DNA of 63,682 nt, the filler included, from Asterionella formosa (lineage: Eukaryota): assembly GCA_002256025.1 (NCBI GenBank). It is 10 parts of 10 records of this genome, joined end to end, with 100 filler letters (N's around TTAATTAATTAA, not from the genome) between each part and the next. Parts side by side here need not be neighbours in the genome. Positions count along the whole stretch, not along the records: positions 22,087 to 23,231 come from NKIB01004112.1; 9 more parts are not named here. One strand, given 5' to 3'. Shown here piece after piece: positions 1 to 63,682 of the stretch; within the stretch, counting starts at the first letter, position 1; each line of letters opens with the position of its first letter. The notes under the pieces were generated by a model. The model did not search any database. It was not told the DNA's origin and was given only the letters and a program-made list of their open reading frames with translations. The translations under genes were made by a program, and so were the position numbers.

Positions 1-555
1 TACTGGTGTCAGGCTACTACAGCGATGCGCATGGTTGCAGAAACCAGACCATTTACGCTACATAACGATGTAGGTCAAGATTGGGTTCAGCTTTTCCCTT
101 CTTATTTTGGTCTTCGATTGTGTGGTGATGGAAAGTCAATGTTGCCTGCTGGTGTGTAAGTACTACAATGATTCACAATGCATACGTCTCCATTGGAACT
201 CTTATTTTTTATTTTTATCATTTCTAACCCAAAACAATTTTTTCTATTTCTCATTTGATGCTACTTATTACATCGCATTGCATACTTTGGTTGCTCCAAA
301 CATCATGTTCAATTTGCATTGATGTTGCATGTTACAATCATTCTCGTGTGTTTTACGCTTGTTGTACCATCTCCATGCATATTACCGTTATTTTGGTTGT
401 CATGCTAAAATCGGCAATTTTATTGCCGAAAAATTCGATGTGCCCCATATTGCCCTTAAATAAAAATTACTTAAGAAATTACTTAGAGACTAAAAATTAC
501 TTAGAAGTACCCGAATGGCAAGACGATAGCTGGAGCGGGAATTGCTAGTACACTA
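1..555 (+). repeat. Dispersed non-coding repeat, copy 1 (copy 2 at 24827-25357)
   Basis: Near-identical to 24827-25357, from TACTGGTGTCAGGCTACTACAGCG to GATAGCTGGAGC...CTAGTRCACTA, with scattered substitutions and small indels. Confidence 0.95.
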
Positions 556-802
556 GCTTTCACTACGGTCTTAAAAGGTTGCACTGGGGGTTGAATTTTT
601 TTTCATGTACCACCCTGGTAGGTACCGTAAATTAGGGTGGGACTGATGTTGAAATCAGTTGGAACCATAAATAATGATAGATACGTCGCAAAAGGGCCAC
701 ACACCACTCCACTCACCTAAGGTCATTGGCTTAAAGTGTGACGAGCCATTGCTCTCCTGCTTTCTCGTCTACTGATAGTAGTCTTTCGCTTTGCCAGAAA
801 CA

Positions 803-1137
803 ATGATGCACCGGAATTGCGTTCTCGTTTGGTTGGCGTGGCTCGGTACCGAATCCTCTGCCTTCGCGCCACTTCCCCGTTTCTTCAGTCGACACAACCT
901 TGACTCCAAGACTAATACAGCTCTCTCCATGGGAAAAGGCCTGAACAAGGCGAAAAACTCGCAAGCCGATCTCGCCAAAAAAATGGCGTTGGCGAAACAA
1001 CAGCGTGATGGCGCCGATCTCTCGGAGCCAGTCAAATTGGCGGACATAACAACTGCCAAGCTATCGGACGAAGAAATCAAGAAAAGGAACGATATGCTTC
1101 GATTCGACCAACTCTTGAAGACTGCTGGATCGGTTAT
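803..1137 (+). CDS. Nuclear-encoded plastid-targeted protein of unknown function, 3'-truncated by contig end
   Basis: MMHRNCVLVWLAWLGTESS-AFAP: signal peptide followed by the diatom ASAFAP-type cleavage motif and an S/T/R-rich transit peptide, then mature MGKGLNKAKNSQADLAKKM. Confidence 0.8.
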
Positions 1138-1237
1138 NNNNNNNNNNNNNNNNNNNNNNNNNNNNNNNNNNNNNNNNNNNNTTAATTAATTAANNNNNNN
1201 NNNNNNNNNNNNNNNNNNNNNNNNNNNNNNNNNNNNN
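1138..1237. other. Artificial contig spacer (44N-TTAATTAATTAA-44N); identical spacers at 2374-2473, 20751-20850, 21987-22086, 23232-23331, 24467-24566, 42845-42944, 44080-44179, 45315-45414
   Basis: Nine identical 100-nt N blocks carrying a six-frame stop linker. Composition changes abruptly across them. Contigs between them are either about 1.14 kb or about 18.3 kb. Confidence 0.99.
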
Positions 1238-1630
1238 AAACCCATTGATGCAAACAAGAACCGCAATGCGATTGCTGCAATTCTTTCAAAGATGCAAATG
1301 AATGAACAGAATGCTGACATTCAAATAAAATGTTGTTCAGAACTTTGGGACTTGGCTTTGAATGGCAACAACAAGGTGACGATGGCTGATGCAGGAGGTA
1401 TCACTACCATTCTGTCTGCAATGAAGACTCATTCCTCCAATGCTACTGTGCAAGAGCATGGTTGTGCAGCACTTCAGAACTTGGCTTCGAATGAAAACAA
1501 CAGAGTGAAGATATCCAATGCTGGTGGAAAAGCCGTAATTGAGTCTTCTATGCTAAATTACTCATCCAATGCTGGTGTTCAAGAAAAAGGTAATGGAGCA
1601 CTTCGCAATTTGACCCATTGTGGGAAATGA
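1238..1630 (+). CDS. Armadillo-repeat protein, C-terminal fragment
   Basis: Three ARM-like units (AGGITTILSAMKTH..VQEHGCAALQNLA; AGGKAVIESSMLNY..VQEKGNGALRNL). Frame is open from the contig edge. Confidence 0.85.
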   Translation, partial: KPIDANKNRNAIAAILSKMQMNEQNADIQIKCCSELWDLALNGNNKVTMADAGGITTILSAMKTHSSNATVQEHGCAALQNLASNENNRVKISNAGGKAVIESSMLNYSSNAGVQEKGNGALRNLTHCGK

Positions 1631-2473
1631 TCATCATGGTAATAATTAGGAGGATCAACTAGTATTTATTATTGTAATTACGGAACTGTTATGTTTTGAT
1701 TATCAACAAGTAGGGTATGTTTTTGTTAAACTGTTTGTTGAAATTTACGTTTACACTCTTCTTTATGGATGTTTCCCTGATTTTGATACATTCATGGTGA
1801 GCGATGCTCGTTTTGTAAACACGTTCATTTTGCATACAGAAGGATCCATCAACATGGACATGGAGACGGAGATGAATATACGTACCGGTGGTTAAGATAT
1901 GAACAGGCTACATACAATATATTCTACACACGATTGTAGCACAGGACGGAATCCAGAATCCGTTCGTCTGCCATACTTGATGTCGAAATCAACAGAAAGA
2001 CATGATAAATAATATTTATTATATAGTTATTGGAAAAAGATATTTCGTCGCTCTCTTTTTATAAACCCTTAAACCCTAGCCTACATAGCCTTCATATAAA
2101 CCACCAATATTTATTGCTACATGGAAATCAGTTGGGTTGATGACACTGCCATGACGGCTGCTACTCATACTTAATACTCATACATGCACTGCATCATTGT
2201 GTTCGAATCGACTCTGATGCCTCAACCATAGCTGTTGGAGCCTATTGAGGACAATACAGAGGAGGGACTGGACGGCCCTATACAGGTGTTCTACGGCGCT
2301 GCGCATTTGCGCTCTTGAACAATCACTCTCATTAACACTCACTCAACATACATGATCATGTCAAGGTGAGATTNNNNNNNNNNNNNNNNNNNNNNNNNNN
2401 NNNNNNNNNNNNNNNNNTTAATTAATTAANNNNNNNNNNNNNNNNNNNNNNNNNNNNNNNNNNNNNNNNNNNN

Positions 2474-5400
2474 TATGACTTGTTGCTATGCGGTGCATCA
2501 ATGGCTTGCTTGAACTGTTCACTTGTGGCTGCCCGGCGTTGTCGGAGATTATATGGTCTGTGTTCCTCTTCCGCCAACGCTCCTTGATCTGCCACCTCGT
2601 AGTCGTTGTCAGAACCCGTTTCTTGATTGGCTTCTTCAATGATCGCTGTCTCTTCCATAGGCGCCCCTTGTTCCAAGTGCGCTCCTTGGTTTTCGTTGTG
2701 TTCTTGTTGTATGTAGTCATTGTAGACAAACGCGACGTCATCAATGTCGATCGTGTTTGTGTTTGGGTCTCCTGGGTTCGGCTCGACTGGATTTGGCTCG
2801 GCTAGCGGTGCATCGTCCAAAGCCGTAGGGTGTGGCCCATCATGGAGCAGATCGGCAACTTCGTGATCATCGATGGCATCAAAGTCCGCGGGGTTAAAAT
2901 CGTCAATAGGTTGGCGTGCGGCAGGCTCGTAGTCCCGGTCGTATTCGTCGTTGTCGATGTGGTGATTGGCGCGCCATTATACAACTAGGCCTCTGACCTG
3001 GATGGGGGGCTGCCCCTCGTGTACCGAGAGCGCCTCCACGCGGGCAATGGCGGTGTCCGTCATGGGCAACTCCGTCCAGTTGTGTCGGGAAATATTTTTG
3101 CCAGTTGCGAGAGACATGAAGTAGTAGTCACCTTGGGCATTGCCAGTGGGGGTGAGGGCAATTGCCCCGAGGGAACGCGCTTGAAGGGTGTTGGATGGGT
3201 CGTTGTCTTCAAAAACTTGGACGTAGGTCCCAAACTCAATGCGCATTTGGTTGTATTCTGGGTTGGCCGCGCCCGTGACAATGCATGCAGGGATCATGGT
3301 GTCTGAGATGCCGTTTGCCCATGGGAACTGGTTTAGACATCGAACGGCATCGATCACCTTATGGTTGATGATCACCCGTGGAAGACGCTTGAATGGTAGG
3401 CCGTGTGCACACGAGCGTAGTCGCTCCTTGATGGTTCGGATGGACCGTTCCACTTCACCAACGTGACTGTCAGCAGGTACTATGTTTAATGCAATAGGTG
3501 GCAAGTTCTCACGAACGCACTCGAGTTCACTGTCAGCATGCACATCACAAACCTGTAGACCGCGTAGGTGGTAGAGGCGGACCGCACTCCGAATTTTGCG
3601 TAGAATGGTAGTCTTGGTCCGGTCGGGAACCAGGTCCACGGTTCGGAAACCAATACCGCGTGAGATGGTATGAAAAAATGGTAGACCCTGCACAAAGAAG
3701 AATCGGCGCACAACGTCACGTTGTGGTGATGCTCCAGGATTGGGGCAGGAATCGGTTCGGCCACAAACGTTGGCGCTCTTGGAGCGGCGCGCGACCGCGT
3801 AGTTTTACCTTTTATGGCAGCGATGTCTGGACCGTAAATAATGAGGGCGCGCTTGGCGTCGTCTGGCGTCACTGGGCTATTTCTAATCAAGTTGTTCCGT
3901 AGGATGGATTGGAATTCCGCCTCGGCAGGCCGCCCGATCTTTCTATACAAATCTCTGGCTGCATTGGCTGATTGAATTTCACGTCGTGAGAATAGTTTTT
4001 TCTGTTCTGCTACTGTGGATAGCATGGTATAAGCTGTAACACTGTCGTTAGTATCGTTGTTACAACTAAACACATATAGTCCTGAGGGGTGCTCAAGAAA
4101 TTTCATCACAGTTCCATCGAGTCTATGGACAAACATCGCGGGCTTGTCCGCAGAGTCCATGGTGACGCGGCATACCTTGCGCACCTCAGCAAGGGAGAGG
4201 ATGTTGGCAATTGATTCACGGTTGTACCAAACCTTACCCAAGTTGGGAAAATCTTCTACCATGTTGGAGTCCTGGTAGCCTCCGTTTGTGAGCACCCTGA
4301 GTACGTAAGAGCTACGCCGGATGTTGCTGAGCATGTCGGCGTTCTTGAACACGGAGATTGTCGACTGCGAGTCGAGAAGGATCCACTTAGGATCAATCCC
4401 AGGGTCGCCGGTCTGTGCAAGCATGTATGCATACTGCGTCAATATAGTGCCTGAGGTCGTCGATCCCTGCCTGTCAGGGCAGTCTCCCGCGTAGTGTCCT
4501 AGGCTTTGGCAGTTGTAGCAGATGATGCCATCATGTAACACTCCATTATTGCCTGCGATTTCGCCACGTTGTGCAAACGTCATTGCACCGGACTCAGGGC
4601 TTCCAGTCGGCTGGGAGCGTGGTGTGTCTGTCCTGACGCTGGTGTTCGTTGGAGTTCTGTAGTTGACGAGAAGGCTTTGGGCTGACAACAAATCGGTGGG
4701 GTACTGGTCAATTCCCATTGCATACTGGTTAGACAGGTCAGTGATGAGGGTGCCATACCTGGTGGGGTCGGCACTTCGAATCAAAGCGATTGCAAGGGTG
4801 CGTTCACGTGCGATCTCCTTTCGCTCTTCAGTGCTAAGCCCATTCCCGTCCTGATCCTGGAAGGGTACCAGTTTGTAACTTGCTGCCACGGTGCCGCCAT
4901 GGTACTCGATGGTCTCAGCCCATCCTCACAAACACTCGACGTAGTCTTCTGCGGACTGCCCTTGTAACTGACGGCAATTGAGGAAACTGGTCTGGGCGTC
5001 CAAAAGTGCAATGAAACCATTCCTGCTCTTATCGAACTGTAAAGTAATCGACTTGATCTGTTTTAGAAGCCAAAAACAATCGTTGTTGGCAGTCTTGTCC
5101 TTTTAGTCGTCGTGCGTTTTGACCTTTGCCTTCATGTCATCACTACACTGGCCCCAAATCACCGCATACACTGTTGCTAGGTTGCTCTTCAGGGTATGAT
5201 TGCGCTTGACATACGTTTTTACTTCTTCTGCGAAAATCATTTTCATGGTCAGTCCTGCATTGTCATCTAGGTCATCTGGCATGTCTACCATGGGAACCGC
5301 CATGGTGTCGGCAAACAAAGGGGCAAGGTCTTCAGAGTACTTCAGTGTTTTCCTCACATATCCGTCTAGAACTTCTAACGTTTTGGCGTACTGGCGTCTG

Positions 5401-6119
5401 TCACTTTGTTCTTCATAGCATTCAAATACGTTTCCGTTCATGCCCTCTATGCTGCCCTTAAAAATGCCACGGTTGTTGCTTGTCGCTTGTGTCCTTGCCC
5501 AGCCGCCACGGCTCCCGCGCGGACGGTTGTCCCTTCGCCCTCTCCCACTGGTGCTGCCGCATCCACTCGCTAAGCTGCCGCTTGTTGTTGCCTCTGGGGT
5601 GGCGCTCATGGGGTTCGTTGGTTCCTTGATTGGTGGCTGCGGCCTTCAGCTGCGCTACTCGAATCTATAAAGTGTTCAAAACTTCGGTTGAAATGTCGAA
5701 ACTCCAGCCTTCCATGTGAATGGCTGTTCCTTTTGTTTTATTTTATTTTTATTTTATCTCGAAACAATGTTGTAACAACTACCGTATTCGACCGTATCGT
5801 AGGCCTTGAACCTAGTACTGTGTTAATCGAATACAGTTGATGAAATTGATAGCAACGAGGAAGTTGTCAAACTTAAACTTTCACTTTACTAACTGGATTG
5901 TTTCGAGATAATGGTCTCGAAACACTCTTATTACTCACATTGCATTTTAACATTTTTTCCTGACCTCTGATTGCTTTTCCTTGCGTTGTGCCTTTTACCA
6001 CGTCGGCCCAGGTAAATCTTGGTAGCGGCTGTACCTTTTTCACTGTAGTACTGTTCTCTCTCGTCTCCACTATACCCTTCACGCCTGTCCTGTGGCAGTC
6101 AGCTCGCATTTTTCCAACA
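2474..6119 (-). mobile_element. Ty1/Copia LTR retrotransposon (diatom CoDi-type), 5' half: LTR, gag, protease, integrase; RT/RNaseH lie beyond the contig end
   Basis: Gag from 5609, zinc knuckle CYNCQSLGHYAGDC, protease WILLDSQST, integrase core (VHADSE...HVGEVERSIRTIKER) in Copia order. Disabled by stops at ~5103, ~4925 and ~2977 and a frameshift near 3705. Confidence 0.92.
5768..6119 (-). repeat. Putative 5' LTR (352 bp) of the Copia element
   Basis: Bounded by inverted TGTTG...CAACA termini (5768 and 6119), about 160 bp upstream of the gag ATG. The older integrase remnant stops at its outer edge. No second LTR is in the window to confirm it. Confidence 0.7.
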
Positions 6120-7370
6120 CAACCATTCTTGGCCACCACAGAGCAGATGCATGCAAAAGGGACCACTTCCTCCTGGCTAGGTCTGTCTTGAAGGTCCCTT
6201 CTCCTCTTTTTGGCTATTCCATACTGAAAATGGGCATTCACACTACCATAAGTGACCGTTTGCTTTTTCCCCTCAAAATCTGGAATGAATGAATTATCAA
6301 AAAATCGTATGTTATCAGCATGATAATGCTTTATTTTTATACCAAATGACTCACTTTATCTTTGAAACGCTCTCTTTGCTTGCCTTGACTCTATCATCTG
6401 ATGTGAGCGACCTTTGAAGGTGAAACATAGGTAAATCGACTACGATGATCAACAAAAACAGTTGCGGAATTATATATTTGAGTCATTGGTATGATACTCT
6501 TCAGCTGAGCGATGAATCCCAGTGTCAGCGATTTAAGATGATTGATGGACACGCATTTTCCAGGATGAATAATAGTGTAATTTTTTCAAATGGTATTCAG
6601 TGGTGGTCTTTTCGATCGCCATAATTTTCAGATATCCTTTCGAAACTGGTAGTAAGCGGCACCCCTGGGAATTTGACAATCCAACCATCTCTTGGGTAGA
6701 TATCTTGTTTTGACCATGGTTCTCAGGTTTCTGAAGGGTAAATGCGCAAACTGGCAATGGACTCTCAACAACTCTGCCATTGCTGACATCCCGTTTTCTC
6801 CTTCATCAGGCAGTTGCAACTTCAATTGTTGCTCTCCAATGATGGAAATCCATTGTATTCTGCATGCTATCATTACTAGCAGCTTCAAAAATGAATTGGT
6901 TTGCGGCAGCCCTCGCTTTGTTCAATTGTTGATTTTGATTTGCGGGGAACCATTTAAGGTCAGCATTGTCATCAAGATCAAAAGGTAAAATTGTGTGTCC
7001 CTGTTGATACTCATTTTCAGAGTCTTCATTGTCTGACACAAAATTCATGCTGCAGCAGACAGGTTGTGTTTGTCTCACTTGATCTGTATGTTGTTGAGCT
7101 CTAAAGGCTACACATGTCTTGGTTCCTGTTGCTGTTCTGACACAAGCTACATTCGAGGCTTGGTCCAGTTGAATGGTCCAGTGTTACTTGATTCCCCCTT
7201 CCCAATGTAATTAGACCTTGTCATTGTATGTGGCACACCAAGCTCCATTCACTAAACCATTGTTGTCCTTGGAAGCTTGGCTCCAATGCTGCATTGGTGA
7301 AAACATTCTGCATGGGGTATCTTTAGCAAAATAGGTATCAGGAATCAGGAAGGAATGTCGCTTGCCCACC
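6120..7370 (-). pseudogene. Older, heavily degraded Copia pol remnant (pre-integrase and integrase core) of a different family
   Basis: Fragments LIPDTYF..SPMQHWSQ, HCQFAHLPFRNLRTMVK..LPKR..CQIP (HHCC-like), IKHYHADN and VNAHFQYGIAKKRRRDLQD, with many stops and frameshifts. Confidence 0.75.
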
Positions 7371-8289
7371 GTCTGCAAATAAAAACTATCATATTTCCAT
7401 GATGTATCATAGGATTGTGATCATCTGATCATAATTTTTCTTTATATCATCTAATAATTTTGATAAATGCCCTTGTAATTTAAATAGTAACCCTTTGGAC
7501 TACATATATTTAATTATTATATGTATGGTTTCTATTAGATTCCTGTATTCGAATTTCTTGGTAGAATAATGTACCAGCTGAAGTAATGTAATTTGGCTCG
7601 TCATTTCCATCCGTCATCACTCCGATTTTTGCAACAACAACGAAATACTAGCGATGACAAGTGGAATGATTGTTTGCGATAACGACGTCTTCAATTAATG
7701 GTCAAGTGATCATTATATCTTTGAGTAATTTTCATGTGCAATGAACCTTTGTTCATAATCATTCAATTAAGAGATTACAGAGAAGAAATCATTCGAACTC
7801 GTAATGGTTCATTAACATGCTGTGTCTCATTGAATCTTTTCATTGTGTGTCTGCAAATAAAAACTATCATATTTCCATGATGCATCATAAGATTGTGATC
7901 ATCTGATCATAATTTTTCGTTATATCATCTAATAATTTTGATAAATGCCCTTGCAATTTAAATAGTAACCCTTTTGACTACATATATTTAATTATTATTT
8001 GTATTGTTTCTATTAGATTCCTGTATTCGAATTTCTTGGTAGGATAATGTACCAGCTGAAGTAATGTAATTGGGCTCGTCATTTCCATCCGTCATCACTC
8101 TGATTTTTGCAACAACAACGCAAATTCTAGCGATCACAAGTGGAATGATTGTTTGCGATAACGACGTCTTCAATTGTTGGTCATGTGATCATTATATCTT
8201 TGAGTAATCATCATGTGCAGTGAGTTTTTGTTCATAATCATTCAATTAAGAGATTACAGAGAAGAAATCATTCAAACTTGTAATGGTTC
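7371..8289 (+). repeat. Tandem duplication of a ~440-bp AT-rich unit (7371-7810 and 7849-8289)
   Basis: Both copies run GTCTGCAAATAAAAACTATCAT ... GTAATGGTTC with scattered substitutions; rich in ATCAT/ATGAT. Confidence 0.95.
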
Positions 8290-9243
8290 CGTACACAGCG
8301 CACATTGTGAATCCGTTTCGTCGACCACCAGCATTACAATCTCGCCAATCAACCCGTAAACAAACACATTCTACTTGTTCTCGTTGACATTTTCAATTCT
8401 CACATGATGCTACATCTACTATTGAGATTCAGCATAGTCTTGAATCAATTCGTTGACACAATCACAAGGACCAGCGTACCCATTACAGTCACTCACTGGT
8501 GACCCCGCCCATCCCCAGATTCTAGCACATTAGCTACTCTGCCTTTCCCTCTCCTCCTACTACCACCCTCCAAGAGTATCTAGCTCACCTCCCTGAGTCG
8601 GAAACCTATTATCTAGGCAACTGTCCGTTGCCTCAAACCTGATCAGTGTGTGTGTATGAGCACTGTCGACTTGTGTACATTACAGGAGTGACTTAGCTAC
8701 TAAAGTGCGTGTTATAATATCATACTCCGTAGTACGATGAAGAATACAATTCCTAATCATCTCATCATGATTGATAAGATGGTAATGTGATATCACGATA
8801 GGGTTACATCGATGCATACATCACCAAAGTATGATACGTAATATTGAATGAAGTAGATCAAATAGCTATGATGCATTGATCATAGAACTATGATGATTTC
8901 TTAAAATGTTTATGATTTAATTTTGATCAAAATATGATCATGTTGAAATAATACAATGATAATAAAATACGATAAAATATGTACGCAAGTGTTATCAAAA
9001 TATCATAGAAAATTAATAAAAAAATCATAAAGTATGTTACTTAATATATAAATTCGACTTTAAATGTATACAGTAAAAGCCAACAGTTAATATGATAGTA
9101 TTATAAGGTGTATAGGATCTAAGTATACGTATGCATTGATATGTACATCACTATAATATGATTTGTGATATGGATTGATGCATATCACATACCAGTATCC
9201 TCAACAACAACCAGCCATCACGTTCGTTGTTGTGTCGTTTTTC

Positions 9244-10736
9244 CTTGTTTTGATAAGTGGTTTCCCACCAATGTCGACAAAATCAGTAGAATGACGAATA
9301 TCCTTCTCTGAGTTTTCGTGGGTATCTGGATTGAAAACCAAATAATTTTGTTGCAATCGGAATTTTCCTTTCAGCACCAAGAAGCAAAATGCTTCTGTAC
9401 TGGCATTGATCAGCGAACCAACAAAACGTGATTGCAATTCACACTGCGCCCAAAGACTGTGTTGAAATTTGGTCAAACCAGATTTGTCTCCTGTTAAAAA
9501 TGGTTCTGCACGGCTTGTCCTGCCTATAGAAAACATAATGGAGCAAGAACATCACGCCAGACTTGGTATCCTTGGCTTCCCCTGTCAATGTCCTTTGACT
9601 GCGCAAAACGATAAAGCGTGAACGCCCACCTAATAAAGTCATCAATATCCATAGTCTGGAGGTTATATTCTGTTAGAGCGACCAGCTGGTGTGTCATGAA
9701 TTATGTTAGCATTTTTAAATTCAAACATATTAAATAAGAATATAATCACCAACTCCCACCTTTCAAGAACTTACCTACCTAAGATTCCTTTAAAATGATT
9801 ATTCAATACATTCTGACATTCTCTAGTTCAACTTTTTAATGCACATGCCACCAAATGTTGATTTGATGTAATCTTAATGTGCCTTTTGGGACCAGAAAAA
9901 ACTCATTAGATATATATTGTGTTTTACAGTACCTGCAATTCACGAACTCTAACCTCACATTTACATGTTTGCAGCAAAACTTCTTGGTCTTAAACATAAA
10001 GCTCACAGCCTTTGTGACAACTGATAGTTCGGTTCAATTTTGGCTAAGGGGAACGACGTTCTGATAAGGCTGCTGAAATTGAAGATTCTTGATAACCCCG
10101 CTCATATGGACGAGTTTTGAACCAAATTACGACCTTTGTAGTGATTGCGTTCATTATCAATTGATAACATATTTTGGCAAGTTCAAATTGTTTTCCCCTC
10201 AGTTTGTCATTTTCTTGTATCAACATTTGAAAAGGAAACGTCATCATCAGCATCAATTACGGGACACTTGTACTAGTAGCTGATGGTGTCCCCATCGACG
10301 AAGGGGTAGTACCCCCACTAGCTCTCTCTCGCTGATTGGGTTGCTTTGGATAATCGCCTATTCGCTTTTTCTTTGTGAACTCATTTTGGTACTTGCTTCT
10401 TTGTTCCATAACGGCAGTATTTGCCACATGTCACTTGTTTCCATGAACCTCTTCATGGCTTTTTACTAGATAACTGTTGTCGTTGCCTTCCTTATAGTTC
10501 GATGATCTTAAAATCAGGTGTTGCTAGCTACAATGAAATGAATCATCAGCCACTACATATAATATTTACGCTGTCTAGATATGATACCATAAAACCAACA
10601 GTGCTATTTACATTATCATATAAAAAATCAGAACCAACTTTGAGTAATAGCATAACTTGTTTTCAATTATACGATTATATGATCCTGAAACTATGATGAT
10701 TTACTGTCCCACTGTAGTAGCAACAGTCTTGAACAT
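9244..10736 (-). pseudogene. Degraded accessory gene of the large transposon, copy A (direct repeat of 16797-18649)
   Basis: Aligns to 16797-18649 but lacks ~17450-17670 and ~18003-18097. Both copies encode SLINASTEAFCFLVLKGKFRLQQ. Confidence 0.7.
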
Positions 10737-12557
10737 ATGATGAAGAAACTTATGAAATCAATCGAAGATTCCTTTGAATACAATCAAAGATCAGATAAAT
10801 TTGAACCGTTGTTCCTCGAGGATGAAGACTCTATTCCTACAGAGTCACAGTTCCATCCAGAGTCGTATTTTGCTTATTCTCTTGAAATCGCTGATAATGA
10901 AGAAGAAATCAGTGACTATCATTCATTCGATGAACAAGTTCATGCGATGAATGAAAATACCGGCGGAAATGTGGGAGACATCACTTCTGAAGTAGAAATG
11001 GTTGAAAAGTTGCAAAACCAAGAAATATGTCTCACTATTCGTCCAGAACATCAGGATGAACATCATGAAAGCAGAGAAGCTATTGCATTTCTAAAAGAAA
11101 AGATATTAAAGAAAAATTCTGCGCTAGATTAAGACCTCGAAATCGCATGGACAACTAAAATTGTGGAAAGATTTGTACACAGGTACCCCGCAAGAGATAT
11201 GCAATTAGGCTTTTTTTTGGAGTCACAGGTGGTATCAAAAAATCATCTTCAGATTTTAACGATCTTGCATATTGCGACCTTGAAATAGTTACTATTACCT
11301 CTATGATCCACTATATAATTCATGAACTTCATTCAACTGATGTAAAGGTTATATTTGATCTGGATGGGAAGCAACCCAGAAAAGGGTAAAAAGACACCGT
11401 AGCTAGATATACCAAGGTGATTGTCATCCATTTCATTATGACAGTAACTACGTGCTAATTGTGTATTGCAAAAAAATCAGATGAGGAGGAAAACAATCAT
11501 TTTGTGCATCATCTTTTTGCTATAAATGATGGATTATGTCAAGTCAGTGATACAGGAAAAGATGCAAGTTTGGATGAACATTATGATCAAGTATTTCACT
11601 TTGCCCGTAAGTACTGCATCATCCCTGGATGCACGAAACAATTGGAATTGTCAAGCACCGATACAAAATATCTTCCACAAGAATCCCATACACCTGAAGA
11701 AATTGGTTTATCGGAATCTTTCTATACTGGCACCAAAGCATCATTGCATATCATTATGGCCACTGAACATGATTCCATATTTTTCAACCAGAGGTTGATA
11801 GTGGATGGTCATGTGGACCATTTACAATTGTGAAAGTATTGGAAACTCTATTGCAACTAGAAAGGAATGGCAAAACCAAATTTCTTGGCAACCGGGCTCA
11901 ATTCCGTTTGGAGACGGAGTCCTGGAAAGGTTTAAAACGTCAGGTGGTAGCAACTGATCGAACAGACGATTTGTTATCTGTAGACGATTTTTTATCTGTT
12001 ACATCTGACCCATCAACCAAGTCAACATACTTTCATCTTGGAACAGTACGGCCTCAAGTGACATCGATAAACATTCGTGAGGATATGTTTCAGTTGGAAA
12101 TAACTGTTCTTCAATTTTGTATCGACAAAATTTTGAGCTCCTATTTAGATTTCACAATGTTGAACGAAGTATTTGGACGACTTCCTTGCAATTCATTTTT
12201 CAAGAAGGATCATGTTGTCAAGGTGAAATCCATGATCCCACAAATGAATGAAAAAGTTGCTCCCTTCAAATGGTATAATCATGCACCTCTTGGCCAAATT
12301 TCTGGATGCATCAAAATTGACAAAAATTATTGACAAACATTTTGAAAAACTATTTTGTAACTGATGATAGCCCTTCTGGTATCAAATTGAAAAAGTTTAC
12401 AGACTCATATCGAACTGCAGTTGAAAAGTGGAGAAGAAAAATTTCGGACAAAACGAGAAGGACCATCTTAGGTTCTTTGGGAGTGAAAAGAAGAAATAAA
12501 GGATGGACCATTGGGATCATCCAATCTCATCATTCCTCAGGACATTATAGTTTGTGA
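10737..12557 (+). pseudogene. Degraded ORF of unknown function, convergent with the transposase
   Basis: Four consecutive same-strand ORF fragments (131, 124, 167 and 75 aa). Part of it (10895-11091) recurs in the deleted copy at 60711-60880. Confidence 0.5.
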
Positions 12558-12639
12558 AAACCTTCTAATAATTTAACTAGTATGTGAAACTATATTATCA
12601 CTATTATTTTTATTATTCTTGTGTATTTATCAATGTTCG

Positions 12640-15600
12640 CTTGCTAGTTTTTGGTCCTACCCGATTGATTTCCATAAATGACGTGGAGGCATGATGGCAA
12701 CATAAAAATTATCTTTCTGTATCTGTTCCAAAACTTCTTGCGGTCTCAGAGATTTCCTTGGCTTGATTCCTGTGGTTTCAAAGCAGGAACAACAAATGCT
12801 GCCAAAAGTACTTTATGAAATTCAACAACGCTCAATTCAGTTGTATCATTGCATAAGGTATCTCCTCGCTCTTGCAAAAAATATACATTTATGAATTTTC
12901 ATTTCAGTTCAACTTTTCAAGGAACGAATACACGCTAAGAGATTGGTTGTTGTGTTGGAGAAAATAACATTTCCCCAAAGAAGTAGTTTACAGGAACTGT
13001 GTAGGAACTTGATCCATCTCCTTTCTCCCAGTTCAATTCAACCCAGTCAAGCCATTCACGAAAAGAGATTCCTGCATTTGAATCATTATTCCATTTCGGG
13101 TGTCTGATGGCATCTGAAAATAGCATTTTGGCCGGGAACGTTACTTTCAATTTTAACATGATAATAAAAGTCAATCCTTACAATGGAAATAGGCCCAACA
13201 CCATCTTCAAGACTTTTTGTTCTTGCTATTTCTATTGCTTAATTTGCATTGCTCTTTACGTAGTTGGCCCCCTTTGGTAAATCAGGATGAACCAATTGAG
13301 ACAAGGGTGCATCCTTACTCCGTGATACATGCTCAATCTTATTAGGGACACCTGCTATAGTCCGTAGACCATTTGGTGATGAAGCAGAGAATTGAACCTT
13401 AACAGGAAGGGATGGTGAATGGATATTGGTAGCAGGCGATATTCCCAAATTATCATGCAACATACTAGGCAACATCCTTGTATCCGGAATCATTCCTTCT
13501 GTTGAAATACCCTCAGTTACATTGATATGTACTTATGTACTTTACTCATCTTCTTCTGTTTGTTTTCTTTATGTAATGAATCACTTGCAAAAACAAGTTT
13601 TCGTGCCAAGGCAAACTGCCTTGTTGCACATGACCTTGTTAAAATGTCATGCTTTAATCGATGTAATTGTCCATTGACACGCTTACTGGGTCGCTCGTTT
13701 CAATTTGTCTTTCAAAAAAGACTCCAAATATCCACCAAAGAAATTAAGAGGCAATCCGAATGAGGGTAATGTTTCATTCTATGAAATTTCGCCATTCGTT
13801 AGCCAATTTGAGATATCATTTCCCGTTGGGGACCAATCATAATCTTAGTAACTGACATAAATCTCTTAACCCATTCCTCTAAAATATCAATACATGTTGA
13901 TGTATACTGCGGTATGAATAAAGTGTCATTGGTAGATATACATAACCATAACAGCAACGTGAAATCCTTTTCTAGGTGCATGTTCTCTGAACCCATCATT
14001 CCACCCATCGAAAAAATAGTTAACAGACATAATCCAGGGATTTCTTGCCCTGAAAAAATAGTTAACAGACATTATCCGGGAATTTCTTGACTATTGATAC
14101 ATCTAGCTAGCAGCCACTTTGTTCGAAGTATAGTTTCGAAAATACATTTCTGGTGCTGGTATAAGTGTGCGTTGGGTCTTGATTTTCGCCAGTGTAGATA
14201 TTTTTGGTAACTGGTGCTTGTGTCCTTTTTGGTCTTTGCCCGTTTCTTTGGTTGCTCTTGATCAAGAAAAGCAGTGTCTGTTGTTTCAGTGATACGTTTC
14301 GTTTCTGATCAGAGATGTTATCTGGAATATCTGGAGATTTTCTTTCTTTAAAAGAAACATGTCCATTCTTCAGGGATAGTCCGATTGTTGTACAATGATT
14401 CCAAAATGTACTTAAATATTCCAAGTAGAAATTGATGAAGAACCTCAAATGGTGGTGCACCAAATAATCCTTCTCAGTCACCAACAAAAAATGATTTATT
14501 AGTGCAGGCGTAATAGGATTATGCGATATAACACGGCACCACTTACTTGCTGTTGCGTATTTGCCATTAGATTGGGAGACACAATACTCTGATGGGATAC
14601 ATGGTAGTTTTCCATCGGGATATGCAATTTTGTCAAGAAATTTGTTTAAAAACCTTTTAGCATCTGACACTTTACGACGTTCACATCCAATTTCGGGATT
14701 ATCAGCATTTTCAGTTGAAACCAGCAGGCAATCACGACAAACATATCATCGATTTAATCCATTACCACCCCTGAAATCACGAATTTTGTTGTGCTCTTCT
14801 GTATCACCAATGATTATTCCAATCTGGAAATAAACCTTTGTCATACCAAGACCATGAACCCATATATCGTATGACTTGTTTGGATCGCTCTTCGAAAAGC
14901 AGGCGACAATAGAAATCATGGAACAAAATGGTATAATTTGAGTCTACATAAGGACAAGTCGTCACCAGATAACATATTATTCATTTGTTTCTCCAGATCA
15001 CTGACTTCGATGTCTGGCAAAAGAGATACCAATTGCCATTCATCAACTTTTTTCCTTCCTCTCTCTCTAACGCTAAGTTTAACATTGTCGACAAAAACGG
15101 GCAGATGCTCGGAATGTTTCATTTGTTTATCAATAGGTGAACCATCCCACCACTGAAAACTGCTAGGGCAACAAATAAACACCCTGTCTTGCCTTCAACA
15201 CTCCATTTTCTGATGCAGGAGAATTGTTGAATGCATTCTCAAACCAAGTCGCGGAAGTTACTTTGTCATGTACTATGCATGCGTTCTCCACAAGTTGTAA
15301 GTTTCACTTGTGGGTCACATACAAAATGTTGCATAATATCGGAATCACGTAACAATCCTGCCATGAGCTGTACTGGTTAGAAATAATGGAGTGTGCGTGG
15401 GATGATCATTTTTGAATTGTTATCAATCTGTATTTGTCTGGTCAACAGTTGACCACCAGCTAATGTTGGTGGAAATGAAATGCACATCCATGCGTTTTTT
15501 CAAAGTCTGGTAGGATGGAGCTTGATACCTTGCTTCCATCAAAATATTTCATTGCTTTGGCCTTGAACAGCCATTTCATTAGATGATCAAAGTAAACTGG

Positions 15601-16190
15601 TGGAAGGTAATTCTCGTCAAGGAATAAAATGAGTTCTAATTCGATTGGATGCATGTTTAGGAATGTTTACTTGGAAGCTGAAATTGAGGAGGAAGGGGCA
15701 TTTCCATTGCATTTTCAGGGAGAAAGCCGGTGCGATCTTGGAAATCTGAATATTGCATGGTCTCTGAATTCAATCCTTGCATAGTTTTTAGTCTCAATTG
15801 TTCGTCTTGTTGTGACTAAATATTGTTACAAACTGAATCGTCGCTGTCGTCATGAAGTGGATGATTGTGGCCACTTGATTCAAGGAAAGGACACATAATC
15901 TCTTCTTGTTGTCTACTCTCGTCCCTAAATGCTGCAGCAGTTACACTGCCATCATTAACTTCTTTCCTTGAATGATTCGATGCACTACCGCAATACATAG
16001 TTTCATTATGTATTCCAGGAAATCGATGTTCTTGCATGCAATGTCGACAGTGACCATATGCATAGAAAACACGGTTGCTACAATTTCGATTGTGAGACTC
16101 AGATGGGGATTTGTTCTTCCGAAATTTGTAGTTACACAGATAACACCATTTCAATGTACGCAAAGACATTGCAAATTTCAAATAATGACA
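12640..16190 (-). pseudogene. Plavaka-like transposase pseudogene
   Basis: Fragments in order: DGSPIDK..H..PV, WQLVSLLPD, CRLKLYH, GIIIGDTEEHNKI..CRDC, and C-terminal RHPKW..EWLDWVELNW..YTVP. This matches my recollection of the Plavaka layout. Many stops and frameshifts. Confidence 0.6.
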
Positions 16191-16732
16191 AAGTCAGGAT
16201 ATGAACAGGATAGAATGAAAATGAATTATAAATGCCAAATTTAGCATCACTCCGATCATGCTTTGCCGGACAATACAGAATCGTGAAATTATCACTCCAC
16301 CATAGTAGTAAAAATGGAGGTACACCGCTACATACATTAGAGGCGCCACTACTAGTAGCATAGAGCAGCATCAATGTTTTCCTAACATCTATAATATGGT
16401 TTGTGCATTGTAGAAGTCTCACACTAACATCTATATTTATTATGTAACTACTAAGCATGCATTGGATTCTATTAGATCCATTCAAAATCAACGTCGTCAT
16501 CAATGTCCCGTTGATTAATGTGTTCATTGTAATCAATATTCTTCTCAGGAACATTTGGTTGAAGTGGTTCAACATATTGATTCATATCCTCTTCACTTAC
16601 GTTGGGAAATGAGAAGTATGAGTGTGGGTAGATGATATTTGTTGTGGAAGTAGCAATTCTACTAGGATTCCTTCCGTATTCAGATCGATTCTTTTGTGAA
16701 AATCAAGTGTAGATTTCCTTATAATAACCGAG

Positions 16733-18649
16733 TCAATCAACATCATCAGTCCATAGATCAGTGAGACCATTTGAAACTGAACTTTCTTCCCTCAAACTTG
16801 TTTTGATAAGTGGTTTCCCACCAAGGTCGACAAAATCGGTAGAATGACGAATATCCTTCTCTGAGTTTTCGTGGGTATCTGGATTGAAACCCAAATATTT
16901 CTGTTGCAATCGGAATTTTCCTTTCAGCACCAAGAAGCAAAATGCTTCTGTACTGGCATTGATCAGTGAACCAACATAACGTGATTGCAATTCACACTGT
17001 GCCCAAATTTGAAATTTGGTCACACCACATTTGTCTCCTGTTAAAAATGGTTCTCCACGGCTTGTCCTGCCTATAAAAAACACACTGGAGCAAGAACATC
17101 ACGCCAGACTTGGTGTCCTTGGCTTTCCCTGTCAATGTCCTTTATTTGCGCAAAACGATAAAGCGTTAACGCCCACCTAATAAAGTCATCAATATCCATA
17201 GTCTGGAAGTTATATTCTGTTAGAGTGACCAGCTGGTGTGTCATGAATTATGTTAGCTTTTTTAAATTCAAACATATTTAATAAGAATATAATCACCAAC
17301 TCAAAACATCATGCTTTCAGAGCATCTCCCGCCCTGCAAGAACTTTCCTAAGATTCCTTTAAAATGATTATTCAATACATTCTGACATTCTCTAGTTCAA
17401 CTTTTTAATGCACATGCCACCAAATGTTGACTTGATTTAATCTAAACGTGCCTTGTTGGTACGTTCAATGGTTTGATTCATCGGAAGTAGTGCATCAGAA
17501 CCATTCCATATGAAATCGCTTGGCAAGCTTTGGGTCACTCTCCAATTCTTTGCCTAGCTCCAGTTTCACTGTGTATAGTCGAGTTAGGCAACATTGGGCA
17601 AACCAATCCTGTTTGTGATTGGAAATGCCTTTCATACTACTTTGACCAGATAGGGCGGGATGTTTGATTCTCTTTTGGGAACAGAAAAAAGCACATTAGA
17701 TTGATATTCTGTTTTACAGTACCTGCAATTCACGAACTATAACCTCAAACTTACATGTTCACAGCAAAACTTCTTGGTCTTGAAAATAAAAGCAACTCAC
17801 AACCTTTGTGACAATTGATAGTTCGGTTCAACTTTAGCTAAGCGGGAAAGACGTTCTGATAAGGCTGCTGAAATTGAAGACTCTTGATAACCTCGTATGG
17901 ACGAGGTTTGAAACAAATTACGATCTTTGTAGTAATTGTGTTCATTGACCAATTGATAATATCCTTTGGCAAGTGCAAAATGTTTTTCCCTCAGTTTGTC
18001 ATGTACTTGTTGGTCCATGCGACTAGAAAATTTATGATATGGTACCATGTCATCCATCTGCATCGGGTACTTATTAATGGTATCATCGACAGGAGCCATT
18101 TTTCTTGTATCAACAACTGAAAAAAAATGTCGTCATCGCTTTCAGTATCAATTACGGGAGCCTTTGTACCAGTAGCTGATGGTGTCCCCATCGACGATGG
18201 GGTAGTACCCCCACTAACTCCCTGTTGCCGATTGGGTTCCTTTTGATAATCGCCTGTTCGCTTTTTCTTTGTTAACTCATTTTGGTACTTGCTTCTTTGT
18301 TCCATACCGGCAGCATTTGCCACATGTTGCTTGTATCCATGAACCTCTTTATTGGTTTTTGAAGAAATTGTACTACTAGATAACTGTTGTCGTTGTCGTC
18401 CTTAAAGTTCGATGATCTTAAAATCAGGCGTTGCAAGCTACAATGAAATGAATCATCAGCCACTACATATAATATTTTACGCTGTCTAGATATGATACCA
18501 TAGAATCAACAGTGCTATTTACATTATCATATAAAAAATCAGAACCGAGTTTGAGTAAGAGCATATGTTGTTTTCAATTATACGACTATACAATCCTAAA
18601 AATATGATGATTTACTGTCCCGCTGCAGGAGAAGCAGTCATGAACATAT
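16733..18649 (-). pseudogene. Degraded accessory gene of the large transposon, copy B (longer copy)
   Basis: Direct repeat of 9244-10736; ORF fragments 18272-18463, 17991-18323, 17797-18099 and 16733-17083. Confidence 0.7.
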
Positions 18650-19018
18650 TGTGTTCTGTTGCTCGTTTGCTACTACGACTACTCATTTTCAATTTTATGA
18701 TCATACGATCCTGAACCTATGATGATTTACTGTCCCGCTGCAGTAGCAGCAGTCATGAACATATGGTGCTCTGTTGCTTGCTCACTACTCCGACTATTCT
18801 TTTTCAATTTTATGATCATATGATCCTGAAACTATGATGCTTTTTTACCCTGCTGCAGTAGCAGCAGTCATGAAAAGATGGTGCTCTGTTGCTCGCTTAC
18901 TACTCCGACTATCCTTTTTCAATTTTATGATCATACGATCCTAAAACTATGATGATTTACTGTCCAACTGCAGTAGCAACAGTCATGAACATATGGTGTT
19001 CTGTTGCTTGCTTACTAC
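18571..19018 (+). repeat. Minisatellite, 115-bp unit x ~3.9
   Basis: TTTTCAATT unit starts at 18571, 18686, 18801 and 18916. One partial unit ends copy A (~10660-10736). Confidence 0.95.
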
Positions 19019-22000
19019 CTGGTACCCCCAGTATATCACTTCCTACCTGCTACTGGTACTCTGTATAACTATGATAAAATGTTATTGTCGTATGATGTAC
19101 CGGTACACATGAAGAACTCCTGCCCAAAAAAGGGGCTTAAACAATTTGCCAAAATCCTTGCGTATAAATAATGATACAAATGGGTTATGACTCAGTACAC
19201 CAATTGAATAGTCTAAATAATTAGTTCCAACGGACGTTGAAAATATTGATGCAAACAATTTTCAAAAAACAGTACCAGTACACGAAGTCGTGGAAAACAA
19301 TGGACATATAGTGCATTGAATATTTTCGAATTATTAATATGCAAATATGATTATCTCAACAATACCAGACGTTCCATATTGAGAGTGCCTTTGATTTTTA
19401 TAAATGTATGACACTTGATATATATATTCATATATTTACAAATTTTATAACTATGCACATGACAAATATATTTGAAATCCTTCGGTCATGTTGACAAACC
19501 AAGCCTGCTTCATGAAAAAAAATATCGTAGTAAAGCACATGACAAGAAAGGAAAGTTTACGCAATAACGAAAAACATTGTGGCTTTGACACATTGCGCCT
19601 TGGAAGGATGGAGTATGTTTAAGGTAATGAAGCCATCAATGTGGTACATGGATGAAAATCGTGGGGAGGCAGGACAACAACAAATTGTTAACTAAATGCA
19701 CATTTCCTTTTTTCTCAGTTGATTCATCAGCTTGTTTCGCTTGTTGGGGAGCACCAATGTAAAACAAAACAAAATTGGTATGTGATCTTGTCGTTGGACC
19801 TAGTATTCACTTCTGATGGAACATAACTGACGGACATGCCACTTTACCTTCTCTCAAAGTTAAGCTAACGAAAATGAATCGGTAAGTTTTATTTGGCAAC
19901 ATTCGAAACCTGAAACTTACTTATTCAAGAATTTACTGACAATATACTATTACAGACTTATGCATCAGTTGCATTGATTTGGCTGTGGTAAGTGAAGCAA
20001 GCAAGAGGATACAATAGAATTGCGTGATGTTCTGTCAGTGTAACATATCTAGCTAACAAGTCATTCCTTCTCATGCTCATTATTACTGTAACTGCATAGG
20101 ACAATAAAACCGATCAAACAACAGAATAGTCGGCAAGTTCAGAATGACACTAACAGCAAGGAGAGAGACGCAACATTAGTAAGGCATTGCTTGGCACAAG
20201 ATTCATAAAAGAGGAAGAAAAGGGCGAGACAGGAACAATATACATTGAGCTGAGTAGAGAGAGAAATGTTGGGTCGATGGCATGTAGAATAATAGATAGC
20301 ATTGCTAAATTTGATCGCTAAATTACAATCCATTTCAATCTATTTTGAACAATGCTTGTGATTAGAAATATGATCATTTTTGAGATAGATTTACGATGAA
20401 ACAATTCACATGATCGCATAGAGTTGAGCTGATTTTTGGATGCGTTGTAGTAATAGCTAATTTACATCAGGCGATCATGAGAATTGAAAATAATATGAGA
20501 AGGTTTATGATGTTGATGAGAAATGTTGTTGATCAGTTGATTCACATTGTGTGATGATAATGTTCTTATTATCATTATACTTCAAGGTCAGTAAAAAATT
20601 AATAAATCATCATAGTTATTGGATGTTAAAGTATTACCTTTTGTATAGATCTATATCGTTAGACAAAGAAGACTATAGATAGAGACGTTCGTTTCTCTTT
20701 CCGTTTCTATATTCTTATTGTGAGTTTACTAATCTAGTTTAGGTTGTTCTNNNNNNNNNNNNNNNNNNNNNNNNNNNNNNNNNNNNNNNNNNNNTTAATT
20801 AATTAANNNNNNNNNNNNNNNNNNNNNNNNNNNNNNNNNNNNNNNNNNNNAGGGCAGATTGCACTCGAACAAAAAGTTACTAAGAGAGTTTGGAATGGAA
20901 AGCCAGCCTAACCCTTCTAGTAGCTATAGGATGAATCATTGGGAGTGAGTCGAAACTGAAAAAGTGCACAAAAAGGTGCACTCACGGACCTTCCTGGTAC
21001 AAGGACGGAGGGTTGAGAATAGTCGTGGTGATTTTTAAAATTTCTCTGGGGGCATTTCGACTTTCTCTGTTCAAATTGCCCTAATGTGCACAATCACAAA
21101 AGCTACAGGTCTATGTATAACATAAATGTAGTAAATTTTAAAATTTGCAACAATGTTACAAAAAAGCTTTATGGTTTTTTCGATTTTCGCTTATGGCCAA
21201 ATTGAGCAATATGAATTTGCATGACCGCCCTTTTTTCGAAGCACCAACCAGTATTTTCAACATGCATACATAAGGAGGGATGGGATTAAACAGTAGAACA
21301 ACGGCAACTTGCTTTCCATTAAGGATTGCACGTCTCGAAATTGGCGATGATGGGAAGGAAGAAAACGCCAGTATTATTATATGTTCGTTTTGGATGTCGG
21401 AACTGTTAATTAACTGGCGGAATGTTCGACGGCTGTCATAAGCTGTGGCGAGAATAATTATGATAGTGACATGTATACGGTATTCGTTTGATACGTATAC
21501 CGGTATTCGTTCTCCCTCAAATTTTTGTTTGGCCGGCCGATGTGAACAATTATTTTGCGATATGCGTATAATCCCAATTCATGCATGGGTACGTCTGAAA
21601 AATTGGTTTCGATTAATTTATCTAAAATCAGAACTATTGAATTGAGGAAATAGAATTTATACTAAAAACGAACGCATTTCATTTTTTCGAGTACGCCGAC
21701 CCGCACGTTGAAAATTGATATGTGTTTTACGTAATCCTTCCTAAAAATATTAAGTGGCTCAGCACTTGAGTCGCGGCAAATCGACGCAATCTTTTTTAAC
21801 GATACGGAGAACCAGGTACAGATCAGGCAGCATATGAATATGTGAATACATTGCTGCTACGGTAAAAGACGGTTTTTACTATAAGGAAAACACAGCTAAA
21901 GTGCTAGTTTGTCCAGGTACGCCTACGGTACTAACTTCCAGTCTACGTAACGTTGAGTAACAGGTACATACAGGTATTTCGTTGACNNNNNNNNNNNNNN

Positions 22001-23107
22001 NNNNNNNNNNNNNNNNNNNNNNNNNNNNNNTTAATTAATTAANNNNNNNNNNNNNNNNNNNNNNNNNNNNNNNNNNNNNNNNNNNNTTTTTAACAGGTTT
22101 TGAGGATGAGCAGTGATGATGAGCTTCTCGATCCTTGGATGGCAAGAGTATACTCTGCAGTAGTAGACAAAATGGTTGTAAATTATGGTAACAATCAGCA
22201 TTATATATGCCACCATCCTTCAGTGGAGACTGTTGACATTGCTGATGTTACTCCTTTGCAAGGAGGAAAAGCATTTATCCATGGGATTCTAGAGCACTGG
22301 TAATAGTTAAGAGGAATAGTTTATGATTTTATGCAGTTACAATGTCCAAATGAATTATTGCTGTTCCATTTTTAATCCAAACACAGTTCCAGTACATTAC
22401 CTTATACTCCCTCACAAAATATACCTACCGGTACTAGTACATGCCGTATGTACACTAGTGAGACATGTATCATCGTGGTACCAGGTACCAGGTGCAATAC
22501 CAGCTTATCGCTCTCGGTGTGAGTGATATGCTGCTTATGATGTGATGCTCGATTTCGACATCAAGCATTACATCCAAGCTGATTCTGGATTCCGTTTCTC
22601 CATATACTCGTGTGTAGAATTTGTCGTATGTAGATGGCTGGTACAAACGGAACACACCGACCTCAGTGTCCGGTAAAATGGTTGTGCAACTCAACTACGA
22701 TCTAGTTCCAGGCAGGTACCGGATAATCGTCCGGGAGAACGCCGTTAAGGTGATCTTCACAGTAACTTCAACCGAAATCACTAGCTTCACCGTGTTCGTC
22801 TTGATGATCAACAGTTCGATCATTTCTCAAATACCGGACGATTGTCCGATGGAGGTACACGGAATCATGGTACTTTGTCCGGTAGAACTGAACTGATGGG
22901 CAATTGCAGGATTGAGTAATCCAAAAACTGTACATATTAAATATACAATATATGTTTTATCTGAAGGGCAATTGGATATCGGTAGTTTGCATCGAGCATA
23001 GAAAATACCGGTATGTAAACTGAAAGGGCAATGTAGTGGTGGAAAGCGCGCCGATAGCTAGTATGTGAATTGCCTAGTTAAGACCATACTCGGGAGGAGT
23101 CTGCCAA

Positions 23108-23231
23108 CTCGTAATCTTGTGTACTTGACTTGGGAGGCCCTCGCAGGTTGACCTTCTCGCAGCGCCGGGGGCGCCACTCGTTCGGTCAACCCCTACTCGC
23201 GCCTCCCAAGCCTCGAACACAAGAATACTCG
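23108..23231 (-). other. Rod-like fold-back structure with periodic CGAG/CGAG internal motifs (structured RNA or ssDNA element), cut by the contig end
   Basis: Nested perfect stems: 23115-22/23217-24, 23129-38/23201-10, 23146-53/23184-91, 23162-66/23170-74. CTCG faces CTCG (once CTTG) in register in every junction. Confidence 0.75.
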
Positions 23232-23331
23232 NNNNNNNNNNNNNNNNNNNNNNNNNNNNNNNNNNNNNNNNNNNNTTAATTAATTAANNNNNNNNNNNNN
23301 NNNNNNNNNNNNNNNNNNNNNNNNNNNNNNN

Positions 23332-23733
23332 GCCGCCTGGTCGAGCCAGCGGAAGGAAAGCACCTGCCGCCTGGAGCGGCCCAAGTTCGCCATCGACGCC
23401 AAGGCCGGCTCGTTGAAGACCGCGCTGCAGGCCCTGGGCGTGCGCACCGTGTTCTCCGACCAGGCCGACCTGTCGCCCATGCTGGGCAAGGCCGCAGCCG
23501 GTACGCAGGTGGACGACGTTTACCACTCGGCCACCATCGTGATCGACGAGACTGGCGGCGAAGCCGCGGCCGCCACGGCTGCCACGATCCAGGCCAAGTC
23601 CTTCCAGCTGCCGCCGCCGGCCTGCGCGGTGGACCGCCCCTTCCTGTTTGCCATCGTGCACAAGGCCACCGGCGCACCGCTGTTCGTCGGCAAGGTGGCC
23701 GACCCGTCACTCGGCGGCAAGGCCGCCAACTGA
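23332..23733 (+). CDS. Bacterial serpin, C-terminal part
   Basis: ERPKF, hinge DETGGEAAAATA, reactive loop TIQAKS and serpin signature VDRPFLFAIVH...PLFVGKVADP. GC-rich bacterial codon usage. Confidence 0.93.
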   Translation, partial: AAWSSQRKESTCRLERPKFAIDAKAGSLKTALQALGVRTVFSDQADLSPMLGKAAAGTQVDDVYHSATIVIDETGGEAAAATAATIQAKSFQLPPPACAVDRPFLFAIVHKATGAPLFVGKVADPSLGGKAAN

Positions 23734-23807
23734 CGAAACCGATGGCCTTGTCGTCCTATGCACCGTCGGCGCACACCGTGCCCGCCCAACCCACCCAAGG
23801 ATTCACC

Positions 23808-24398
23808 ATGAAGCAACCCCTGATCTCCCTGCTCGCCAGCGCGCTGCTGTTGGTCGGTGCCGCCGCCCAGGCCCAATCCGCCAAGGACATCGTGCTCGAC
23901 CGCGTGGCCGCCCCGGTGGCGCGCCCGGCCACCGCCCCTGCCAGCAACGACGCCATGGCCATCAGCGTGCTGATCGAGTCGCCCGACGGCTCGCTGGCCC
24001 CCAAGTCGACCAACAGCCTGTTTGCCACCGGCGACCGCTTCCGCATCAAGCTGCTGGCCTCGCGCACGGCCAAGGTGTCGCTGTACAACACCAACCCGCT
24101 GGGCCAGTTCAACCCGAAGCCGGTGTGGCAGGGTGAGGTGAAGATCGGCCAGGAAACCATCACCCCGCGCCTGCGGCTGGATGGCAATTCAGGCGTCGAC
24201 TACTTGCACGTGGTGCTCGAGCCCGAGCAGGCGCCCCAGGGCGTGATCTCGTGGATCACCAGCTGGCTGACCAAGGAAGGCTCCGAGGCGCCCAAGGACA
24301 TCCGCCTGGACAGCGAAAACAGCCCCACCACCAGCTACCTGGTCAACCAGACCGGCCAGGGCCTGGTGTCCACCATCCGCATCGTGCACCGCCGCTGA
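23808..24398 (+). CDS. Bacterial secreted protein, possible DUF4384-like domain
   Basis: AAGGA ribosome binding site before ATG 23808. Sec signal MKQPLISLLASALLLVGAAAQA. FATGDRFRIKL...VSLYNTNPLG resembles DUF4384 (family call tentative). Confidence 0.75.
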   Translation: MKQPLISLLASALLLVGAAAQAQSAKDIVLDRVAAPVARPATAPASNDAMAISVLIESPDGSLAPKSTNSLFATGDRFRIKLLASRTAKVSLYNTNPLGQFNPKPVWQGEVKIGQETITPRLRLDGNSGVDYLHVVLEPEQAPQGVISWITSWLTKEGSEAPKDIRLDSENSPTTSYLVNQTGQGLVSTIRIVHRR

Positions 24399-24427
24399 GC
24401 GCGCGCACCTGAAGCGAGACCCACACC

Positions 24428-24466
24428 ATGAAACACCTCTCTGCACTGCTTCGCCGCACCGCCGTG
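24428..24466 (+). CDS. Start of a third co-oriented bacterial gene (signal-peptide-like MKHLSALLRRTAV)
   Basis: ATG about 30 nt after the previous stop, with GAG upstream. Truncated by the contig end. Confidence 0.5.
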
Positions 24467-24826
24467 NNNNNNNNNNNNNNNNNNNNNNNNNNNNNNNNNN
24501 NNNNNNNNNNTTAATTAATTAANNNNNNNNNNNNNNNNNNNNNNNNNNNNNNNNNNNNNNNNNNNNGCCGTTGTTGATCGTATTTGTTGATTTGTATAGT
24601 CGTTGACAATGATGTCAATATTGCTGCCAAGCAATGCATTTCTTGTACTAACGCGCTTTGCTACATTTCTACTACGAGTTCGTATCAGAAGCTACATGAC
24701 GAATACTCAGCTAGAGAGAGTCAATAGTGCTGGAGCAGCGTGGCGATCACGCTTGCTCAGAATGGAATGATCAGGGTTGCTTGTTTGGTGGGCAGCGGAG
24801 AGGAATGACTGTGGTGGAAATACTGC

Positions 24827-25357
24827 TACTGGTGTCAGGCTACTACAGCGATGCGCATGGTTGCAGAAACCAGACCATTTACGCTACATAACGATGTAGG
24901 TCAAGATTGGGTTCTGCTTTTCCCTTCTTATTTCGGTCTTCGATTGTGTGGTGATGGAAAGTGAATGTTGCCTGGTGTGTAAGTACTACAATGATTCACA
25001 ATGCATACGTCTCCATTGGAACTCTTATTTTTTATTTCATTTCTAACCCAAAACAATTTTTTCTATTTCTCATTTGATGCTACTTATTACATCGCATTTC
25101 ATACTTTGGTTGCTCCATACATCATGTTCAATTTTCGTTGATGTTGCATGTTACAATGATTCTTGTGTGTTTTACGCTTGTTGTACCATATCTATGCATA
25201 TTACCGTTATTCTGGTTGTCATGCCGAGAAATTCGATGTGCCCCATATTGCCCTTAAATAAAAATTACTTAAGAAATTATTAAGAGACTGAAAATTACTT
25301 AGAAAGAATGACCCGAATGGCAAGACGATAGCTGGAGCAGGAATTTCTAGTGCACTA
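24827..25357 (+). repeat. Dispersed repeat, copy 2 (matches 1-555)
   Basis: Direct sequence match to the window start. Confidence 0.95.
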
Positions 25358-28278
25358 CATCTAAGCCGCGAAATACGCCACTTTTCGAAATTTGTTCTAT
25401 GTAGGAGTGTTAATTATTTGGTACTTCACATGAATTAATGCCACTCTTCCCGGAGAAAAGGTTACTTTTAACGGTTTCATGTGAAGTTTTAACGGTTTCA
25501 TGTGAAGATTTCACAAAAAACTTTGAACTCGAGACTGAATTAGTTGATGTTTCAAATAATTCATTTCAAAGTTCAACTAAGACCCTGCTCTCGTGGCTAA
25601 TTCATTTACGACATGCATCTTCCTTCGTGAAATAGTAAGGATATTTGTGGTGTCTTAATTCATGCTACCGGGTACAGTTTATGGTTGTGCACTTCACGTA
25701 AATAATATTTACTGTTTTGCTGAACAAGATTACTTATTGTGGTTTTATGTGATGGCTGGTTCACAATCATACAGTTATTTCCAAGGCAGGACTAGTTGAT
25801 GTTACAACTAAAAATTTCAAAAGTTCAAGATAAATTTTTTAGAGGATAAATCATTGCGAAAGACGACTTCACTACAAATTGTTTGATTGCAATCTGCCCT
25901 GAATTGATTGAGCAAAACGGAACGAAATGGATCTCGAGAAATATTGCGACATGATTCGTGAGGATGCAAGCAACAACCAACCCTAATGAGGACAAAACAG
26001 GTACGGAACGAAACATTTAATATTGAATTTTAAATGCTAAACTAAATATCTATTCGAATTAGTCTGTGTTATCGACAGCAAATCTTCGGAGTGCTATTGG
26101 TCATGAATTGATGGAGAAAATCGAAGCAATGTGGTTGTCGGCAAGTGGGTGCATGAAGCATATCAACAATCATCCTTACCATCGATATTGTCAGTATCCA
26201 ATACGAATTCTCTTATTCTTTTACATAAACTATATTTCGTATGAATTCTGAAGATACAAAATATATGGATAACATACCTGGTGTATTGTGAATATGTCTG
26301 GAATGGCATCGTGATGCTGAGTGTGTTGACCTCAGCGAATGAATAGTTCTTGGTATGGTACCTTGGACCAGGTACCGGTATACAAGGCCTACTCAGGGCT
26401 ACTATGATACATACTTCCAGGGCTAGTACCAGGGGAGTAGCTGTTACCTGGTACCTTGTACCTTGGGTCTTTTGACGTTGCACTCAGACATACTAACAAA
26501 TAGCTATACTGTATGGTACCACCAGGTACTCCTGGCTGGTAGGTACCAGGTCATCGTTACAAGTTTGAGACTGTAGGTTTGCCCTACCAGTATTTCCGTC
26601 TTTCCCTTCTTGTTACAATAGGAATTATTTCGTTCGTACTGAGAAACTGTACTCATTTCTACGTGCATACTGTGGAACTGTAGGCTTGCACTACCAGCAT
26701 TGCTTCCCGTATTACCCTTATTACAAAAGAATATGGCATTCGTACTGTGAATACATTAAGAGTAACCACTGGCTGTGTCCTCTCCTTCTTGTCATACCGA
26801 TATTTGTTTAAGGTCACACTTGTAGCATCAAAAAGTTTCCCGACGAAGTAAGACTGCGCCAGGTTTTTTCATGTAGATTGTAGGTTCTGTTGGTACAAAA
26901 ATGAAGTCATGGCTGCGCCAGGATTTTTGACCCTCTGAATTCATAAAGACAACATTTAACCACCACTGTGCACAATATATGTTTTCAACATGGGGACGAC
27001 CCTTAAAAGCAGCATCCCCTTCTAGCTTTTCAGCGCCTCACCATTAACAAATCCTACATCAGCCAAGAACTCACATATTGTTTGTTGAAACAATAGAAGG
27101 TGGAATGACACAACATTGAGATTGTAAGCAATCGATGCTTTCAAGGTAAGATTTATTTGCTTGCTATTTTTGCTATTATATCACCAAGCGAGGGATAACT
27201 CATGATATGTCATGCTTTTGTTTTCAACATTCATTTGACATTTGAACAGGCTTTTTCAGAAAAGCAGTGTTCTTTGGAAAGTATGAGTGATAGCAGATAA
27301 AATGACACAACAATATGGAGACCCGCAATGGAGGCCTTCAAGGTGAGCTTAGTCTTCAGTTTTCATAATTGTATCAGCAAAGCGAGCGATAAATCACATG
27401 GTTCTATTATTGTTATCAACATTTATTTGACATTTTAGCCGTCCATTTCACAACAGGAGCATTCTCTTGAACGTACTAGTGAGTTGTGGTGCTGCCTGGC
27501 TGATGCCAATTTGTTGTTTCAATTCGACTGCCCCAAGAAACAGTTGAATACTACCACATCTGTGTGTTGCTTGCTGCTGTTGCTAGTTCTGTCATATGAA
27601 TTACTGAAACACTGTTGTTTTGTAAATCTTTGCAGGTCAATGAAGAAGTCATTTCAAGGTGAAGAAGGAAGCCAGTGTGTGATGCATTCATGTTGCAACC
27701 TCGTACAATGATGCCTGTTCAAGAGTGAATATTTTTCCTTTCTGAATGAACGGCTTCTCTTCGTCTTGCAGTGTCCTTCCTTACAGATGTCTCATATTGC
27801 CTGCCTTCTCAAGACTGAAGATTCCATTCATCTGATAGAACAACTTGTTTTGATTGCATATCCAGATTTGTTTCCCATGTAATGTGAAATAACGGTACTA
27901 CTAGTTGAATTAGTAATTAACATTATTTGATAGTACTTTTTAATTACATGAACAAAATTACAGAATAACATAAACAAATTTAAAACATTACATGAACTAT
28001 ATTATAGAATTACATCAACAAAATTATAAGGCAATGTGAACTAAATTACAGAATTAATTGAAGTATTTCAAATAATTAAGTGAAGGTGATCACGTAATAT
28101 AGTGTTGATCAGGAGTGCATGCATGATACTCTGATCAAATAATTAACGTGATGTATTCAGATAATATATAGATATTCAAGTAAGCATTTTGATGTATTCA
28201 ACTAATTCATGTGATCCATTCAAAATCAACTAGGCTTATTTACGTGAAGGTCACTTCACGTAATACGCGGCGTAGATG
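25358..28278. mobile_element. Non-autonomous TIR DNA transposon (2921 bp) with TA target duplication
   Basis: Left end CATCTAAGCCGCGAAATACG; right end reverse-complemented CATCTACGCCGCGTATTACG (17/20 match). TA on both sides. No long ORF. A second left end is at 63550-63682. Confidence 0.8.
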
Positions 28279-29189
28279 TAAGCTTTTATGAGGTAACAAT
28301 AAATTTGATCAGAATTTTCGTCATAAAAAATCTGAAGAAACAGGTGTATAGGAAACTGTAGTGATTATTACAGTACCTGGTACCAGGTAGTAATGATTGG
28401 ATTATGCCTCATGCTACCGGTAGTATGGTTTACCTCATTTTAATTTTCTTGTTGACCTTGCTTCGTGCATAAAGTACTAGCTACTGAAACGAGTAAGCAT
28501 ATTGGCAACACTCCTATATCAGGGGTCAGAATAGTGATTTTCTTAGTCATCTTTTTCACTACAAGAACACATATGATTAAAATTCAATTGCCCCCAAATT
28601 GATTTGAAATTTTTATCCGCGACCAGAAAAAAGATTGCCGTGCTGACCCTCGAGACAATTCACAAAACATGCGTGCTTATATAGATACTGTGTCGTATCG
28701 TTGCAAATCTGATGAATGAAATAACCGGGAAAACTAAATAAATTTATTAGCGTAGATTTAGCGGATTTAACCACCGGGACCAGTTGCAAATTCTGCTGAT
28801 TCTTTGGATTTCATCAGCGATGACGTAACAATACCGGTACCTGGTACCTTTCTTCATGTGAAAACGATTAGGGACTGCCTGGTACCGGTACCCGGTAATA
28901 CATTCCGGTACTCGTGAATTATTTTATCGTACTGCACACCAGGGACGATGTACAAATATGAAACTGTCGCTCCAGGTACCAGGGTGCACCAGGGTGTACC
29001 AGGGTACCTGCTACCAGGTACCAGGTACCAGGTACCAGGTACTGGTAAACCAGTAAGCATGTGAAACTGGAAGACGTTGAAAAAAGAAATTTGTCAATGT
29101 GACTTTGCTTCGGCAACTCAGCGGCGTTTTTCAATCATTTTTTGGCGTAATTCTTCGCGCAAGTTGTAATTGTCTTCTTTTGAACTGAC

Positions 29190-32114
29190 ATGTCTGCTTC
29201 ATCTCCGGCTGCTGGTAATGGACCAGTGTTCGCTCCTGTGACGGTTGCTCCGTCTTCGATTGTTCTCAGTGCCCAAGCTCCACTTGATTCAGGTACTCTG
29301 CCCCCAAGTAGTATTTCTGGAAGCGTCTTGATTGACCAGGACGGGGATGGCATTGCAGATGGACCTTTGGCTCAAGTTCTGGTTTCTCTCAATGACGCAA
29401 ACGACTCTCTGATTGAACAAACAAGTACTAATGAAAAGGGCATGTACGCATTCTATGACGTGCCTGCTGGAACCTACTTCGTCAGAGAAACGAACCCCGC
29501 AGGACACGTTGATGTGAGCGATACTTCTGATACGGGCAATACTACCGATAATGAAATCATTGTCTTGATGAATGATGGAGACACTAGAACGGGGAACAAC
29601 TTCATCGATCGTCTCACGGTCGTACAGCCTTCAGTCCCTTCCACCAGTCCTTCGGTTGCTCCAATTTTATCAGCTCCCTCTGCTGCCCCAAGCTCTGCAG
29701 ATGCCAAGATGGGGATTATATATGGTCATGTCTACGTCAAGGACTCCGGCGACCAGACTGCCCATAAGCCACTTGTTGGCGTTGTAATTTCCCTTGTACC
29801 TGACGATACCAGTATCCAGACGGTTCGTGTAGGTACCAACGTTGCTGGGTACTACGAATTCGTGGATGTTCTCCCTGGAAAGTACAAGATCATACAATCC
29901 AATCTTGAAGGCTACACCAATATCAATGACACAGAAGGCGACCCGACTGATGGAACGATCGCAGTGGAAATATCGAACGCTGCCCTTTCGTCGGGCAACA
30001 ATGACTTTGTCGACGCAGCTTCTACCTCGGTGGAAGGGACCAATACAAACAATGACAACGTTCCTGATAGTGCGACACTTTATATTTCAGGGCGAGTTTG
30101 GGCTGATACCGATGGTGATGGAGTTGGTGACGCAGTTTTGTCCGGAGTGCAAATCGATCTAAGGGACCTAGACGGGCACACCATTTTAACTGAGCAAACT
30201 GATGACCATGGCCTCTTTGAATTTTCCAATGTCGCTCCAGCGAAATACCAAATCGTGGAAACTAATCTTCCCGGATATACTGAGGTTTCTGATTCTCAAG
30301 GTGAAGAACTCGATAATCTCATTTTAGTAGATCTCACAAACGGGACTTCGTCATACGACAATTCCTTTACCGACGCACCTCCTCCAAATGTGGTTATAGC
30401 CACGGAAGCCCCTGGAGTTGCACTCTATGTTTCGGGTCGAGTGCAAGCTGACACAAACGGAGATAGTTTGGCTGACGAGGCTTTGCCTGGAGTGATGCTC
30501 GAACTTATCAATTTGGGCACCAATGAAACTCTGTACAAAAGTACTGACGACAAGGGTCTTTTTGAATTCGACGAGGTAAATCCTGGGAAATACAAGCTTC
30601 TCGAAATAAATCTACCTGGTTATACTGACATCTGGGACAGTGAAGGTGACGCTCATGACAGCTTTGTTACATTAGATCTCACAGAAGGAATGTCATCATA
30701 TGACAACAATTTTGTCGATGCACCTCCTGCGAATTTAATTCCCACTGATCCCCCTACTCTAGCGCCGGCCATTGTGACTGGAGAAGTTTTGGCTGACACC
30801 GATGGTGATGGTGAAGGTGATACGCCTTTGTCTGGGGTGGAAGTGCTCCTTATCGATGATGGCGACAATGTCGTTTTTGTTGATTTCACTGATAGTCAAG
30901 GCATCTTCAACTTCACCGAGGCTATACCCACTGGCAAATATCATCTCACCCAAACCAATCTCGCCAACTACGTGGATTTGAAAGACAGCGAAGGGGATCC
31001 CTACGATAGCACTGTCTACATTGATTTTCACGAAGGCACGCCTTCTGGGAATCACCAGTTTGTCGATAGGCCAGTAGCAAGTGTACCATCGGCGGCACCT
31101 TCCAATGACCCAACTGCTGCTTTGCCGGATGTCCCTGGATCTATTTCTGGGAGAGTTTTTGTTGATACCGATGGAGATGGTATCGGAGATGTGCCCTTGC
31201 CTGGAGTCAGTGTCGACCTCTATTCGGAGAACAATAAATTAGAAACGTCAGGAACGGATCAAGAAGGCATCTTTACGTTCTTTGATGTCCCTGCTGGCAC
31301 TTATCAAATTGTCGAAAACAAATTTCAGGGCTATATTGACGCGTCCAATACCAACGGGAACAAGAGGAATAGCACAATTTCCGTGACGCTTAAAAATGGA
31401 GAAGCTTCAGTTGATATAATGTTCGTTGACAAACCAGAAAACGATGGCTCGCCACTTGGTATTATTTCTGGGACTGTCTTTGCTGATTCTAATGGTGACG
31501 GCATCGGTGACCTACCGTTGGAATCAGTAAGAGTGGATCTCCTTGATAGGAATGGTGGTAGTCTTGCAATGGTTGGGACAAGCAAGGAAGGGGTATTTGT
31601 GTTTCATGACATCCCTGCTGGGAGCTACCAATTGACCCACTCCACCCTTCCAGGCTATGAAGTTCTCTCAGATTCCGACGGAGCAACCGACAATCTGATT
31701 CGGATTTATCTCTTGGACGGCAAATCCTCATTGAACAATGCATTTGTCGACGCTGCGCCTCCGGGACTTATCGTTCCAACTATCGCGCCATCTACCAAGA
31801 CTGCTGCTCCTGTTGATTCCCCAAGTGCAGCAGCACCTAGTGATGTCCCTTTCCCTGTTCCTGGGACTGTAGATCCTCCTAGTGTGAAGGCTGTAGAAAA
31901 TTCCCTTGCCAACCCTTATGCGGCCGATACCGTAAGCCAGGATGGCCTCAGCAGTGGTGCTGTCGCTGGAATCGTCATTTTTTCCATTTTTTGCGTTGTC
32001 CTTGTTCATCTCTTCATAAAACGACGACGTTCCATCCGTGGTTCCTCCTCAAGTTCAGTTTCCAGTTTGGCCCCCTTTAGCAAAAACTTCGCCTCTCGTG
32101 GATCCCTTTCCTAG
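29190..32114 (+). CDS. Membrane-anchored surface protein with seven SdrD-B/CnaB-like repeats
   Basis: Seven units of the form ISGxVxxDxDGDG..L.GV.V.L....T...G.F.F..V..G.Y...ETN..GY..DS....N.FVD, joined by P/S/T/A linkers. C-terminal TM helix AVAGIVIFSIFCVVLVHLFI followed by KRRR. Confidence 0.88.
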   Translation: MSASSPAAGNGPVFAPVTVAPSSIVLSAQAPLDSGTLPPSSISGSVLIDQDGDGIADGPLAQVLVSLNDANDSLIEQTSTNEKGMYAFYDVPAGTYFVRETNPAGHVDVSDTSDTGNTTDNEIIVLMNDGDTRTGNNFIDRLTVVQPSVPSTSPSVAPILSAPSAAPSSADAKMGIIYGHVYVKDSGDQTAHKPLVGVVISLVPDDTSIQTVRVGTNVAGYYEFVDVLPGKYKIIQSNLEGYTNINDTEGDPTDGTIAVEISNAALSSGNNDFVDAASTSVEGTNTNNDNVPDSATLYISGRVWADTDGDGVGDAVLSGVQIDLRDLDGHTILTEQTDDHGLFEFSNVAPAKYQIVETNLPGYTEVSDSQGEELDNLILVDLTNGTSSYDNSFTDAPPPNVVIATEAPGVALYVSGRVQADTNGDSLADEALPGVMLELINLGTNETLYKSTDDKGLFEFDEVNPGKYKLLEINLPGYTDIWDSEGDAHDSFVTLDLTEGMSSYDNNFVDAPPANLIPTDPPTLAPAIVTGEVLADTDGDGEGDTPLSGVEVLLIDDGDNVVFVDFTDSQGIFNFTEAIPTGKYHLTQTNLANYVDLKDSEGDPYDSTVYIDFHEGTPSGNHQFVDRPVASVPSAAPSNDPTAALPDVPGSISGRVFVDTDGDGIGDVPLPGVSVDLYSENNKLETSGTDQEGIFTFFDVPAGTYQIVENKFQGYIDASNTNGNKRNSTISVTLKNGEASVDIMFVDKPENDGSPLGIISGTVFADSNGDGIGDLPLESVRVDLLDRNGGSLAMVGTSKEGVFVFHDIPAGSYQLTHSTLPGYEVLSDSDGATDNLIRIYLLDGKSSLNNAFVDAAPPGLIVPTIAPSTKTAAPVDSPSAAAPSDVPFPVPGTVDPPSVKAVENSLANPYAADTVSQDGLSSGAVAGIVIFSIFCVVLVHLFIKRRRSIRGSSSSSVSSLAPFSKNFASRGSLS

Positions 32115-32552
32115 ATCCGAGTTCATTATACTAAAACAGGAAAGCTTAGCAGTTAAAATTGAATCTAGATTGTATTGTCTATGCTACTCTCATCTTGCAA
32201 AGCAGAAGACAGCTCTTTCATTCTGTGCTTGATAGATTTGAGCTGAGTTTGTTGGAGGTAGGTAGCATTGAGTCGATATCACCATTTGCTCCATGTACTC
32301 GCCAATTTCAGACATTGAGATGCGTATGTTCAAGTGGAACTAATGTGTGAAACGATGCTTCATCGATATGCTTTCAAAATCCTAAAATAAATATCAAAAA
32401 CATTTTTATATTTTCAATGATATGTGTACATATTTCTAACGCGTAAAAGCACCTTTGTATTATAATCCTCCAGAAGCAAAGTAAGATTTTTGAACGATGA
32501 GACTGTTCAGCTTCTCTTGTGCCTACAGCCACGACCATAGGCACTACGCAAG

Positions 32553-33659
32553 TCATGCGGCGCGTCCAACACCAACTGGCTGTTCGGGGGGAAATTCTGG
32601 CAGTGCTAGGGGAGGCGAAGTCATCAAATCCTTAATTCCAGAGTCGAAGGCGCCTTTGTGGCCAGACATCTTGAATTGCGCTAGTCCCTTCGAGGCAGAT
32701 AACTTTTGTGAAGCAGAGGACTGTGACAAGAATGAGGAAGGAGTAACCGTCGGAATATTCGACATGCTGGCGGACCGAATGTCATCCAAGATCCTGAGTG
32801 GATGCTCATCGAGCCGCGATACCAGCATGCTGTAAGAAGTCGTTCGCTTCTTGGCGCGAGGCTTCTCATTATCATCTTCGAGTCCAGCAAGCTTGACGGT
32901 ATAAGAGCGACGGACAATATTGGGTTGTCCTTCGTTCAAGGATGCCTTCTTGTTGCGCTTGGACGAGGTGAGCTCATAGTCGTCGTCACTGAGCTCAAAG
33001 TCACCATCGCCGTCCATGTATTCCCCTTCATCCATAACATGGGGAAGACTGGACTGTTTTGAATGAAAAAGATCAACGCTATCTTCATCGTCATCGTTCA
33101 TGTAGGTGAGAATAGGACAGGACCTGTAGAGAGCCTTAGTGTCCGTTTCCTCCAAGCTCGAAAACGATGCCATGTTGACTGAGAGCTGAAATTGAAAGAG
33201 AGATCCAATAATGGAAGATCTCTTTTCATGACCGTGGTCATAAAAGTAAGTCTTCATCTCGTCGTGTCGTCTGCGATGGAAGATTCGATCAGACGCGTGA
33301 AACGAAGAATGCCTGCGCGGCTTACGTGCGGCTGGCGCCTTCGTGATTTCAGTGACAGTGATACTTTGGGCTGTGCTGTCTGAACTGACCGTAGTCACGC
33401 TCTGCAACGATCCTCGTCGTTGCTTTGGTTTGCGAAACATAGGGTCATCAACTTCCTCCTCCAACTCTTGCACAATTTCTTCAAAGATTGACTCGTGCTC
33501 CTTGACCTTGAGTTGGGCTTCGTCAAATTTTACCGACCCTTGCATTTTGGGAGTAGAATCAGCCGCGGCAACACCCAGAAGAGTCAATCGATTCTCGTGA
33601 TCTCTCTCCAGATCTGAAAAGGCCATGCTTCCTTCACGCTGTATACGCTTTGATGCCAT
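32553..33659 (-). CDS. Hypothetical low-complexity S/R/D-rich protein (368 aa from ATG 33659)
   Basis: Long uninterrupted ORF in a gene-dense tract, with several RRxS motifs. No recognisable domain. Confidence 0.7.
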   Translation of the reverse strand: MASKRIQREGSMAFSDLERDHENRLTLLGVAAADSTPKMQGSVKFDEAQLKVKEHESIFEEIVQELEEEVDDPMFRKPKQRRGSLQSVTTVSSDSTAQSITVTEITKAPAARKPRRHSSFHASDRIFHRRRHDEMKTYFYDHGHEKRSSIIGSLFQFQLSVNMASFSSLEETDTKALYRSCPILTYMNDDDEDSVDLFHSKQSSLPHVMDEGEYMDGDGDFELSDDDYELTSSKRNKKASLNEGQPNIVRRSYTVKLAGLEDDNEKPRAKKRTTSYSMLVSRLDEHPLRILDDIRSASMSNIPTVTPSSFLSQSSASQKLSASKGLAQFKMSGHKGAFDSGIKDLMTSPPLALPEFPPEQPVGVGRAA

Positions 33660-34029
33660 GGTGTCGTTGTTGTGTTTTGTTATGTTATGTGATGCTGTGT
33701 TTTGGCAAAGAGGACCAACAGTGGGAGTATAATGCGAACTTTCGGTAAAATACCAGAAATACCGGAAGTCACATTGCTGTTGACACAGCCCGGTGTATTT
33801 TTCGGTCGTGAAAAGCCTACCTAAGGAGCGCAGTACCAAGTACCATGGTGCAGTATCCCGAAACGTACTGACTACCGGTATTAGTATGGATTACATTTGC
33901 ACGAGAGAATGAAATTTCGCCTTCCATTTATGCGGGCTTTATTACTGGACATTCGTAGGCTTCAATCACATATAACATTTTGCATATATATACATTATCA
34001 CTTATAGAGTGACTACAGTATAAATACCA

Positions 34030-34119
34030 GCAAGTTGAGGTAATTGTGTTGAAGCTACATATTTAGCTATCTTTATCAAATATTAAATTGTTTATTTGAG
34101 CAAAATGACCGCAACATGC
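34030..34119. mobile_element. ~90-bp MITE-like element (copies at 54395-54484 and 62980-63088)
   Basis: Termini approximate CAAGTTGCGGTC...GACCGCAACTTG. The core TAATTGTGTTGAAGCTACATATTTAGCT is identical in the first two copies. Confidence 0.75.
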
Positions 34120-34659
34120 AGGGCGTTACCTGGTACCACTCTATGTGTAAATTATACATAAACAAAACATAAATGTCGGTAAGCGTGAACAAGTCACAGC
34201 TAGCTAATACGGTGACCAATCATAAAAATGGTCATCGGCTTGAGTACCAGGTTGATGTACACCGGTATAAGGCACCGATTATGGAACGTACTTTACAAGA
34301 AAAATCCGGCAGGGTACAAGGTACGCGTACTCATTGAAGAAATTACTAAGACAACAGTTGTAGTGGTAATTATGTACCGCAACTACTTGCAGGTACCAGG
34401 AACTCCGGCCTGGTACCTGGTACCGTCCAGATCGGCTTCCATGTTTCCGAACAGGTCTTATGTTTCTACAATAGTGCCGGTGGTACCAGGTACCAATAGT
34501 CTACGTATGGTCAATATCTATACCAATGATATGTAGCTAGAGTACCAGGTACCGGTATATATTTGGCACTGTTAGCCTAAAATGATGAATACTTGTACTT
34601 GATAATCCATCACTCCTTCAGTTCGCTCTCGTAATAAATAGTCCAGTCCAGCAAAAGAC

Positions 34660-35940
34660 ATGGATAAAAAGAAATGGACTTTACTAGGTCAAGATCCTGA
34701 TGTCTTGCTGGCCATGTGGGCCAATTTGGTCTCATGGTTCGTCTCGACTTTCTGTCCGTCCTTTCTTCCTCAGCTGCTACCCTCTTGCGAGCAAGAAGAT
34801 CCCTCGCCCTCGTCCAGCGACCAGACCAGATGCATATCCATAGGTCGACCAGGGGGACTGGAACAACTTCGAGTCGTTTCCTTGAAGCCAAACCTGTGCA
34901 CCAAGGGATACAACCTCCTGGACGGCACCCCGTTTGTCGCCGTGAATCAAGTGCAATCAAGGGACTGCTTGATATTGAGAACCCACGCATTCTCCGTCAA
35001 CTATGCCGACTGCGCCATTCGATGGGGTCTGTACGAGAGTGCCAAGAAATTTGTCGGTTGGCCCATTGTGCCGGGCTTTGACGTCGCCGGGACGGTTGAG
35101 CAAGCATGCGGTGACTTGCAACGGGGAGAGCGCGTCTTTGGATGCACGTTATTTGGGGCCTACAGCTCTCGTGTGGCGCTACCAGCCATCCAAGTGCGAA
35201 GGATTCCATCAAACCTGACCTTTGCGCAAGCCGCGGCCCTTCCAGCCGTTTCGTTGACAGCCTTGTATGCCTTGACTTTGGCAGGTCACGATCCATCTCA
35301 CCCAAACAACTATCGGAACAAGGCTATATTGATTCATTCATGTGCGGGAGGAGTTGGAAGTATGTTGGTTCAAATGTCCAATCTACTTGGCTTGAGCCCC
35401 ATTGTTGGAGTCGTTGGGAGTTCCTCCAAGGTGGAGACTGCCAAGGCTCTTGGCTGTCACGTCGTTATTGACAAGTCAACTCAGGACTTATGGAAGGTTG
35501 CTGAAGAAGCTGCCCCCAATGGTTACTTTACCATTATGGACGCCAATGGTGTCTCCACTCTTCAACAGTCGTATGACCATTTGTGTCCGACAGGCAGAGT
35601 CGTTGTCTTTGGCTTTCACTCGAATCTCCCTCTGGGCCGAGCCATGCTGTCACCGTCGGAATGGATTCGCATGGGTCAAAGAATGAGTGCTATGCCTAAG
35701 TTTGATCCCATGGATCTCGTCGTTAGCAACAAAGCAGTGTTAGGTTTCAATTTGAGTTTCTTTGCGGAAGAAAAGGAATTAGTGAAGCAGCTCTTTGATC
35801 AAATTTGTGACTGGTTGGAACAGGGACTTTTGGAATGTCCTAGAGTAGTTGAAATGGAAATGGACCGCATTGGTGAAGCTCATGACCTCATTATGAGTGG
35901 CAAGAGCGTGGGAAAGATAGTCCTAACAGTTCCGATGTAA
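34660..35940 (+). CDS. MDR-superfamily NAD(P)H oxidoreductase (VAT-1/quinone oxidoreductase-like)
   Basis: SVNYADCAIRWGLY, PIVPGFDVAGTV, GAYSS, LIHSCAGGVGS (Rossmann fold) and GKIVL. Confidence 0.92.
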   Translation: MDKKKWTLLGQDPDVLLAMWANLVSWFVSTFCPSFLPQLLPSCEQEDPSPSSSDQTRCISIGRPGGLEQLRVVSLKPNLCTKGYNLLDGTPFVAVNQVQSRDCLILRTHAFSVNYADCAIRWGLYESAKKFVGWPIVPGFDVAGTVEQACGDLQRGERVFGCTLFGAYSSRVALPAIQVRRIPSNLTFAQAAALPAVSLTALYALTLAGHDPSHPNNYRNKAILIHSCAGGVGSMLVQMSNLLGLSPIVGVVGSSSKVETAKALGCHVVIDKSTQDLWKVAEEAAPNGYFTIMDANGVSTLQQSYDHLCPTGRVVVFGFHSNLPLGRAMLSPSEWIRMGQRMSAMPKFDPMDLVVSNKAVLGFNLSFFAEEKELVKQLFDQICDWLEQGLLECPRVVEMEMDRIGEAHDLIMSGKSVGKIVLTVPM

Positions 35941-35982
35941 TCTTTTCTTTTCATAACTATTTAATGAGCTATCCCAACACGA

Positions 35983-37146
35983 CTAGCCGAACATGTCGTT
36001 CAAATACTTCTTATAAATAGCCATGTATTTCGCGACAAACGCTTCAAGATGAAAAATATCTTTGCTTCCCATGGCCACACGGTGTTCATAAAAGGCGGCC
36101 CATTCTAAAACTTGTGGCTTGAGGGAATCATCTAGATTGACCAAAAGTTCGTTTACCAGAGTCTTGAGAATGACTGAAGCCGGAATGCAATTGACCAACA
36201 ATTCGTAGAGCTTTTCTCTCGCTGCCATGAGACGCTGCGGCGATTGCTCTCTGGTAATTTCTACTGCCAGCTGCTTAATGTATAGTTCCCAATCCGTGCT
36301 TGGAACTGGCATAGTAGCGGTCAAGCCATCGCGTCGTTGTACGTGACATGCTTCCAGCATGAGTAGTGCCCTCCGTAGGTTACGAGAGGACTCCTGAGCA
36401 ATGGTAATGGCGAGTTCATCAGGAAGAGCAATGTGTTCCTTGTTAGCAGTTGTCTTGAGGACAGTGCAAATATCGTCTAGCGTCGGTGCTCCAATTCTGA
36501 TTCCTAGACAACGAGATCTGACCGGATCCATGACTTTGGAAGCCGAGTTGCAAATCAGAACCAATCGACAGGTCGATGCATATCGCTCCATGGTCCGCCT
36601 GAGAGCCGCTTGCGCTTGCTTCGAAAGTCTGTCTACCTCGCTGAGAACCACGACTTTGAAGTCTGCCTTGGTGGTCCCAGACGTCAAATTCTTGTTGGAA
36701 GCCATTTCCTTGATGACTTCCTGTACAACGTAACGATCGTTAATACCAGCGTCACCTGGTGACATTTCAATGTGATAATTGGATGTTATGAGGTTGATTT
36801 CAACGGTTCGGTTGGAGGGGGTTGTAAAATTGCGTTTGTCGAGCTTTAGTTTGGTAGCGCCATTGCCAAATAGTTCTCGCAAAAGTGCCATTACTCGCGT
36901 CTTCCTGCGCAGTGGTGGTGTTAGTGGAAGCTGATGGAGCATGCTGTACTGCTACTTACTAGATACACTTGTCAGTTTCGGACAGCGAAAATTCACAACT
37001 TACTTTCCAGATCCAGGTGGCCCGTACACCAGCAAATGGGGGAGAGTGGAGGGGTTGGCAGCCAATGCTAGTAACCGCCCAGTCGTGCTGTCGTGGTAGC
37101 TTAGCTCGTCGAGCTTTGCCGGGCGATGTTTGTCGACCCACAGCAT
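35983..37146 (-). CDS. RFC3: Replication factor C subunit 3 (yeast Rfc5 orthologue); exons 37146-37004 and 36904-35983
   Basis: MLWVDKHRP, LPHLLVYGPPGSGK|KTR, SNYHIE, QAALRRTME, SRCL, HLEAF. The 99-nt intron GTAAGT...CACTAAC...CAG joins the P-loop in frame. Confidence 0.97.
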
Positions 37147-38416
37147 GATTCCAGTACTAGACTATTCTATACGAGGACTGTCAAATGAGTGATGTCAGGA
37201 GAGGTGAGAGTTTCCTAAGCTTTACTTGGTGTTGGCTGAAGTTATGCGGTAAAGATTTCATCTGTCTACTTTTTTTACGATGCAGGATACGAAGTTCATT
37301 CAGCATCGAGACTGCATATACGGTACCCTGGTACCGGTACCTGGTACCTGGTACCAGGTATATATGTAATATCTGTCAGTATACATAGCAATACCATCAT
37401 TTATTCCTATCTATTCCGGTACCGGTATGTACTTACTTACTTCCAGGTACCTGGTTCCAGGTACCAGGTATTACCGGTAGGTTCAATGGAGAGATTTGGC
37501 GCGCCAATTTCAAGGAAAGCGATTTCATGTACGAATATCGCTGTATAATGCTATGTACGGAGCAACGCTCGCCGTGGTAACTAAAAATTGATCATTTTTT
37601 CGGAAATTGATATTACGGACAAGGACGGACGCGATGGAGTTAGTATATCAGGCGAGCACCGGATGATACAAACCACGCGACGCGAATCGAAGGAGTCGAA
37701 GCTGAGAATTCAATATAGCGACAACGCGACTATTAAGTTCTAGCTTTTAGAGTTGAATCGAACAACCAAGAGTCGGCAGCTAAGACAAGGGAAGACAAGA
37801 GCAACCACGCGAGGTTAAACAAGTGAATTAGTGCAAGGGTGAAGCACACAATTCTTTGAATAACGATTCAGAGAAGCAGTCTAAAGCATCGCCAAGCCTT
37901 TCGCAATTTATAGTCTAAAATCACCCACCCTACGTCCCTCCCACGGCAAAGCGCAACTCGACTGCCGCAGAACCCGGAGATTGGATCCGCATTTTGAACC
38001 CGGATTTTGGGAAAGGGACACGTTTACTTAGCACCGAATTCAAAAACCATTTATGCTACTTCTACTTAGTATTTCTGGCTCGCTATTCTAGCATTTGATG
38101 GGTCGATTTTATATATTGCAGCTAAGTACCCACAAAGCTAGTACTACACAGACTACATATGGATAAAGACGAAACGGACGAGACGGTAATTGTGTCGAAG
38201 TTACTTCGATGATATTTTGTCACACTAACCCCAAGCTCTAACCCTTATCTTCAGATGCTACATAGCAGTACTGTATGTACTTTGGAAGAGTTCATACATA
38301 AAAAACGATAGGGTTATTGCTTAGGGGGACGAAATATCAGTTTCCAATTTTTGTGTGTACTATATCATATTTTGCGGAGAATGATCAGCTTGATCACGGA
38401 CAGGACAAGAGCTTAG

Positions 38417-39409
38417 ATGAAGCAACGAAATCTCAGCCTATCATTCTGGTTCCTCATTTTCGTTTCTGGCTGCGGCTGTTTCATACAACTCAACGAAAGC
38501 ATAAAAGTTTCGACTATCGGCGGGAGACGCGACGCAACATTTGAAGAAGGAGCATTAATAGAGCCTCAGCACATTTCTTGCATCACTTTTGGGTTTCCAA
38601 AGCGCACAGTCAACGAAATCGACATTATCAATGACCGGTGGCACACAGGATTGCAGTATGTTCGCAAGGGCGAGTTATCCTTTCTCGAATCAGAAGCACT
38701 TGAGATGCATCGAGATTTGATACATGACGTTGAGTCACAGCAAGTTTCTGGAATGTTGTTCGAATGCGGTGTCGCCAAGGGTGGTTCGAGCCTCTTGCTA
38801 TCCATTGTCAAGCATCCAAATCGGTGCCTTCACTTGTTTGATACATTCCAAGGCATGCCAAAGCCATCCGCAGCAGATGGACCTGATGTACACGAGCGAT
38901 ATAAAGTCATCCAAGATGGAAAGGCCGGCAAAAATTACTATGGGTATATGAAGAACCTGCAACAAGTTGTGAAGATGCATATTGACAAGGCGGGTAACAA
39001 TTCAACTGTGTATCTACACAAGGGACTCTTCGCTGATACTGTATGGCCCGTGGGACCTGTGGCATATGCTCATTTAGATGGGGATTGGTATGAATCGACC
39101 ATTGGCATGTTGGAACGCGTGCACCCATTCATATCCATCGGAGGATACATGGTGCTGGATGATGTGGAACATTTTAGTGGATCCCGGAAGGCCTTGGCAG
39201 ATTTCTTCAACTTTGATGTAGATCTGTGGTTGGATCAAGTCAAGACATTTCGTGCCAACGGGGATAGATCCAAGTGCCGGGCACAGCACGAAGGGATTTC
39301 ATATTCGCTGGAACTTCGATCGCGAGTGGTGGCAAAGAAAATGGGGGAGGGGGGTGCAGAACATGAAATGAAACTCTGTGCCTCCAAAGTAACCAATGCA
39401 GGTGCGTGA
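38417..39409 (+). CDS. TylF/MycF-family SAM-dependent O-methyltransferase with N-terminal signal/anchor
   Basis: ECGVAKGGS, LFDTFQGMP, KGLFADT, AHLDGDWYEST, GGYMVLDD. Confidence 0.92.
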   Translation: MKQRNLSLSFWFLIFVSGCGCFIQLNESIKVSTIGGRRDATFEEGALIEPQHISCITFGFPKRTVNEIDIINDRWHTGLQYVRKGELSFLESEALEMHRDLIHDVESQQVSGMLFECGVAKGGSSLLLSIVKHPNRCLHLFDTFQGMPKPSAADGPDVHERYKVIQDGKAGKNYYGYMKNLQQVVKMHIDKAGNNSTVYLHKGLFADTVWPVGPVAYAHLDGDWYESTIGMLERVHPFISIGGYMVLDDVEHFSGSRKALADFFNFDVDLWLDQVKTFRANGDRSKCRAQHEGISYSLELRSRVVAKKMGEGGAEHEMKLCASKVTNAGA

Positions 39410-39838
39410 TAAAATTTTCTTCTGCTGGTACACTATATTAGCTCCAGGATAAATGAAGAACCTTTTTATTCTTCCTTCTAGTTCACACATAATATGAGGT
39501 GCTGATATAACTTTGTGAGATGTATCACCCTGATTTCATATGGCAATACTGATGGCGTTGTTCGGAATACTGGTATTAGTGTATACTATTCTATAACGGC
39601 TAAAGAGGAGAATAATGGTCTGGGCTTCTGGCACAGATCGAGAGCTAGTTGGAATACATTTTAATAAAATCAGCATCAAGCACCAACCCTATTCTCCTAA
39701 AAAGGAACACATTTCTGCAATAGCCATATCCGAATTCTAGTCAAACCCTTAAATAGTTCCATGGGTATCGAGTACATAGCTTGGTCGGTCGTTGTGGAAA
39801 AAATACATACATGAATGACCTAATCTTGTGAGAATGAC

Positions 39839-41920
39839 CTAATCTTGTGAATACTTCGACATGTCAATGCCCCACTGTTTCGATCGATTGCTTTGTTCAT
39901 CAATGTCAGCTTGATTGTTGGAATTTAGTTTTTGTGCATCAGCGATGGATAAATTGTTTTTGCTGCCATTCCTGGAAAAGGCATCAAAATCGTCGTCGTC
40001 GTCGCTCTCCACAGGAATCTGCTGTCGAACAATGCGCTTCTCTGATTCCTTCGGTGGCACGGTTCCACCCAATAGCCGCCCCAAAGCTCGACGTCCCCCG
40101 CCATTTTCGATGACATCTGTTGATTGCACCTGAGGTAGGGCTGTCGAAGAATTGGGCGGAGGAACGCTTGATGACACTGGAGGAGTGGCAGGAGAAGAAG
40201 AAGTTCCTCCCTTAGCAGCAACTTCAATTGCTCGTTGACGCATTATGTCTTTCATTGTCATACTTCGCTCAGCGGGTTTAGCAGTGAGTGGTGGAAGTGG
40301 CGGCGTAACCAAATTCTTGTTGAGCGTTTGACGCTGCACAAGAGGTCCAACGTCCGGCTTCTTGGTGGCCACGGGTCGACGTGGACCATTCCGGGCCGGA
40401 GCTATGGATGGAGTGAGTCCAGATTGGAGGCCAGAGGGCAACGGAGAATTCAAGGCTCGTAGCTTGGCTAACTGTTCATTTTTAGCTTTGTCGATTTCCG
40501 CCTTCTTCCTTGTTTGTTCTAAAATGTAGTTAAACTTCCCCGACTCTCCCTTCAATCCATCGATAGGGTTCTTAACCCTTTTTACATCATTTAGACTTTG
40601 AAGACCAGCTAGAACCGTGTCCACCACTGGATCAGGATATTGTTCCCCAAGGTCACTTGCATCTGCGATTTCGTCGTGAGTAGAAAGGTCAGGGTTGGGC
40701 GTTTCTTGTTGTGCTGCCACAGAGGTAGTGGGAGAACTTTTCCTTAAGGTCTTCTTCCAGTATTCATCTTGAGCCGCAATCAATTCCCTTTGACGAGCTT
40801 CCTCTGCAAGACGGACCTCTTCTGCGGCTAGAGCAGCAGCAGCAGCTTTTTCCTTTTGTCGCGCCAAAAGTTCAGTTTCTCGCAAAAATTGCTCCTCTTC
40901 TCTCTGACGAATAAGCTCATTCAAGCGGCGATCTTCTTCGATGCGTTGTTGCGTCACTTGCTCGCGCATCGCCTTTCTGCGTTCTTCGTCTGCCAGCGCA
41001 GCGGCCTGAAGGCGCCTACCAAGATCGGTAGGTGTGTTGATATCCTCACATAGAAGCTCGGTCGGAGCATTGAACTCTTCAGCTACCTCTAGAACTGGTA
41101 ACTCCCAAATAATCGGCGCTGCCATTGGAGTTTCAATAGAGATGTCGTCGGCTTCGACCTCAACCGACTCTGGGATTGGATCAGGGTCGAGGGGGAGCAT
41201 TGATGGGTCTTTCTCCACGTGAGGAGCGCTCTTGTACGCATTGAAACGATTAGGATTTGTCACCATTTCAAAATAATCGCGCTTCTTCTTATTTGAGTCC
41301 ATTTTCACTTTCGATGCCACAGACTGGGCAACAGGGTCGTTATCCTTGCCGCGGCCAAAAATCACGTCCCGCATGGGAGACGATCGTCGACGTCCTTTAT
41401 TATATTCATCGAGGTCGGAAGCAAGTGGATGCTGACGAAGGGGCTTGCGGTGCGTGGCGTCTCCTGCTGCGAGTGCAACATCAACAAAAGCCTGCTTTTC
41501 GTCATCCGTCATCCTACCTGATTTTACTCGTTGAATACGTTCTTGAGGTGTCTCAGGCCGAGTCTTGTAGGCAGGTCGATCATCTTGGTTGTCATCCTTC
41601 CCAGAAACACCAGGTGGAACGACTTCTTCTGTTTCCTCTGCTAGATGTTCTGGCCTGCTGTCTGCGGTAAATTTCTTCGTGCTATTACTGTGAGACTCAT
41701 CGTTTCCGCCGATTCGATTAATGATTTGATTCTTAACAAAGGAGCGGATGCCCATTGGAAGCGATGTATCAAATCTTCTCAATTCGTCCCTCAATCCGAA
41801 CTTTTTCGAAGGCAGCAGTCGGTGCCTTGCAATAGATGAAGGGCTTACAAAAGCCACAGAGTCGTTCACTGCAATGAACAATAGCAGCGCCAAACTTGAA
41901 AAGGATACTAAATTCGCCAT
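39839..41920 (-). CDS. Plastid-targeted coiled-coil protein of unknown function
   Basis: Signal peptide ending DSVA-FVSP, transit-peptide-like segment, central E/R/A coiled coil, C-terminal WGIDMSKY. Confidence 0.85.
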   Translation of the reverse strand: MANLVSFSSLALLLFIAVNDSVAFVSPSSIARHRLLPSKKFGLRDELRRFDTSLPMGIRSFVKNQIINRIGGNDESHSNSTKKFTADSRPEHLAEETEEVVPPGVSGKDDNQDDRPAYKTRPETPQERIQRVKSGRMTDDEKQAFVDVALAAGDATHRKPLRQHPLASDLDEYNKGRRRSSPMRDVIFGRGKDNDPVAQSVASKVKMDSNKKKRDYFEMVTNPNRFNAYKSAPHVEKDPSMLPLDPDPIPESVEVEADDISIETPMAAPIIWELPVLEVAEEFNAPTELLCEDINTPTDLGRRLQAAALADEERRKAMREQVTQQRIEEDRRLNELIRQREEEQFLRETELLARQKEKAAAAALAAEEVRLAEEARQRELIAAQDEYWKKTLRKSSPTTSVAAQQETPNPDLSTHDEIADASDLGEQYPDPVVDTVLAGLQSLNDVKRVKNPIDGLKGESGKFNYILEQTRKKAEIDKAKNEQLAKLRALNSPLPSGLQSGLTPSIAPARNGPRRPVATKKPDVGPLVQRQTLNKNLVTPPLPPLTAKPAERSMTMKDIMRQRAIEVAAKGGTSSSPATPPVSSSVPPPNSSTALPQVQSTDVIENGGGRRALGRLLGGTVPPKESEKRIVRQQIPVESDDDDDFDAFSRNGSKNNLSIADAQKLNSNNQADIDEQSNRSKQWGIDMSKYSQD

Positions 41921-42630
41921 TCTCCACTCGTTTCTTGCGCTTCTACGTAACCCAAAAGCTTCAAACGTACAGTAGTAAAAAACAATTTACGCTCAGTGAT
42001 AGCAGAAAGAATAATGCCTTGATCAAAGCAATGGCAAGAACGGGCAACAAGCGCTTCGCAAAATAACGACTTCACAGCTCGTTTCTCCCTGAGGAATATT
42101 TGTCAACATGTGCTGATGATCCTACGCATCCTGGTGGATGTATATCATACTATATGTTACAGTGCTAGTGTGTACCGGTACCTGCTACATGTAGTGTAGG
42201 TAATGATGATCGGTATATTCAAAAGACACCCGGGAACAATCCAAATACGTAATAGTCGTATAATCAACTCTACGAAATACCTGATACCAGGTACAACATG
42301 TAAAATAAGTTCCCATTCCTGACGTCGACTTGAGGACACAACTTATGTAAAGTACGGACATAAATATTTGCTTCTACAAATGGCGTACTGTATACAGCAT
42401 CATACACACTGTGGAGCTGACTAATTAATTAATGATATGTGCCGGGTAATAATGGGTTATCGTTTACACCTCGAACTATTTTCCGTTTATGTACCGTATT
42501 GCTTTCCTGTACCAGTACTGTCCTGCTACGCGCTGTTTTTTTGCACCACGGCAGCGTCGTACCGGAATTTACGAACAGACACTTTGTCCTACCGGTACAT
42601 ACCATCGGTATAATTTGTTAGCTAGTAGTA

Positions 42631-42844
42631 CTCCCTCTGTCCCGTAAATACCGGAAGTTAAGCACCGGGAATTGTGCACAAAATTTGTGAAATGGAGCTT
42701 ATCTTCCGAAATTTTATGGAGTCTCGATGTTCAAGATACGAGATTCCCATATTGCAAAGCAGGAATAAAAACGGGGTTCAGTTGAGCACTGAAGTCGAGC
42801 GAATTGGACGCGCCACAGACAGAAACACGCGCCAAGATCAAGCA
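42631..42844 (+). mobile_element. Tc1/mariner (Stowaway-type) terminus, truncated by contig end
   Basis: TA followed by CTCCCTCTGTCCC, matching the Stowaway/mariner TIR CTCCCTCCGTCCC. The partner end is not in the contig. Confidence 0.55.
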
Positions 42845-42946
42845 NNNNNNNNNNNNNNNNNNNNNNNNNNNNNNNNNNNNNNNNNNNNTTAATTAATTAA
42901 NNNNNNNNNNNNNNNNNNNNNNNNNNNNNNNNNNNNNNNNNNNNCT

Positions 42947-44079
42947 GTTTCTGTTGCTCCGAAAGTCTATAGGGGGTCATCTTATGATAGTCCTATCATG
43001 CATACTGATTACTGGGTGGATTACAGGCCAGCCAAGGAATGCCACATGCGACAAGATGATTTACTGTTCCTACATTGCTACTTTTCTAGTAAATCATGGA
43101 AATCAAGAAAGATGGAGATTAAGGCTATGCTGGATGGTGTGGTTGCAAGAAAGGTTGCTCAATACATTTCCGACAATGAAGACAGAATGCAAGTTTGTAT
43201 GAAAGATATCAGTGTGAATGCTATTGTTAAAGCAATGTCAGAACTTGTACTGGAAAGTACAGAGTCGTCAATCTGTTCTTACCCTGTACAAATTATGAAG
43301 TCCCCTCGTCTGAGTGAGAATCCAGCCAACATTTCGCCAGCGAAAGTATTCAAGCTTCAATGGCTGCCGACTGTGTCACTGCATCCCTACTATGCACCTG
43401 GAGACGGATTGGTACCTCAAGTGAACTCGAAAGCAAGCTCTGTTTCTGTTGCTCCGAAAGTCTATAGGGGGTCATCTTATGATAGTCCTATCATGCATAC
43501 TGATTACTGGGTGGATTACAGGCCAGCCAAGGAATGCCACATGCGACGAGATGATCTACTGTTCCTTCATTGCTACTTTTCTAGTAAATCATGGAAATCA
43601 AGAAAGATGGAGATTAAGGCTATGCTGGATGGTGTGGTTGCAAGAAAGGTTGCTCAATACATTTCCGACAATGAAGACAGAATGCAAGTTTGTATGAAAG
43701 ATATCAGTGTGAATGCTATTGTTAAAGCAATGTCAGAACTTGTACTGGAAAGTACAAAGTCGTCAATCTGTTCTTACCCTGTACAAATTATGAAGTCCCC
43801 TCGTCTGAGTGAGAATCCAGCCAACATTTCGCCAGCGAAAGTATTCAAGCTTCAATGGCTGCCGACTGTGTCACTGCATCCCTACTATGCACCTGGAGAC
43901 GGATTGGTACCTCAAGTGAACTCGAAAGCAAGCTCTGTTTCTGTTGCTCCGAAAGTCTATAGGGGGTCATCTTATGATAGTCCTATCATGCATACTGATT
44001 ACTGGGTGGATTACAGGCCAGCCAAGGAATGCCACATGCGACGAGATGATCTACTGTTCCTTCATTGCTACTTTTCTAG
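42947..44079 (+). CDS. Open coding tandem array: 495-bp / 165-aa unit, at least 2.3 copies, open at both contig ends
   Basis: Unit recurs at 42998, 43493 and 43988 (MHTDYWVDYRPAKECH...). No stop in this frame across the contig. About 4 substitutions between units. Confidence 0.7.
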
Positions 44080-44179
44080 NNNNNNNNNNNNNNNNNNNNN
44101 NNNNNNNNNNNNNNNNNNNNNNNTTAATTAATTAANNNNNNNNNNNNNNNNNNNNNNNNNNNNNNNNNNNNNNNNNNNN

Positions 44180-45314
44180 TTGACACAGTTCATCAGCCTG
44201 TCGGAACATGTCGAACAACGGCGAGAAGAAATTGGCGCTGCACTCGGGGCGGATGCTGCCTTGCTTTGCAATTTAATACCAGGTCTTTCCAAGTTAATTA
44301 ACATTGGTCCATTTGAAGGACAACACGATGAAGTGCGAGAAGAGAGAAAGAATTGTTTCGATAAACTCACATTGGCCTGCCGAAAGCTTCTTGATGCAAT
44401 TGCAACCAAAGAGAATCCGCTATGTTTCTTCCTTGATGACATTCAATGGGCTGATGCAGCATCCATGCTATTGATTCAGACTCTCATTTCGAATGTCAAC
44501 AGCAAGCATGTTCTACTAGTGTTAGCGTATCGGGACAGTGTACCAAACGTGGTTAAGGACATTGAGGAAATTTTGAATGGATTCCAAAATAGCGGTGGGA
44601 TGATACCAACAACAAAAATGTCGATTTGTAATATTGATGTTGAGTCAATCAATCTCTTGATATGCAATCGATTGAATATGACAAATGCTGATGAATCATT
44701 GGCATTGAGTGAATGCATTTGGAAGAAAACTCTGGGAAATCCTTTCTTTGTACTGGAATTTCTGGATGAGTTACTTGCCCGAGGTTTCATGATCCGAATT
44801 GACACATGTTGGGAGATTGATATTGAGAGAATCCAAAATGAGACAGATATTTCTACAAATGTTGCAACCGTTATCTATGAAAAGTTGCAACGACTCCATG
44901 TTCATGTCAGGACAGTGCTCACATTTGCTGCATATATTGGGTTTGAGTTCCGATGCAATGTACTGGAAGCAATTGTGGTATCTGAGCACAATTCTAGTAC
45001 TCCCATTTTTCCTCGATTTGAAATGGCCGATAATGGCATTTCAGGCAAAATCTCAAAGGATCAATACCATAAATGGGTGAATGGAATCCTTCATATTGCC
45101 ATTGCAGCAGGTCTAATCGAAAAGAGTGATCATGCCGGCACAACCATGAAATTTGTTCATGACTATCCCCAAACCATTCTGTATAATTCAATTCCAAAAG
45201 GCACTGCACGATCAAGGATACACATGCGAATTGGTCGAGGAATGAGAGAAAACATGCTCAATGGATCAAGTGAAATTATCTTTGCAATAGTTCACCATCT
45301 CAACCATGCGTCAT
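44180..45314 (+). CDS. STAND-class NTPase (MalT/AC10/PknK-like AAA ATPase) internal fragment
   Basis: Walker B FFLDDIQWAD, LVLAYRD sensor, KTLGNPFF (GxP) and FVHD motif. Open at both ends. Confidence 0.9.
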
Positions 45315-45460
45315 NNNNNNNNNNNNNNNNNNNNNNNNNNNNNNNNNNNNNNNNNNNNTTAATTAATTAANNNNNNNNNNNNNNNNNNNNNNNNNNNNNN
45401 NNNNNNNNNNNNNNAAAAAAATGTAAAGAGCGAGCGAGAATTGTAGTACATGGTTGCTGT

Positions 45461-46497
45461 TTATACTTGAAGCGTAGTACAACCCGTAGTTATACTACGA
45501 ATGTGTTGTGGTTGAGGCAATGGAAGAGCATTATCTTCATTCGCAATGATGGGTGCCGAGTGTAGCTTCGTCAAAGTCACATATTCCGGGGCATCGTGCA
45601 CTGCCACTACCTTGGCCACGGACGCTGCTGCCTTGTCTGCTTGGACCATCATGTCGTCATACTTCTTGGAGGGTCGTTTTTGAAACGTGATGGTTCGAAC
45701 AATCTTGCGTCGTGCCGATTCCAAAGCAGTATCAAACTTTTCCAATCCCAAATTTTCAATTGTACGACGACGTTGGGATTTGGTCTTCATGTTTTCCCGA
45801 ACAGCACGAGCACACAAATGAGGAGGAGTATTCCATTCCTTCACCAACATTTCTTGGCGTTTGTCACGGGGGATCAGCATTTGGATTTGAGAACGGCGAG
45901 GAGCTCGAAGGGATTCGAATTTGTCCAATGGAACAGCCTTGCGTTCTTGGTACTTCCACCCGAGACTAAATACCAGTAGTTAGTTCAGTGTAGTAGTAGT
46001 AAGTTCCGTCATGAAGCGATGGGGTGAGTGAGTATGAGCGGCAAACCAACTAACTTAACTAACTAACTAACTAACTATACCATCCAACTCCAGGACCAAC
46101 AAGCCCAACAAGCAACGTACCTAATGGGAGGACCCGACGAACAGGACGGATTGTCGCCCAAGGATCGTTCGTACTCGCGGATTCTGATTTCATCAAAGAT
46201 GACGTTGCGGGGATCGGTTTCCGCCAGAGTGGGAAGCGCTTCCACCGAGGAGGCCACGCTACCTCTTGATCGACTGATATCAAAGTTGTGGAGGGATTCA
46301 TCGAGGCTAGCCACACGCATGCTTGAGCGAAGCTTCATTATGGTGGGACAAGAGGAGCTGCGCTTGAGAGCAACAACGTAGTTGGCTCGATGACATTGCT
46401 GCCCTTCGTGCAAGGAAGCGGATAAGTTCTTGACATGACTGTTGAGCATTTCTTTTGGGGTGCCTTGGAAAGGGAAAGTGGCTCTTGTTGCTTTCAT
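45461..46497 (-). CDS. Diatom-type hypothetical protein; exons ~46497-46121 and 45965-45461
   Basis: Motif VIFDEIRIREYERSLGDNPSCSSGPPI-S-LGWKY is restored by a 155-nt GTACGT...TTTAG intron, followed by E..R.PRR..QM.IP..R.EML. Start codon uncertain. Confidence 0.82.
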
Positions 46498-47453
46498 AGA
46501 AGTATTGAGCGGTGAACCTTGGAAGATTTTGGAACTTTTAAGCCCCCTGGTGCACCTGTGGTTATTTTTAATCAAGTGTAGGTATGTACTGCAACGTCAG
46601 GGAAAGTACAGGTGGTAGATTTTTCTTGGAGGAGCCTCAAGAATTCTATAGACATCCCGTTCGTAAGTGCTTAAACCGAGAAAAGAATAGCTTTCGTTAC
46701 ATTTTGTACATGGTACTACAAGGTACGTACTCACAACTGGGCGAAACAATTGCGTCATTTCTCCGCCATTTGGTCTCCAACGATTTTCTTTCTCTTTCTA
46801 CCAGGTACCTTGCCCTGATGTGGTGTGCCATGCGCTCAGCTCTAGATACATAAAAGGATTAAATATATACATATACATGAGGTTCCGATTGTTAATTTCG
46901 AATTGGCAACTACCGGGACTGGTACTACGTTTTCAAAAAACGTTTTTGGGCTTTTTTAATTTTCACAAATGGCCGTGATCTCGAGCAAATTACACATGCA
47001 TGAGGACCTATTTTTTTCGAACCATTTATCCTCTACTTACACAGGAGGTAGGATATAACAGTTGAAAAATAAATAGTAACTTGCATTTATCATGGAATGC
47101 GTTGCCGCGAAAGTCGCGATGATAGGAATAACGAAAACGACGGTATGCTCGATTTAATGATTTGAACCGTTATATGCCTGGCGCAACAACCGTAAAATGC
47201 TTGTGAAACGACTTGCACACTATTCATAAGAAATGTGTTTATTGTCATGCATAGTGACAGGTTGAATTCTGTTTCCCGCAAAAATTAGACTAGCCGGCCG
47301 ATGCAAAACAGCATTTGGCGTTATGTGCATTTGAGCAATCTATATTTGTACGTATGTTAAATTTGTTTCGAAAAACTTACATATTGCGAGGTCTGTTTTT
47401 TCCGATAACATGTTGATTATGTACCTGAATCCACACATTAAGAACGGACACTC

Positions 47454-47550
47454 GAATCATGGGAATTCATAGTAGGAAACTCACTGTTTCATGCCGTTTA
47501 TACAACCCTAGTGACGTTTTCTCCAAACTAGGGTTAAGCCGGGGCCGCAA
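47454..47550 (+). repeat. ~95-bp dispersed repeat (second copy 51012-51108), probable transposon end
   Basis: GAATCATGGGAATTCATAG ... AACCCTAG..TAGGGTTAAGYCGGGGCCGCAAC in both copies. Similarity stops after CCGCAAC. Confidence 0.8.
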
Positions 47551-48272
47551 CCGTAAGAAAATCAACAAGAGATAACTGCACTTTCTCTGCAGAAGTTAAC
47601 TCCTGATGTTATGTGGTACATGGCTATCATTTTTATCTTCATGAATCCCCGTAGATGTATGAGAGCAATAGTACAAAAAAAGTCGACCTGATCGGCTTTT
47701 TCAACAGTCGCCAAAAGATTGGAAGCGGAATTTGTACGTACAAAAAGTTCTTTGTAGACATAGTAGTCTTGAAAAGAATTATAGCACGTTACTTTATCTA
47801 TGACAAGAAAATTATTGGGTGTTTGGTTCCACCTCGAGAAAAATGTACAGGGGGGTCCAGCAACCATAGGGGGGGTCCAGGACAATGAAGTATACGGTAG
47901 TTATGTTTTACTGCATAATTCTCACCAGTCCGAAAAGACTCAAGGGTAAGTTCCCGCGTCACTACACATATTCTGATTGGTTGAATTGAATTTACTTGGC
48001 TGAAGTATTCCGGTCTTGTAAAATCACGCCAGCCAAACTTGAACCACATGTATTAGATAAACTGTGTTTTGCTAGGCAAAATCAGTACCGGTACTAGTTT
48101 CATCCTGTCGTTATCATGAACCAAGATTATGTCCTACCACATCATACCGGCACTCTGGTACTGAGAAAAATGATTTTATATATGCCTTTCCCTTTTATGT
48201 TATGACTCAAATTATTTTTGTCCGATTTCATCGTAATGTTTAAGCAAGTACAAAGGTTGTTGTAGCTTTTCC

Positions 48273-48657
48273 TAGTAAGTATGTTATATAGCCCATTTGT
48301 ACTCCCCTCTTTCAAGGGAAGTATTTCATTGTGCTGCCTGCCAACAAGACCTGTGCTTCTTCCCTACTTTTGTTAACATACTAGGAGAGTCCCCAACTAC
48401 CACCCTTCACGAAAGATGATCATCTTAGCTGCAGCATTAGGGGAACAAACTCTGACTGCCTCGGAAGGCTGACACAAGCTGCTTATAGGGGGCATAACCC
48501 ACTATTTCGAAAACACCAGGTAAGACCATGCAGGACGGTAGAGAGTGTGGGAGTCGAACCCAACAATTGCTTCTAAAAAATTGCGGGAATCAAACCTCAC
48601 AACCTCGTCAGATCAAAGGCAGCCCAATGTGCTCAACCAACTAGCATAAGCCATTCC
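48273..48657 (-). mobile_element. tRNA-derived SINE-like element, copy 1
   Basis: Pol III-type head with two B-box-like motifs (GGTTTGATTCC, GGTTCGACTCC). Body and 3' end GGGGAGTACAAATGGGC shared with copies 2 and 3. Confidence 0.75.
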
Positions 48658-50610
48658 TTAAATGAATAGATAAAATGCAGCAATATGTTGTTATTTTTTC
48701 TTTTTCTGTAAAAATTAAAGAAAAGGGAGTGTTGTGCCAGATGTACAAAGGGGTACAAGACAATGGGAGAATACGAGACACCGGGTTTTACGGTATGTGT
48801 TTTGGCATGGAGCAAAATTATGTCTACATACAGCAACGTGGATATACATAGATTAATCCTCTTCATAGCACATCCTTACTGTTCTATTTTAGTGTTGCAT
48901 CATTGTGGTCCATGCATGGCCCATATAAGGAAAGGTTTGGTTAGGAGTAACTTCCTCATGTGGCTGTAAGTAATTTAATAAAATTGGGGTGGCTTTGTTC
49001 TTGGTGGTTCATTTCTTGATGACTGCACTTCTTGTCATGTCAGCCGGAGAATGGAATGGTGAGTGTGGATTGGGTAAAAAATTTCCATTTTGGCCCAACT
49101 GCTGGTGATTCAATTTGAAGTCTCCATAACAATTGGTCATTCCAGGGCTTCCAAGAACTCATTGTTTTTGTTTTTGTCTTCCTTGTCTTTGTGATCACTA
49201 AAATTATTGCTTTGAGCAGCACATCCAGCTCTTCATCAGTGACTTCTTTATTTCTCTGTCTTCTTCTTTGTTCCTACCGTAAAAGCCTTTGGACCACGGC
49301 GACACAATTCATGCATTGTGCAAGCTCTTGCCCATTTGTTGCAAAAAAGTTTACGGACAGAATGAACCAGTGGTTCGCCGGGAATCCGGTGAGATCATCA
49401 TGGGAGGGTCCGATACCAGGCGAAATGGATGCCACCGAATTTTTGACTTCAAAGAAGGCATATCACAACCAATCAGTTATTGGCAAAGAAGGCATATCAC
49501 AACCAATCAGTTATTGGATGGGATCAGGTGTGTCGTGGGCGCATCAGTCTTCACTGGAGGAAAGCAATTTTCAATTATTGTAGGGAGCAATGACTACACA
49601 ATGACATGCAACTGGCAGATAGGTGGGTGGAACGTGTCATATGCCATATCTGGCAGTTCAGTATTGATTCATGTATGAAAAGGAACGAATTTCTCTTCGG
49701 AAAAACATCAGAAGAATAACTCGCCAAGCAAATTCAGGAGGTGGACACTCAAATAATCAGGCAGTATAATCAGGATCAGCTGCAAGTGAGAAACCAATAT
49801 CGCTCTCTGTTCGCTCTTTCCCTTCAGGTATCCTTATGCAGACTCACTGTACACCAGAAACGTCTGTGGGTAGAGACCTTCGATATTGCCTGTCAGTCAT
49901 GGCAACACCACCAGACAACAGATGGCCGGAGACCACAGGTGTGTTGAAGGCTGTCCTGAAGCGCCCCCCCCACTAGTTGCTTTCGGGGCACAAGTGCAAT
50001 TTAGCGTTAGTTTAAATGTACTATAAAATTTACTTGAAACGTGTCTTCTTCTTTATTCCTGTTTAGCATATCGGCAGCATTCTTTTATTCTTCTTGCTTC
50101 TTGCACTGTAAAAGCACTCACTGCAGTGAAAGGGGGGGGGGGTTTAAAATTCTTCTTTTATTTTCTCTTGTTGCTGTCTTTGCCTGATTCGTCTTCTTTT
50201 TGCGTTGTGTTGATACCATTACCATGAATTCTTCAACTGTGCGTAGTGTTTGTGGAAAATGCCATATCGATATCCATGCAATCGCTGTTGTTCACAGCTT
50301 CTGCGGTAATCTTTGTTTGCTTTTCCATCTCCTCTTCTTTCTGCATTTTCTTTCTGTCGGAATTCATTACTATCTTACGGCTCTGTCCCACGTGTATGAT
50401 TTGATCTTTCTTTGCCTGGTTTGCCGCTTGAATTGCGCCTTTCGTCATGGTGAATCGGTCGTTTTTAGGAATTATTAACTGTCGGGATCCGGAGGTCCCT
50501 GTAGCTGAAGTTCCACTAAATTCTGAGATCAGCGCTGCAGTGCGCGCTGTAGTCTTTCTTAAACTCGCCTTTATACTTCTTGGCAAAAAGTGAGCGACCT
50601 CAGATATAAA

Positions 50611-50894
50611 GTTAGTATGTTTTATAGCCCATTTGTACTCCCCTATTTCTAGGCAATTATTCATTGTGCTACCTGCCAACAAGACCTGTGCTTCCCTAGT
50701 TTTAAATCCCCAACCAACTTTCGCGAAAAGTGATCGTCTTAGCCGCAGTGTTAGGGGAAACTCTATGCAAGACCATGTGGGACAGTAAGGAGTGTGGGAG
50801 TCGAACCCAACAAATGCTTCTCAAACGAATTGCGGGAATCGAACCTCACAACCTCAGATCAAAGGCAACATGCGAAGCCACTAAGCTATTTCCC
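50611..50894 (-). mobile_element. tRNA-derived SINE-like element, copy 2 (internal deletion)
   Basis: A box TAGCTTAGTGG; B boxes GGTTCGATTCC and GGTTCGACTCC; same 3' end. Confidence 0.78.
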
Positions 50895-51879
50895 TAGCGA
50901 GGTAGATAAAGTATAAATGTTCAACATCATTTTTTTTTGTTTTTAAAATGGAACTCTTTTAATCTGGCGCCGATGACTATTTGATTAATTCAAATAATTC
51001 AATGGACAATAGAATCATGGGAATTCATAGAAGCAAACTCCTTGTTTGGGACTTTTTTACAACCCTAGCGATGTTTCCTCCAAAATAGGGTTAAGTCGGG
51101 GCCGCAACAATATTGCTAATAATTTAAGGTCGCTGCATTTCAACCCTAGATTAAAGGTAAGTACGCACCACTGAATGATGTCGCATGACCTTCACGAAAA
51201 ATGTTACCATCACAACCCCTTATTTCTACTTCTTCTCAGCTGCCTCTTCAAGAATAGAACACATTTTACCTCTCCTATTCAGATGAATTACCATATTTAG
51301 GAAGATTAGAATCCAAATAATGCGAATCTTATATATAAATAAAACAATACAGAGCAGTCGTTGTGATTGGCTGCAGCATCCTGCATCATGTCGTCTCTGC
51401 CACGACCATGACGAAAATAGCGGAAATCTCTGCGAATTTGATAACGACGCTTTTCTATTTGGTACATAAATCAAATACGGCATAAACAATACAATCATGC
51501 CAGAATAATTGTAATAACACTTATATTGACAACGAAAAATAAAATCGCCAATGGCGCAAAATCTGTAGAGCATATAAAATGGTTTCCATAAGTAGACCCC
51601 TTGCCAATTTCGGCAATCCCAGGGATGGGAAAGCGAGGGGCAATTGGCACAAATTGTAATGCCAAAATGCAAACATAGGCAAAATACGAAATTAAATTAA
51701 ATGATGGGCAATATCGGACCCATTGCAAATTTCTATGTGAAGATAGGAAATATAAGATATGTATTTTTTATGATGGGCTACTATAGCAAGCTAAAATTGA
51801 CATTTACACTCAATGAGTAGACAATAGCTAGCTAGTTTGTTAATTGCCTTGACAATACCCTTCTCGGTGGCTACATGCC

Positions 51880-53060
51880 TCCTCGTACACATTTGTACTC
51901 ACAGGCGTGAGACCACCTCGGGGATATATTGCCTTTAGCAATTTGTGTAGTTATTCTTGATGACCATGTGGGAATGGCTTAAAGATTAGCACACCTCATA
52001 AGGTGGCGGGTTCAATTCCTGCATACTCTACCTGTCGTACTTTTATGCAGTCCCTAGGGTTGTCTTACATACGAATAAAACCGGTACTAATTGTGTCAAG
52101 TGGGAAAGCTTTAATTGACAATTTTTTAAATTCTTGATGGCCATGGGAGTCGCTCGCTTCCACCTTACATTCTTGGAGTATATCAATTCTCCGATCAACC
52201 CTTGGAATGTTTGCATTGGTATCCCCTATGCATGTAACAAGTATCTGACAGGTCGGTGACAGTACAAAACAAAGCGGATTCTTCAAAATGTATTTGACAC
52301 ATGCAAAGAGGAATACGACTCTTCACAATTTGCCTCATGCAATTGAAAAGACAGATATTGTTGGAATTAATTGTTTCGCATGCATGGGACCAGAGTTTTG
52401 CAAATGTGCAAACAAATAAAAAGTGATTTTGGATTGGGACTTGTTGGTACCACTGAATTACAATGCACTGTTTCATCCAGAAATACAGACAACCCAAAAT
52501 GTCGGAGGCATACAAATAAATGACGCAAACCACCAAAGCACCATGACGTGGCCTACTGAGCTCAATCTGGCTGATAGAAGGAATTTCTTGAACATTGACC
52601 ACCCAAATTGTGGAGTACATCAAGAGAGAAGATGCAAGAAATGGAACAAAAGGAAATGAAGGTGCAATGAAAAGGAGGGAACCAGCCTAATCCGAAATTG
52701 ACCAGCACAAAAGGATGAATGCAGGGCTGCATTTCGCTGTTGAGAATACAAGTTTGGGTCCAACTTTACTGAGACACATGCTGGAGACTCATGAGAGACA
52801 GCAGATTGTTCGGAACCAAAAGGAGAGAAAGCAAATGAAAGATTCATCGCAATTGAAGTCAAGGTTCAGCAAGTGAGTGGAACCGGAAAGATTGCCGGTA
52901 ATTATACCTGTGCTGAGCAGAAGGCATGGGTTCTTTGGTTTAAACATAATGGTGATGCACCAATTCCAACAACAAGACTGAATCTTTAACCCGGTACCTT
53001 GATACCACATATCACAGAGGAGATCAGACGCCGCCATTGACAAGCATATTGATAACAGAG
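51880..53060 (+). pseudogene. pogo/Tc5-type (DDE_1) transposase remnant
   Basis: LDGHGSR, WNVCIGIPY, QVGDS..Q.GFFK and HAWDQSFANVQTNKK...PLNYNALFHPEI, spread across frameshifts. Confidence 0.7.
51970..52036 (+). mobile_element. Truncated tRNA-like/SINE head inside the pogo remnant
   Basis: GGGAATGGCTTA...GGTTCAATTCC followed by CATACTCTACC, resembling the SINE 5' end with a single B box. Confidence 0.5.
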
Positions 53061-53255
53061 GAGAATGATGCTATGGCAGTTGTTTAAGTGGAAGAAGATT
53101 AGTGATGCTGGTAAAATTGGTACACTCGTACCAGATACCAGACAGGCAGGGAGAGTGGTGAGCAAGGCGATGCCTGCTAGCAAAGAAGGGAATACACATG
53201 AGAAGCACAACAAGAGAAGCAAATATTTAAGGTCATGTCAGTCCATTTTAAAAGG

Positions 53256-53616
53256 ATAGTATTTTTATTGCCCATTTGTACTCCCCTATTTCTAGGAATG
53301 TATTTCATTGTGCTTCCTGCAGTCAAGACCTGCCTGTGCTTCCCTAGTTTTGTTAGCTTATGTGAGTGTCTAACCACCTTTTGCAAAAGGTGATTGTCTA
53401 AACGTTAGGGGAAACTACGACTGCCTAGGAAGGCGAAACTAGCTGCTTGTAGGGGATGCAACCCACCATTTCTTGTGCATCAGGCAAGACCGTGCAGGAC
53501 AGTAGTATGGAGTGTGGGAGTTGAACCCAACAATTGCTTCTCAAAAAATTTGTGGGCGGAATCAAACCTCACAACCTCAGATCAAAGGCATTATGCTAAA
53601 GCACTAAGCCATTTTC
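53256..53616 (-). mobile_element. tRNA-derived SINE-like element, copy 3
   Basis: Same head, body and tail. GTCAGTCCAT lies on both flanks (53237-46 and 53619-28), a possible target-site duplication. Confidence 0.78.
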
Positions 53617-54394
53617 TCGTCAGTCCATAATATTTACATGTTGATGTCAAGAAAAACAGGATAATCTGTGTTCACTCATGAATATAAAAATATTTTCAGA
53701 TCTGCTAAAAATTTCACATACTGCATTGACCCACTTAGACTGAATTATATGTCTATATAATTTTTGATAACTTCTGAACCAGATGTTCAATTTAGCTAGG
53801 AACATGATGCTAATGTACCAATGCCTTCTGACATCAATACCATCACAGAACAAATTTCAGAGATACTGTTAGGCGAGCTAAGTGTGAGTCGAATTAATCA
53901 AACAAATGGGATAAAACAGGAGTGGGTCAATGCAGTTTTTGACCGGTAGCAGGTACCTGGTACAATGTTCTCATCGTTTCGTTCATGAACTGAAATCTAA
54001 ATGACTTGTAACATATTGGTCGCAACCATGAATGATTCTCTTGTGATCTTCCTGGTAGAAACAAACACGATCACCGTGACTTGCAGTACCGGTTAAGTGT
54101 TCCAGTGCTACCGGTAATAGGATTATCCGGTAGAACCATGATAGACAGCACACACGATTGTTCAACATTGCTAATATTCATCCATATCATGCTTGGTTTT
54201 GTCAAACCTGGATACGGTACCTGTATATCATCGCTACGTGCGTAATAAAAGTGTACACATTCAACCAGCCTCCTGTAGGCACGACCTTTGGAACAGAACA
54301 ATGATCGTGCGTTCCGAATTATTTTTCACCAAATCCCTGTGGTTTCGTTAGATACGGTAGCTACCATTAGTACTGTGCGGTACTTCGAGTACTC

Positions 54395-54484
54395 CAAGTT
54401 GCGGTCGTAATTGTGTTGAAGCTACATATTTAGCTGTTTTTATCGGATATATAAATTTTATTTAAGCAAAATAGCCGCAACTTG
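54395..54484. mobile_element. ~90-bp MITE-like element, copy 2
   Basis: Perfect 10-bp inverted termini CAAGTTGCGG/CCGCAACTTG. Confidence 0.8.
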
Positions 54485-54700
54485 CTGGTACCAGGGTATA
54501 TACCCAAGATCATGTTGATGATCCATGCATTCTACGTATGTCACTACTTAGTCTATATATACATTTGTAGTAGGAAATAGTTTCAGCATCAAAACGAGAA
54601 ACGAACTGACACCATAATAAATTATTCGGAGTCCATTTTTCTGGCGTTGCATTCCTTCTGCGAATCTTGCGGTTCCATATCATTTGAGCAAACAGCATCC

Positions 54701-57700
54701 ATGACAATCTCCTTTGAAAGGCCAATTGGTGCGCATGCAGATGTCAAGGAGTTGGAATACGTTAGTGCATTGCAACAAACGTGCATTCCAACGTTGAGAA
54801 ATGATGGAAGCATTGTAGGTACGTACCGGTAGGCTACAAGTATTCAAAAGACAGTTCCGGTAGACGGCTCGTTTGCCTTGTTGTTTGTGCCATGGGCACA
54901 AGGGAAGGCCCTTTGTATACTTATTTACTTATACCCACCAATCATCGTATATCTACAGTTGAAGATGTGTGTCGACTCCTATTAAGTCGGCATGGGATTC
55001 AAGTTACACCAAAAGTTGTTGAGGATCTCATTACAACAGAACTTGCTGGCGATCCAGAAGAACAACCGAAGGGTTGCGTTGATCTTCGACAGCTTGTTGG
55101 TATACTTTTGATTCCTGACTTGAAGCGTGCTCTACATCATAGAACAACCACCAATGTGCTGGATGCGGATAGTGGAACAATAACTACCCCTGTTTCCTTG
55201 TTTCATCAGATCTTGCACATTATTCTCACGGATATTGGCATGATTCAACAAGACCAAAAAACAACAACTAATACTTTTACTACTATGGAAGACACCACGA
55301 AATCTACTCCTGCATTGACCATTGAATTGATTCAAACGATCCTTGCCATTTATGGAGAAACAAATGTCCCTACCGAAGTATTGAAGGATATGATTCGCAT
55401 GTGTGGCAACCACAACGATACCTTGACGGCAGATGCCCTTTCTTGCGCTCTCACGTCAGACTTGACTGTGTACCAAGTCGAATGGAACAATCGATTAAGT
55501 ACGTATTATGATGATGTCATGTCTGCCGATGACACTACTAATAATAACGTTAGTCAGCGCATCGCTTCTACTAGTGGTGGAACTACAAAACATGAACCAC
55601 CAACATTGAAAGATGTGGAAGCCTTTGTGGTGGACAGGAAGAAATATGAGGATTTTGTTGATACTAATGTGAAGAATGTTGATACACAAATCAAAAAGGT
55701 TGATACCAAAATCAAGAATGCCTTTCTTACTCATAGACAGGACACCGAGGATGAAACAATAGTTGTGAAGCCTGAAAAGAAAATGTTGAAATCAAAAGAT
55801 GAGGAATCCCTCCTGGAAGGACGACTACAAAATATAGAGGATGTTGACACAACTTTCAAGAAAGTCTTTACATTTCCAACTATTGATCAAACTGCTGAAG
55901 GCTACCGGTCTCAGACCTTTGCCGCCTTGCTTTGGGTAACAGGTATTCTATGCTACTTTGCATACGTCTATTCCGTCCAGACGGCATATTCTGGCTTTAA
56001 TTGTGACGATTTCAACTCGAATTTCGGTTGCAAATGTGCCAACGGTATTGCAAACTGGATATATGTCTTTTTGCAATTGACCATTTTGGGAACGTCCTAC
56101 ATTGTCTTGTCAAGCTCAGGAAATAGTATCTATGCCAAGCGGAATATCCAGTCGGTGATCGAGTCGTTGGTCGGTATGACGACAATTATTTTGACTACCA
56201 TCGTGGCCTTTTTCGTCAATATCCAGACCAAAATCTTTGATACGACCAACCTGAAAACCGGCAATGCTTGGGCATTTATTATTTCCTTATTGTTCGGCTG
56301 CTTCCTTTTAGCTTTTCAAGTCATGCAGATCTTGCGGTTGATCGTACCACAGAGTGTTCAACACCGATTTGAGAAATTGCATCGATTCTTGACGCCCGGA
56401 ATGGCACACAAGGAATTACGGTCCAAACAAGCCGCGGCTTTCAAGGTGGAAGGCTTGATCAACAATGCGTTGGATCTTCACCAAGTCATGGAACAGGAAC
56501 CACTGAAGGGACGAAAGAATAGTGACAGTGGTTCGAATTCTGTTTTGTTGGTGAGCAGTCAAGGGCGAGCCTTGATGAATTATACGTCACGTTCGAATCT
56601 GAAAGAAACGGTTGGGGGATTTTCTTGGGCCTGGAAGCGTTTCTTCAATAGCACGATTTGTTCTGAATATGGGGTTTGGTTCCATTCCAGACTCCTTGCC
56701 TGCAACTTTGGGCAGTTCTTGGTGTTGAGTGTTGTGGCCACTTTGGTGGTAGCTGGTTCCATCAACGCGAACACTTATTTAACTGATCAACACACCAAGG
56801 CCGCTACCTATGATATGAACAAAACTGAAGTGGTCATATGGAGGTTATATTTTACCCCATCACACCGCAATCAAAGCTTCACGGTGCCGTTGCTTTTGGG
56901 TTCTGACGTTGCGAAATACTTTGCTCTGGACATGATGCCTGCTCCGAATACAACGGGAGCATGGTTCTTCAACTCCACAGGGGCTTTCTACTACAAGTAC
57001 AACGAAATCTCAACAGAGGCGCGCGATCTTTACAACTTGACAGTATACAGCCCACCACTTACAAGCTACCCTGTATTCCGAAGCATTCCCGAGCTAGTAC
57101 AGCGAGGTGTACCGAGTTCGATCGAGCAGCTCATGTCCGCAACACTTTCGGGACTCTTTGACAACAGGACTGTACCCGTGAATTTTGGCGAAAGGGAAAT
57201 TATCATAACCGAGGTAGTGGACGGTATGAACTCTGTTGTCAGGACTCTTACGGGTTTGAATTTAACTGAGGCTGTCTATCTTCTCGAAAAGGGTATTTTC
57301 ACGATCAGGCAAAGCGTAGAAATGTTCGTAACTCAGACTGCAAATTCAATCCCCACATCCGACGCTTTCTTTTCAATTCTTGTCGGTGGATTTGCAGGCT
57401 TTGCGGCTATCCTCGGTATCAGTTTGGTGTTCATTCCCTCATATATTAGCACTGTGTTGAAGTTTCGAAGTGGGGTTATCCCAACATTAACCAACAAGGA
57501 CTTCTTGTTATACCGCGCCTCTGGTGATCAAGCAACAATTCTCTTCGGAAGCTGTGTTTGGGCGGCGGCCTTCTGTGGGGTGATATGTGCATTTCTTATT
57601 GGCTTCCTCTTCTTTATCCTTATCTGGGATGTTACCAGCCAAATAGTTCAAGCAATTCTTGGCCAAATTGTTGGCATTTGTGTCACAATTGGGTTGAAAA

Positions 57701-58407
57701 TGATAATAATGATCTTTCTCCGTAAAATGTTTGTTGCTGCATACTATCGCAAGAGACCTGCTGCTTCGAATGTCATGAATGTTGTCCTTGAGTCGTGGAA
57801 TGTTGGTTTATCGACGGGCTTTATGATTGGGCGATCAGGAGTTCTTTTGCTTTGCACAGCCTTTTATATTGGACGGCTTGACACACCGTTCCTTGCTCCG
57901 GGCGTTGGATTTTTTGGTCCTGTTCCCTTGGACTCCTATCCAAACGCCTTTCGAAAAGATATTCTATTGCATGAAGCACACCGACATCCATATATTGAGA
58001 GATTAGCCTCACTTTATCTCTTGAAGTTACGTTTCCCCCGTTCTTTTGGTTCTCGCGCTGGTGGTGTTTGGCGGCTGATCGTTGTCTCTGCATTGTGTCC
58101 CTGGTTGAGGAAGTACCGTGCTGATATACGTGATGAGCCCATTTGGGACGAAGCAAAGGAAGAAGAACAGCATGACAAATCGAGCAAGAAGGCAAGCCAC
58201 CAAGAGATCCAGATGACCATCAGCTTGAGTCGCGAAGAGATTTTAGAACGAGAGTTAAGCAAATTACGATTCCGCGTACAGAAGCTGGCTGAAGTGACAG
58301 GGAAGTTATCAAGGAAGATTCAAAGCTTGGAGACAGAAAATGCCGACCTCGTGGCGGCAGCCACGGAACAAACTCAACAGAACGACGGCAACGATGCGCA
58401 CAATTAG
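54701..58407 (+). CDS. Large polytopic membrane protein with STRA6/RBP-receptor-like C-terminal region; exons 54701-54818 and 54959-58407
   Basis: A 140-nt GTACGT...CTACAG intron joins MTISFERPIGAHADVKELEY... in frame to the long ORF. About 9-10 hydrophobic segments. C-terminal WNV..R..IGRLD..LD..F..E..RHPY..RA..W.L..P.LRKYR and a coiled-coil tail. Confidence 0.85.
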
Positions 58408-58699
58408 CTAGGTTGGGGCTGATACACCAGGGCACTTTGCGAAACTAGATTATACTCTATTCCCTGACGACCCATATAAATACCATTTCACATTTTTTAG
58501 ATCACTGGAGACAGGATGAGACACTAACTGTGCAATGTTCGCACAATCATATATACTGAGGTTGCCGCAGTACTCGAATAATTCAACGCCAGCCAAAGGA
58601 ATTCTGCTGCTTTTCTGAGAGTAATTTTCCTCCAATGACATGACCATAATTCATGATTTAGCAATCGCTATTTGTGAAATGTTTTGGTAATTGCTGACA

Positions 58700-59890
58700 T
58701 TATTCATTGATTGGAAATAACATTTTGCTCAGCATAACAATATTTGCTAAATGAAAATAGCAATTACAGTTGCTGATTTGACTACAAGATATTTAAATGA
58801 CTGAGTGCCAACCAGGTTTCATTGCAAATAGACAATTGTTTTATAATTCAATTTTTGTGCCAAATGATGCATGGCCTGCCATGGCATCCCATTCAGAATG
58901 CTTATAATCTGATTGAAGGCTGATTCCAAAACCTCAGCCAAACAGTGTGACTACCAGACCTTCCAAGGCATGTTTTGAGTACCTCAGCCACTTCATGCAT
59001 TATTTGTGGTAGGACTGAAATTCACTATAGAAATCCACAGCACTTCTTATGTTTCAAGCTAGGTACGAGAAAGTTTTTCAAAGCCTACCATGCTAGCCAG
59101 TCTGGTCTCCCTGGCTTCTTGAAGGCTGACAGCAAAAACACATGCAAAATATAGAATTACCATAACTTCCAAGGCTAAATTTGAGTGGGCATTTGACACT
59201 TTTTAGCTAAGTATAAAGGCAAGCATAATAGAGACTATACTAGTGCAGTTACAGAGTAGCAAGGGATCTGCTGGTAGAAAGTCTGCAAAGGCTTTCGGGT
59301 TCCTTTATGGGAATGATCGGTGCACAATTGCGCCACAGCACACCAGCACCTTTCCAACAAACCCAAGGGCGATGCTTGCATGCTACATCAGGAAAAGAAT
59401 TGACCTCAACGTTAAAGAAGTCGGCAAACATAGGATGAGACAAATTAGCATCTCTCCTTTTCTAGTGGTGAGACATGATAGCAGTAAGAGTAGCAAAATG
59501 GTCACTTTTCTATTTCATTTGTGTATACTCTGCTGACCAGCAATCGCTATTTATCGGCACCATAACTCCCAAAATTTTTGAGCCAATCTTGACCGAATTG
59601 TTCCGGAATATATTCCCAGTAATTGGTATATCCCATCACCAAAATCATGTTCCCCTGGGTTGGTCTGTCCAAGTGCGGCAGCGCGGAATTCTCGAATCCT
59701 AGGATATCCTGCCTTGAGAATCTCAATAGCATTTGACCATATAATAACAACAAAATTTGCCACAACTGTGGGTGCATTGCTGCAATAATGAGAGCATTGA
59801 TACTGCTAGTATAAATGGTTCTCTTAGATAAGCAATCTGTAATCCCTATGGAGGTATCATCTAGAAAAGCATCAACAGTAGCTATTGTGG
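58700..59890 (-). pseudogene. Degraded non-LTR retrotransposon reverse-transcriptase remnant
   Basis: TVDAFLDDTSIG (RT catalytic-motif-like) near 59845-59880, then LLQQ..GKF..KCY and further fragmented ORFs. Confidence 0.45.
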
Positions 59891-60300
59891 AACCAGAATT
59901 TACTAGCTTTGTTGTCTATTTTTCATTTTTCATTAATCATGGTATGAAGGTACTATGTCAAATTCGCTAATGAAACTGTACTATTTCTAGTCGAAAATCA
60001 ATCAAACAATCAAATCGTCATTGAAGTTACAATTTGAAGGAGAAGTCTTCAAGAATTCGTGAAAGTGATTATGAGTATGCTTTTTTTAGTTCTTGGCAAT
60101 TAGGAGATCTTCCAGTACCATTGTGCTTGTTGGTTGTTGTTTGTTGTCAGCGCTTGTGAGTTGTGAAAACAGTCTTGTTCTTATTTTGTAGACAACATTG
60201 ATGTTGTGGCACTCATTATGACTTGTGTTGGTTCATTGCAGTGAGATCTTCTGCTTCTAGTATCATGCCATGATACTACTAGGAGAAGCAAAAGATCTCA

Positions 60301-61232
60301 CTGGAGTGTTGAAGACAGGGTTTATATTTCTTGCCCTTACAGTTTTTCAATGATGGTTCACTTATTGATAAACAAATGAAAAACTCCAAGCATCCGTTTT
60401 TGTTGACAATGTTAAACTTAACATTAGAAGGAAGGAAAAAGTTGATGGATGGCAATTGGTATCTCTTTTGCCAGACATTGAAGTCAGTTATCTGGAGAAA
60501 CAAACAAATAATAAGTTGTCTGGTGACAAGTTGTCCATGTGTAGACTCAAGTTATACCATTCTGTTACAGGATTTCTATTGTCGCCTTTCGAGGATCCAA
60601 ACAAGTCATACAATATTTGGTTTCATGGTCTTGGTATGACAAAGTTTATTTCCAGATTGGAATGATCATTGGTGATACAGAAGAGCATAAAAGAATTTGT
60701 CTTGATTATTGAAATGCAATGCATAGTTTCTCTGCTTTCATGATGTTCTGGAAGAATAGTGAGACAAATTTCTTGGTTGTGCAATTTTTCAACCATTTCT
60801 ACTTCATAAATGATGTCGCCCACTTTTCCGGTATTTTCATTCATCAAATGAAGGAAAATCACTGAGTTCTTCATCATTATCAGGGATGTCAGGAGAACAA
60901 TGTTAACATAAATACTTTATGATCGATCAATCTTTTTTCTATGATTTATTGATAACACTTATGTACACATTTTATCATATTTTACTATCATTGTATTATT
61001 TTAATATGATCATACTATTTTGATTAGAAATATATCATAAACATTTTAATCATCATAGTTTATAATCAATGTATCATAACTTTGTGATAGACATTATTCA
61101 ATATTATGCATCATATTTTGGTGATGTATGTATCGACGTGACCCTATAATACTATCATATTATCATCTTTTCAAAAATTGATTGGGAACTGTATTATACT
61201 GCATTGTACTACGGAATATATTATAACACACA
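60301..61232 (+). mobile_element. Internally deleted, inverted derivative of the large Plavaka-like element
   Basis: 60301-60710 matches reverse complement of ~14785-15207; 60711-60880 matches ~10895-11091; ~60915-61232 matches ~8706-9020. Order is collinear. Confidence 0.85.
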
Positions 61233-61639
61233 ATGTAAGACACTGCTGGGCGTTGACGAAAACACTGAAATACAAAAAGTCACATACAAAAACGGTGTTT
61301 CATCTAAAATCGACCTCGCATCATGCATGTTTTCCCAAGAGACTGCAGAAGAATGCAAAGTTCACAAAAGTTCGCAAAAGACTGCAGAAAAACTTCGTTA
61401 TTTTAATTTCTATGAAATCTCTTGATCTGTTCTGCGCTTTTTCGCCACCACAATTGTTTTCATTGGCTGTTTCACTGGACAGCATTCGAATTGAATGTGC
61501 TTCGAACGAAGCAATGATCAAAGTCCACCCCATTTCAGAATGATGAGTCTCACAACATAGTATCAGTTAGTTAATTAAAATTGGACTGTCCTTTGTGCAC
61601 CCTTGTTGTGTTTGTACTTGACTTGGCAACTGTCAGCCA

Positions 61640-62330
61640 AGAGCAGCCATGGTATGCCACCATTTATTGTCTGTACAAGTTTCGAATGCGTTCAGATATG
61701 ATAACTTTTGCTCCCCCCTAAAACACTATCTCACCACCCTTGTCATAGATTTTTCTTTATCTTTTTGCTTCACAGGCCCAGGTTACTCAATGCCTTCATC
61801 TGCAAGTTCAACCAAGCACGTTGGCGTCAAGAAAACCTCAACCCCGATTTTCCTCACATGCTCCACCCACCATTGACTTCTTCATTGATGAAGTCGAGGT
61901 AGCTATATTGATTTCAGGTGGCGCAGGCTTGTGTATAGATTGATGATTCCGAAAGCATTGCTTCCTTTTCCGGTAGGTACCTATTTGTCAACATTGTTTG
62001 GGTCAATCCATTCTTGTTCCCGCAAGACCAGAAGCAATTATCCCTCTACTTCTCCCCCCAAGAACCTTCATTTCTCTTTCACAATTGTCCTGATGTTTGC
62101 AGAGCATTTTAAGTTCTCTTTTGAATTTTTCACTGGTTTCGATCCCCTTTGCATTCAAGTCAAGAAACAAGCAACTCATTGAGATTTCTGGAGGTTTTGG
62201 TCAGTGGCACCATACAGCAAGCAACAATCAACAGATCATGGCGGCTGTTCTCCATTTTCTGTAGCAAGTGACATTCAAGAAGGGTCTGGGATCATTGGGG
62301 AGAAAAATTAGTAGGCTTTTCTGTGTTTGC
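61640..62330 (-). pseudogene. Tc1/IS630-related DDE transposase remnant
   Basis: EG.WG..G.LLVLREQEWIDP and FLTPTCLVELADEGIE resemble the GW.GK.KG..QVL.ERGWID and TPK.H.ELAGEGIEY motifs. Many disruptions. Confidence 0.5.
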
Positions 62331-62938
62331 CCCCGCCCGTTTGGCATTCTACCATTGCTTCCCCTCAATCAATACTAGTATAGCTTATGAAAACCGTAAT
62401 TAGATGAAATGTGACTTCTGCTTTCTATTATTTTACATTGTTGCACTACTGAAACTTGAATCCATAAATGGGCATTCAACTTGTGCTTCTTGCAATTTTG
62501 CAGTATAGACTGACTGGTGGTCGATAGGCCAAAGTGTCTGGCATTTTATGAACATCTACAAGGTTCTAGTGCTTTTGTCGAGGTTTGTGTCTAAATCCAA
62601 CTGCTACCATCCATTGAAACATTCCAGATACATCAAAGAATACGCTCCTGTCTTCAAAGGTAAGGAACTAGTACAATGACAAAGGAAATCTGATCAGACA
62701 TGAAAATTACGAAACCAGAATTACTCTGTTACTATAAATAGATAGTCTGATGCTTCTTTGTGAATATCGCCTGCTAGTATGCTGTGTTTCAATCTTAATA
62801 CAGACATATTAATAGTTTTTGTGAAATTTAATATGACCCTGTCATATATGTATGAACTGCTTGGACCAGTATAACGGGGTCATCTTACATTTCGTCCTAA
62901 AAAACCAAAATATTTATGGTATTGAGATTTATGGTATT

Positions 62939-62967
62939 GAGGAGTGAGGAGTGAGGAGTGAGGAGTG
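62939..62967 (+). repeat. (GAGGAGT)4 microsatellite next to MITE copy 3 (62980-63088)
   Basis: Read directly from the sequence. Confidence 0.9.
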
Positions 62968-63549
62968 CGTGAGTACCGGCAAGTTGCGGTCATGGCGCTT
63001 GAAATAAAACTTTAGCTTTTCTTATCCATATCAAATTTTCTATTTAGGCGAAATGATATAATTGTTTATTTAAGCAAAATGACCACAATGAAGTTGCAAG
63101 GTATATATCATTGATCTGTAGCAGTAATCCTTTAAGCGGAAATTAATGTGTTTAGTGTGCGGGCTGACCCGGTTTAATTCGTTTTTTAACTCTGTGATGA
63201 CCATGTGATTGATATGTACAATCATTACCGGTAGTTAGTATAAGGGGAATTTATAGGGAGTACTCTGAATTCTCCATAAACTTAATAATTGTTATACTAC
63301 CGGTAGGCTACATGGGCCACCTCGGGTACTCTGAGCATGAATCCAGTCATTTGCTTGTACTCGCATTTGATATCAGTAATTCTCCTTCAATTCGTATACC
63401 GGTATTTTCCTAAAATGCTTACATGTGCGTCAATATTCTCCGCAGAAAAACTAAAAACCTTGATTATATGCATTGCACATGAAAAATATCAGCAAATTGG
63501 AAAACTCGGTTAACGAAAAGTAGTCTTGCCATTTGAGAATTATGACCCT

Positions 63550-63682
63550 CATCTAAGACGCGAAATACGCCACTTTTCGAAATTTCGTCTACGTATGAGT
63601 GTTAATTATGTGGTACTTCACATGCATTAATGCCACTCTTCACGTAAAAAAGATTACTTTTAACTGTTTCATGTGAAGTTTT
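63550..63682 (+). mobile_element. Left end of a second copy of the CATCT-terminated TIR element
   Basis: Matches 25358-25490. Similarity starts at CATCTAAG. Confidence 0.9.

Follow-up and report, generated by a model that had tools for sequence, protein, structure and literature searches.

Tandem sheared G.A pairs, in which 5'-CGAG-3' faces a second copy of itself, have been described in model RNA duplexes and in DNA duplexes of the form 5'-pyrimidine-GA-purine-3'; to our knowledge, the motif stands singly wherever it is known, be it in an oligomer, in ribosomal RNA, or in a comparable molecule. In kink-turns, tandem G.A beside a C-G pair forms a protein-binding platform that requires a three-nucleotide bulge on one strand. 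The AAV terminal repeat, a parvovirus hairpin telomere, carries GAGC tetranucleotide repeats that are bound by Rep and exists as flip and flop isomers. The locus described here is a palindrome at the end of one piece (22087-23231) of a 63,682-nt stretch of the genome assembly of the diatom Asterionella formosa; this whole stretch, 11 pieces by our count with N spacers between them, is called the window below. A complete copy of the palindrome occurs in the metagenome contig L001, where each junction of the fold is precisely CGAG/CGAG on the minus strand, as in the tandem sheared G.A duplexes, but here with five copies ~16 nt apart on one rod within a genomic repeat. The junctions resemble a kink-turn in having tandem G.A next to a C-G pair and differ from it in being symmetric 2x2 loops without a bulge. 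Like the AAV terminal repeat, the locus is an imperfect palindrome of similar size with a related tetranucleotide in direct repeat (CGAG/GAGC) and with orientation isomers, whereas the AAV repeats are contiguous and base-paired and the motifs of the rod are spaced and self-opposed. Unlike a parvovirus telomere, the palindrome is internal in L001 and in a second metagenome contig, L004; its host is a diatom, and we found no Rep-like gene. The features of the piece are collected in Table 1.

Table 1 Features of the palindrome-bearing piece, in positions of the whole window.
Feature	Position	Strand	Description
Left part of piece	22087-22892		Non-coding, itself repeated; alternative junctions at 22693/22694 and 22894
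GGTACCAGGTACC cluster	22477-22490		Idiom common to intergenic regions of the diatom piece 24567-42844
Three direct subrepeats, ~60-68 nt apart	22893-23040	+	AT-rich stretch, each subrepeat closing with a TGA(A/T)GGGCAAT-like box
Outer left arm of palindrome	23046-23107	-	Aligned to L001, L004, and L002; the matching segment there pairs with the right arm
Nine motif sites, all in direct orientation	23089-23231	+	CTCG at 23089, 23108, 23140, 23156, 23177, 23196, 23212, and 23228; CTTG at 23124
Inner rod, window copy	23108-23231	-	Four helices, apical GC-rich hairpin, four self-facing tetranucleotide junctions

A preliminary description of this locus had proposed a rod of four nested perfect stems, and all four were found where it had placed them (23115-23122/23217-23224, 23129-23138/23201-23210, 23146-23153/23184-23191, and 23162-23166/23170-23174), with the CCC loop of the apical hairpin at 23167-23169. 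It had also expected the minus strand to pair better, which folding of both strands against shuffled controls bore out. As RNA, 23085-23231 (147 nt) folded at -78.3 kcal/mol on the minus strand (z -7.0) and at -58.8 kcal/mol on the plus strand (z -3.7), while under DNA parameters the two strands gave -37.2 (z -5.9) vs -30.5 (z -3.3). Each fold was set against 200 shuffles, none of which was as stable. The minus strand of the inner 124 nt (23108-23231) folded at -73.9 kcal/mol with 45 pairs, five of them G.U; four of these are the A.C oppositions of the plus strand to which attention had already been drawn, and the fifth is additional. GC content was 0.60 in 23085-23231 vs 0.41 in 22087-23045, so the earlier picture of a GC-rich island in an AT-rich contig is right for the island and overstated for the flank, which is only moderately AT-rich. 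No second hairpin or motif run of this kind was found elsewhere in the window.

The nine motif sites lie exactly where they had been listed. Their spacings, including CTTG, are 19, 16, 16, 16, 21, 19, 16, and 16 nt, and their minus-strand reading is CGAG (CAAG at the CTTG site). The plus strand of 23085-23231 contained eight CTCG and no CGAG, against a dinucleotide-shuffle mean of 1.8 CTCG and a maximum of 7, and 0/2000 shuffles reached eight. One strand of the L001 palindrome contained ten CTCG and no CGAG (shuffle mean 2.1, maximum 7, 0/2000 reaching ten), with spacings of 19, 16, 16, 16, 21, 17, 15, 16, and 19 nt that are symmetric around the tip. The motif is direct on both arms at 5/5 junctions of L001, as the preliminary description had stated for the window, and all five are CGAG/CGAG. 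Its further claim that the motifs face each other in register at four window junctions holds for the facing at all four and for exact CGAG/CGAG at 3/4. The remaining junction is CAAG/CGAG, and position 23126 is C in most related contigs of sequencing run X1, which restores CTCG.

Read on the minus strand, a junction consists of C-G, G.A, A.G, and G-C, and appears as a symmetric 2x2 loop in the folds; its sequence is that of a tandem G.A motif (5'-GA-3' opposite 5'-GA-3', with C-G on the 5' side and G-C on the 3' side). The sequence and the loop energy make the junctions candidates for sheared G.A geometry. In the ViennaRNA nearest-neighbour model, GA/GA with C-G/G-C closing pairs is tied for most stable among the 256 fillings of a 2x2 loop, and the UC/UC filling of the plus strand is 2.1 kcal/mol costlier per junction.

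The complete palindrome spans 255 nt in L001 (530-784). Its minus strand folded at -158 kcal/mol (z -14.1) into a rod of five helices of ~10-13 pairs and an 8-pair GC-rich tip, with a CGAG/CGAG break every ~16 nt; the plus strand reached -129.8 kcal/mol (z -9.1). Under DNA parameters the difference between the strands was small (-76.6 vs -69.5), which counts against selection of one strand. The suggestion that the window rod was probably longer than seen is thus borne out by this relative, and its start had been set too far right at 23085, since the outer left arm begins at 23046. This arm includes the CTCG at 23089, and the sequence with which it pairs lies past the point where the piece stops. 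As had been noted, the window copy is cut, although the end that it runs into is that of the piece 22087-23231. In L001 and L004 the palindrome has at least 400 nt on either side, which does not fit the earlier idea of a transposon or virus terminus.

The locus lies where a short piece ends, and palindromes tend to provoke strand-switch chimeras; both points would be compatible with an artefact of assembly or library preparation, for example a fold-back chimera formed where a contig ends. This is already refuted, in our judgment almost beyond doubt, because independent copies exist: the same structure is complete and internal in the independent metagenome contigs L001 and L004, and the palindrome stretch is present in 20 freshwater runs from 12 studies, of which six are RNA libraries, the label of runs listed as DNA being a guessed kind ('DNA?') and the RNA-library data being unstranded assembled contigs that may reflect DNA carry-over. 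Runs X18-X20, with small word shares, and the low-cover bins at 22984-23022 in X2 and X15 were left out as evidence. Three further assemblies also contain the structure, seen through pseudo-ORFs. Moreover, a chimera would yield a perfect palindrome and not five identical self-opposed motifs.

The strands also differ in their wobble pairs. The L001 minus-strand fold has 11 G.U among 100 pairs vs one A.C opposition as read from the drawn rod. Six of the seven one-sided stem transitions among variants leave G.U on the minus strand (23128, 23134, 23184, and 23199 among run X1 variants, and two differences between L004 and L001), and one leaves it on the plus strand. This G.U excess could reflect strand-biased C-to-T mutation and not selection. 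Comparison of the window type with the L001 type shows three A-U/U-A pairs swapped by compensatory changes, one U-A pair lost from both arms together (after realignment by hand), and one mismatch converted into a pair. Pairing is therefore kept in homologous copies through compensatory changes (three swaps and one paired indel), in keeping with the preliminary description. Because three of the four readable DNA copies are 91-95% alike, this covariation amounts to one comparison of two types, and the 'compensatory' changes could also arise by arm-to-arm copying at the DNA level.

The palindrome belongs to a large repeat family. A metagenome scan returned six loci, three of which are true relatives (L001, L002, and L004) and three (L003, L005, and L006) chance matches in GC-rich DNA. 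In run X1 alone we found 5527 related contigs with alternative flanks, 1579 of them at ≥99% identity, 1736 at 95-99%, 1787 at 90-95%, and 425 below 90%, and the flanks also differ among the window, L001, and L004. These are the many dispersed copies of a MITE or foldback element, and the family resembles such elements further in being non-coding and hairpin-forming and in having flipped, tip-deleted, and mosaic copies. It differs in that the mismatches of the rod are non-random, the same tetranucleotide facing itself in direct orientation on both arms. In L004 the outer right arm is replaced, with the break inside the palindrome, and both sides of the element are visible in two copies only; as a result no common outer boundary, conserved or marked by a target-site duplication, is definable.

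Many copies are flipped, tip-deleted, or arm-replaced, and the family behaves as a decaying genomic repeat rather than a single conserved RNA gene. Much of this would be expected of a palindromic DNA repeat (MITE-, foldback-, or satellite-like) with no single-strand role, whose arms stay similar through template switching or conversion within the palindrome and whose CTCG sites are either bound by a protein in the DNA duplex or left over from a build in 16-nt modules. P0129 and P0130 are orientation isomers in which the reverse complement of the L001 right flank is joined to a + oriented rod, and P0131 lacks the tip of the rod. One motif of L002 is reversed, and that junction is identical to the reverse complement of the other arm over 22 nt. 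Run X1 contains 'opposite strands' joints, mosaic breakpoints occur in the family, and the high copy number, the diversity, and the lack of detected coding capacity fit as well. Arm conversion, however, should erase a self-opposed motif, and this is retained at all L001 junctions and at three of four in the window, the fourth reading CTCG in most related contigs. Direct-repeat sites in a duplex would leave the palindromic spacers unexplained, as they would the choice of a maximally stable 2x2 loop. We therefore regard a purely DNA-level repeat as possible but doubtful. At the same time, the intact rod is missing in some copies, which speaks against a selected fold: L004, P0131, and L002 are such cases, and position 23148 is G in most related contigs, which leaves a stem 3 mismatch on both strands.

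The remainder of the piece appears non-coding. Its left part (22087-22892) contains no long ORF in six frames, and the reading frame at 22621-22893 had no Pfam match. An HMMER search of 1.84 billion proteins with its translation gave eight matches at E ≤ 0.001; two of them, P0122 and P0123, are close and represent the repeat itself in translation, P0121 had no BLASTP alignment, and the others are weak matches to repetitive proteins, so a coding reading of this frame was rejected. GGGCAAT boxes at 22898, 22966, and 23026 stand directly upstream of the palindrome, and L001 (four upstream and one downstream), L002, and L004 carry boxes that agree with these in orientation and position. Alternative junctions of related contigs coincide with these boxes.

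Three or four same-orientation boxes immediately upstream of the rod in 4/4 copies would suit the plus-strand leader of a retroelement, in which the GGGCAAT subrepeats are an LTR promoter or enhancer, the rod is the RNA 5' leader, and the CUCG/CUCG pyrimidine bubbles are nucleocapsid-type, dimerisation, or packaging sites. Run X15 contains contigs of 1.7-6 kb that end in single modules of the piece, and one of these contigs (4285 nt) has the rod at 4117-4282 with the long part to the right of the rod; these contigs are assembled and cannot reveal transcript ends or strand. Retroelements do occur in this genome, as the window contains a gag-like ORF with a zinc knuckle at 3489-4889 and 1.5-kb direct repeats at 6771-8265 and 14324-16176, but the window retroelement has no sequence in common with the piece 22087-23231. 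No reverse transcriptase, gag, primer-binding site, or paired LTRs were found on the four contigs (the window piece, L001, L002, and L004), which at 1.0-1.2 kb are too short to exclude them, and the wobble and G.A asymmetry favours the opposite strand. We consider a leader of this type unlikely.

Clusters like GGTACCAGGTACC are also present in L004 and L002. A neighbouring window piece that shares this GGTACC-cluster idiom bears a nuclear RFC gene with 72-77% identity to raphid pennate diatoms, a result that supersedes an atlas comparison of the RFC protein, which had vaguely indicated eukaryotes and giant viruses. These observations bear on whether the palindrome is instead non-coding DNA that the molecules of a fragmented organelle genome, or of an extrachromosomal one, have in common; candidates are the plastid hairpin chromosomes of Cladophorales, the cores of dinoflagellate minicircles, and the repeat region of a diatom mitochondrial genome. 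A preprint on Cladophorales reports inverted repeats, motifs conserved in the non-coding DNA, and many molecules that carry no gene, and gives a GC content of 54-60% for Boodlea (10.1101/145037). The family resembles these genomes in being a heterogeneous mosaic whose members share non-coding modules and hairpins and reach high depth, and in having multi-kb RNA-library contigs that terminate in modules. The idiom shared with a nuclear, diatom-like piece points elsewhere, and the GC content of the four contigs is 0.41-0.44, which does not fit the Boodlea range quoted above. No organelle gene, tRNA, or rRNA was found on the four contigs or in the window, and the four contigs have neither an end overlap indicative of circularity nor terminal inverted repeats. 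Identity with the Cladophorales hairpin chromosomes was rejected because the host is a diatom, the GC content differs, and plastid genes are absent, and for an organelle origin in general we see very little chance. We take the palindrome to be the conserved core of a repeat family that is non-coding, present in many copies, and prone to rearrangement, and that most likely belongs to the nuclear genome of a freshwater raphid pennate diatom.

Searches of known families returned nothing comparable. The hairpin had no match in Rfam 15 at E ≤ 10 within 22087-23231, as its proposed novelty would lead one to expect; the sole match in the piece, SNORD96 at 22189-22250, is due to chance (E 9.7). There were no matches window-wide at gathering scores and none in L001, L002, or L004 at E ≤ 1. 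Against a phage collection, blastn gave one trivial 47-nt match only. Exact and degenerate hairpin patterns had no matches in viral contigs and one in prokaryote genomes, L007 from an Erythrobacter MAG, which is a chance match. A pattern of the motif only, with five CTCG at the observed spacings, matched four viral and more than 116 bacterial loci, which are GC-rich chance matches without similarity to the rod. The long stable imperfect rod and the ~1.1 kb contigs bring to mind viroids, hepatitis delta RNA, and Obelisks; unlike in viroids and Obelisks, the rod takes up only ~255 of ~1150 nt, it is found in a genome assembly and in runs listed as 'DNA?', and there is no circular overlap and no Rfam ribozyme or viroid family. 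In the portions of the literature consulted on diatom MITE and small-RNA hairpins, sheared G.A repeats, and Cladophora chloroplast hairpins, we found no description of such an element.

Our preferred reading, for which we judge the chances evenly balanced, is that the rod works in cis within some single-stranded form of the repeat, with the fold selected on the CGAG strand. The palindrome would be built for folding as one strand, giving a near-continuous rod on the minus strand of the window, and the single-stranded form would most likely be a transcript, with a single-stranded DNA intermediate as the less likely alternative. The tandem G.A sites, with their regular spacing, could act as docking points for a protein. 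The G.A breaks would also cap consecutive Watson-Crick pairs at ~13 in a very stable rod. With such short runs it would be cut poorly by Dicer-type nucleases and would, as DNA, fall short of a perfect palindrome. It is in these terms that we infer RNA nature, protein docking, nuclease protection, and mobility for the element. The position of the GGGCAAT boxes upstream on the plus strand weighs against a selected CGAG strand, as the transcript would be the weaker CUCG version if they were a promoter.

A broader proposal, which we put forward tentatively and would sooner expect to fail than to hold, is that this 'G.A-punctuated rod' is a new structured nucleic acid, in which sheared G.A pairs phased at ~16 nt form a periodic scaffold for protein assembly. 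That phase is roughly one and a half helical turns, which would place adjacent sites on opposite faces. One possible use would be the packaging or copying of a mobile element or virus-like agent of the diatom, as RNA or as single-stranded DNA, with escape from double-strand-specific nucleases.

If the locus is merely a decaying palindromic repeat, it would mean that selection or templating can hold a mismatch motif against arm-to-arm homogenisation. The occurrence of the rod in freshwater DNA and RNA-library contigs from 12 studies is of interest, although contigs are no proof of transcription. If a single-strand function is true, this would be a natural helix broken only by five fixed-phase copies of the most stable non-Watson-Crick motif, a design not matched by any of the 4227 Rfam families searched. 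Such a helix would offer RNA and DNA structural biology a ready-made periodic scaffold, and would provide a handle on the poorly known mobile elements and genome defence of diatoms.

The window (63,682 bases) was composed of 11 pieces rather than a single contig, with N44-TTAATTAATTAA-N44 spacers between them; eight pieces measured ~1135-1145 nt and the other three ~18.27 kb. The rod-shaped fold-back occupies the 3' end of a 1145-nt piece, referred to here as the target piece. Every sequence feature named in the preliminary description was found, including the four nested stems, the CTCG positions, and the GC-rich island (0.60 vs 0.41 for the remainder of the target piece). The rod contained eight CTCG in 147 nt and none in the opposite orientation; dinucleotide shuffles averaged 1.8, and 0/2000 reached eight. 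Folded as RNA and compared with shuffles, the minus strand reached -78.3 kcal/mol (z -7.0) and the plus strand -58.8 (z -3.7); with DNA parameters, the 147-nt hairpin had values of -37.2 (z -5.9) for minus vs -30.5 (z -3.3) for plus. The four A.C oppositions noted on the plus strand were G.U pairs in the minus fold, which had a fifth G.U as well. The rod had also been predicted to run past the end of the piece, and it does: 23046-23107 aligned to the outer left arm in L001, a related metagenome contig.

A metagenome scan with a 20-letter stretch of the hairpin returned six loci, of which three (L001, L002, and L004) were true relatives and three were chance matches in GC-rich DNA. L001 was 95% identical to L002 and 91.5% to L004, and the window sequence shared 77-79% identity with these over the palindrome. 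An artefact is refuted by such independent copies, and we assign it a negligible probability. L001 held the complete palindrome of 255 nt, whose minus strand folded as RNA into one continuous rod (-158 kcal/mol, z -14.1), compared with -129.8 (z -9.1) for the plus strand; DNA parameters gave -76.6 for minus and -69.5 for plus. Its plus strand contained 10 CTCG and 0 CGAG (2000 shuffles: mean 2.1, maximum 7). The CTCG spacings (19, 16, 16, 16, 21, 17, 15, 16, 19) show symmetry around the tip, and the motif therefore lies opposite itself at five junctions. A terminal hairpin was ruled out by the internal position of the palindrome in L001 and L004, a kink-turn by the symmetric loops, and a circular rod RNA by presence in DNA assemblies, no end overlap, and a rod making up only a quarter of the contig. 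No Rfam family matched the hairpin in searches of the target piece, window, L001, L002, or L004, in keeping with the preliminary description, which recognized no family.

Features of the window and of the related contig L001
Feature	Position	Strand	Remarks
Target piece	22087-23231		1145 nt
Rod	23085-23231		147 nt
CTCG starts	23089, 23108, 23140, 23156, 23177, 23196, 23212, 23228	+	CTTG at 23124
Rod tip	23161-23176	-	begins TGGCGCC
91-residue ORF	22621-22893		not accepted as coding
GGTACC-cluster idiom in target piece	22477-22490		also in L004 and L002
Reverse-orientation match	1908-1990 vs 22551-22633		84-nt stretch of target piece, 79% identical
Piece with ARM-repeat exon-like ORF	1238-2373		source of the 1908-1990 match
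gag-like ORF with zinc knuckle	3489-4889	-	near the ~1.5 kb direct repeats
Tandem duplication	4898-5816		440 nt
Direct repeats, ~1.5 kb	6771-8265, 14324-16176		85-90% identity, 7.5 kb apart
GC-rich piece	23332-24466		GC 0.68 vs 0.39-0.44 in other window pieces
Diatom piece	24567-42844		
RFC3-like ORF	35986-36942		intron-free
GGTACC(N)GGTACC cluster examples	28836-29031, 34392-34548, 37322-37460		many form short perfect palindromes
Piece with tandem repeat	42945-44079		495-nt period, 99.4% identity, one reading frame open throughout
Complete palindrome	L001:530-784		255 nt
Small perfect hairpins	L001:299-316, L001:868-885		one on each side of the box-rod unit

The junction motif is neither chance nor simple decay. 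It was in direct orientation on both arms at every junction, as previously described, and so it is not a simple inverted duplication, which would give the reverse complement. In RNA, tandem sheared G.A pairs classically form where 5'-CGAG-3' faces itself; the DNA equivalent is pyrimidine-GA-purine. All 256 combinations were evaluated in the four-position loop of a single junction, with the structure kept fixed. GA facing GA, with C-G and G-C as closing pairs, tied as the most stable filling, and the UC/UC junction of the plus strand was 2.1 kcal/mol costlier. The minus fold of L001 had 100 pairs, 11 of them G.U, with one plus-only wobble opposition as read from the drawn rod. Among variants, six of seven one-sided transitions at stem positions left a G.U on the minus strand (23128, 23134, 23184, and 23199 from variants in contigs of sequencing run X1, and two L004-vs-L001 differences) and one left a plus-strand wobble, in a partial tally that used, for contig variants, the best-supported 40 of 99 differences. 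Selection and strand-biased C-to-T mutation would look the same in this pattern. Between the window and L001 types there were three A-U/U-A swaps in stems and, by hand realignment, one U-A pair gone from both arms at once and single changes turning a mismatch into a pair or wobble. As one comparison of two sequence types, this is suggestive of compensation, not statistical. Position 23148 was G in most related contigs, producing one stem-3 mismatch on both strands as in L001, which counts against the structure.

Upstream of the rod, all four copies had three or four direct subrepeats ~60-68 nt apart, each an AT-rich stretch with a TGA(A/T)GGGCAAT-like box at its end; the boxes shared one orientation. 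One extra box followed the rod in L001, and alternative junctions of related contigs coincided with boxes. The small hairpins flanking this unit in L001 are built from GGCAA/TTGCC, a word shared with the boxes that recurs in the rod's outer stems. The boxes could form a promoter for a plus-strand retroelement with the rod in its leader, a reading we find unlikely. The first bases of the rod tip on the minus strand are similar to those that begin retroviral primer-binding sites, which pair with a tRNA 3' end, and this may be a coincidence; the window held no tRNA gene. None of the four contigs (target piece, L001, L002, and L004) had a convincing ORF, and look-alikes of the 91-residue ORF were translations of the same repeat. 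Elsewhere in the window, the ~1.5 kb direct repeats resemble long terminal repeats of a retroelement.

At the level of 31-letter words, the target piece was matched in 20 runs that belong to 12 studies. Their labels were algae, pond, river, lake, or freshwater metagenome, and six of the runs were RNA libraries. We aligned contigs onto the target piece for four of these runs. Run X1 had 5527 contigs on the 1145 nt (1579 at least 99% alike, 1736 at 95-99%, 1787 at 90-95%, and 425 below 90%). Summed word depth per bin was ~2x10^4 to 8x10^5 and individual contigs had depths of ~400-1000, which on a rough reading corresponds to hundreds of diverged copies. Loose ends of contigs clustered at 22693/22694, 22894, 22975, 23013, and 23191/23192, which makes the target piece a patchwork of modules with different joins elsewhere. 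The RNA-library run X15 had contigs of 1736, 2578, 4285, and 6030 nt, each with one module at an end (the rod, in the 4285-nt contig); being unstranded, these show presence in the library, not transcription, strand, or ends. Some repeats were common to several window pieces. The reverse-orientation match at 1908-1990 also points to more than one genomic copy of the left part of the target piece.

Copies were also rearranged. L004 kept the rod with its outer right arm replaced from within the palindrome, and L002 had one left-arm motif inverted, with 22 nt identical to the reverse complement of the L001 right arm. A protein search with a chance ORF through the rod found three pseudo-proteins of other assemblies (P0129, P0130, and P0131), which we compared with L001 by tblastn. 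P0129 and P0130 joined the reverse complement of the L001 right flank to a plus-orientation rod, which makes them orientation isomers or parts of a larger palindrome, and P0131 was a copy without the hairpin tip. Such rearrangements are known behavior of palindromic DNA and show that many copies are not intact. A palindromic repeat acting only as DNA, with the motif as a duplex binding site or relic, is thus a possible though doubtful explanation: palindromic genomic repeats behave similarly, but the mismatch design of the rod differs and was not met in described cases. The available portions of the literature on related hairpins and repeats held no description of such an element.

Among named sequences, those that best matched the RFC3-like ORF of the diatom piece came from raphid pennate and other diatoms (Seminavis robusta 76%, Amphora coffeaeformis 72%, and Mayamaea pseudoterrestris 71% identity). 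Other intron-free ORFs on this piece encoded a 974-aa SdrD/CarboxypepD-repeat protein, a zinc-type alcohol dehydrogenase, and a TylF-type methyltransferase. Between the ORFs, intergenic regions carried dense GGTACC(N)GGTACC clusters (32 GGTACC in 18 kb) that may act as promoter or terminator signals in the diatom. The idiom recurs in the target piece, and from this sharing, not from linkage, we infer that the target piece probably belongs to the nuclear genome of this freshwater diatom. A common region of an organelle or extrachromosomal element is very improbable. The Cladophorales plastid chromosome, as represented in the available part of 10.1101/145037, was ruled out by host, GC content, and lack of genes. 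The GC-rich piece may come from another organism, given a GC content far from that of the other pieces.

The rod is real and strongly structured; it is unannotated, and its periodic arrangement of G.A motifs is unusual. We consider it an even call that it is a cis element that functions single-stranded in the CGAG polarity, with RNA the likeliest form, within a repeated, probably mobile element. The tandem G.A sites would serve as docking points at regular spacing, and they would keep such a rod very stable, yet with no run of Watson-Crick pairs longer than ~13. From helix geometry, the sixteen steps per module would come to ~1.5 turns, placing neighboring sites on opposite sides of the rod.
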